Notes: a model not told the origin generated them from the letters alone. A stretch of DNA of 37,520 nt from an uncultured Lachnospiraceae bacterium (GCA_964579815.1 CAZOHP010000003.1:1-37520); one strand, 5' to 3'; counted from the stretch's first letter, positions 1 to 37,520 are shown. Made by a program: numbers and translations.

Positions 1-2
1 TC

Positions 3-581
3 ATCGGCTCGCTCATAAAAAATCCCGGCGGCGGCATGGCCGAAACCGGCGGTTATATCGCCGGCACCAAGCGTGCCGTTGAATTGGCTTCCTATCGCTT
101 GACGTCGGTCGGTTGCGGTGCCGAGGTCGGCGCCTCCATGGGACAAAACAAGAGCATGTACAAAGGCCTGTTTTACGCCCCACACACCGTTGCCCAAGCC
201 CTCAGGAGCGCACATTTGGTCTCCTATCTTTTTGAAAAACTCGGTTGTACCGTTGAACCTCGTTGGTGCGATACCCGTTCGGATATCATTCAAACGGTCA
301 TCACCGGCTCGCCCGAAGGACTGTGCGCATTCTGCCACGGTATCCAAGCAGGCTCCCCCGTCGATTCGTTCGTCACCCCCGAACCTTGGGACATGCCCGG
401 CTACACCTCGCAGGTCATCATGGCGGCGGGCGCCTTCACGCAAGGCTCCTCCATTGAGATCAGCGCCGACGGCCCGTTGCGTCCTCCTTACACCGCTTAC
501 TATCAAGGCGGCCTGACCTATGAAAGCGCAAAGATCGGTATTCTCGCCGCGGCCGATCGTTTCATGCAGGATGAGCAGTGA
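3..581 (+). CDS. C-terminal part of a PLP-dependent Met-gamma-lyase / YnbB ('aluminium resistance') family protein; 5' end lies outside the window
   Basis: The frame is open from the window edge to the TGA at 579-581. Motifs GGYIAG, MPGY..VIMAAG.F.QGSSIE(I/L)SADGP.RPPY and YQGGLTYE match my memory of the YnbB/PF06838 C-terminus. Confidence 0.65.
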   Translation: MGSLIKNPGGGMAETGGYIAGTKRAVELASYRLTSVGCGAEVGASMGQNKSMYKGLFYAPHTVAQALRSAHLVSYLFEKLGCTVEPRWCDTRSDIIQTVITGSPEGLCAFCHGIQAGSPVDSFVTPEPWDMPGYTSQVIMAAGAFTQGSSIEISADGPLRPPYTAYYQGGLTYESAKIGILAAADRFMQDEQ

Positions 582-700
582 GCGGTCACAACCGCTCACC
601 GGCCACTCGTTACGAAAAATTTACTTATCTCGCGAGAAATCGACACGCTTTTTCGCTATACTGATACGGTACCGTAACTAAAAACGAAAGGTATAACCGA

Positions 701-1747
701 ATGAAACCTATTTTTTCACGTTTGCTGACGCTCTTGTTGCTCACCGCCCTGTTGCTTCTCTCTCTTGCCGCTTGCGGCAACAGCGGAGAAGACGAACTCC
801 CGGAAAACATGCAATACGCCACCGTAGACGGCGCGTATTACCGACTGTTTGTCCCAACCGATTGGAACTTGATGACCGGCATGGGCATATCGGGCGCTTA
901 CGCCTCCACACAAAATTACGCGGCCGTTTTTGTTCGCGACTATGACAATTCCGACGCGCTGACGTCTGAGGAATACGCCAAGTCCGTCCGCATGCCCGAC
1001 ATCACAGCCGTTTATTCGGACAATCAGTTGGGAGCGATCGCATGTTCAAACACAGTACTCGCAGGTCAAGCGGCCTGTCTGCTGGAATATACCGGCACGC
1101 GAGACCTTGTGACTTATCATGCAAGAGAAATCGTCTGCGCTTATGAGGGAAGAGTTCTCGTGCTGACCTACATCACGCAGATGGATCTGTTCGACGGCTA
1201 TCTCTCCGTTTATGACAGCGTGACCGCCAACTTCAAATTCAGCGATCAGCCCTATGTTGCGGACACGCCCGTCAACACCGTCAACACGGCCGCGCCGGCT
1301 CCCGACGGCATGATACTCGCTTCCAATGACGACGTTGCCTATCGTTTCTATGTCCCCGACACATGGACGCTCAACACGGCATTGCCGACCTCATCTGCCT
1401 ACGTTTCGGAAACAGATCGCTCCAATGTCGGCGTCACCGTCTATATGCCCGAAGTCGATCAAATGACCGCCGAGGAATACTGGGCGCAATGCGAAGCCGA
1501 GTACATCACCGTCATGAATGATTATACGTTGCTCTCGACCGCATCCGGTACGCTGGACGGTCGTCCTGCCAACACTTATATCTACTCGGCCGATATCGGC
1601 GGAACAACCTACCGATTTGCCCAAACCGTCGCCACCTACCGCGGCATGGTCTATACCGTCACCTACACCGCACTCGATGAAATGTTCGACAACCACATGG
1701 CCGCATATGAGCAAATCATCGCCGCCTTTGATTTCAGAGGCAATTGA
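701..1747 (+). CDS. Lipoprotein with two tandem PsbP/DcrB-like domains, function unknown
   Basis: Signal peptide with lipobox LSLAAC. An internal duplication is visible as YYRLFVPTDWNL and AYRFYVPDTWTLN, each followed by similar sequence blocks. Confidence 0.8.
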   Translation: MKPIFSRLLTLLLLTALLLLSLAACGNSGEDELPENMQYATVDGAYYRLFVPTDWNLMTGMGISGAYASTQNYAAVFVRDYDNSDALTSEEYAKSVRMPDITAVYSDNQLGAIACSNTVLAGQAACLLEYTGTRDLVTYHAREIVCAYEGRVLVLTYITQMDLFDGYLSVYDSVTANFKFSDQPYVADTPVNTVNTAAPAPDGMILASNDDVAYRFYVPDTWTLNTALPTSSAYVSETDRSNVGVTVYMPEVDQMTAEEYWAQCEAEYITVMNDYTLLSTASGTLDGRPANTYIYSADIGGTTYRFAQTVATYRGMVYTVTYTALDEMFDNHMAAYEQIIAAFDFRGN

Positions 1748-1761
1748 CAAAGGACGATCAG

Positions 1762-2925
1762 ATGGATTACATTTATTTGGATAACAGCGCCACCACGGCG
1801 CTCTGCCCCGCCGCTCTAGCCAAATGGAACGAGGCCGCCGGCATTTACGGCAACCCCTCTTCCTTGCACCATGCCGGTCGCGAAGCCGCTGCGTTGCTGA
1901 CCGAGGCACGCGTCTCGGTTGCCCGCTCGCTCGGAGTGCGCAATCTCTCTCCGGGCGAACTCATCTTCACATCCTGCGGAAGCGAAGCGGACAGCACCGC
2001 AATCCTCGGTGTGGCACATGCCAAAGAGCGCCGCGCTTTCAATCGCATCGTCACCACAGACGCCGAGCACCCTGCAGTGGAAAATGTCATGCGGCAACTT
2101 GAAAAAGAGGGCTTTGAAGTCATCCGCATCTCGACTGCGGGCGGCGCGCTCGACCCGGATCAGCTTGACCGCGCGCTGAACGAACATGTCCTGCTGGTCA
2201 GCATGATGATGGTCAACAACGAAACCGGTGCACTTTTTGACCTCAAAACCGCTTTCGCCATGGCACGCGCGCGCAATCCGCATGTCGTCACCCATACCGA
2301 CGCCGTCCAAGGTTATCTCAAGCACCGCTTCACTCCCGCCTCGCTCGGCGCCGATCTGGTCAGCATCAGTGCTCACAAAGTGCACGGCCCCAAAGGCGTC
2401 GGAGCGCTTTACATCAATCCCACTCTGCTCAAAACCAAACAGATCGTGCCGTTTTTGGTCGGCGGCGGACAGGAAAACGGGCTTCGCTCGGGCACCGAAA
2501 ATGTACTCGGCATCGCCGCTTTCGGTGCGGCCGTTGCTCATCTCTATCCCCGCATGGCAGAGGACATCGCCCACATGCGCGCGTTGCGCGACCGCGCTGT
2601 TGAACGCGTCGGCGAACTCAACATCGCCGTGAAAACGCCCGTCGACTGTGCGCCGCACATCATCAATCTGACATTGCCCGGCATCAAAAGCGAAACCATG
2701 TTGCATCATCTGGACGCAAAGGGAATCTGCGTTTCAAGCGGCTCCGCTTGTTCTTCGCATGCCCGCAACCTCAGCCGCGCGCTGATTGCTTTCGGTTGTA
2801 CCGAGCGCGAGGTCGATTGCTCGCTGAGAGTGAGCCTTTGCCCGGACAACACCGAGCAGGATATCGACGCCCTCGTTGACGGATTGAAAGACGGCCTTAC
2901 CCGCCTAATTCACATCAAAAACTAA
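1762..2925 (+). CDS. nifS: Cysteine desulfurase, NifS/IscS family
   Basis: N-terminus MDYIYLDNSATT, PLP-lysine motif SISAHKVHGPKGVGALY, and SSGSACSS with the catalytic Cys. I prefer the ATG at 1762 (AAAGGA RBS 7 nt upstream) over the TTG at 1744. Confidence 0.9.
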   Translation: MDYIYLDNSATTALCPAALAKWNEAAGIYGNPSSLHHAGREAAALLTEARVSVARSLGVRNLSPGELIFTSCGSEADSTAILGVAHAKERRAFNRIVTTDAEHPAVENVMRQLEKEGFEVIRISTAGGALDPDQLDRALNEHVLLVSMMMVNNETGALFDLKTAFAMARARNPHVVTHTDAVQGYLKHRFTPASLGADLVSISAHKVHGPKGVGALYINPTLLKTKQIVPFLVGGGQENGLRSGTENVLGIAAFGAAVAHLYPRMAEDIAHMRALRDRAVERVGELNIAVKTPVDCAPHIINLTLPGIKSETMLHHLDAKGICVSSGSACSSHARNLSRALIAFGCTEREVDCSLRVSLCPDNTEQDIDALVDGLKDGLTRLIHIKN

Positions 2926-2943
2926 CCGCGAAAGGAGTTATCC

Positions 2944-4014
2944 ATGGGAATTATCTGCCGTTTATTCGAGCATAAGTACGGCGAAAACGATATTTGCACC
3001 CGTTGCGGTACCTCGCGCGGCAGCAAGGGATTAAAATACAGAAAAACCGCCGACAAAAAAAGTTACGCTGTGGTCGGTGCGGGCAAATGTCGCGACGAAA
3101 TCGTTTCCATCCCCCGGTTCTATCAAAACAAGCCGGTCACCGAGATCGGCGCGGGGGCGTTTTCTGGCTACGATATCTCGTGTGACGTCATATTGCCGCC
3201 AAGCATCACAAAAATCGGTCGCGCGGCCTTTCGCCGTTCCGCCCTGCGGCACATTCATTTTTCCGACACTCCCTGTGCCCTGGGCGAAGCGGTGTTTGCC
3301 GGATGTACCCAATTGCAAGAGGCGACATTGCCGCTCGGCATCACCGCCATTCCCGATTCCGCCTATAGCGGTTGCACCGCGCTGACCGAGGTCGCGCTGC
3401 CGGAAAGCGTGACTGCCATCGGCAACCATGCGTTCTCTCTGTGCGCTTCCTTGCGGCATATCACCTATTCGGATGCCATGCTTTCCCTCAGCGCATTCGC
3501 TTTTCGCGGATGTACGGCCCTTGAGACGATCCGTCTGCCCAAAGGCATGACAACGTTACCCGCTTACCTATTGACCGGTTGCGAAACACTCCGATCACTG
3601 GACATTCCCGAAAGCATTACGGCTGTCGGCGAATACGCGTTGGCGGGATGCCTCAACCTCGCGGCGATCGTGTTGCCGGACGGCGTTACCTCCGTCGGTT
3701 CGGGAGCATTCTGCGATTGTGCCTGCATAACATCATTTCGATTTCCCGCCTCGCTGACCGACTTTGTGCCCAATGCAAACGGTGACGGCGATGTGTTCCG
3801 CGGTTGCACCGCTTTGCGAGAAATTCACATGCATACCAATTTCAAGCATTTTCCAACCGGAATGTTCGCCGATTGCTCCTCGCTCACGGATATCTACCTG
3901 GACAACGGAAAATCGCCCGATTGGCGGGACATCCGCAAAGACGCCGACTTCGATAGCGGCTCCGGTACCTATATCGTCCATTTGGTCAACGGAAGAATAC
4001 GAAAAGGAAGTTAA
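2944..4014 (+). CDS. BspA-type leucine-rich-repeat protein with no signal peptide and an N-terminal Cys/His knuckle
   Basis: Repeated ~23-aa units of the form (I/L)P.S(V/I)T.IG..AF.GC..L, an AAAGGAG RBS, and N-terminal CRLFEHKYGENDICTRCG. Confidence 0.8.
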   Translation: MGIICRLFEHKYGENDICTRCGTSRGSKGLKYRKTADKKSYAVVGAGKCRDEIVSIPRFYQNKPVTEIGAGAFSGYDISCDVILPPSITKIGRAAFRRSALRHIHFSDTPCALGEAVFAGCTQLQEATLPLGITAIPDSAYSGCTALTEVALPESVTAIGNHAFSLCASLRHITYSDAMLSLSAFAFRGCTALETIRLPKGMTTLPAYLLTGCETLRSLDIPESITAVGEYALAGCLNLAAIVLPDGVTSVGSGAFCDCACITSFRFPASLTDFVPNANGDGDVFRGCTALREIHMHTNFKHFPTGMFADCSSLTDIYLDNGKSPDWRDIRKDADFDSGSGTYIVHLVNGRIRKGS

Positions 4015-4024
4015 AAAATCGACA

Positions 4025-4054
4025 GGGGGAAACATCTCGAAAGACGTTTCCCCC
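4025..4054. terminator. Hairpin terminator between the convergent LRR gene and azlD
   Basis: GGGGGAAAC...GTTTCCCCC stem. A T-run follows on the minus-strand reading (TGTCGATTTTTT). Confidence 0.6.
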
Positions 4055-4072
4055 ATTGTATCGCTATTTCCA

Positions 4073-4408
4073 TCAAAATACCACCTGCACAAGCAACATG
4101 TAACAGACAACGCCGCAGCCGATGCTGAGTAATGAATTGTGTCGCCAAAAATGAAGAGCGGCCGTCAAGACGCAGGCGATCAACTCCGGCAAACCGTACG
4201 GATAGGTTACAACCGAAACGTTGCGCAGACAGTAAACAATCAACATTCCCATAACGGCATGCGGCAACACCTCGCCCAGCACAAGCAAAAAGCGAGGCGT
4301 TTTCCTTTTGCCGCTAAACAGCAACTCGGGTAAAAACCGAAGTACAAGGTTCACCGCACCGATCACCACCAAAGTAAGCAGTGCGTGCGTGGTGTCAACG
4401 ATCGGCAT
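4073..4408 (-). CDS. azlD: Branched-chain amino acid transporter small subunit AzlD
   Basis: About 111 aa and very hydrophobic. It overlaps the azlC stop by 14 nt, the usual azlCD arrangement. Start taken at the internal ATG at 4408 (MPIVDTTHALL...). Confidence 0.75.
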   Translation of the reverse strand: MPIVDTTHALLTLVVIGAVNLVLRFLPELLFSGKRKTPRFLLVLGEVLPHAVMGMLIVYCLRNVSVVTYPYGLPELIACVLTAALHFWRHNSLLSIGCGVVCYMLLVQVVF

Positions 4409-5135
4409 TCGCCGTTCCCTCCTCTCTCTCTTTGCGCAGGCGGTCACGGTTGAGCCATGTCAGCGCCAATGTAATAATCAGCATGGTCGGAATCAAAAAA
4501 TTCTGCGAGCCGAATATCAACAGACAAACGAATGCCGAACCAAAGCCGATCAACACCGGCGCATGAGTCTTGTCCGCCGTCCATTGGTCAACAAAAATCG
4601 TCACAAACAGCGCCGTCAACGCAAAATCAATGCCCTCGCTGTTAAAGGGAAGCACCGTCCCGACCAGCGCCCCGATGGCACTGCCGATAATCCAATACAT
4701 GTGATCAAACAACGTGACAAAAAAGAAATACGAATATTGGTCCACATCGCGCGGCGCTTCCTTACCGCAAATGAGGGAGTAGTTTTCGTCGGTCAGCGCA
4801 AACAGCATATAAGGCTTGCTTTTTTTCAAAGGGCGATACAGTTCGATCACCGAAATTCCGTAGAACAGGTGCCGCGCATTGACCATCAACGAGGTCAGTG
4901 CCGTAGTCAACAGCGACGCACCGCCCGCAATCAATTCCACTGCCAAATATTGCATGGAGCCGCTGTAAATAAACACACACATGCACACAACCCAAGGCAG
5001 TCCCAACCCTGTTTTGGTATACATCAGCACGCCGAAGCCAAGCCCCAAAAACAAATATCCGACCAATACGGGCACGGTATCGATCAGCGCCCGCCGCATG
5101 GCCGGCGTCACAATATCATTCTTATCAGCGCTCAA
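4395..5135 (-). CDS. azlC: AzlC family branched-chain amino acid permease subunit
   Basis: Polytopic membrane protein (ALIDTVPVLVGYLFLGLGFG...). TTG at 5135 lies 9 nt after AAGGAGG; the ATG at 5099 is an alternative. The longer ORF reaching 5213 runs into the tRNA terminator. Confidence 0.75.
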   Translation of the reverse strand: MSADKNDIVTPAMRRALIDTVPVLVGYLFLGLGFGVLMYTKTGLGLPWVVCMCVFIYSGSMQYLAVELIAGGASLLTTALTSLMVNARHLFYGISVIELYRPLKKSKPYMLFALTDENYSLICGKEAPRDVDQYSYFFFVTLFDHMYWIIGSAIGALVGTVLPFNSEGIDFALTALFVTIFVDQWTADKTHAPVLIGFGSAFVCLLIFGSQNFLIPTMLIITLALTWLNRDRLRKEREEGTANADR

Positions 5136-5191
5136 ATGTACGCGCCTCCTTTGCAATTCCAACGAGCGACAATATGTTTCTCTGAAACTTG

Positions 5192-5222
5192 AAAAAGGCA
5201 CTTGCATACACAAGCGCCTTTT
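5192..5222 (-). terminator. Intrinsic terminator immediately after tRNA-Thr
   Basis: The minus-strand RNA reads GGCGCUUG-UGUAUG-CAAGUGCC followed by UUUUU. Confidence 0.75.
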
Positions 5223-5298
5223 TGGAGCTGGTGGCCGGACTCGAACCGGCGACCTGCTGATTACGAATCAGCTGCTCTACCAACTGAGCCACACCAGC
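5223..5298 (-). tRNA. tRNA-Thr (anticodon CGU), CCA encoded
   Basis: Reverse complement is GCTGGTGTGGCTCAGTTGGTAGAGCAGCTGATTCGTAATCAGCAGGTCGCCGGTTCGAGTCCGGCCACCAGCTCCA. It folds as a 76-nt cloverleaf with anticodon loop TTCGTAA. Confidence 0.95.
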
Positions 5299-5322
5299 GA
5301 GCGAAATCTGCTCAACATTGTT

Positions 5323-5351
5323 ATTATACCACACCTTTTCGAGAAATGCAA
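5323..5351 (-). promoter_or_regulatory. Sigma-70 promoter for tRNA-Thr
   Basis: On the minus strand: TTGCAT, 17-nt spacer, TGgTATAAT. The -10 ends about 25 nt upstream of the tRNA 5' end. Confidence 0.75.
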
Positions 5352-5420
5352 GAGGTTTTTTCGGATTTTTGAAATTTTTTCAAAAAAGATTGATCGGCAA
5401 CTCATTTTCAGCCCCCGCAC

Positions 5421-5449
5421 TTGATTTTTGTGACTCTTTATGGTATACT
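5421..5449 (+). promoter_or_regulatory. Sigma-70 promoter for rsmA
   Basis: TTGATT, 17-nt spacer, TGgTATACT, located 38 nt upstream of the rsmA ATG. Confidence 0.7.
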
Positions 5450-5486
5450 GAGATGTATTTTAAGACACACGGAGGACTATGCCAAT

Positions 5487-6377
5487 ATGAATCTTTGCGA
5501 CCTGCGCGAGATCAAGCAAATCATGAATATGTTCCATTTGAGTTTTCGCAAGGAATTCGGGCAGAATTTTCTCACCGACCGCGACGTGGTCGAGGACATC
5601 GCCTGCCATGCCTGCCCCGATCCCGACACCACCATCCTTGAGATCGGCCCCGGAATCGGCACACTGTCGCAAATGCTGTGTGAGCGCTACCGCCGCGTCA
5701 TCGCGTTGGAGATCGATCAAGGCTTGATTCCCGTGCTGAACTTCACCATGGGTGATTACCGAAATTTTTCCGTCATCAACGAGGACGTCATGCGGACCGA
5801 TCTGAGCGCATTGCTCGCTCCCGCTTTCTCGGAAGGGCGCGTGTCGGTGTGCGCCAATCTCCCTTATTATATCACCACCCCCATTCTTATGAAATTGCTG
5901 GAAAGCGGGTTGCCGTTTGATTGCATCACCGTCATGGTTCAAAGCGAGGTAGCCGACCGGCTGTGTGCCCGCGCAGGCAAGTCGGAGTACGGTGCCATCA
6001 CGGCTGTGCTTGCCTATTACGGCGTTGCGGAACCGCTTTTTACCGTCCCCGCCGATCGCTTTGTCCCCGCCCCCAAGGTCAATTCCACCGTCGTACGCAT
6101 CCGCCTGTATCGTGAACGACCGTATCATCCCAAAAACGAAGCGTTCATGTTTCGCACTATTCGTGCCGCATTTGAGCAGCGCCGCAAAACGCTATCCAAC
6201 GCCCTCTCGGCAGGGCTCGGCGGCCTATCCAAGGAGCAGTTGACCGATATCATCGTTGCCTGCGGCCATCGCTCGGACATTCGCGGCGAGCGCTTGGATA
6301 TTGCCGATTTTGTCCGCTTATCGGACGCCATCTACGATGCCATGCAAAGCGCTCCCATAAAGGAGGAGTTCCAATGA
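5487..6377 (+). CDS. rsmA: 16S rRNA (adenine1518/1519-N6)-dimethyltransferase
   Basis: FGQNFL motif, SAM-binding ILEIGPGIGTLS, and NLPYYITTPI. ATG at 5487 follows a GGAGG at 5471. Confidence 0.93.
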   Translation: MNLCDLREIKQIMNMFHLSFRKEFGQNFLTDRDVVEDIACHACPDPDTTILEIGPGIGTLSQMLCERYRRVIALEIDQGLIPVLNFTMGDYRNFSVINEDVMRTDLSALLAPAFSEGRVSVCANLPYYITTPILMKLLESGLPFDCITVMVQSEVADRLCARAGKSEYGAITAVLAYYGVAEPLFTVPADRFVPAPKVNSTVVRIRLYRERPYHPKNEAFMFRTIRAAFEQRRKTLSNALSAGLGGLSKEQLTDIIVACGHRSDIRGERLDIADFVRLSDAIYDAMQSAPIKEEFQ

Positions 6378-7462
6378 AATTGATCCATTGCGGTGACTTT
6401 CATCTCGATGCGAAAATGGAAACCGGGCTGGACCCCATCCGTGCACGCGAGCGCAAAAACGAACTGCTCATGACATTCACGCATATCATCGAAACGGCCG
6501 TTGAGCATCATGCATCCGCCATCCTCTTGGCAGGAGACCTATTTGACACGGCACGCGTGAGCGAAAAGACCCGCCGCTACGTCGGTGATGCGATCGCCGC
6601 TCACCCCACGTTGCGATTTTTGTCCGTTGCGGGCAACCACGACGAATGCGTTTCTCCTATTTTTCCCGATCAAAACCCTCCCGCCAACTGGCATGCGTTT
6701 CCCGCCGACACATGGGATAGTGTCATGCTTGATGAACAGGTGGTCGTCAGCGGCACCGCCGGGCTTGATCGCCCCAGCATATTGAACGAACTGCCCCATC
6801 CCTCCCCCGATCTGTTCCACATCGTGTTGCTGCACGGTCAGGTCGTGCGCGGCAACGAGACCGGCGCAGACCGCATTCCGCTGGGAGCGCTGATGCAGCA
6901 GGGCATCGACTATCTGGCGCTGGGCCACGAGCACAGTTTTCGCTGTGAAATGTTGGACACACGCGGAATGTGGGCTTATGCCGGCTGCCCGGAAGGGCGC
7001 GGCTTTGACGAATGCGGCAACAAGGGCTGTATTTTATTGGATACCGAACAGGCGCGCGATGCCCGCGTCACACGTCTGCTCACCGCCAAACGCACGCTGC
7101 ACGAAATTCCCGTCGCGCTGGATGATTGCACCGGATTCGGCGATATTCAAAGATGTGTCGAGACCGCAGTCACGCATCTTCCCACCAAGGATATGGTCAA
7201 GGTGGTGTTGACGGGAGCGGTTCCGCCGGAACTGCCTCGTGATGTTGTTCATTTGCGACAACTGTTAAATGAGCGCTTTTATTTTGCCCGTGTCAAGGAT
7301 GATTGTCGTCTGCTCATCCGACCGGAAGAGTATTTGGGCGACATTTCGCTCAAGGGTGAATTTATCCGCACCGTGCTTGCCTCGTCGCTCTCGGACGATC
7401 AAAAGCAACGCACCATCGCATGCGGATTGCGCGCGTTGCGCGGCGAGGAGGTAGACGCATGA
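6374..7462 (+). CDS. SbcD-like metallophosphoesterase / DNA repair exonuclease (YhaO/SbcF type)
   Basis: MKLIHCGDFHLD, LLAGDLFD, AGNHD and LLHG motifs. The start overlaps the rsmA stop (ATGA) and is translationally coupled to the downstream ATPase. Confidence 0.85.
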   Translation: MKLIHCGDFHLDAKMETGLDPIRARERKNELLMTFTHIIETAVEHHASAILLAGDLFDTARVSEKTRRYVGDAIAAHPTLRFLSVAGNHDECVSPIFPDQNPPANWHAFPADTWDSVMLDEQVVVSGTAGLDRPSILNELPHPSPDLFHIVLLHGQVVRGNETGADRIPLGALMQQGIDYLALGHEHSFRCEMLDTRGMWAYAGCPEGRGFDECGNKGCILLDTEQARDARVTRLLTAKRTLHEIPVALDDCTGFGDIQRCVETAVTHLPTKDMVKVVLTGAVPPELPRDVVHLRQLLNERFYFARVKDDCRLLIRPEEYLGDISLKGEFIRTVLASSLSDDQKQRTIACGLRALRGEEVDA

Positions 7463-9936
7463 AACTGCTTTCTCTTCATATCGAAAACTTCGGCACCTTA
7501 CACGAGGTGGACGAGCATTTCGATGAGGGCTTGAATGTCCGTCTACACCCCAACGGCTACGGCAAAAGCACACTGGCCGTTTTTATCAAAGCCATACTGT
7601 ACGGACTCCCCGTGACCACACGTCGCTCGCTCATCGAAAACGAGCGCAAGCGCTATACGCCTTGGCAAGGTGGAGCATACGGCGGCAGTTTGGACATTGA
7701 AATCGACGGTAAGGCCTACCGCATTGAGCGTCTGTTCGGCGCAAAGGAATCCGATGATACGCTCGCCGTGCTGTCGCTGGAAACAGGCGAGGCGGTCCGC
7801 GAGGACTGGGCGGTAGCCCCGGGCGAGCGATTGTTCGGCGTCGGAATCGCCGCTTACGAACGCTCGGCTTATATTTCTCAGCGCCCCGATGAGTTGACGA
7901 AAGACGGCATGGACAGCATCCATGCCAAACTCAACCATATGGATGCCGTCGCCGATGATCTGGGAAATTTTGACATTGCAATGACGGCATTGGAGCATCG
8001 CCGTCAGTATTACGCTCATATACGCGGCCGCGGCGGCGCCATTGCCGATAGCGAAGACACTCTTGCGGTGTTGGAAAACCGCGTAGAGGAATGTCAGCGC
8101 GCGCGCGACGCGCTCGCCGCCACACATCGCCGCATAGACGAAGCGGAACGCGCCATTAAGCAAATCAACGACGAGTTGGCCGTCCTGCAAGAAAAAGAAA
8201 GTGCTTTGCATCGCGCCCGCGAGGCCAAAGCCATCGAGGATCGCATGGCGGCCGCAGAACAAGAGCAGGCAATGTTGCGCAAGCAAATCGAAGCACTGCG
8301 CCATGACCTTGGCGGAACTGTTCCCACCGATGCCATGATAGGAGCACTGGAGGAGGCACTGGCCGCGCGCGACGCGGCAACCGGACTGATCTCAAGCATA
8401 ATACCGGATGAACACGAGATCGAACAACTGCAAATTCTGCAAACACGCTTCGGCAACAAAATCCCCACGCCGGAACAATGGGAGACGCTACGCCGTTTCG
8501 CTGTCGACAGCAGCCGAAGCGCACTGCTTGCCGAAAATCTTGCGTCATCGCCGAATGCGTCCGCGCGTTTCACGGAAGATCGCTTACAGGAACTTCTCCG
8601 AGAGCGACAGACGCTGAACAATCGCCTCGGGCAAGCGACAGCCGCACGCGATGAGATCGATGACTCCACCGTCGGCCGCGCCCCCGCAAATTTCGCCTTG
8701 ATCTGCGCCGCACTGATCGCACTCGGGCTGATGATCGGCGGAATATTTCTGTTACCGTTGCTCTTTGTCGGTGTAGCAATCGCCATCGGTACTGCCATCA
8801 TCGCGATACGGCAAAAAGGTCGCCGCACCACGCAGGTCAAATCATCGATACTCAAGGCCGCTCGGCTGGATAGCGAAATCGCAACTTTGCAAAACGACAT
8901 TCACGCAACGGAAATTCGCATCACCGCCGCCGAGCACGATGCGCGTTTCACATCGCTTTGGAAAGAACTGCTCTCGGGACTGCCCTGCCCCGCGCCGACG
9001 GATGCGCCGTCGCAAGTGGAGCGCGTGTACGCCGATGCCCGGCGTTTGTGTACACTGCGCGCCAAGCAGGCCGAGCAAGCCGAATCCGTCGCGCGCGGCA
9101 ACGCAGTGCGAAAGCGCGCCGAGGAAACCATCCGAACATTGCTTGCTCCCATGCCGAATGCCCCCACCGACGCCGCACAAGCGCTACGCCGACTGACGGA
9201 ACAGCGCGTGGTACTGTCGGACTGTATCGCACGCTATGATCGCAAGCAACAGGAACTCGCCCGGTTGCGCGAGCAATACGACATTGAGGGAGAAGCACAT
9301 CGCGCCGCGTTGAAATCGGCCGAAACAACAGACGAAACGGAACTGCAAACGGCACGCGACGCCCTGCAAGCGGAACTGTCGCTCCGGTCGCAGACGCTGT
9401 TGCGCGAGCAACAAGCCGCCGAACGGTTGCGCGTCGAGGCAGATGAGTTAGACGAGTCGGAAAACGAAAAGGCGCGACGTCTTGCGATACTGGAAGAACA
9501 AAAAAGCAATCTTGATGCAATCCTGCAGGCCGAAAAATACCTTAAACTTGCTCGAGAACATCTGTCAAGCCGATATCTCTCCACCATGCAACAGCGTTTC
9601 GGACATTATATGCAACTTTTAACGGGGCGTGATGCCCCCGTATTCACCATGGACGGACAATTCCGCGTCAAAATGCGGGCGGCGGGAGCGGGGCGGGATA
9701 CCGATGCATTCAGTGTCGGCACGCGTGATTTGATCGCACTGTGCGAGCGCCTGGCTCTGCTGGATACCATGTATGAGGGCAACCGTCCTTTCTTGGTTTT
9801 GGATGACCCGTTCACCAACATGGACGACGATACCATCCGACGGGCCCATCGGTTGCTGCGCACCGTTTCGGAGCGTTACCAACTGCTCTATTTAACCTGC
9901 CATTCGGGGCGCGCCCCCCACGAAAACGATATTTGA
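7459..9936 (+). CDS. SbcC/SMC-like AAA ATPase with long coiled coils and a central double-TM hairpin (YhaN/SbcE type)
   Basis: N-terminus MKLLSLHIENFG and Walker A HPNGYGKST. C-terminal signature and Walker B are FSVGTRD...PFLVLDDPF. Coiled-coil composition is rich in A/E/R/L/Q. A hydrophobic stretch FALICAALIALGLMIGGIFLLPLLFVGVAIAIGTAIIAI sits in the middle of the protein. The ATG at 7459 overlaps the upstream stop. Confidence 0.8.
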   Translation: MKLLSLHIENFGTLHEVDEHFDEGLNVRLHPNGYGKSTLAVFIKAILYGLPVTTRRSLIENERKRYTPWQGGAYGGSLDIEIDGKAYRIERLFGAKESDDTLAVLSLETGEAVREDWAVAPGERLFGVGIAAYERSAYISQRPDELTKDGMDSIHAKLNHMDAVADDLGNFDIAMTALEHRRQYYAHIRGRGGAIADSEDTLAVLENRVEECQRARDALAATHRRIDEAERAIKQINDELAVLQEKESALHRAREAKAIEDRMAAAEQEQAMLRKQIEALRHDLGGTVPTDAMIGALEEALAARDAATGLISSIIPDEHEIEQLQILQTRFGNKIPTPEQWETLRRFAVDSSRSALLAENLASSPNASARFTEDRLQELLRERQTLNNRLGQATAARDEIDDSTVGRAPANFALICAALIALGLMIGGIFLLPLLFVGVAIAIGTAIIAIRQKGRRTTQVKSSILKAARLDSEIATLQNDIHATEIRITAAEHDARFTSLWKELLSGLPCPAPTDAPSQVERVYADARRLCTLRAKQAEQAESVARGNAVRKRAEETIRTLLAPMPNAPTDAAQALRRLTEQRVVLSDCIARYDRKQQELARLREQYDIEGEAHRAALKSAETTDETELQTARDALQAELSLRSQTLLREQQAAERLRVEADELDESENEKARRLAILEEQKSNLDAILQAEKYLKLAREHLSSRYLSTMQQRFGHYMQLLTGRDAPVFTMDGQFRVKMRAAGAGRDTDAFSVGTRDLIALCERLALLDTMYEGNRPFLVLDDPFTNMDDDTIRRAHRLLRTVSERYQLLYLTCHSGRAPHENDI

Positions 9937-9945
9937 GGAAATGAT

Positions 9946-11076
9946 ATGAAAATTCAACTTGTAGCAACCTGCCTGTTCGGCCTTGAGCATCTGCTCGGCG
10001 AGGAATTGGACGCGCTGGGACTTCGCCGCATCAAAACAATGGACGGGCGCGTGATCTTTGAGGGAGAAGAACGGGATATCGCCCGCGCCAACATCCATCT
10101 GCGCTGTGCGGAACGCGTGTTTATCTTGATGGGACATTTTTATGCATCCACGTTCGATGAATTGTACGAGGGCACACGTGCGCTTGACTGGTCCGCGTGG
10201 ATCGGCAAGCAGGACGCTTTTCCCGTCAGCGGACACAGCATCAAAAGCACCTTAACCTCCATTCCCGCTTGCCAAAAGATCGTCAACCGCGCCGTGGCAG
10301 ACGCGCTCTCCGCGCGCTACGGCATCAAGTGGTTCGAGCAGAACAGTGGAGTGACCTATGCCATCGAATTTTTCCTGCTCAAAAATGAAGCGATGTTGCT
10401 CATTGACACTTCCGGCGCAGCGCTTCACAAGCGAGGTTATCGTCCTCACGCAGGTGCGGCTCCGTTACGCGAAACGTTGGCGGCAGCCATGGCATTGACC
10501 GCTCGTCCCCGTCCCGATATACTGTTTTGGGATCCCTTTTGCGGTTCGGGCACCATTGCCATCGAAACAGCCATGATCTTGCAAAATCGTGCGCCGGGGC
10601 TGGGGCGCACTTTCGCGGGAGAACGGTTTTCCCGACTGAGTCCCGCCTTATGGCAAGATGTACGCGATGCGGCCAAAGCCGCCGTACGCGAGGACGCGGA
10701 CTGTGAGGTCCGAGCCTCCGACATTGACGAGGCTATGACCGATATGACCTACGAATGCGCACTGCGCGCGGGGGTAGAGCCCTGCATGAACATTTTCACC
10801 GCCGACGCACGAACCATCGAAAAACCTCCGTGCCGCGGTACTATTTTGTGTAACCCGCCCTATGGCGAGAGAATGATGACACAGGCCGAAGTCGAACAAC
10901 TTTATCGCGCCGTAGGCAAACACTTTGCAACTTTCGAGCCGTGGCAAATCTACATCTTGACCTCATGTGAATATTTCGAGCGACTGTACGGTCGCCGTGC
11001 CGACAAGGTTCGCAAACTTTACAACGGCATGCTCCCCTGCTCGCTTTACCAATTTTTCCGCCCCGTGCGGCAGTGA
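9946..11076 (+). CDS. THUMP-domain class I SAM-dependent RNA methyltransferase (RlmL/YpsC-like)
   Basis: N-terminal THUMP-like region, DPFCGSGTI SAM motif, and NPPYGER catalytic motif. Confidence 0.85.
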   Translation: MKIQLVATCLFGLEHLLGEELDALGLRRIKTMDGRVIFEGEERDIARANIHLRCAERVFILMGHFYASTFDELYEGTRALDWSAWIGKQDAFPVSGHSIKSTLTSIPACQKIVNRAVADALSARYGIKWFEQNSGVTYAIEFFLLKNEAMLLIDTSGAALHKRGYRPHAGAAPLRETLAAAMALTARPRPDILFWDPFCGSGTIAIETAMILQNRAPGLGRTFAGERFSRLSPALWQDVRDAAKAAVREDADCEVRASDIDEAMTDMTYECALRAGVEPCMNIFTADARTIEKPPCRGTILCNPPYGERMMTQAEVEQLYRAVGKHFATFEPWQIYILTSCEYFERLYGRRADKVRKLYNGMLPCSLYQFFRPVRQ

Positions 11077-11094
11077 CTCCCACTCATGTCTCGC

Positions 11095-11131
11095 GCCCGC
11101 TGTTTTGATCACAAAACAGCGGGCATTTTTT
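11095..11131 (+). terminator. Intrinsic terminator after the methyltransferase gene
   Basis: GCCCGCTGTTTTG-ATCA-CAAAACAGCGGGC followed by ATTTTTT. Confidence 0.9.
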
Positions 11132-11283
11132 CGTCCGAGCATTTCCGCATGATTTCCGAGTTCGCATTTTGTCGAACAATTTTTCGGCCCCGCCGCCTCC
11201 ATACGACGGATTTCGCCCAAAGTCGCACACAACGGCTGATATAATGACATCGACAGCAAAATCCGAAAGGAAGTGAAACAATC

Positions 11284-13020
11284 ATGAATACAAAAGAAAA
11301 AAGCAAAAAAATATTCCGCGCGGGCGTAATCGTGTGCCTGTTCGTCCTGTGGTTAGTCCTGCTCACCATGACGGCAAGCGCCGAAATTTACGTTGGGCGA
11401 TACGGCGGACAGGTCGCTTGGTCGTTTGAGGCGGATACGGGCGAATTGCGCATATACGCCGACTGCGGCACGCAATCTCCGGGATGGCAACCGATGGCAG
11501 AACAGATTCGAACGGTCTACATCGCGCCGGGCACCACACGCATTCCCGACGCCGCCTTTCGCGGCTGTACCGCGCTGACGGAACTGTCGTTTCCCGATAC
11601 CGTCACCGTCATCGGCGCCTACGCCTTTGACGGTTGTAGCGCCCTGACGGACGTCACCTTGCCCGAAAGTTTAACTTATATCGGCGAGCATGCCCTGCGC
11701 GGTTGCACCTTGCTGAAGCGCTTGCAATACACCGGAAGTTCGGAACAGTGGGAAATGCTGTGCGTGCGCGTAGCCGCCGTGCAAGGTAACGACACGCTCA
11801 CCGCCCGAGTTCCCACCTACACACGACCCACCTACACATTGACCGTCGTCTACATCAACGCCGACACGGGAGAGACCGTCGCGCCGAACGTCACGCGAAC
11901 GCTGACTTTCGGTTCCGGAACGACAGTCCCCTCTCCCATGGTGGACATGCACGAGGCGGACGAGCGAACCGTTGTCGTCACGGGCATTGCCGCCGACACA
12001 ACGGTAACGGTTCGTTATCATCGTACCCAATGCAGTGTGCAACTCCATTTCGTCGACGAACAAAAAAACGTCGTTCTTCCCTCCCAACGCCTTGCGGTTG
12101 CCTACGGCAGTTCACTTTCCTTTAGCGCCCCGGCAGTCGAGGGCTATCTCATCGATTCGGCTCAAAGCAACTTGGAACTGGAACATGTCACAAGCGCTAC
12201 CACCGAACACACGTTTGTTTACTCCGTCCGCCGTTTGTCGGTGACACTGCATTGCCTTGACGAAAACGGGCAGGCCCTGTGCGAGCCGCCGGTACTCAAC
12301 GATATTCCCTACGGCGGCGATTATCGCTTGGAACTTCCCGTGCTGGACGGATACCTTCGCCCGACCGACTTTGCCGAGGGCAGCGGCATTGTGGAAAATC
12401 TCACGCTTGCCTATCACTACACGCCGCGTTATTTCACCTTAACATTGCGCTATATTGACACCGACGGGGTGATATTGGCCGATGACGAGGAAGTCACGGT
12501 GCGCTACGGAACGACTTTTTCGCGCGCACCCAGGCCTCTGGAGGGCTACCAACCATGTTCCGGCGAGATCACACTCTCGCAGTTGACACACTCGCAGTCG
12601 ATCGAGGTGGTTTATGAACGATCGTCCTACACCCTGACCGTTCTGCATGTGGCAACGGACGGAACTTTACTGCAACAAACGCGGCAAACATTGCTCTACG
12701 GCCAGCCCTATACGCTGACACCGCTGTCGTTCACCGACTACACCATGTCGGAAGAGCAACCGTCCGCGCTCAGCGGCAGTATGCCCGCTTCTCCTTTGAC
12801 CGTCACGATACAATATCGCATCCGAGAGCCGTCGAATCTGCCCGATGCAAGCGACCCTCAAGAAGATGTTCCGTCGCCGACACAAGAGCCATCGAACAAA
12901 CCTCTTTGGTTGCTTGTCGGACTGTGCATGTTGATCGGCGTGTTCGGCATTGCTTTGCTGTTCGTCAACACCGTCTTGTGGCGCCGTCACCGAGCATCGG
13001 AGCCCGGCGCGGAAAAATAA
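11284..13020 (+). CDS. Cell-surface protein: signal peptide, BspA-type LRRs, five MucBP-like repeats, C-terminal TM anchor
   Basis: N-terminal signal ...LLTMTASA. LRR units contain AFRGCTALTEL and AFDGCSALTDV. Five roughly 70-aa repeats are visible (YTLTVVYINADTGE.., CSVQLHFVDEQ.., LSVTLHCLDENG.., FTLTLRYIDTDG.., YTLTVLHVATDG..). A P/S/E-rich linker leads to a hydrophobic helix followed by RRHR. An extended -10 (TGaTATAAT) lies at 11237-11245. Confidence 0.85.
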   Translation: MNTKEKSKKIFRAGVIVCLFVLWLVLLTMTASAEIYVGRYGGQVAWSFEADTGELRIYADCGTQSPGWQPMAEQIRTVYIAPGTTRIPDAAFRGCTALTELSFPDTVTVIGAYAFDGCSALTDVTLPESLTYIGEHALRGCTLLKRLQYTGSSEQWEMLCVRVAAVQGNDTLTARVPTYTRPTYTLTVVYINADTGETVAPNVTRTLTFGSGTTVPSPMVDMHEADERTVVVTGIAADTTVTVRYHRTQCSVQLHFVDEQKNVVLPSQRLAVAYGSSLSFSAPAVEGYLIDSAQSNLELEHVTSATTEHTFVYSVRRLSVTLHCLDENGQALCEPPVLNDIPYGGDYRLELPVLDGYLRPTDFAEGSGIVENLTLAYHYTPRYFTLTLRYIDTDGVILADDEEVTVRYGTTFSRAPRPLEGYQPCSGEITLSQLTHSQSIEVVYERSSYTLTVLHVATDGTLLQQTRQTLLYGQPYTLTPLSFTDYTMSEEQPSALSGSMPASPLTVTIQYRIREPSNLPDASDPQEDVPSPTQEPSNKPLWLLVGLCMLIGVFGIALLFVNTVLWRRHRASEPGAEK

Positions 13021-13053
13021 AAAAAGAGCGAGTTGGTAACTCGCTCTTTTTTT
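13021..13053 (+). terminator. Intrinsic terminator
   Basis: AGAGCGAGTT-GGT-AACTCGCTCT followed by TTTTTT. Confidence 0.9.
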
Positions 13054-13115
13054 GTTTACTGTTTTTGTTTTTGTTTTTCGGTTCGAAATAAATTGTATTT
13101 TATTACAAAAAACGC

Positions 13116-13144
13116 TTGACAAGGACCGATAAATATGTTATAGT
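13116..13144 (+). promoter_or_regulatory. Sigma-70 promoter for the FGE-GH fusion gene
   Basis: TTGACA, 17-nt spacer, TGtTATAGT, preceded by a T-rich UP-like tract. Confidence 0.75.
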
Positions 13145-13207
13145 TACGTCAACCGAGGCGGGAAAACCGAACGGCCACACAAAATCATATCAATATTGGA
13201 GGCAAAC

Positions 13208-15871
13208 ATGGAACAGTTCAAATCATGCAAAGACGGTAAAAGAATGATTTACATTCCCGGCGGAAAATTTTTCATGGGCTCGGAAAAAGGATATGGGGAA
13301 GAAAAGCCCGTTCATGAAGCGGAAGTTGCGCCTTTCTATATGGACGAGACACTTGTCACCAACGCCGAATTTCGCGCCTTTTGCGATGCAACGGGACATC
13401 CTTACCCCGCATCGCCGCGTTGGCTCGATATGCCCGATTATTTTTTGAACTATCCCGATTATCCCGTTGTCAACATTTCCCGCCAAGCGGCCCAAGCCTA
13501 CGCTAAGTGGGCCGGCAAACGCCTGCCGACCGAGGCGGAATGGGAATTTGCCGCCGCCGGCGGTTTGAACGCCCCCACCTACCCTTGGGGAGAAGAGGAG
13601 CCCAACGGCTCGCTGGCCAATTTTGCCGACAAAAACAGCGAATTTACATGGCGTGACAGCATGTCGGATGACGGCTATCGGTACACTTCCCCCGTTGCCA
13701 CCTATCCTCCCAACGGCTACGGCCTTTACGATATGGCCGGCAATGTTTATCAAATGGTGGAAGATTGGTTTTTCAGCTATAACGATACGGTGCATAACAC
13801 AGAGGTATTCAAAGACGGTTGGGGGGGCTCGCGCGTAGCTCGCGGCGGTTGCTTTTATTCGTTAAAAAAAGATCTTCGCATCGCTCGCCGTTTCAAACTC
13901 AGCGGTGCCACGGACGAATTGGGCTTCCGTTGCGTCAAAGATCTTGACGGCGTCGTCCACGAAGAACGCGACGTGCTGGTTTACAAGACTTCCGAAGCGG
14001 GCTGGGAGAAAAAAATCGAACAAATGAACGTTCGCGTTCCCGATGGTCAAGAATTGTGTGTCGGAATCGGCCCGACTTCCAATTCCGTTGAACTGCGCAG
14101 ACTGCACCATATGGGCGTCACCTCAGTCGAGCAGTACGTCACTTGGCAGACCTGCGAAAACCGTGGCGAGGGCGAGTGGGATTTCTCGCATTGGGATGCC
14201 GAAGTCGAAAAAATCAAGGCCGCCGGGCTCAAGTGGTTGCCTTTTCTCATCGCCGGCCCCGCCTATTCCCTGCCCGACTGGTATCGCGAGCACCGCGAAT
14301 TTGAAGGCCTTGTTTGCATGGAACATAATATCGAGAGCAAAGTCCAAACGTTTTGGGACAAGCGTTTCTATCATTACGTGGAGCGTTTTCTCAAGGCTTT
14401 TGCCGAACATTATAAGGACACCGAAATCTTTGAGGGGCTGCTGTTCGGTATCACCGGTGACTTCGGCGAGGCTATCGTTCCCGTTTGGGGCGGTTCAAGC
14501 AGTATCACCAAGCAGATTCCCGGTTTTTATCACACCCATTCCGGCTATTGGTGCGGCGATCGTTTCGCACGCAAAGACTTTATCCGCTTTGCCACCGAAA
14601 AATACGGTACACCGGAAAACATTGAAAACGCTTGGGGCATTCGTGTTCCAACGCTCGCTTCCGTCACCCCGCCGCACGTAACGTCGGACGCCGAGCAGTT
14701 TCGTATAGGCGAGCCTACACATGCCGGGGTGTTTGAACCGAAAACAATTCAAGAGCGCCGCTATTGGACCGACTTCATCGATTGGTACCGCTCTTCTATG
14801 ACCGAATATGCCTCTTTCTGGATGAAAACGGCACGCAAGTATTTCCCCGACACCGAGTTGTATCTGTGCACGGGCGGTGCCGCCGAACCTTGGCATGCTT
14901 CCGAATTTGCTCAGCAAAGCAAAATCAGCGCCGAGGTAGGGGGCGGCGTGCGTATCACCAACGAGGCGTCCAACTATCAAAATAATTTCGTCGTGACCAA
15001 CTGGGTTGCCTCTGCCTCCACTTATTACGGCGGTTATTTCAGTTTTGAACCCGCAGGGCAAGTGACCGAGCGAGGCGTGGTCTGCCGCGTTTACAATGCG
15101 GCCGCCACAGGCGCAAAATCGTTGCATTATTACTACGGCAACCTTTTGGGCAACGAAGACCGCGTCAACAATTTTGCAAACAACGCCGCATATCTGCACG
15201 AGGGCGGCATCAAGCGTGAGATCGGTCTGCTTTACCCCGACACGCCCATCGTCCTTCAACCCTCACGCATGGGGCAAATGCACAGCACATTCGGATTGTT
15301 GCGCGACTATACCGACTATGTCTTTGCCTGCGACACGACCATCGCCGACGGCATTCTCGATGGATTGCGTGTGCTCATCATCACCATGGACGGCTACTAC
15401 AAAACAAAAACTTTGCAAGCCATCCGTGACTTTGCGGAGAGAGGCGGCTTGCTCATCGGCATCAATTTGGATACCTTGCGCGACTTAGACCGAGATGAAG
15501 ATTATTTGAGTCTGTTGTTCGGTGAGAACGGCAAGACGATCGGCAAGGGTAAGTCATTGCTCATTCGCGGTACGCTGGGCGCCAAAGCGGAAGAAACCGG
15601 AACATCGTCTAACTTCAAAGTCAGCAACACGCCCTCCACGCTTCTCGCCGTGCAGCGCGAGGTGTGCGATGTCATGACCGCTTTCCTAAACGAAAACGGC
15701 TATTATCCCTCGGACGGTCAGTTGGACGGCGTTTACACCGCCGAACGCTATGGCAAAATATTGACCATGAATTATTCGGGCCACGACGTTGAGCGCGACT
15801 TTACCCGCCCCGATGGCTCGACTTTCCATCGCACCGTCAAAGATTTGGCCATCGAAGAATACGACATCTGA
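13208..15871 (+). CDS. Fusion protein: N-terminal FGE/SUMF1 (formylglycine-generating enzyme family) domain plus a C-terminal glycoside-hydrolase-like TIM barrel (GH14/GH42-like)
   Basis: Residues ~10-250 carry the textbook FGE-sulfatase motifs ([27 protein letters not shown]...[49 protein letters not shown]). The rest contains [20 protein letters not shown]...AGLKWLPF and GITGDFGE. There is no signal peptide. ATG at 13208 follows a GGAGG. Confidence 0.8.
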
Positions 15872-15909
15872 GCATACGCGATATTATCGTACAGAGAAGA
15901 GAGTATAAT

Positions 15910-17043
15910 ATGAATTTAATGAACGACAAAAAACTCGGCTTCGGTCTGATGCGTTTACCGTTGCACGACCCAAATGACCCCAAAAGCATTGACATCGAGC
16001 ACACATGCCGCATGGTCGATGAATTTCTCGCGCGTGGTTTCACTTACTTCGACACCGCATGGATGTATTGCGGTTTCGAGAGCGAAAACGCCATCCGCAA
16101 AGCGCTTGTGGAGCGGTACCCCCGAGAAAGTTACACCTTAGCCGATAAATTACACGCGAGTTTCCTCACATGCGCCGAAGACAGAGATCGCATTTTCAAT
16201 GAGCAACGCGCCAAAACGGGCGTTGAATATTTCGACTACTATCTCATTCACGACGTCGGCATGGATCATTACGAGATCTACAAAAAATATGATTGCTTCA
16301 ACTGGGCTCGCGAAAAAAAGGCACAGGGACTCATCCGACAACTCGGTTTTTCTTTCCATGACAGCGCCGAAATGCTCGAAAAAGTGCTCAGCGAACAACC
16401 CGATATGGATTTCGTTCAATTGCAACTCAACTATTTGGATTGGGAAAGCGAGGGCATCCAGTCACGCAAATGCTATGAAGTAGCACGTCGCCACGGCGTT
16501 GACATCATCGTCATGGAGCCGGTCAAAGGCGGTACGCTGGCCAAAGTGCCCCCCGCTGTCGAGAAGTTGTTCAAATCGTACAACAGCACCGCGTCCATCC
16601 CATCCTGGGCCATCCGTTTTGCCGCCGGATTGGAGGGCGTCAAAATGGTACTCTCGGGCATGAGCAATATGGAGCAATTGCTTGACAACACCGGTTATAT
16701 GGCCGATTTCAAGCCACTTTCCGACGAGGAACAACAACTCGTCCGACAGGCCGTTGCACTCATCAACTCCACGGTCGTTATCCCCTGCACCGGTTGTGCG
16801 TATTGCGTGGACGGCTGTCCTCAAAACATCGCCATTCCGCGCTATTTCTCCCTTTACAACGCAGATCGCCAAGAGGCTGACGGCAAAAAATGGACTCCTC
16901 AGGGCGAATACTACGAACGTCTGACCGCCAAATTCGGCAAGGCCGGCGATTGTATCGGTTGTGGCCAGTGTGAAGCCGCCTGCCCTCAGCACCTTCCGGT
17001 CATCAAACTTCTCAAAGAAGTGGCAGAGCACTTTGAACCGTAA
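15910..17043 (+). CDS. Aldo/keto reductase with a C-terminal 4Fe-4S ferredoxin-type domain
   Basis: AKR N-terminus LGFGLMRLP and FDTAWMY. C-terminal cluster motifs [12 protein letters not shown] and [12 protein letters not shown]. Confidence 0.85.
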
Positions 17044-17091
17044 CCGCGCGTGAAAACTCTTTCCGAAAAACACTTTCGTCGAAAAAACAAC

Positions 17092-17141
17092 AAACAAAAA
17101 GGCGCTCGCCGCAAAGGTAACTCAGCGGCAAGCGCCTCTCT
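17092..17141. terminator. Bidirectional terminator between the AKR gene and mnmE
   Basis: GGCGCTCGCCGC...GCGGCAAGCGCC stem (one mismatch), with an A-run upstream and a T-rich run downstream. Confidence 0.7.
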
Positions 17142-18557
17142 TTATTTACCGACACAAAAATTTTTGAAGATCTCATTCACCACATCTTCGTTGACCTCGC
17201 GACCGTCAAGTTCTGACAATGCGGACATCGCCGCGCTTAAATCAACACAGCAAAGATCGATCGGCATGCCGTGTTCCAGCGCATCCAGCATACGGTGCAA
17301 CGCCTCAATGGCAGTGACAACGGCCGCCTGCTGCCGCGCATTGGCAATGATGGCGTCATGACGAAGATCCAACGCGCCGTCGACAAACCGCGTATTGATT
17401 TCACGAATAAGTTCCTCCATGCCCTCGCCGGTTTGTGCCGAGATAGGCAAGACGCGTTCCACGGTGCGGTGTACAACGGCCGACACGCGATCTGCCACAG
17501 TCGCATCGCAAACCGCATCTGCTTTGTTGAGCAAAGCAATGATTGGCACGCCACGCGCGGCATAATCGGCAAGGGTATGCAACAGCGCATTCTCGTCATC
17601 CGAGAGCGGTTCGGTAAGATCAAACACGGCCAAAACCAGTTCCGCACATTCCAGCGCGGCGCGAGCGCGATCAATCCCGATCTGCTCCACGCGGTCATCC
17701 GTTTCGCGCAGACCTGCCGTGTCATAGAGCCGCAGCGTCACGTCTCCCAATGTTGCCACGTCGCACAACACATCGCGCGTCGTTCCCTCCACATCGGTCA
17801 CAATCGCCGCGTCGCGCCCCAAAATGCGATTGTAAAGCGAACTTTTTCCCACATTGGTGTGCCCGCAGATGACAGTCGGAATTCCCTCGGCCACTGCATG
17901 CCCCGTGCGATAGGTTGCGGCCAACTCCTTCAGGTCACGCAAAACGGTTTGAACGGTTTCCGTCATCTCATCTCGGCTCATTTCGGCCAGATCTTCGTCG
18001 GGGAAATCAATACAGGCCAGTGCGGAACTCATGACGCGCAATAACTGCTCATAGCAAGCGCGGCTGCGCGCCTCCAATTGACCGCCGAGCCCACCGTAAG
18101 CCAGCGTCATCTGGCGGCGATTTCCCGCTTCCAAGAGCGAACCGAGCGCTTCGGCGGCGCTCAACCCCAATTTGCCGTTCATGTGCGCGCGGCGCGTAAA
18201 TTCTCCGGCTCGCGCGGCGCGGGCACCTGCCGCAAGCAAGGCGCTCAGCACCGTTTGCGTAAGCAAAATACCGCCATGACAGCAAATCTCCACCGTATCC
18301 TCGCCCGTAAACGAAGCAGGAGCGCGAAATACAGTTGCAATCCCGTCATCCACGGGCAACCACGTTCCCTCCTCGGGAGCGTAGATTGTCCCGTAGGTGG
18401 CCGTGCGCGGCTGAATTTGCGCCAGCGACCGACCGTTCTTGGGGCAGAACACACGTGACGCGACCTCAACCGCATCGTTTCCGCTGACGCGCAACAATGC
18501 CACACCGCCCTTTCCGTGCGGTGTACTGATGGCGGCAATGGTATCCAGTAGTTCCAT
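17142..18557 (-). CDS. mnmE: tRNA uridine-5-carboxymethylaminomethyl modification GTPase MnmE
   Basis: N-terminus DTIAAISTP.GKGGVALLRVSG, G-domain GHTNVGKSSL and DTAG, and the C-terminal FCVGK motif. ATG at 18557 follows AAGGAGA. Confidence 0.95.
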   Translation of the reverse strand: MELLDTIAAISTPHGKGGVALLRVSGNDAVEVASRVFCPKNGRSLAQIQPRTATYGTIYAPEEGTWLPVDDGIATVFRAPASFTGEDTVEICCHGGILLTQTVLSALLAAGARAARAGEFTRRAHMNGKLGLSAAEALGSLLEAGNRRQMTLAYGGLGGQLEARSRACYEQLLRVMSSALACIDFPDEDLAEMSRDEMTETVQTVLRDLKELAATYRTGHAVAEGIPTVICGHTNVGKSSLYNRILGRDAAIVTDVEGTTRDVLCDVATLGDVTLRLYDTAGLRETDDRVEQIGIDRARAALECAELVLAVFDLTEPLSDDENALLHTLADYAARGVPIIALLNKADAVCDATVADRVSAVVHRTVERVLPISAQTGEGMEELIREINTRFVDGALDLRHDAIIANARQQAAVVTAIEALHRMLDALEHGMPIDLCCVDLSAAMSALSELDGREVNEDVVNEIFKNFCVGK

Positions 18558-18684
18558 AGCATTCTCCTTATATAGCCGATAGTCGATGATCGATAGTCGA
18601 TTGTCGGGACGTTTCTCCAAAGCACATGACGAATCGCGGGGGAAAAGCTTTTTCAAAAAGTTTTTCCCCCGCCTTTTCTATCCC

Positions 18685-19407
18685 TTAATATAAATCTTCG
18701 CCGAAGTCGCGCAGGATCTCATCCTCCTCAACCTCATGGTGAGGGCGATGAGCGGCCTCGGACTTCTCATCCAGGAAAATGACGACCTTGCGGTTGTCCT
18801 CCGACCCGATTGAGTTGGTCGAAACTCCCTCGATGCCTTGAATTTCCGAGTGGATGATGCGACGCTCATAAGGGTTCATCGGTTCGAGCATCACGCTCTT
18901 TTTGTAGCGCAACACCCGCGACGCCATACGACGTGCCAACGCACGCAGCGTCTCTTCACGTTTGGCGCGATAGTTTTCCACGTCAATGGTAATCTTGACA
19001 TACTCGCGCTTCTCGCCTTCGCTTTTTTTATTGGCGGCGAGATTGGAAAGGTACTGCAAAGCGTCCAGCGTGTCTCCATGGTGACCGATCAGCACGCCGG
19101 CGTGGTCACCGTCGATCGCAATGATCTTATCTCCGTTGGTACCATCACGCACTTCCATGGTCACATCCAACCCCATGTTGCGGGTCAGTTCGGTCAGAAA
19201 TTCCAGTGCCAGTGCGACACCGTTTTTCTGATAGGTCGCCTCAATCACAGCCGGCGTAGCGCCGATGCCGAACAATCCCTTCTTCGGCTCCTCAATGACC
19301 TTGTATTCAATGTCGGACACGCTCGGCGCACCCAATTCGCACACCGCTTTTTCCAGCGCTTCGTCCATCGTTTTTGCCGTAATCGTAACTTGCTTTCTCA
19401 CAATCAT
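18685..19407 (-). CDS. jag: Jag/KhpB RNA-binding protein (Jag_N, KH and R3H domains)
   Basis: It occupies the conserved position between yidC and mnmE. The C-terminus carries the R3H-like motif LEPMNPYERRIIH. Confidence 0.88.
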   Translation of the reverse strand: MIVRKQVTITAKTMDEALEKAVCELGAPSVSDIEYKVIEEPKKGLFGIGATPAVIEATYQKNGVALALEFLTELTRNMGLDVTMEVRDGTNGDKIIAIDGDHAGVLIGHHGDTLDALQYLSNLAANKKSEGEKREYVKITIDVENYRAKREETLRALARRMASRVLRYKKSVMLEPMNPYERRIIHSEIQGIEGVSTNSIGSEDNRKVVIFLDEKSEAAHRPHHEVEEDEILRDFGEDLY

Positions 19408-19441
19408 TCTCCATTCGTCATATCAGAATTTGCGGGGGCGA

Positions 19442-21142
19442 TCATTGACCGTCCTTATTTTTCTTGTTGTTGCGAGGGCGGCTGTCTTCTTTGATCGTCG
19501 CGCCGTCCAGCCGACTCTCGGCCGCAGATTTTGCATCATCGGTCGCCTTTTCTTCGGCCTCTTTTTGTTCTTCCTCTTCTATGCGGGCAACATAGTCGTC
19601 ATCATCCATATGGAAGAGCGACTTGGGCTTACCGCCCACCATCTTGGTGTCGCGCCCGTAAGCATACTGCCCCGCCTCTTGGCGACGCGGCGCCTTGCCG
19701 GCATACTCACGTTCGGCGGCTCGATAGTCTTCCTCGGTAAATTGTGGGTAAGGCATCACGCGGCTGATCACAAAGCGCGAGAGCGTTGAGATGATGCTCT
19801 TGAACATCCAGTAAATACCGATCAAAGCGGGCACAACGAAAGCAATATACACGCTCATCAGCGGCATCGTAATATCCATCATCCAGTTGGAGCAGGCCGC
19901 TTGGCGCTCGTCCACACCGGTCATGTTGGAGGGCTGATAGGTGAATTTTTTGGTCAGTCGCATTGACAGGAAGTAGACCACAAAAGTGAGTACGGGAACG
20001 AGTAGCAAAATCTTGGTCCCGTTAAATGAGGGAATCTCGCCCAAATTGATACCGCCCAGCGTAAAGTTGGGAATAGTCATATTGCTCATGCGCCCGTAGA
20101 CCTCTTCACCGTTTCTCAACAGCATGAAGTCACGGATACCCTCCAGTTGGTCGCCGATGCGTGACAGAATCTCAATCGTCCCCCGTCTTGACTGCGCTAC
20201 AGTTGCACCCAAACCTCCCGCCGCACGCGCGGTGGAGTAGTAAAGGCCGAGAGCCGAGGACATGCCCGAAGCTTGCCCCAGCACATAGTGCAACGGATCG
20301 ACCACGATGTTGTACAAAGCCAAGATGATGGGCATTTGAATGAGCAACGGCAAGCATCCCGAGGCCGCGCTGACATTCTCGCGCTGATACAACTCTTGAA
20401 TTTCCGTCGCAACTTTCTGGCGTGTCACCTGATCATCGCGGCCGGCATACTTTTTGCGAATTGCCATTTCCTTGGGACGCAGTTTGGCCTGCTTGATCGA
20501 ACTTTTCTGTTGTTTGATCGCCAGCGGCAACATCAGCACTTCCACCAAAATGGCAAAGATACAAATACCGATGATATAGTATCCGCCGCCCAAAGTGTTG
20601 GTAATCCAGCCGAGCGCCGCGCCAATCCAGCCGAGCAGTGTATCCCAAAAACCGCCCTTGCCGTCCAGTTCCACATTGGTTTGAATGGAATTGATCATCA
20701 CGCGAACATCAGCGGCATTGATACCGGAATAATCGAAATTGGCGCGATCGTCGACACTGCTGACCAGTTTGGCCTTGTCAAGCAGTTTGACAACAGCCTC
20801 CAAGTTCGGCTCTCCCGCTTCGTCGGGATCAATGATGTTATCATCGAAATTCTCGGCAAGCATGTCGTAACCGCGGTAAGCAGCCACGAGCATTTCGGGG
20901 GTTTTGTAGGTACTATCGACCTTGTCATAGGTCGCGACGAGCATTTCGGCCAAATTTTTGAGCGAAGCACCGTCCATCGAACACTCGGTCTTGTCCAAAT
21001 CGAGGAACGCGTCGGCATCTACCGTCGGAGCCGAAATCGTCACGCTCGACGAACCGCAACCGACCAAACTCGTCAAGAGCAACACGGCCAGCAATGCGAT
21101 GGCGAGAATTTTCCCGCCTTTGATTTTGTTGATTGTTTTCAT
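19442..21142 (-). CDS. yidC: YidC/Oxa1-family membrane protein insertase, unusually long at 566 aa
   Basis: Lipobox LVGC at the N-terminus. The core contains QQKSSIKQAKLRPKEMAIRKKY, SGCLPLLIQMPIILALY and later TM helices. There is a long N-terminal extracytoplasmic segment and a charged C-terminal tail. Confidence 0.9.
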   Translation of the reverse strand: MKTINKIKGGKILAIALLAVLLLTSLVGCGSSSVTISAPTVDADAFLDLDKTECSMDGASLKNLAEMLVATYDKVDSTYKTPEMLVAAYRGYDMLAENFDDNIIDPDEAGEPNLEAVVKLLDKAKLVSSVDDRANFDYSGINAADVRVMINSIQTNVELDGKGGFWDTLLGWIGAALGWITNTLGGGYYIIGICIFAILVEVLMLPLAIKQQKSSIKQAKLRPKEMAIRKKYAGRDDQVTRQKVATEIQELYQRENVSAASGCLPLLIQMPIILALYNIVVDPLHYVLGQASGMSSALGLYYSTARAAGGLGATVAQSRRGTIEILSRIGDQLEGIRDFMLLRNGEEVYGRMSNMTIPNFTLGGINLGEIPSFNGTKILLLVPVLTFVVYFLSMRLTKKFTYQPSNMTGVDERQAACSNWMMDITMPLMSVYIAFVVPALIGIYWMFKSIISTLSRFVISRVMPYPQFTEEDYRAAEREYAGKAPRRQEAGQYAYGRDTKMVGGKPKSLFHMDDDDYVARIEEEEQKEAEEKATDDAKSAAESRLDGATIKEDSRPRNNKKNKDGQ

Positions 21143-21268
21143 GTTTCACCGTTTTGCGGAAGCGCGACACGCGCTCCACGCAAAAACTCCCTTTCGTTGA
21201 ATGTTTGGGAATTTGCACCGCCCATTTTGCGCATTTGTCGCGCGGTGCTGCGACATGTCATCGTTCGT

Positions 21269-21622
21269 TCACTCACCCGAATCATGCGAGTGAGTGCTTT
21301 GTCTGCGCTCGCGTCGCAGAACATAATCTTCGCAGATGAGTTTCGGCTCATCCGCCAAAGACGTGTCATTGATCGTTTTTTTGCTTTTTCTTCGCCGTGC
21401 GGTCCCTCGTTGCGGAACGGGATCATAACCACCGGGGCAAAAGGGATTGCATCGCGCAATGCGGCAAATCGTCAGCCACAAGCCGACGAAAAAGCCTCGC
21501 GTTTGAAAAGCCTCCACGGCATAGGCCGAGCAAGTCGGTTCAAAGCGGCAAGTCGGACGTGATTTCAGCGGAGAGATGCAACGCTGATAAAAGCGGATCA
21601 GCCAAATACACAGCCACTTCAT
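21269..21622 (-). CDS. yidD: Membrane protein insertion efficiency factor YidD with a ~47-aa basic C-terminal extension
   Basis: YQRCISPL...[11 protein letters not shown]...CNPF..GGYDPVP core. The start overlaps the rnpA stop. Confidence 0.88.
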
Positions 21623-22026
21623 CGTTTCGGCGCGGCTGTGCTTTCACTGTCACCGTTGAACAATTTCAAATGAGCAAAAGCGCGGCGCAACTCGCGTTCA
21701 ACATCCTGCATTTTTTTGCCGCAGATTCCTCCTCTTGCGGCAATGACGACAAGATAGCCTGTTTTCAGTTTTCCCTCGCGCTCAATGGCACGATAGGCCT
21801 CGCGCATAATACGCTTGGCACGCGAGCGCACGCATGCCGAACCGATCTTTTTTGACACGGCAAGGCCGATGCGATTGACGTACACCTTCATTGGGTGCGA
21901 CTTCATCAGGCGCTTGGCCGCGAAATCGCGCAACACATAGACGGCCACCGTCTGACCGACATAGCGGCTGCCCTGTTTGTACGCTTTATTGTAAAGATGG
22001 TGTTCGCGAATGGCGACAAATTTCAT
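21619..22026 (-). CDS. rnpA: Ribonuclease P protein component
   Basis: Basic ~135-aa protein in the conserved position after rpmH, with the motif VSKKIG.A..RSRAKR. The internal ATG at 22026 is preferred over the long ORF starting at 22170. Confidence 0.88.
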
Positions 22027-22204
22027 ATTTGATCTTTGATCCTTTTGCTCTGCCTTGGTTTGCATTGATCGTGTGTCAACTTCCGTCGGGGCGCGTGGGA
22101 CGCGAATGAATACATAGCAAAAAGTCCGATGCCGCAAATACAGTGTAAGACCACGGTGCACTTGAGGCAATCGGAACTTTCATGTGTGCGGGGCACGACC
22201 GATA

Positions 22205-22339
22205 TCAGTAGGTCAGTCTCTTTCTGCCCTTTGCACGTCTTCTCTTGAGAACATTTCTGCCGTCAGCGGTCTTCATTCTCTTGCGGAAGCCATGCTCCTT
22301 TTTTCTCTGACGCTTTTTAGGCTGATAGGTTCTGAGCAT
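22205..22339 (-). CDS. rpmH: 50S ribosomal protein L34
   Basis: Hand translation gives [44 protein letters not shown] (44 aa). GGAGGA RBS. It is absent from the ORF track because it is shorter than 60 aa. Confidence 0.95.
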
Positions 22340-22415
22340 TTTTGTTTCCTCCTTGTTCGATGATCGGAAGCGGACAGCACAAGGCTGTTTTCGCTTTTAT
22401 ACAATGACAACTTAT

Positions 22416-22444
22416 ATTATATACAAAACTTTCCCCTTTGTCAA
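22416..22444 (-). promoter_or_regulatory. Sigma-70 promoter for the rpmH operon
   Basis: On the minus strand: TTGACA, 17-nt spacer, TATAAT (perfect consensus). Confidence 0.8.
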
Positions 22445-22602
22445 GTTTTTTATAAAAAATTCATTTCTTTTTTCGGTTTTTTCTTGATTTCGGCCCAATC
22501 AAGAAAAGAAAAACAGACAAAATGCCGAGAAAACAAGTCGCGCACCGATCGTTCGGCACCCCGGTCGTTTCAAAAAAGTTACATCTGTTCTCCGACGTTC
22601 TC

Positions 22603-22631
22603 TTGACACTCCGGTGCATCCATGGTACAAT
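22603..22631 (+). promoter_or_regulatory. Sigma-70 promoter for the RNHCP-ruvX unit
   Basis: TTGACA, 17-nt spacer, TGgTACAAT, located 31 nt upstream of the ATG at 22662. Confidence 0.75.
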
Positions 22632-22661
22632 ATAGCATAGGAATACAGCGGAGGGAATACG

Positions 22662-22997
22662 ATGGAACAAAAACGGTTTACCAAAAACGATGCGGGATTT
22701 ATCTGCGCCCATTGCGGTCGACAGGTTGAACCGCTGGGCTACACATCGCGTAACCATTGCCCCTTTTGCCTATGGTCATTGCATGTTGACATTCTTCCCG
22801 GAGACCGCGCCAATCCCTGCGGGGCTCCCATGATGCCCGTCCGTGCCGAACCGGACCGTAAACGCGGTTACATCATCATTCACCGTTGCACCGTATGCGG
22901 CAAAGAATGCCGTAATCGCGCCGCGCACGAGGCCAAGGTTCAACCCGATGACATCTCTCTCATCATCCGCTTAACTGCGGGCGAACAATCTTTCTGA
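22662..22997 (+). CDS. RNHCP domain-containing zinc-ribbon protein
   Basis: The literal RNHCPFCLWSLHVD motif plus CAHCG and CTVCG cysteine pairs. Confidence 0.8.
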   Translation: MEQKRFTKNDAGFICAHCGRQVEPLGYTSRNHCPFCLWSLHVDILPGDRANPCGAPMMPVRAEPDRKRGYIIIHRCTVCGKECRNRAAHEAKVQPDDISLIIRLTAGEQSF

Positions 22998-23014
22998 AAG
23001 GAAGAAAATATCGC

Positions 23015-23476
23015 ATGCTCATCCATGATATCAAACAACTCAAGCAAAACCCGGGCCGTTTGCTCGGCGTTGACTTCGGAGATGTCCGCACGGGTCTGGC
23101 CGTCTCGGATCTCTCCCGCTATCTGGCCTCGGGACTTTGCACCATCGCCCCCGGTAGCATGACCAAAACAGCCGATGCCGTCGCCGCGGCGGCTCGCGAA
23201 CACGGCGTAGCCGGTATTATCGTCGGTCTGCCCGTCAATATGAACGGCAGTGAGGGACCGCGCGCGGAGCACGTCAAATTGTTTGCCGCCATGCTCGACG
23301 AGCGCGTCGGTGAGGTGCCGATTTTGCTGCTTGACGAACGCATGACAACCATGGCCGCCTCTCGCTTTCTCAACGAAACGGGAACGCACGGCAAGAAACG
23401 CAAGCAGGTGATCGACACTCTCAGCGCCCAGATCATTCTGCAAAACGCACTCGACCGTTTACGCTTAAGCATTTAA
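23015..23476 (+). CDS. ruvX: Putative pre-16S rRNA nuclease / Holliday junction resolvase-like YqgF
   Basis: LLGVDFGDVRTGLAVSD, GIIVGLPVNMNGSEG, and DERMTT..A motifs. Confidence 0.9.
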   Translation: MLIHDIKQLKQNPGRLLGVDFGDVRTGLAVSDLSRYLASGLCTIAPGSMTKTADAVAAAAREHGVAGIIVGLPVNMNGSEGPRAEHVKLFAAMLDERVGEVPILLLDERMTTMAASRFLNETGTHGKKRKQVIDTLSAQIILQNALDRLRLSI

Positions 23477-23515
23477 GCATATAAAAATACAACAACCGAG
23501 AAAAGGAGAGAATCC

Positions 23516-24277
23516 ATGGACGCAGAAAACGAAATGCGGGAATATTCCGAAGGACATATAAGCCGCCGACGCAAAATCGTCAGCCGCGTGTTTTCCTATA
23601 TTTTCCGTATCATTGTATTCGGTATCATCGCGCTTGTACTTTGGCGTGTATTTCTTTCGGGGAAAATCCCGCGCACGGCCAAGGGTCTGCTTGTCAACGA
23701 TGCCACCTATAACGCCTACCTTGCCGAGGGGGAAACGCTGACCGTCTACACACAAACGCAGGACAAATTGGCCATTGAAGAGCGCTCGGAGGGCACTCTG
23801 GGGCTGTTTTGGGTATGTGAGACGGCTTTCATTCCCGAAGCCGACCAAATTCAGATCTTGACTCGCTACAACAACAGTACCCTGCGCCACATCGCCACCG
23901 ATTTCAAACTGGAGGAGGACGAAATCCCCTCGCGCGGTGACATCGTGGCCGACGTCACACTGGTCGTGACGACCGATCCGACCCCCGACGACCGCGAGAA
24001 CGGCGACGAATACGAAACGCGCTACCATGCCACCGGTGAACCGTCCTGTGCGCAAACAACTTTGTATAACTACCGCAAATACATCTTTGACGGCATCACG
24101 ATCGACCCCGAAACGACGGTCGACATCACCGCGGAGTTTTATTATATCGAACGGGTGAATTATAACAGCACGCCTTACAGTTTTTTGCGCATTTACGACA
24201 ACGAGACCGAATGCGAATCGGTCAAATTGACCTCGCGCGACAAAAAAGCGCTCGCCGCGTACGGTAAGGCACAGTAA
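23516..24277 (+). CDS. Single-pass membrane protein of unknown function
   Basis: GGAGAG RBS, one N-terminal TM helix (IFRIIVFGIIALVLWRVFL), and an acidic extracytoplasmic domain. I recognise no family motif. Confidence 0.7.
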   Translation: MDAENEMREYSEGHISRRRKIVSRVFSYIFRIIVFGIIALVLWRVFLSGKIPRTAKGLLVNDATYNAYLAEGETLTVYTQTQDKLAIEERSEGTLGLFWVCETAFIPEADQIQILTRYNNSTLRHIATDFKLEEDEIPSRGDIVADVTLVVTTDPTPDDRENGDEYETRYHATGEPSCAQTTLYNYRKYIFDGITIDPETTVDITAEFYYIERVNYNSTPYSFLRIYDNETECESVKLTSRDKKALAAYGKAQ

Positions 24278-24288
24278 AGGAGCGACAC

Positions 24289-24879
24289 ATGAACAACTGC
24301 ACCGTTCTCCCCGAGGGCTACGAGCCGTTTCTCTCGATCGATCTGCAAAAAAACAAACGGCTGATGTTGCTCGTCAACATCATCGGCACGGTCATCGGCA
24401 TTGTCATGCTCGCGCTTGCTCTCCCGTTTGTTCCCATATCCACTCTGTTTGACATGTCAGACGGCCTTGGCGCCTACGCGTTGCGCTTTGGCACAATCAT
24501 CGTCGGCATGATTGCCTATATCGTTTTGCACGAACTTGTGCACGGCATTTTCATGAGGGCGCTGAGCGGCGTCAGACCGCGCTACGGCTTTACGGGCATG
24601 TACGCCTTTGCGGGCAGCGATGCCTATTTCAACAAAAAAAGTTATCTCCTCATCGCGCTCGCGCCCGTTGTCATCTGGGGGGCGGTGCTGGCCGTCATCA
24701 ATGTCCTCGTCCCGACGAATTGGTTCTGGGTGGTTTATCTCATTCAGATGATCAATCTCACGGGCGCGGGCGGCGACCTATATGTCACAGTCAAATTTTC
24801 TCGCTTGCCGCGTGACATCCTCGTGCAGGACACGGGTGTGGCCATGACGGTATTTGTATTTGAAAAAGAAAAAAGGTAG
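24289..24879 (+). CDS. DUF3267-like putative membrane zincin metallopeptidase
   Basis: Polytopic membrane protein with an HELVH motif placed as in the DUF3267 family. Confidence 0.7.
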   Translation: MNNCTVLPEGYEPFLSIDLQKNKRLMLLVNIIGTVIGIVMLALALPFVPISTLFDMSDGLGAYALRFGTIIVGMIAYIVLHELVHGIFMRALSGVRPRYGFTGMYAFAGSDAYFNKKSYLLIALAPVVIWGAVLAVINVLVPTNWFWVVYLIQMINLTGAGGDLYVTVKFSRLPRDILVQDTGVAMTVFVFEKEKR

Positions 24880-24896
24880 CCCACCGGCTACCTTTT
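24871..24896. terminator. Bidirectional terminator between the DUF3267 gene and the transketolase subunit gene
   Basis: AAAAGGTAGCC-CACC-GGCTACCTTTT perfect stem, with T-rich sequence downstream and an A-run upstream. Confidence 0.8.
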
Positions 24897-24919
24897 CTCT
24901 TTTCTTTTTCAATAAACGT

Positions 24920-25756
24920 TCAACGTTCATCGTTCAACTGCGCGCGCAACTCTTCCATTCCCTGCTCGTATTGAGCATCCTTGGGAGCGGCGCCGTGCCA
25001 TTCCACACGATTTTCCATAAAGGAAACACCCTTGCCCTTAATCGTTTTGGCAATGATGGCGGTGGGTTTGCCCTTCACGGATTTCGCCTCGGCAAAAGCA
25101 GCGGAAAGTTGGGCGAAATCATGCCCGTCAATTGAAATCGTATGCCAACCGAACGCTTCGAATTTTTCCGGATACGGCGTAGGATTGAGCACTTTTTCAA
25201 CCTCACCGTCGATCTGCAGGCCGTTCCAGTCCACTACGATGCACAGGTTATCCAAGTGCCTGTGGGCGGCAAACATAACCGCCTCCCAGATTTGCCCCTC
25301 CTGGCTCTCGCCGTCGCCGACGACGGCATACGTGCGATAATTTTTGTTTGTCAGTTTGGCGGCCATGGCCATGCCGCACGCGGCCGAGAGACCTTGCCCC
25401 AGCGAGCCGGTCGTCATATCCACACCGGGGAGATGCCCCAAACTCGGGTGTCCTTGCAAATGCGAGTCAACGCGACGCAGTGTTGTCAAATCTTCACGCG
25501 GGAAGAACCCGCGGGCGGCCAGTGCGGCGTACAGCGCCGGTGCGGCATGCCCTTTGGACAGTACAAATCTGTCGCGATCGGCGTCCTGTGGTTTTGCGGG
25601 GTCGACGTTCATTTCGGCAAAATAAAGATAGGTGATAATCTCGGCTATGGACAGTGAGCCGCCCGGGTGACCCGAGGCCGCGCTGTGCGTCTGTGTAAGG
25701 ATATCCATGCGAATGGTAGTCGCGATGTTTTTCAGTTGTTTTTCATTGAATGCCAT
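24920..25756 (-). CDS. Transketolase, N-terminal (thiamine-diphosphate-binding) subunit only
   Basis: SGHPGGSLS, SKGHAAPALYA and GDGESQEGQIWEA motifs in a 278-aa protein. ATG at 25756 follows AAGGAGG. Confidence 0.88.
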   Translation of the reverse strand: MAFNEKQLKNIATTIRMDILTQTHSAASGHPGGSLSIAEIITYLYFAEMNVDPAKPQDADRDRFVLSKGHAAPALYAALAARGFFPREDLTTLRRVDSHLQGHPSLGHLPGVDMTTGSLGQGLSAACGMAMAAKLTNKNYRTYAVVGDGESQEGQIWEAVMFAAHRHLDNLCIVVDWNGLQIDGEVEKVLNPTPYPEKFEAFGWHTISIDGHDFAQLSAAFAEAKSVKGKPTAIIAKTIKGKGVSFMENRVEWHGAAPKDAQYEQGMEELRAQLNDER

Positions 25757-25793
25757 AACTGCCTCCTTGGCAAGTTTTATTCTTCCTCGTTTA

Positions 25794-25822
25794 ATTATAC
25801 TCTGCCGCGACCGAAAAGTCAA
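25794..25822 (-). promoter_or_regulatory. Sigma-70 promoter for the transketolase N-subunit gene
   Basis: On the minus strand: TTGACT, 17-nt spacer, TATAAT. Confidence 0.75.
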
Positions 25823-25888
25823 GAGCGAACATGCGACTTTTGCATACTTTGGGCCAAAAAAGACACCGATGCGATCAAAAGTCGCTTT

Positions 25889-26950
25889 TTACATGGTTTT
25901 TTTGCTTTTTTCAAGCGCCATATTCACGATTGTTTGACACAGTTCGACATAATCCATGCCAACGGCAGCGGCCATTTGAGGGAGCAGGCTGGTCGGCGTC
26001 ATGCCGGGCAAAGCATTTGCCTCCAAGCACCACATTTTTCCCGCTCCGTCCATGATATAATCAAAACGCGCATAAGCCTCCAACCGCAATGCCTCGAAAC
26101 CGCGCAGGGTCACGTTTTGCAAGCGCGCCGTCTGCTCGCCCGTCAGCGGGGCGGGACACAGTTCGGTCGCGCAACCGCCCTGGTACTTGTTGTGATAGTC
26201 GTAAAAACCGCTATGCGGAATGATTTCGACCGGGGGGAGCGCCCGGCCGTTCAGTACGCCCACGGTCAACTCACGTCCCTCAATGCGTCGCTCGACGATC
26301 AGACGACGCCCGTATTGAGCACCGTTTGCACCGTTCGCCAGCGCCGCACGCAGTTCATCTTCGGTGTCGACCATGGAAACGCCCACGCTCGACCCTCCCA
26401 CTGCGGGTTTGACCACGCAAGGGAGCCCCACTTCGGCCAACACGCGATCCGCCGCGTCCGGTTCGCGGTCGGGGCAAATCGCAATACCCGCAGGCGTGTC
26501 GATGCCGGCATCCCCCAGCAGGCGTTTGGTCACATCTTTATCCATCGACAACGCCGCTCCCAATGCGCCCGTACCCGTATAACAAATACCGTGGCAGTCC
26601 AGCCATGATTGCAATGTACCGTCTTCGCCCATGCCGCCGTGCATGGCATTGAACACCACGTCGGCATATTGACAAAGCGCCAACACCCCGCGGCCGATCA
26701 GCGCGTTTCCGTTCCCGCTCCGTTCACGCAATGCGACAAGATCGGGCACCTCGCATGTTACGCTGTACTCATATTTGGTATCGTTGCGAAACAACGAATC
26801 AATATCGTGCGGGACATCGATACCGAAATAAGTATCCACCAAGGCCACGCGATGTCCCGCAGCCATTAACGCGTTGGCAATCAAACTTCCCGAGGTCAGT
26901 GACACCTCACGTTCGGACGACAAGCCGCCCGCCAATACGACAATATTCAT
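25889..26950 (-). CDS. ddl: D-alanine--D-alanine ligase
   Basis: MNIVVLAGGLSSEREVSL N-terminus, an ATP-grasp core, and the C-terminal EANALPGMT motif. ATG at 26950 follows AGGAGAG. Confidence 0.92.
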   Translation of the reverse strand: MNIVVLAGGLSSEREVSLTSGSLIANALMAAGHRVALVDTYFGIDVPHDIDSLFRNDTKYEYSVTCEVPDLVALRERSGNGNALIGRGVLALCQYADVVFNAMHGGMGEDGTLQSWLDCHGICYTGTGALGAALSMDKDVTKRLLGDAGIDTPAGIAICPDREPDAADRVLAEVGLPCVVKPAVGGSSVGVSMVDTEDELRAALANGANGAQYGRRLIVERRIEGRELTVGVLNGRALPPVEIIPHSGFYDYHNKYQGGCATELCPAPLTGEQTARLQNVTLRGFEALRLEAYARFDYIMDGAGKMWCLEANALPGMTPTSLLPQMAAAVGMDYVELCQTIVNMALEKSKKTM

Positions 26951-26979
26951 TTGATCTCTCCTTCGTATCATGGAATGTG

Positions 26980-27831
26980 TTACGCCAGTATATGCGGCCG
27001 GGTAACCACCGCGACTCGGTCTTGCCCGCTCATATCACGCAAAATCTCACAATGTGCACCCGCCGCCAGCGCGCGCACCGCCTCGGCTTGATCGTAACCG
27101 ATCTCAAAGGCCATGATACCGCCCTCGCGCAATGCGGCGCGATAATCGTCTTGCAATATTCTGCGATAAAATGTAAGGCCGTCGGTCCCGCCGTCCAGCG
27201 CCGCACGCGGCTCATAGTGCAACTCCTCGGCCAGCGTATCGATCGTCGCCGTCGGAATATAGGGCGGATTGGACAGAATCATGTCAAACCGGCCGAGCGC
27301 GCCGAGAAAATCACCCCTCAACACATCTCCCCGCACAAAAGTCAATCGCGAACCGTCAAGATGATAACGCGCGGCATTTCGCCGGGCAACGGCAAGCGTA
27401 TTTTCGTACAACTCCACCGCCACGCCCGAAAGATCGTTTCGCTCGCAAAGCAAGGAAACGATAACGCAACCGCTCCCCGTACAAAGCTCCAGCACCCGTC
27501 CGCCGCGCGGTGCATGCTTGACCGCATAATCCACCAACGTTTCGGTATCGGCGCGAGGAATGAGGCAGTCGGGACCGACCTCATACTCCTGCCGCCAAAA
27601 GCCCCAAGTGCCGAGCAGATATTGCAAGGGCTCGCGGGCTTCGCGGCGGGCAACGGCACGCGAGAGCAAACCGTCGGGATCATTCAACGGCTCATGCCTT
27701 GAAATGCGCAACCGCTCGGATGGCACTCCCGTCACATGAGCGGCAAGCAACAGTGCCTCCTCGGCGCATTCTTCTATCCCCGCAAGACGCAATTTGGCCT
27801 CAATCTCGGCAACCGTCATAAGTTCCACCAT
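26980..27831 (-). CDS. prmC: Peptide chain release factor N5-glutamine methyltransferase
   Basis: PLQYLLG...F motif, CTGSGCV SAM motif, and SNPPYIP catalytic motif. The start is set after the upstream gene's stop at 27840; 27819 is an alternative. Confidence 0.88.
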   Translation of the reverse strand: MVELMTVAEIEAKLRLAGIEECAEEALLLAAHVTGVPSERLRISRHEPLNDPDGLLSRAVARREAREPLQYLLGTWGFWRQEYEVGPDCLIPRADTETLVDYAVKHAPRGGRVLELCTGSGCVIVSLLCERNDLSGVAVELYENTLAVARRNAARYHLDGSRLTFVRGDVLRGDFLGALGRFDMILSNPPYIPTATIDTLAEELHYEPRAALDGGTDGLTFYRRILQDDYRAALREGGIMAFEIGYDQAEAVRALAAGAHCEILRDMSGQDRVAVVTRPHILA

Positions 27832-27839
27832 TTCGTTTA

Positions 27840-30398
27840 TTATTCTTCCAACACAACGGGACCGAGCAAACCGGAGGGCGGCAATGCCAAAAAGGCGGAA
27901 TAGCAATCGCGATGCTGACCGACCAACGTATTGGCAACCTCTACAGTTACGGTATTGTCCCCCGCATGCAGATGCGTACCGATGGTAAAACGGTAGGGAG
28001 CGGCGATACGAATGCCGCAATTTGCGCCGTTGACATAGACGCGCGCGCACTGCCCCACGCGGCCGAGATCAAGCACGGCGCCGACATTGGGCTCTTCCTG
28101 TGTCAGATGGAACACATAGCGCATCTTGCCGGAGAAATCGGGCAGGCAATCGGAAGCCGTCACGTTGAACAATTCTTTTGTCACCGTCAGATGCTCCCAT
28201 ACGTCAAGATCATCCGAGCGGGCAATATCCACGGTGTAAGTGGGAGTCAACTCGTGCGGCGTCAGCGCTTGCGGTTGCTCTCCCAAAGGCAAGTCGCTCA
28301 AATCCCCGAACACCAAGATCTCGGACTGTCCCGGCAACAGTTTCACGGGAACGGTTCCGTCATCGGTATGTGCGCGGTAAACGATATCCTCCGTCAAGCG
28401 CAACACAGCGTAATCGCCGCGCACCTGCTCGGGTAGGTGAAGCACCGTATCGACAGTCGTGGCAAACGCTTCATTGACCAACATGATGGTATGGCTGTCG
28501 TCATGCACAGTATGGTAAGCACGCAACAACGGGAAATCGCCGTCGACCGAAAGATCGCAAATACCCAGTTCACGTACCGCAGCAGCTAAATCGGACACCG
28601 GAAGCGCACGCCCGACCGCGCCGCGAGGCAGTGCCCCCACGTACAGCACCGGCAGTCCGTCGGCGGCCAACTCGTTCAGACGAACGGTCAACTCGGCAGG
28701 CAACTGCGGTGCGCACGGCACGATCAATGCACCGAAATCTTCCTCACCGATGTGTAATTTCCCCTGCTCGACCGTTGCATTCTCGTACAGTGTATCACCG
28801 CAAACAATATCAAAATCGATATGATCGTCATACAACGCGCGCGCCGGCACTTGAGTCAGCATGGCCGTTCCGCGGGGGTTCATCCACTCGCCCTCGGCAT
28901 GATAAAGCACAGCCACGGAGGCAATATGGCGACCGCCGGATAGCAAATGCGCGGCACGATTGGTGTAGCGCATAAGGGCTCCGAAACCGTCAAATTGCGG
29001 GTCATGCCCCTCGGCTCCCATATGCGGCGGGCTATCGGGGTCGGGATAGGTCGGCGAAAAGGCATGAGGGATGAAATGATTGGTACCGCGCACCAGCAGA
29101 AAATCGATCAGCCATTTCATCATGGGCACACCCTCGCCCCAGCCGTAAGCGCCGAACACCTCGCACATGGCACGTCCCCTCATGCGCGGATTCTGATGTG
29201 CGATCGAAGAGCCGAGTTTTGCCAAAACGTAATGATAAAACTCGGAATCGACCACACCGCCCGAGCAAATACTGGCGCTTGAAACATGTGCAAAGCCCGG
29301 CATGACTTGGTGCAACACGATATCGATTCCGCCCATGTCCTGACCGTCCAGCGCGCGGAAATAGTGTCCTGCGCCGCACGACATGCGGGCATGCGCGTTC
29401 ATATCCTCAATCACATGTCCGATATATTCAACGCCTCTCTCGCGGCACCAGTTCCCCACGCGGCGGCTGAAGTTTTCGCGATAAAGTCGTGTCAAGGCGT
29501 CCATGTAGGCCAAGCGGGTATGCGGTGCGTGATCGCTCGGATACCACAACTCGCCGAGATACGGCACGGCATCTTCTCCCAAAGCCTCGCTCATCAAGGC
29601 AAGCAATTCGTCATTGACGGGAAGCGCCAGCCCGTCTTGACCGATACGTCGGTCATATACACCGTAATCCTCGGTATGATTGCCGAAAAAGCCGTTCGCA
29701 AGTTGAGGTTCATCCGAGAAAAAGCCGGCAAACGTATGACCGAAGTGGCGGGCATAATGAGCATAATGCGGCTCATAGACCGCTTCAATCAGCACGTCTG
29801 TCGAAGCGGCCGAGATCATATCGATCGCGTTCGGACGTATGCCGCGGCGCGAACGATAGATCAGGAAAATGCGATAGCACCCCTCGGGAACATCCCAATA
29901 AAGATAACCGCCCTTGACATTGCGACGCAAATCGATGGGGTCGCCCGTCAACTCCTCACCGTTGCCCGAGCGACGGTACGCAACCGCGCCAAGCAGCATC
30001 TCGTCGGGCGTCGAAGGGGTGACCAGCACCGAGGCATCGGCCATCGGTCCCATGACATCGACATGATGCTCGATCAGCGTCCATTGACGCAAATGAGGAT
30101 ATTTTTTTTCGATCAACCCGTTGGCATAACCGGTGGGATAACGTTTATCGTCCAAGATCCAGACTTTCACGTCGCGCTTTTGGCAGATATCGAGAATGAT
30201 ATCCATATCCGCCCACCATTCTTCGCCGCAAAAATCGGGATGCGGGCGGGATTCGACGCAAACGGCTCGGCACCCGGTCGAAAAGATACGCTCCAGTTGT
30301 TCGGGGATGCGATCGCGGTGATTCCCATGCTGCCAATAAAAGGGGATCAAATAATTGTCCTCTTTACCGCCAAGGACTTGACGAAGTCGTACACTCAT
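27840..30398 (-). CDS. Large cytoplasmic glycoside-hydrolase-like protein (N-terminal TIM-barrel-like region plus C-terminal jelly-roll; GH106/GH2-like, family not assigned)
   Basis: 852 aa with no signal peptide. The FYWQHG...ESRPHPDF...WW.D...VWILDD.RYPTGYANG pattern resembles proteins annotated as glycosylhydrolase-like jelly-roll proteins. ATG at 30398 lies 8 nt after AAGGAGA. Confidence 0.6.
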   Translation of the reverse strand: MSVRLRQVLGGKEDNYLIPFYWQHGNHRDRIPEQLERIFSTGCRAVCVESRPHPDFCGEEWWADMDIILDICQKRDVKVWILDDKRYPTGYANGLIEKKYPHLRQWTLIEHHVDVMGPMADASVLVTPSTPDEMLLGAVAYRRSGNGEELTGDPIDLRRNVKGGYLYWDVPEGCYRIFLIYRSRRGIRPNAIDMISAASTDVLIEAVYEPHYAHYARHFGHTFAGFFSDEPQLANGFFGNHTEDYGVYDRRIGQDGLALPVNDELLALMSEALGEDAVPYLGELWYPSDHAPHTRLAYMDALTRLYRENFSRRVGNWCRERGVEYIGHVIEDMNAHARMSCGAGHYFRALDGQDMGGIDIVLHQVMPGFAHVSSASICSGGVVDSEFYHYVLAKLGSSIAHQNPRMRGRAMCEVFGAYGWGEGVPMMKWLIDFLLVRGTNHFIPHAFSPTYPDPDSPPHMGAEGHDPQFDGFGALMRYTNRAAHLLSGGRHIASVAVLYHAEGEWMNPRGTAMLTQVPARALYDDHIDFDIVCGDTLYENATVEQGKLHIGEEDFGALIVPCAPQLPAELTVRLNELAADGLPVLYVGALPRGAVGRALPVSDLAAAVRELGICDLSVDGDFPLLRAYHTVHDDSHTIMLVNEAFATTVDTVLHLPEQVRGDYAVLRLTEDIVYRAHTDDGTVPVKLLPGQSEILVFGDLSDLPLGEQPQALTPHELTPTYTVDIARSDDLDVWEHLTVTKELFNVTASDCLPDFSGKMRYVFHLTQEEPNVGAVLDLGRVGQCARVYVNGANCGIRIAAPYRFTIGTHLHAGDNTVTVEVANTLVGQHRDCYSAFLALPPSGLLGPVVLEE

Positions 30399-30425
30399 AG
30401 TTATGTTCTCCTTTGCATTCATATT

Positions 30426-31544
30426 TTACAGTTCAACACGCTTAACGGTTTCTCCGCGATCGGAATTGAAAGTGACAGTCACGTCGTCCTCGCGCAATTC
30501 CACCGCCGTACCGATATAAGTCGGTTCCGGGGCGAACGTGGGAGCCGAGCCGATGACAGCAGGCCAGCCGAGCCCTTGGTGATCATCCGCATCGCCGGGC
30601 TTGACCACGCGAACGAAATGCGTGTGCCCATGCAGGCTGAGCGTCGGTTTCACATGCTCGCGCAACAGGCGCACCCATTCGCCGTAAAGCGGCTGTTCAA
30701 TATCAAAAGGCGGTTCGGGAATGCGGAAAAACGGAATATGGCTGATCACAAGGCGAAAATCCACACCCTCGGCCGCATATTCGGCAGATGCGCGGCGAAT
30801 GACCGAGCGGATAAAGTCGGTTTCGGCCAAGCGGTATTCCCGGAAGCATGTCGTATGGCCGTATTCTGCGCAACTGTCCGCTTTATCTTCCCCGCAATCC
30901 AGAACCAATCCCCAGACACGGCCAAGGCGGAAAGTGTAATAAGTGCGGTTGTTGCAGGTGGGAATATAATCCGGCATGTCCTCGGCATGGATGCCGCGTG
31001 TATCGTGGTTGCCGCGCGCAAAAACGACGGGGCAACGGCCGCCTGTCAAAGCGGCGGCGATCTCACAGATGGCATTGAAATTTTCCACCGCGCCGCTATG
31101 GTTGGGGATGTCACCGTTGAGTACGAGCAGATGTAGCGCATCGCCGAAGTAACGCCCCGCCGCCACCGGCTCGGCTACCATATTATGTGCATCGGCAATC
31201 TGATAAATATTGATCGTCCCCTCTGTCGGCAACGGGCGGTAAGCAATCGTCAGTGATTGTTCCGGTTCACTCGTCGGGAAATAGGGCTTACGCTCGATGA
31301 TATTACGCCACAGCACGGTATATTTTCCCGCTGCGTCCAACACATCCATGGGCAGTTCGACGCGATGCATACGTTTGCCCGAGCGCATCACGCCGCAAGA
31401 ATGGTCATAAAAAACACGCTCGCCGACGCGCACGGACATCAAAACTTCGCGAGTGAACGGGATCATAATGGTATAGCGATCTTCCACGGCAAAAACGGTA
31501 GGCAAGCAATACATTTCGGGGGGGAGCATCGATTGAGATGTCAT
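30426..31544 (-). CDS. Metallophosphoesterase (calcineurin-like, with an N-terminal beta-sandwich)
   Basis: IADAH, NGDIPNH, ARGNHD, SHIP and HGHTH motifs in the canonical order. ATG at 31544 follows GGAGGA. Confidence 0.8.
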   Translation of the reverse strand: MTSQSMLPPEMYCLPTVFAVEDRYTIMIPFTREVLMSVRVGERVFYDHSCGVMRSGKRMHRVELPMDVLDAAGKYTVLWRNIIERKPYFPTSEPEQSLTIAYRPLPTEGTINIYQIADAHNMVAEPVAAGRYFGDALHLLVLNGDIPNHSGAVENFNAICEIAAALTGGRCPVVFARGNHDTRGIHAEDMPDYIPTCNNRTYYTFRLGRVWGLVLDCGEDKADSCAEYGHTTCFREYRLAETDFIRSVIRRASAEYAAEGVDFRLVISHIPFFRIPEPPFDIEQPLYGEWVRLLREHVKPTLSLHGHTHFVRVVKPGDADDHQGLGWPAVIGSAPTFAPEPTYIGTAVELREDDVTVTFNSDRGETVKRVEL

Positions 31545-31569
31545 TTTCGTTTCCTCCACATTGATTATT

Positions 31570-32190
31570 TTAGGTTGATTGATCGAATTTGGCACGTAGT
31601 TCGACCACACGGCCGAAGATGCGCAACGGCGTCTCACGCAAGCGGGCAGCCGAGAAAAACATCGGCTCGTAATCGGGGTTGAACGAGAGGAGCATAACGC
31701 CCTCTTTCATGATCTTGACGCGCTTACAGGTAGCACTTGCGCTACCGTCGCCCTCATCAAGCAACACGACGGCGATTTGACCGTCCTCAACGGTCTGCTG
31801 TATACGGACAATGACGATGTCACCGTCTTCCATGCGCGGTTGCATACTGTTGCCGTGAATACGCAATGCGACAAACTCACCCGTTGCCGCCATATCGGCG
31901 GGAATCTCCTCGAAGTCATCCGAATCTGTCAGCGCATCAATGGGCGGCCCGGCTGCCACATCGCCACACACGGGAATACGCACAGCGTTCAAACGAGCGC
32001 TCTGCGGCTCAAACAGCACATGCGGCTCGATACCGAAATATTCCGACAATCGCTCCCGACTGCGGCGGCCGGGCAACGCGCCGTTTTTCCATTTGGTCAC
32101 CGAGCCGGTCGCAATACCACAGGCATGAACGACCTCGGTCGGCGTTTTTCCCGTTTTGCGGCACAACTCGCAAAAATTTTCCCAGAACAT
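31570..32190 (-). CDS. CI/LexA-like repressor: XRE-type HTH plus an S24 autopeptidase domain
   Basis: HTH KTGKTPTEVVHACGIATGSVTKWKNG. Ala-Gly cleavage site in GDVAAGPP. Ser nucleophile in HGNSMQP and general-base Lys in ATCKRV. ATG at 32190 follows AAAGGAGA. Confidence 0.88.
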   Translation of the reverse strand: MFWENFCELCRKTGKTPTEVVHACGIATGSVTKWKNGALPGRRSRERLSEYFGIEPHVLFEPQSARLNAVRIPVCGDVAAGPPIDALTDSDDFEEIPADMAATGEFVALRIHGNSMQPRMEDGDIVIVRIQQTVEDGQIAVVLLDEGDGSASATCKRVKIMKEGVMLLSFNPDYEPMFFSAARLRETPLRIFGRVVELRAKFDQST

Positions 32191-32210
32191 AGCGTCTCCT
32201 TTTTCCACAA

Positions 32211-32303
32211 ACATGCTCAGAAGTGAATTGCATACCATTGGATATAGTGCGGAAAATTCACCTAAAATGAATTTTCTTCTTGACATTTCACCAAAAGTGA
32301 ATT
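32211..32303. promoter_or_regulatory. Operator cluster: two full copies and one partial copy of a 19-bp dyad, AWTTCACCWAAARTGAATT
   Basis: O1 at 32255-32273 is AATTCACCTAAAATGAATT. O2 at 32285-32303 is ATTTCACCAAAAGTGAATT (16/19 identical to O1, offset 30 bp). O3 at 32211-32229 keeps the right half, AAGTGAATT. Confidence 0.7.
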
Positions 32304-32308
32304 ATAAT
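32280..32308 (+). promoter_or_regulatory. Consensus sigma-70 promoter of the tail-fibre-like gene, with operator O2 filling the spacer
   Basis: TTGACA, 17-nt spacer, TATAAT (both hexamers perfect). A ~115-nt leader follows, then AGGAGGA and the ATG at 32430. Confidence 0.8.
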
Positions 32309-32429
32309 AGATGCAGCATGCGATAGCTACGCACGCGAAGAGCGGGCACGGTCAGACCTGTCCGGACAACCTTATTGTACCATGTTTCCGCTCGTTCGTC
32401 AACTATATTTTTCAAATAGGAGGAACAAT

Positions 32430-33971
32430 ATGCCAAATCTTCATGTTTCGATTCGTAACAAAGTTGCCCGAGCGGCGCGACGCGACGGTGCCATCGTATG
32501 CGGCAACAACGATTATTCCGTCATTTTCTCGTTTGACGATGAATGGAAGCAATATGCCGAAAAAACCGCCCGTTTTATTTGGAACGACAATTATTTTGAT
32601 ATTGACTTTATCGGGGACACATGCCCGGTGCCGCCGATCACTTCGGCTCCGTCGCTTGAGGTGGGGGTTTATGCGGGCGAACTGCGCACGACGACTGCGG
32701 CGTTGATTCCCTGCCGTCCGTCCGTTTGCAGTGACACACAAAAGAAAATTGCGCCGGAGGCGGTCGAAGAATACCGCGATCGGGCACAAACGGCGGCAAT
32801 TGAGGCCAAGGCCGCCGCCGCATCGGCCGTGCAGGCGCTTGAGGACTTCCGAGCAAGCAAGGACAGTACCGAACGCTTAGCCGACGATGCATTACGCACC
32901 GCGCAAGCGGCAACGGCGACAGCTGCGGAAGCATCCGGGCGGACAGATGAACTGGCCACGCAGGTCGCTTCGGCCATCGATCACGCATCCGAGATGAGCA
33001 AGCACGCGGCGACCAAGCACATTCGCTATGCGTTCACGGTCGGGCAGGACGACGAGCGAAACTATCTGACCGAGGATTCCTCTGGAATCTATTCGGCGTC
33101 GGGGGCTTTTCGCTACAACGACAGAGACAAGGTGACGATCTATCGCTATCCTTTGACCGACAGCGGCGCGATCACTTCGGCCGTGTGGCACGCGCATTTG
33201 GCGCAACAGCATTTACTGCAAGCATCTGCGGACGGAGAGACATGGCTCACGCTATACGACACCGCAGGCGCATCCTCGGGGACACAGGATCATTACGAAC
33301 TTTGCGGCATACTGCCGTTGGCCGAAGCAGAAGCACTCTATATCAAGATTGCCGACTCCGACACGGCAGACGGACACGGCGGGGCTGTTTTGGCCGACAT
33401 TCCCGTGACGCTGGATCTCACCTATGGGGCGACGCTTCCCTATTTACTGCCCACGGTCGGTGAGGCGGACGAGGGGGCGGTGCTCCGCGTACTCGGCGGT
33501 CGATGGCGCGCTTGCGACGCAACGACGCTGAATTCCCGCGTTTACACGTATCTGTTCAAGGTCGGAGAGGAATCCGAGCAAGCGTATCTTTTGAACGAGT
33601 CGAACGGTTTACTCAACGACACCTGCCGCTACAACGACGGCGTTCGCTCTACCGTTTACCGCTATCACATTGCCAACGCGGCCTTGGTGCGTCGCGTGCT
33701 GTGGACGGCGACGGTCGGGCAACAACTCAAGTTGGAATGCTCAAACGACGGCAAGCAATGGTCGACCGTTTACGATGCGGGAAGCACAAAAACGGCATTT
33801 GCGCGCACGACATACGACTTGACGGCACTGCTCAATCTTTTGGCATTTGACGAAATTTACATTCGCATTTCGGATTCGGACCCATCCGACGGGTTCGGCG
33901 GGGCGATCCGCATGAGCGACGCCGTGGAGTTGCACGTGGAGCGCTGTGAATTGCCGATCGGCATGATGTAA
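32430..33971 (+). CDS. Phage tail-fibre / receptor-binding-like protein: N-terminal beta domain, Ala-rich coiled coil, two tandem ~135-aa discoidin-like repeats
   Basis: AGGAGGA RBS. The N-terminus (NLHVSIRNKV...IVCGNNDYSVIFSFDDEW...VGVYAG) resembles phage baseplate or fibre N-domains. The coiled coil runs AIEAKAAAASAVQALEDF...ELATQVASAI. The repeats share F.VG..E..YL..S.G...RYND..T.YRY...W.A..QQ..L..S.DG..W.T.YD...YI.I.DSD..DG.GGA. There is no signal peptide. Confidence 0.55.
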   Translation: MPNLHVSIRNKVARAARRDGAIVCGNNDYSVIFSFDDEWKQYAEKTARFIWNDNYFDIDFIGDTCPVPPITSAPSLEVGVYAGELRTTTAALIPCRPSVCSDTQKKIAPEAVEEYRDRAQTAAIEAKAAAASAVQALEDFRASKDSTERLADDALRTAQAATATAAEASGRTDELATQVASAIDHASEMSKHAATKHIRYAFTVGQDDERNYLTEDSSGIYSASGAFRYNDRDKVTIYRYPLTDSGAITSAVWHAHLAQQHLLQASADGETWLTLYDTAGASSGTQDHYELCGILPLAEAEALYIKIADSDTADGHGGAVLADIPVTLDLTYGATLPYLLPTVGEADEGAVLRVLGGRWRACDATTLNSRVYTYLFKVGEESEQAYLLNESNGLLNDTCRYNDGVRSTVYRYHIANAALVRRVLWTATVGQQLKLECSNDGKQWSTVYDAGSTKTAFARTTYDLTALLNLLAFDEIYIRISDSDPSDGFGGAIRMSDAVELHVERCELPIGMM

Positions 33972-33979
33972 GGAGGTGA

Positions 33980-34198
33980 GCACATACGGAAACAATCAAG
34001 CAAAAACTGACTTCACGCAAATTATGGGTTGCGCTGGCGGGGTTTATCTCCGCGCTGATCATTGCGTTTGACGGCAACGCCGAGGAGGCCGAAACGGTCA
34101 CGGGGTGCATTATGGCGGGCGCGAACATGATCGCTTACATTATCGGCGAGGGGCTGGTTGACCGCTCCGGGCGTTCCGGGCGGAGCGAGGACGACTGA
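33980..34198 (+). CDS. Holin-like small two-TM ORF with no canonical start codon (non-AUG start or decayed gene)
   Basis: The frame is open stop-to-stop and encodes ..TETIKQKLTSRKLWVALAGFISALIIAFDGNAEEAETVTGCIMAGANMIAYIIGEGLVDRSGRSGRSEDD. That gives two hydrophobic helices and a charged tail. AGGAGG lies at 33971-33976. The first ATG/GTG/TTG in frame is at 34112. Confidence 0.45.
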   Translation, partial: AHTETIKQKLTSRKLWVALAGFISALIIAFDGNAEEAETVTGCIMAGANMIAYIIGEGLVDRSGRSGRSEDD

Positions 34199-34210
34199 GG
34201 GCGAAAAACA

Positions 34211-34243
34211 GCAAGGGAGACCTCCGACGGAGATCTCCCCTGC
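34211..34243. terminator. Terminator hairpin shared by the convergent holin-like ORF and the surface-protein gene
   Basis: GCAAGGGAGACCTCC-GAC-GGAGATCTCCCCTGC. On the minus strand it is followed by TGTTTTT. Confidence 0.75.
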
Positions 34244-34323
34244 TTATGTTATTTCACCATGCGGCCTTACTCACCCAAACGCAACGCGTTTTTCAAGGCT
34301 CACGGTTATGTTGCGAAATTCGC

Positions 34324-36153
34324 TTATTTCTTCTTCTTGCGAACAACCAGAAGAACGACCACGCCGGCGATCACGACAACGGCGACGACAACGATCACAA
34401 TGATCAACGTTGTGTTACCGGACTCGTCATCGGTCTTTGTGTCATCGGCAGGCTTCTTGTCATCATCGGCGGGCTTGTTATCGTCTTCACCGGGCTTCTT
34501 ATCATCCGTACCGGGATCGGTGGGATTTTCGGGCTCAACGGGAGTGTTTTCAAACTCAACGATAGCGGCCTCGGCCGTTTCCAGTTTCTTGAGCATATCG
34601 GCGCTGACGAAACTCTTCTCCAGGTCGGAGAGTTTATCGTAAACGGCTCTTGCGCCTTGAACCTTAATCTTCATCGAGGTGTAGTTATCGGCGGTGATCT
34701 CGGTCAACTGCTCGATACGGTTATCCATCTTAGCAGCTGCTTCCTTAGCGTCGGCCTCAAGGACTGCCTGAGCGTCGGTCAAGCGGAAGTTATCGAACTG
34801 GATAGCGATGGAAGACTCGATTTCGGGGCTCACCATGTAGAAGCCGATGAAATTGATGTTGGAGATATCAAACGCGGCATTGGGATTTGCAGAGGAGAGC
34901 GGCAGAACGATGTGGTTCCAGCCGACAACGAGATCGCTACCCTGATTCTTTGCTTTGATCTGAGCCACGGTCCAGTTGATCTCCTGCTCATCTGCCTTGC
35001 CGGAAGAAGTGATCTCCAGTTGGTTGCTGCCGAGTTGGGCATCGAAGATAGCCAAATCGGAGACGTACATATCGAACTCAAGGGTATCATAACCGGTGCC
35101 GTCTACGGGAGTAGCCAGCGTAAAGCGGTTGATGGTCTGCTCGCCGGGTTTGACGATCAGCAAGAGGCTGGCGAAACCGGCTTTCTTATTTTCCGTATCC
35201 AGCGTGAAATTGGTGCCGGCGGGAACTTCGTTACAGCCGAACAGGGAGATGGAATGATCATCCTTGGCGACTTCCGAAGCATTGACCTTATCCGCATAGA
35301 GTTGATCGGCCTCAGCCTGAGAGGTTACGAAATACAGCGGGCGGGCATTGTTGATGTCGCGGCTGTGGTAACCCTGAGCGGCGCCGTCATTGACGAATGT
35401 CAAGCATTTCTGAGCAAGGCAGGAGCCTTTGCCGTCCGTTACACTTGCTTCACCGAAGTTAATGCAAACGTCCAAGCCCATGCTATCACCGTTCTTCGGG
35501 ATGGAAGAGAGGACTTTCACGAAAGGCAGTTCCACTTCATAGATGACGTGCGAGCCGTCACGGGTGACCTTACAATTGAGGTCGGTCATGCCGTTGTCAC
35601 CGTTCTTGAGCGTCGGGTGCTGCTTATCGGATGTATTCTTGTTCTGGCCGAACGAGGTCTGGAGAGTCTCGTTGCTCTCATTGATGGCCATACCCCAGTC
35701 TACGTTATCGCCCGACTTGAAATCGAACATACCCAACTGCGTGCAGAAAGACATCCACATGCTGCCGGCCGGCAAGCCTGCGGGATAATCCCAGCCGAGG
35801 ATGTTGGTATCGATGCAAACATACAGAGCGCTGTCCGTCCAAACGGCATAGCCCTTGGCATAGTTCTCTTCCACCAAAACCAGCGCGAGGACGTCGTCCT
35901 TATCACCGGTTGCTTTGGTGAAGAACCAGTTTGCGACCGAGGTGTAGTCACCGGCGAAACTGTCGGTACCATCGGAAACAAAGTAGAAGATCGGCTCGCC
36001 GTAGGCTTCGTCCACGGCACCGTCAACGGTGATTGCGCCCTCTTCGACTTTGAGAGCCGCATAGTAGTTCGGGTTGTAGAGTTCTGCGGACGCCGAGACC
36101 GCGAGAACCACAGCCAAAGCCGCAACCAGCAGAACTGTCAAAATTTTTTTCAT
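34324..36153 (-). CDS. Cell-surface protein: signal peptide, CBM9-like and further beta-sandwich domains, helical segment, D/K/P-rich linker, C-terminal TM anchor with a KKKK tail
   Basis: Signal MKKILTVLLVAALAVVLAVSASA. ITVDGAVDEAYG resembles a CBM9/DOMON-type start. The linker reads DDKKPGEDDNKPADDDKKPADD, followed by IIVIVVVAVVVIAGVVVLLVVRKKKK. ATG at 36153 follows GGGGAGGA. Confidence 0.8.
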   Translation of the reverse strand: MKKILTVLLVAALAVVLAVSASAELYNPNYYAALKVEEGAITVDGAVDEAYGEPIFYFVSDGTDSFAGDYTSVANWFFTKATGDKDDVLALVLVEENYAKGYAVWTDSALYVCIDTNILGWDYPAGLPAGSMWMSFCTQLGMFDFKSGDNVDWGMAINESNETLQTSFGQNKNTSDKQHPTLKNGDNGMTDLNCKVTRDGSHVIYEVELPFVKVLSSIPKNGDSMGLDVCINFGEASVTDGKGSCLAQKCLTFVNDGAAQGYHSRDINNARPLYFVTSQAEADQLYADKVNASEVAKDDHSISLFGCNEVPAGTNFTLDTENKKAGFASLLLIVKPGEQTINRFTLATPVDGTGYDTLEFDMYVSDLAIFDAQLGSNQLEITSSGKADEQEINWTVAQIKAKNQGSDLVVGWNHIVLPLSSANPNAAFDISNINFIGFYMVSPEIESSIAIQFDNFRLTDAQAVLEADAKEAAAKMDNRIEQLTEITADNYTSMKIKVQGARAVYDKLSDLEKSFVSADMLKKLETAEAAIVEFENTPVEPENPTDPGTDDKKPGEDDNKPADDDKKPADDTKTDDESGNTTLIIVIVVVAVVVIAGVVVLLVVRKKKK

Positions 36154-36267
36154 GGTTTTTTCCTCCCCAATGAAATATAAAAATTGTACGGCGCGGCCGC
36201 GTGAGCCTCCGGTGAGGGGAGGACGCGCGGCAACACCCACCATGATACTCGTTGTATCACTACTGAC

Positions 36268-36296
36268 ATTATATCACGCGTCTTGATGTTTTGCAA
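36268..36296 (-). promoter_or_regulatory. Sigma-70 promoter for the surface-protein gene
   Basis: On the minus strand: TTGCAA, 17-nt spacer, TGaTATAAT. This gives a leader of about 110 nt. Confidence 0.7.
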
Positions 36297-36450
36297 GAGT
36301 TTTTTTGCACTTTTTTCGGCTGAAAAACAACAATTATCAGTTTTTACAAATTGTTTGTCGCTTTTTTGGTGAGATTGACGAGAGCGGATTGTTTCCTTTT
36401 CGCCGTATTGATGAAGACTATGAGTATTTTTTTGACCTCGATACAGAGGT

Positions 36451-36487
36451 AAAAAGCAAAAATCCCGCACAAAAGTGCAGGATTTTT
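36451..36487 (-). terminator. Intrinsic terminator directly after tRNA-Cys
   Basis: The minus-strand RNA reads AUCCUGCAC-UUUU-GUGCGGGAU followed by UUUUUGCUUUUU. Confidence 0.75.
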
Positions 36488-36561
36488 TGGAGGCGCCACC
36501 CGGAATCGGACCGGGGATGAAGGTTTTGCAGACCTCTGCCTTACCGCTTGGCTATGGCGCC
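36488..36561 (-). tRNA. tRNA-Cys (anticodon GCA), CCA encoded, with an atypical T-loop
   Basis: Reverse complement is GGCGCCATAGCCAAGCGGTAAGGCAGAGGTCTGCAAAACCTTCATCCCCGGTCCGATTCCGGGTGGCGCCTCCA. It has the U73 discriminator and anticodon loop CTGCAAA. The T-loop reads TCCGATT. Confidence 0.9.
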
Positions 36562-36578
36562 TTATTCGGAACGAAAGT

Positions 36579-36607
36579 ATTATACCACAGGATATGCGGT
36601 TTGTCAA
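36579..36607 (-). promoter_or_regulatory. Sigma-70 promoter for tRNA-Cys
   Basis: On the minus strand: TTGACA, 17-nt spacer, TGgTATAAT, about 18 nt upstream of the tRNA 5' end. Confidence 0.8.
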
Positions 36608-36711
36608 TGCTTTTTTCAAAATTCTTTTCGCCGATTTTTTCGGTGCCGAAATTTACCGCGGATGGTTCGGCTCGCGGTTTCCAACACTATAAAAAAACTT
36701 TTGGGGGAAAA

Positions 36712-37389
36712 ATGGAGATAATCAAAGTTATATTGACGGCGCTTTTATCGGTGGCGGCGCTATTTGTCATTACCAAAATCATGGGGCACAAGCAAGTGGC
36801 GCAGTTGGATTTTTTCGACTATGTTTCCGGCATCACGATCGGTTCCATCGGGGCGGAGTTGGCCACGGAGTTGGAAAAGCCCTACAAGCCGCTCATCGCG
36901 CTGGGCGTTTACGGGGTAATTTCACTGCTGCTCAATCTGCTGGTTCGCAAGTGGCCGCGCGCGAGGAAATATATCAACGGCACGCCGACGATTCTGATGG
37001 ACGGCGGCAAATTGTATCGGAAAAATTTGAAGCAAGCCAAACTTGACCTCACCGAGTTCATGTTGCTTTGTCGGGAGCAGGGGTATTTTGATTTGGGCGA
37101 GATACAGACGGCGGTTTTTGAGTACAACGGGAAGTTATCGATTCTTCCCAAAGCGGCGAATCGCCCCGCGACGCCGGATGATCTGAAGATTGCCGTCAAG
37201 GCGACGCACATCGGCACGGAAGTCATTATGGACGGGCGGGTGATCGGGGAAAATCTTTCCCGCGTGGGGCGAGACGAGCATTGGCTGGCCAAGCAATTGA
37301 AATCGCAAGGGTGCAAGGGCGCGAAAGAGATTTTTCTTGCCGTTTACAATGCCGAAGAGGATATGCTGACGCTCTATCCGAACGAATAA
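36712..37389 (+). CDS. DUF421 (YetF-family) membrane protein
   Basis: MEIIKVILTALLSVAALFVITKIMGHKQVAQLDFFDYVSGITIGSI matches the YetF-type N-terminus. The longer ORF from 36475 overlaps tRNA-Cys and its promoter, so I reject it. Confidence 0.85.
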   Translation: MEIIKVILTALLSVAALFVITKIMGHKQVAQLDFFDYVSGITIGSIGAELATELEKPYKPLIALGVYGVISLLLNLLVRKWPRARKYINGTPTILMDGGKLYRKNLKQAKLDLTEFMLLCREQGYFDLGEIQTAVFEYNGKLSILPKAANRPATPDDLKIAVKATHIGTEVIMDGRVIGENLSRVGRDEHWLAKQLKSQGCKGAKEIFLAVYNAEEDMLTLYPNE

Positions 37390-37414
37390 GCGATTGGCAC
37401 ATGGCGGGACGAAA

Positions 37415-37446
37415 ACAAAAAAGCCTTGTGAAACAAGGCTTTTTTC
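37415..37446. terminator. Bidirectional intrinsic terminator
   Basis: AAAAAAGCCTTGT-GAA-ACAAGGCTTTTTT. Confidence 0.9.
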
Positions 37447-37473
37447 ATAGGTTATATTCTTGACCTATGAATA

Positions 37474-37520
37474 TGGAGCGGATTACGGGGCTCGAACCCG
37501 CCACCTTCGCCTTGGCAAGG
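37474..37520 (-). tRNA. tRNA-Gly (anticodon GCC), 3' portion only; the 5' part lies beyond the window
   Basis: Reverse complement is CCTTGCCAAGGCGAAGGTGGCGGGTTCGAGCCCCGTAATCCGCTCCA. It shows the anticodon loop with GCC, a T-arm, an acceptor 3' strand and CCA. Confidence 0.85.

Follow-up and report, generated by a model that had tools for sequence, protein, structure and literature searches.

Phage-derived parts that have been domesticated by bacteria are so far mostly whole machines, such as tailocins, gene transfer agents and PBSX, or single genes. The late operon of PBSX ends in the genes xepA-xhlA-xhlB-xlyA, and a structure of XepA is available (6I56; PMC6834076). In coliphage 186, the promoters pR and pL are convergent and subject to transcriptional interference (PMC6593788, PMC7708051). 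In clostridia, holin-dependent export of proteins has been described for TcdE with TcdA/B, for the holins of TpeL and TcsL, and for UviB with the bacteriocin Bcn5 (PMC9527704). These systems are regulated by the sigma factors TcdR/UviA, and an endolysin is always found close to loci of the Bcn5 type (PMC9527704). Expression of Bcn5 is UV-inducible (PMC9527704 and its references).

The locus described here lies in a stretch of 37,520 nt, one strand, from an uncultured Lachnospiraceae bacterium (GCA_964579815.1 CAZOHP010000003.1:1-37520), hereafter the window. At positions 31570-34243, a minus-strand repressor gene is followed by a switch region and by plus-strand genes for a 513-aa protein and a holin homologue (Table 1). 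In this cassette an immunity switch of phage type appears to be fused to the end of a phage late operon, namely the genes for the receptor-binding/tail-fibre protein and the holin, the replication, head, tail, endolysin and integrase genes of the ancestral phage having apparently been lost. The window is otherwise composed of housekeeping genes, including rnpA-yidC-jag-mnmE, in agreement with a preliminary description of the sequence, which had placed the cassette between ordinary genes and apart from other phage genes: no gene for structure, integrase or lysin was found in the full 37.5 kb. Neither an endolysin nor an endolysin remnant was detected in the cassette or the window, and tail tube, sheath/tape-measure and baseplate genes were found neither in the window nor in the related loci, the latter in flanks of up to 10 kb where the contig extends. 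Pfam and phrog searches of the cassette proteins gave no match to a toxin domain, cytotoxic domain or immunity gene family, and PADLOC gave no match to known defence systems. The hairpin beyond the holin gene had been taken for a terminator following the cassette; the hairpin is present, but its T-run is on the minus strand and it would mainly terminate the convergent gene, serving at best as a bidirectional terminator.

Table 1. Coordinates of the cassette and its parts, numbered from the first nucleotide of the window
Feature	Position	Strand	Basis or remark
CI-type repressor, 206 aa	31570-32190	-	XRE-type HTH (N-terminal) and S24 autopeptidase (C-terminal)
Operator O2, TTCACCTAAAATGAA	32257-32271	.	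Centre 30 bp upstream of O1
Cargo ('lytic-type') promoter, TTGACA-17-TATAAT	32280-32308	+	12/12 consensus matches; hexamers 32280-32285 and 32303-32308, 17-nt spacer
Operator O1, TTCACCAAAAGTGAA	32287-32301	.	Perfect inverted repeat, fills cargo promoter spacer
Repressor promoter, TTGACG-17-TACAAT with TGn extended -10	32374-32402 (runs 32402 to 32374)	-	Sequence
513-aa leaderless fibre-like / receptor-binding-like protein	32430-33971	+	Structure model, homologue context
N-terminal beta domain of 513-aa protein	aa 1-100, nt 32430-32729	+	
Ala-rich helix of 513-aa protein	aa 109-193, nt 32754-33008	+	
Repeat R1 of 513-aa protein	aa 196-335, nt 33015-33434	+	
Linker between R1 and R2		+	Phage-fibre-like motif LLPTVGEADEGAVLRVLGGRW
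Repeat R2 of 513-aa protein	aa 366-508, nt 33525-33953	+	
Ribosome-binding site of holin gene, AAGGAGG	33970-33976	+	
Holin homologue, 70 codons from ACG	33986-34198	+	Open frame from 33980
Hairpin, 16-bp stem	34210-34244	.	Between cassette and convergent 609-aa surface-protein gene

The repressor matches Pfam Peptidase_S24 (PF00717) across profile positions 1-116 of 116 (86.7 bits, cutoff 23.3) and phrog_4 'transcriptional repressor' over residues 12-197 (2.5e-29), and HTH_26 and HTH_3 matches are found in its orthologues and relatives. It had been credited with every element for self-cleavage, and this holds: it carries a VAAG site for cleavage, the serine of GNSM and the lysine of CKR, with A80, G81, S115 and K156 unchanged across six orthologues. 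By domain, dyad and cleavage site it can be placed in the autocleaving S24 (LexA / lambda CI / UmuD) family, and its cleavage would be expected to depend on RecA. A start at an upstream ATG, giving a 238-aa ORF, was rejected in favour of 32190, the resulting MFWENF being found in all orthologues. Identity with host LexA was also rejected, as TIGR00498 scored 62.3 bits against a cutoff of 110.95 and over the C-terminal half only, and no LexA box of the Cheo type (CGAAC-N4-GTTCG) occurs in 31570-34243. In both the window and related loci, co-directional host genes lie 15-40 bp beyond the repressor gene; this downstream host operon comprises a TMEM164-like gene and a metallophosphoesterase gene, the former having been lost in the window.

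The cargo promoter is the perfect consensus promoter of the preliminary description, which had also correctly placed an operator in its spacer, and its transcription start is predicted at about 32315. Across six aligned loci both of its hexamers are kept, with A or T as the last base of the first, and it was found again in loci L202 and L204. The operator pattern TTCAC-N5-GTGAA occurs five times in the window, where 1.1 occurrences would be expected by chance, and none of 100 shuffles gave five or more. Its half-sites, O1's among them, are invariant and its centres variable in the six aligned loci, and both O1 and O2 are readable in L202 and L204 too. These sites are putative cognate operators of the repressor at the promoter that it would control. 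The repressor promoter is a second conserved promoter, missed in the preliminary description, which sits within the 5'UTR of the 513-aa gene and faces the cargo promoter, and the predicted transcripts of the two overlap by about 50 nt. Its hexamers are conserved and its spacer variable in the six aligned loci, and it is present in L202 and L204. The predicted arrangement matches a convergent switch of the 186/P2 type, and the two promoters may interfere with each other's transcription.

Comparison with other repressor loci indicates that this switch was inherited from real prophages. The closest repressors outside the cassette, 45-50% identical, belong to real prophage lysogeny modules that also encode a recombinase or integrase. 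L198 and L200 are two such prophages: each has a promoter with 12/12 consensus matches, as far from the start of the repressor gene as in the cassette, and each shares the face-to-face promoter geometry; L198, an extant mobile element, also has the same operator half-sites and spacing. The corresponding promoter in the prophage relatives drives small early or Cro-like genes, bearing out the expectation that it would do so in a normal temperate phage.

The layout previously given for the 513-aa protein (leaderless, with an N-terminal domain, a coil and two repeats) was upheld: hydropathy shows no hydrophobic N-terminus and a signal peptide is absent, the AF2 model (pLDDT 82) comprises the N-terminal beta domain, the helix at 109-193 and two beta-sandwich domains, and R1 and R2 are 35% identical (E 9e-28). 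In structure searches R1-R2 have a tandem galactose-binding-like fold, with matches to FVIII C domains, CBM51, malectin-like domains and the Vip3 CBM at probability 1.0 and low whole-chain TM. The protein scores 22.6 bits against the F5/8 type C Pfam model, under the cutoff of 28.2, and multi-repeat homologues clear the threshold at 93 bits. The modelled fold suggests that R1 and R2 may bind sugar. At 43-45% identity, the R1-R2 module also occurs on proteins with other N-termini, one of which is BppU_N (45%). The N-domain of the cassette protein is itself approximately 50% identical to those of fibre-position proteins in prophages; its relatives are encoded after Prophage_tail / DUF859 genes and before lysis genes, with the exception of one homologue beside a terminase, and this gene context points to a docking role. 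Its model (pLDDT 89) gave no PDB match better than E 0.015, TM being below 0.5 and the fold generically Ig/FN3-like; identity with BppU_N was rejected, and no solved structural relative was found. Its sequence relationships thus characterise the 513-aa protein as a probable modular phage receptor-binding protein with an anchor and an exchangeable head. By domain, dN/dS is 0.18-0.28, with 0.40 in the coil. The N-domain is the best-conserved part (0.18, mean identity 65%), and the distal R2 domain (0.23) is conserved and not diversifying, in contrast to typical arms-race fibres.

The next ORF had been described as having 72 codons and two transmembrane segments. The frame is open at 33980-34198, but it runs from stop to stop without an ATG, GTG or TTG start; orthologues have ATG where the window has ACG at 33986, so that release may be impaired or absent in this genome. 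The first transmembrane segment (aa 13-28) is clear, but the second (aa 38-58) is only moderately hydrophobic (Kyte-Doolittle 2.5 vs 1.6). The family has 6720 members and more than 560 IMG/VR matches, and homologues 59-79% identical lie between an XhlA-like gene and an endolysin in all sampled neighbour-scanned phage contigs, the endolysin directly after them being of one of four types (GH25, Amidase_2, M23 or ELLD). Matching to phrog_297 'holin' reached only E 0.003, and Pfam and NCBIfam models gave no match. By its relatives, the ORF appears to be a member of a large family of phage lysis holins that normally precede endolysins. A phage origin is thereby supported by sequence comparison for all three parts of the cassette.

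The three-gene unit was found at the same chromosomal locus in at least seven diverged genomes (loci with the unit: the window, L001, L002, L011-13, L014, L015 and L204) with no phage genes found nearby, which is the outcome that had been proposed as a test of domestication. All the relatives are metagenome contigs or MAGs. These lineages differ by 13-35% in a housekeeping neighbour, with ORFs intact and synteny conserved. The repressor has dN/dS values of 0.08-0.30, the fibre gene 0.11-0.40, the holin 0.13-0.37 and the flanking gene 0.10-0.19. Because synonymous divergence is almost saturated (pS 0.41-0.74), these figures are approximate; in each cassette gene pN lies well below pS. Pairwise dN of the repressor and the fibre gene tracks that of the flanking housekeeping gene (r = 0.94 and 0.76, respectively), whereas that of the short holin gene does not (0.24). 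A phylogenetic footprint covers four separate regulatory elements, namely the two promoters and the two operators. In L202 and L203, the fibre gene has been precisely deleted and the repressor, switch and holin kept, the intact holin, with all its invariant residues, being fused to the ribosome-binding region of the 513-aa gene; because this lineage deleted the fibre gene and kept the rest, the fibre protein is not an indispensable core. The dN/dS values place all three genes under purifying selection, and the unit appears to be vertically inherited and maintained by selection in these uncultured Clostridia of gut and rumen.

The sequence evidence supports a domesticated prophage fragment rather than decaying debris. 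It is seemingly a phage leftover kept by selection at one chromosomal spot, and so probably serves the cell. The preliminary description had offered an extreme prophage deletion remnant as the alternative, which is very likely as the origin of the unit but, given conserved synteny and purifying selection, disfavoured for its present state. As a full explanation it is tentatively proposed, at a little under an even chance, that the unit derives from a temperate siphophage, has been domesticated and serves the damage-triggered release of a fibre-lectin. At rest, repressor dimers on O1 and O2 would shut the cargo promoter, and the opposing promoter would transcribe the repressor gene. Upon DNA damage, RecA filaments would stimulate self-cleavage of the repressor at Ala-Gly; the cargo promoter would then fire, and convergent transcription would also lower repressor synthesis, leading to commitment to the induced state. 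The leaderless fibre protein, with its anchor domain, coiled coil and two discoidin-like sugar-binding domains, would build up in the cytoplasm, and the holin would permeabilise the membrane. Without a dedicated endolysin, release could occur by holin-mediated passage or through host autolysins after collapse of the proton-motive force, freeing the fibre-lectin from the damaged subpopulation. Release of the 513-aa protein and its later action are putative, and damage-triggered lectin release is plausible; the export precedent counts for it, leaderless proteins being exported holin-dependently in clostridia (PMC9527704). Observations standing against the explanation are that Bcn5-type holin-linked loci always have an endolysin (PMC9527704), which the cassette does not, that the window holin has no canonical start, that the fibre gene is deleted in L202/L203, that no toxin domain, immunity gene or PADLOC match was found, that the N-domain is without a solved structural relative and that the dN/dS values are approximate. 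A further full reading, rather doubtful at present, is that the two prophage ends in this clade have become an endolysin-free, damage-triggered 'fibre-ocin' or lectin-release device, whose bistable face-to-face switch would commit a damaged subpopulation to producing a holin together with a trimeric fibre that binds sugar. The fibre would leave by way of the holin, either directly or via autolysin activation, and, once free, would act on neighbours through phage-receptor block, agglutination or killing.

A holin-centred function is a serious rival to lectin release, if on balance an unlikely one. Here a repressor-gated holin would be the selected function and the fibre an accessory passenger, with damage- or phage-triggered permeabilisation of the membranes of compromised cells leading to altruistic death/abortive infection, to the escape of DNA, vesicles or cytoplasmic material, or to autolysin activation. 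The family is one of genuine phage lysis holins, and L202/L203, from which the fibre gene is cleanly gone, keep both promoters and both operators along with the repressor and an intact holin. However, it is the holin that has lost its start codon in the window, where the fibre gene is intact, purifying selection extends to all domains of the fibre gene across at least seven lineages, and known defence systems are not matched. A spare tail fibre acting in trans is another rival, considered quite improbable: the N-domain would dock on particles, virions or tailocin-like ones, made by a co-resident prophage that responds to the same SOS signal, and would so shift or widen the range of their targets, while the holin would contribute to lysis timing. 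The strong conservation of the N-domain, its resemblance to prophage fibre-position proteins and the swapping of heads among different anchors in a modular receptor-binding-protein architecture would all fit. No partner phage is visible in the window or the related contigs, though, R2 is not diversifying, and deep vertical inheritance would need an equally persistent partner.

The repressor has the most flank-like divergence of the cassette genes, host genes follow it closely in the same direction, and the operator half-sites are shared with the mobile element L198. These observations are in line with retention of the repressor for superinfection immunity against homo-immune phages, or because it now regulates or leads the host operon downstream, the two late genes being tolerated since they are silent. 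This has a low probability, as dN/dS of 0.1-0.4 and intact frames at near-saturated synonymous divergence would not be seen in silent genes, and the perfect-consensus cargo promoter is also conserved. A neutral, slowly decaying prophage scar without present function could account for the piecemeal losses by lineage: the window is without the ATG of the holin and without the TMEM164-like gene, and L202/L203 are without the fibre gene. It is disfavoured to the point of being barely credible by the synteny and intact ORFs in lineages of this divergence, by the deficit of pN in all three genes and by the regulatory footprint.

If the function of the favoured damage-triggered release is confirmed, an endolysin-free, repressor-gated case would join holin-dependent protein release, a single tail fibre would be seen to live outside a virion, and a compact, naturally insulated damage-inducible expression switch would be available for Clostridia. 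If the 'fibre-ocin' reading is true, the unit would be a Gram-positive functional analogue of the colicin operon made wholly of phage structural and lysis parts. The lineage-specific losses of the fibre gene and of the holin start codon offer a natural experiment for telling which part provides the function under selection.

Compared with the systems introduced above, the cassette resembles the TcdE-type loci in having a large leaderless protein beside a phage-derived holin in a non-phage locus. It differs from them in its CI-type repressor, in the absence of an endolysin, in the holin family, which is another one without a Pfam match, and in having no toxin domain; like TcdE-type / T10SS export loci it combines a holin with a leaderless cargo, but an endolysin or its remnant was not detected. 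A damage-inducible repressor, a released protein and a small membrane-active release gene would, by analogy, also be shared with colicin operons and PrtR-controlled pyocins. PrtR, which functions in pyocin/tailocin control, is an S24 repressor as well. Unlike a colicin operon, the cassette has no LexA box, killing domain or immunity gene, and its holin is only an analogue of the lysis gene. Unlike tailocins, it lacks the tail tube, sheath and baseplate, and encodes a single fibre rather than a particle.

PBSX likewise has a gene for a multi-beta-sandwich protein directly upstream of a holin in a domesticated Firmicute prophage, and an XhlA-like gene precedes the holin in the phage relatives of the cassette family too; however, XepA is only a generic structural match to the 513-aa protein (rank 47, TM ~0.2), and PBSX keeps a full particle, whereas the cassette is without xhlA and xlyA. 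The 513-aa protein appears similar to receptor-binding proteins of the lactococcal type in its anchor, coiled coil and carbohydrate-binding-like head, and its R1-R2 head is found at 45% on a BppU_N protein, but its own N-domain is not BppU_N and its gene lies outside a phage. As with 186 pR/pL and P2 Pe/Pc, strong lytic and repressor promoters converge and the repressor would act at the lytic promoter, a geometry read from sequence alone; the cassette repressor is of lambda/LexA-like HTH plus S24 type and not a 186 CI, and downstream of its lytic promoter lie a fibre gene and a holin, where 186 and P2 have early genes. Neither a whole machine nor a single gene, the cassette retains, within three genes, an entire decision switch of a phage with a receptor-binding protein and a holin under its immediate control.

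The cassette, in which a repressor gene diverges from a gene for a large fibre-like protein and a small gene homologous to holins, is well supported, on the evidence of its sequence and that of its relatives, as a piece of prophage that has been exapted and retains a functional-looking, inducible switch of the RecA type. Full-length homologues of the fibre-like protein number 14 (49-62% identity); every one comes from a gut or rumen metagenome or MAG with the label Eubacteriales or Clostridia bacterium, and the relatives of the cassette are all uncultured. At every locus with enough flank, the repressor gene lies on one strand and the fibre-like gene followed by the small gene on the other, with constant neighbours encoding a TMEM164-like protein, a metallophosphoesterase and a GH106-like or NTP_transf_5 protein. 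There were no phage genes within the available flanks (L001, L002, L011-13, L014, L015 and L204), which reach up to 10 kb where the contig allows, and the unit posited in the preliminary description does recur in related genomes in the same order and with the same host neighbours, without phage structural genes. The dN/dS ratios (Nei-Gojobori) were 0.08-0.30 for the repressor, 0.11-0.40 for the fibre-like gene, 0.13-0.37 for the small gene and 0.10-0.19 for the flanking metallophosphoesterase, ratios that are rough because synonymous sites are near saturation, with pN still far below pS throughout. Pairwise dN was correlated with that of the flank for the repressor (r = 0.94) and the fibre-like gene (r = 0.76), but the short holin gene reached only 0.24. 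Within the fibre-like gene the globular domains are constrained (dN/dS 0.18 for the N-terminal beta domain, or N-domain, 0.28 and 0.23 for the C-terminal repeats R1 and R2), and the Ala-rich helix varies in sequence and length (0.40). Taken together, the low ratios, the tracking of the flank by dN and the fixed gene order and neighbours form the pattern of a vertically inherited, selected locus rather than a decaying scar.

Features of the cassette and its predicted switch, in window coordinates
Feature	Position	Strand	Details
Repressor gene	31570-32190	minus	206 aa; Peptidase_S24 and phrog_4
Operator O2	32257-32271		second operator copy, 30 bp upstream of O1
Cargo promoter	TTGACA 32280-32285; TATAAT 32303-32308	plus	17-nt spacer; 12/12 sigma-70 match
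Operator O1	32287-32301		perfect palindrome TTCACCAAAAGTGAA, fills the cargo promoter spacer
Repressor promoter	32402 to 32374	minus	TTGACG, 17 nt, TA(C/A/G)AAT, TGn extension; conserved
Fibre-like gene	32430-33971	plus	513 aa; good ribosome-binding site
Small gene, open frame	33980-34198	plus	directly after the fibre-like gene
Hairpin	34210-34244		16-bp stem; T-run on minus strand

The perfect promoter with an operator in its spacer, described earlier from inspection, was recovered as the sole 12/12 sigma-70 match within the scanned interval 31400-34500. The operator pattern (TTCAC-N5-GTGAA) has five matches in the window against 1.1 expected, a number reached in 0 of 100 shuffles. The opposing repressor promoter is located within the 5'UTR of the fibre-like gene and directed toward the repressor gene, such that the two promoters stand face to face with a predicted transcript overlap of ~50 nt. 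The intergenic alignment retains the hexamers of both promoters and, in O1 as in O2, the TTCAC/GTGAA half-sites, whereas the operator centres are variable. In the lysogeny modules of prophage relatives, a 12/12 promoter lies 81-109 bp from the repressor start with the opposing promoter further out, and the related contig L198 carries operator half-sites identical to those of the cassette in the same positions. This shared geometry and the L198 half-sites argue that the cassette has inherited an intact phage immunity switch, in which a promoter that serves early genes in the phage, as had been supposed for normal temperate phages and is seen in the relatives' lysogeny modules, would serve the fibre-like gene. 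A search of IMG/VR for the switch sequence with two patterns gave no exact match, Rfam returned the two tRNAs only and nothing in the 5'UTR, and the fold of that 5'UTR showed no significant structure (z = -1.3). A further motif, CATTGG(A/T)(T/G)ATAG (32236-32247), is conserved between O2 and the repressor start in six aligned loci and matches neither operator nor promoter hexamer, and an additional GTGAA half-site ~30 bp left of O2 (32223-32227), present in the window and L014 only, may be the remnant of a third operator. L198 also encodes (11513-16609) a 2557-aa LPD3 / ART-PolyVal protein and a PcfJ-like protein. On this account it may not be a simple prophage but a conjugative or phage-plasmid-like element.

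The repressor matches Peptidase_S24 over its full length (86.7 bits against a cutoff of 23.3) and the phage repressor family phrog_4 (2.5e-29). All the self-cleavage elements previously noted are present, namely a VAAG cleavage site, the GNSM serine and the CKR lysine, and are unchanged in 6/6 orthologues. A 238-aa frame from a mechanical ORF list was rejected as the repressor gene, since the orthologues start at MFW(E/D/Q/R)NFC, preceded in all of them by a GGAG ribosome-binding site. Identity as the host LexA was likewise rejected, with TIGR00498 scoring 62 bits against its 111-bit cutoff and matching the protease half only, and the site gives that identity no support either, there being no Cheo-type LexA box at the cassette. 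The nearest non-cassette repressors (45-50% identity) belong to true lysogeny modules, where they are flanked on one side by a serine recombinase or tyrosine integrase and on the opposite side by small genes of early or Cro-like type; the closest phage relatives found in IMG/VR match in the HTH region, where identity is only about 40%.

Hydropathy revealed no hydrophobic N-terminus on the fibre-like protein, bearing out the reported absence of a signal peptide. The AF2 model (pLDDT 82) consists of a beta domain at residues 1-96, one long helix (109-193) and a pair of beta-sandwich domains (196-332 and 351-506), with R1 and R2 35% identical, in agreement with the fibre-like N-domain, coil and two repeats originally proposed. 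In Foldseek the C-terminal half falls among tandem galactose-binding-like modules, its neighbours including factor VIII C domains, CBM51, malectin-like ectodomains, Vip3 C-terminal domains and BcsB. The Pfam F5/8 type C score is just under threshold (22.6 vs 28.2), and multi-copy homologues of the repeat exceed it (93 bits). A XepA-like identity (PMC6834076) was not adopted, the likeness being that of generic beta-sandwiches at rank 47.

The N-domain is a widespread module of gut-phage proteins, whose relatives (32-52% identity) carry unrelated collagen-like, poly-Gly or repeat C-termini and in prophages are encoded 3' of Prophage_tail and DUF859 genes and 5' of lysis genes. The exception is one encoded beside terminase on contig L007 (4899-6011), between large terminase and portal and with lysis genes among the head genes, an unusual order for a siphophage. 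Modelled separately (pLDDT 89), the N-domain found no significant neighbour in the PDB, and it is from gene context that we infer a docking role. An exhaustive search with the repeats gave 129 representative clusters, including the same R1-linker-R2 head in 511-630-aa proteins (43-45% identity) with other N-termini, one of them BppU_N (42.5 bits vs 23.1 cutoff). The repeat is present in a membrane-anchored protein as well. With the N-domain joined to unrelated C-termini and the R1-R2 head to differing N-termini, both ends of the protein appear to be exchangeable modules of phage receptor-binding proteins. The full-length combination was in no viral or metagenome contig of the scanned collections, and complete prophages in IMG/VR and the metagenome-contig collection gave N-domain matches only, with no full-length relative. 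On one 2.1-kb contig (L205, 27-467), fibre residues 1-110 run in frame into a C-terminal fragment of ClpB, next to an intact switch and repressor; this contig was left out of the comparison, being probably a chimeric assembly.

The family of the small protein comprises 6720 hits, has more than 560 matches in IMG/VR, and is represented by no Pfam or NCBIfam model and by only a weak match to a PHROG holin. In phage contigs the gene follows an XhlA-like TM/coiled-coil gene and precedes an endolysin (GH25, Amidase_2, M23 or ELLD), an arrangement that is a classic genomic hallmark of holins. Of the two TM segments and charged tail first described, one clear TM segment and the tail were found, the second segment being weaker. 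A few phages encode the N-domain protein and a member of the same holin family in one late region (e.g. L107, holin 72% identical), as would fit a cassette that corresponds to the distal end of a late operon. The phage records in GenBank that match the holin or N-domain are all of unannotated phages from gut metagenomes, so that neither protein has a published name. BspA-type LRR_5 proteins are encoded in the window at 2944-4014 and 11284-13020, one with a MucBP domain, and LRR_5 also occurs in phage late operons just upstream of the same holin family (L005 11387-13186, L107 14800-16359).

The frame first described as a 72-codon ORF contains no ATG, GTG or TTG start. Six orthologues start as GGAGGTGA(N4-6)ATG; the aligned window codon is ACG at 33986, and the spacer from ribosome-binding site to start is 2 nt longer (33984-33988; compare L015 7950-7970). 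The ACG could be a weakly translated or non-canonical start, a recent pseudogene by start loss, or a sequencing or assembly error. A gene for a TMEM164-family membrane protein follows the repressor in 8/8 other distinct loci (e.g. L204 2882-3631, L001 8405-9148) and is missing in the window, replaced by a 22-bp gap (31548-31569) between the repressor and metallophosphoesterase genes. The sole locus lacking it is also the sole locus whose holin has no ATG; that its product is protective (antiholin- or immunity-like) is pure speculation at n=1.

The flanks were confirmed to be free of recognisable phage genes: three sizeable window ORFs have no Pfam hit, and the remainder outside the cassette are housekeeping, including a GH106-like protein, two metallophosphoesterases, an SbcC-like ATPase, KsgA, RlmL and, from recognising their sequence, what we take to be transketolase, Ddl and HemK. 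The order rnpA, yidC, jag/khpB, mnmE is typical of the replication-origin region, and its presence at 17142-22170 (minus strand) puts about 10-15 kb between the cassette and a set of oriC-proximal genes. Neither GC nor skew across the window is anomalous at the cassette. PADLOC matched no known anti-phage defence among the cassette and flanking proteins, and the cassette was rejected as such a system. The terminator reported after the cassette exists as a hairpin, but with its T-run on the minus strand it primarily terminates the convergent gene for a 609-aa probable surface protein (34324-36153, minus). This neighbour has a stalk rich in Pro, Asp and Lys, and its C-terminal TM anchor ends in KKKK; a similar tail is found on P0029, a carrier of the cassette's repeat domain. 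Paralogy of the 609-aa protein with R1/R2 was rejected for want of similarity. tRNA-Cys(GCA) lies 2.3 kb past the cassette (36488-36561) and tRNA-Thr(CGT) far upstream (5223-5298).

As to what the switch releases, we infer, as the first-ranked reading, that a sugar-binding fibre and a holin would be expressed together under the control of damage, and that the fibre would thereby be freed from a damaged subpopulation. A strong rival is a holin-centred death or permeabilisation module, favoured by L202 (7947-8410), in which the holin is retained under the switch without the fibre gene. There, and in L203 (5419-5882), the two promoters and two operators, beside a repressor of 66% identity, lead straight into an intact holin, and the fibre gene is precisely absent, with the junction at its ribosome-binding site; the window is the reverse, with the fibre gene intact and the holin start lost. 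It follows that neither of the cargo genes is required across all lineages, and the constant parts of the unit are the repressor and switch. Immunity centred on the repressor is possible, as is a spare fibre for co-resident phages. Neutral decay is unlikely, given the inherited and selected pattern of the locus and a pN far below pS.

Under the fibre-release reading the cassette would work like colicin, Bcn5 and TcdE systems, yet it falls outside all of them, having no LexA box, toxin, immunity gene or endolysin. In Bcn5-type bacteriocin loci of clostridia an endolysin is always associated (PMC9527704), unlike in the cassette. The face-to-face promoter arrangement, known here from sequence alone, is the same as that studied in coliphage 186 (PMC6593788, PMC7708051).
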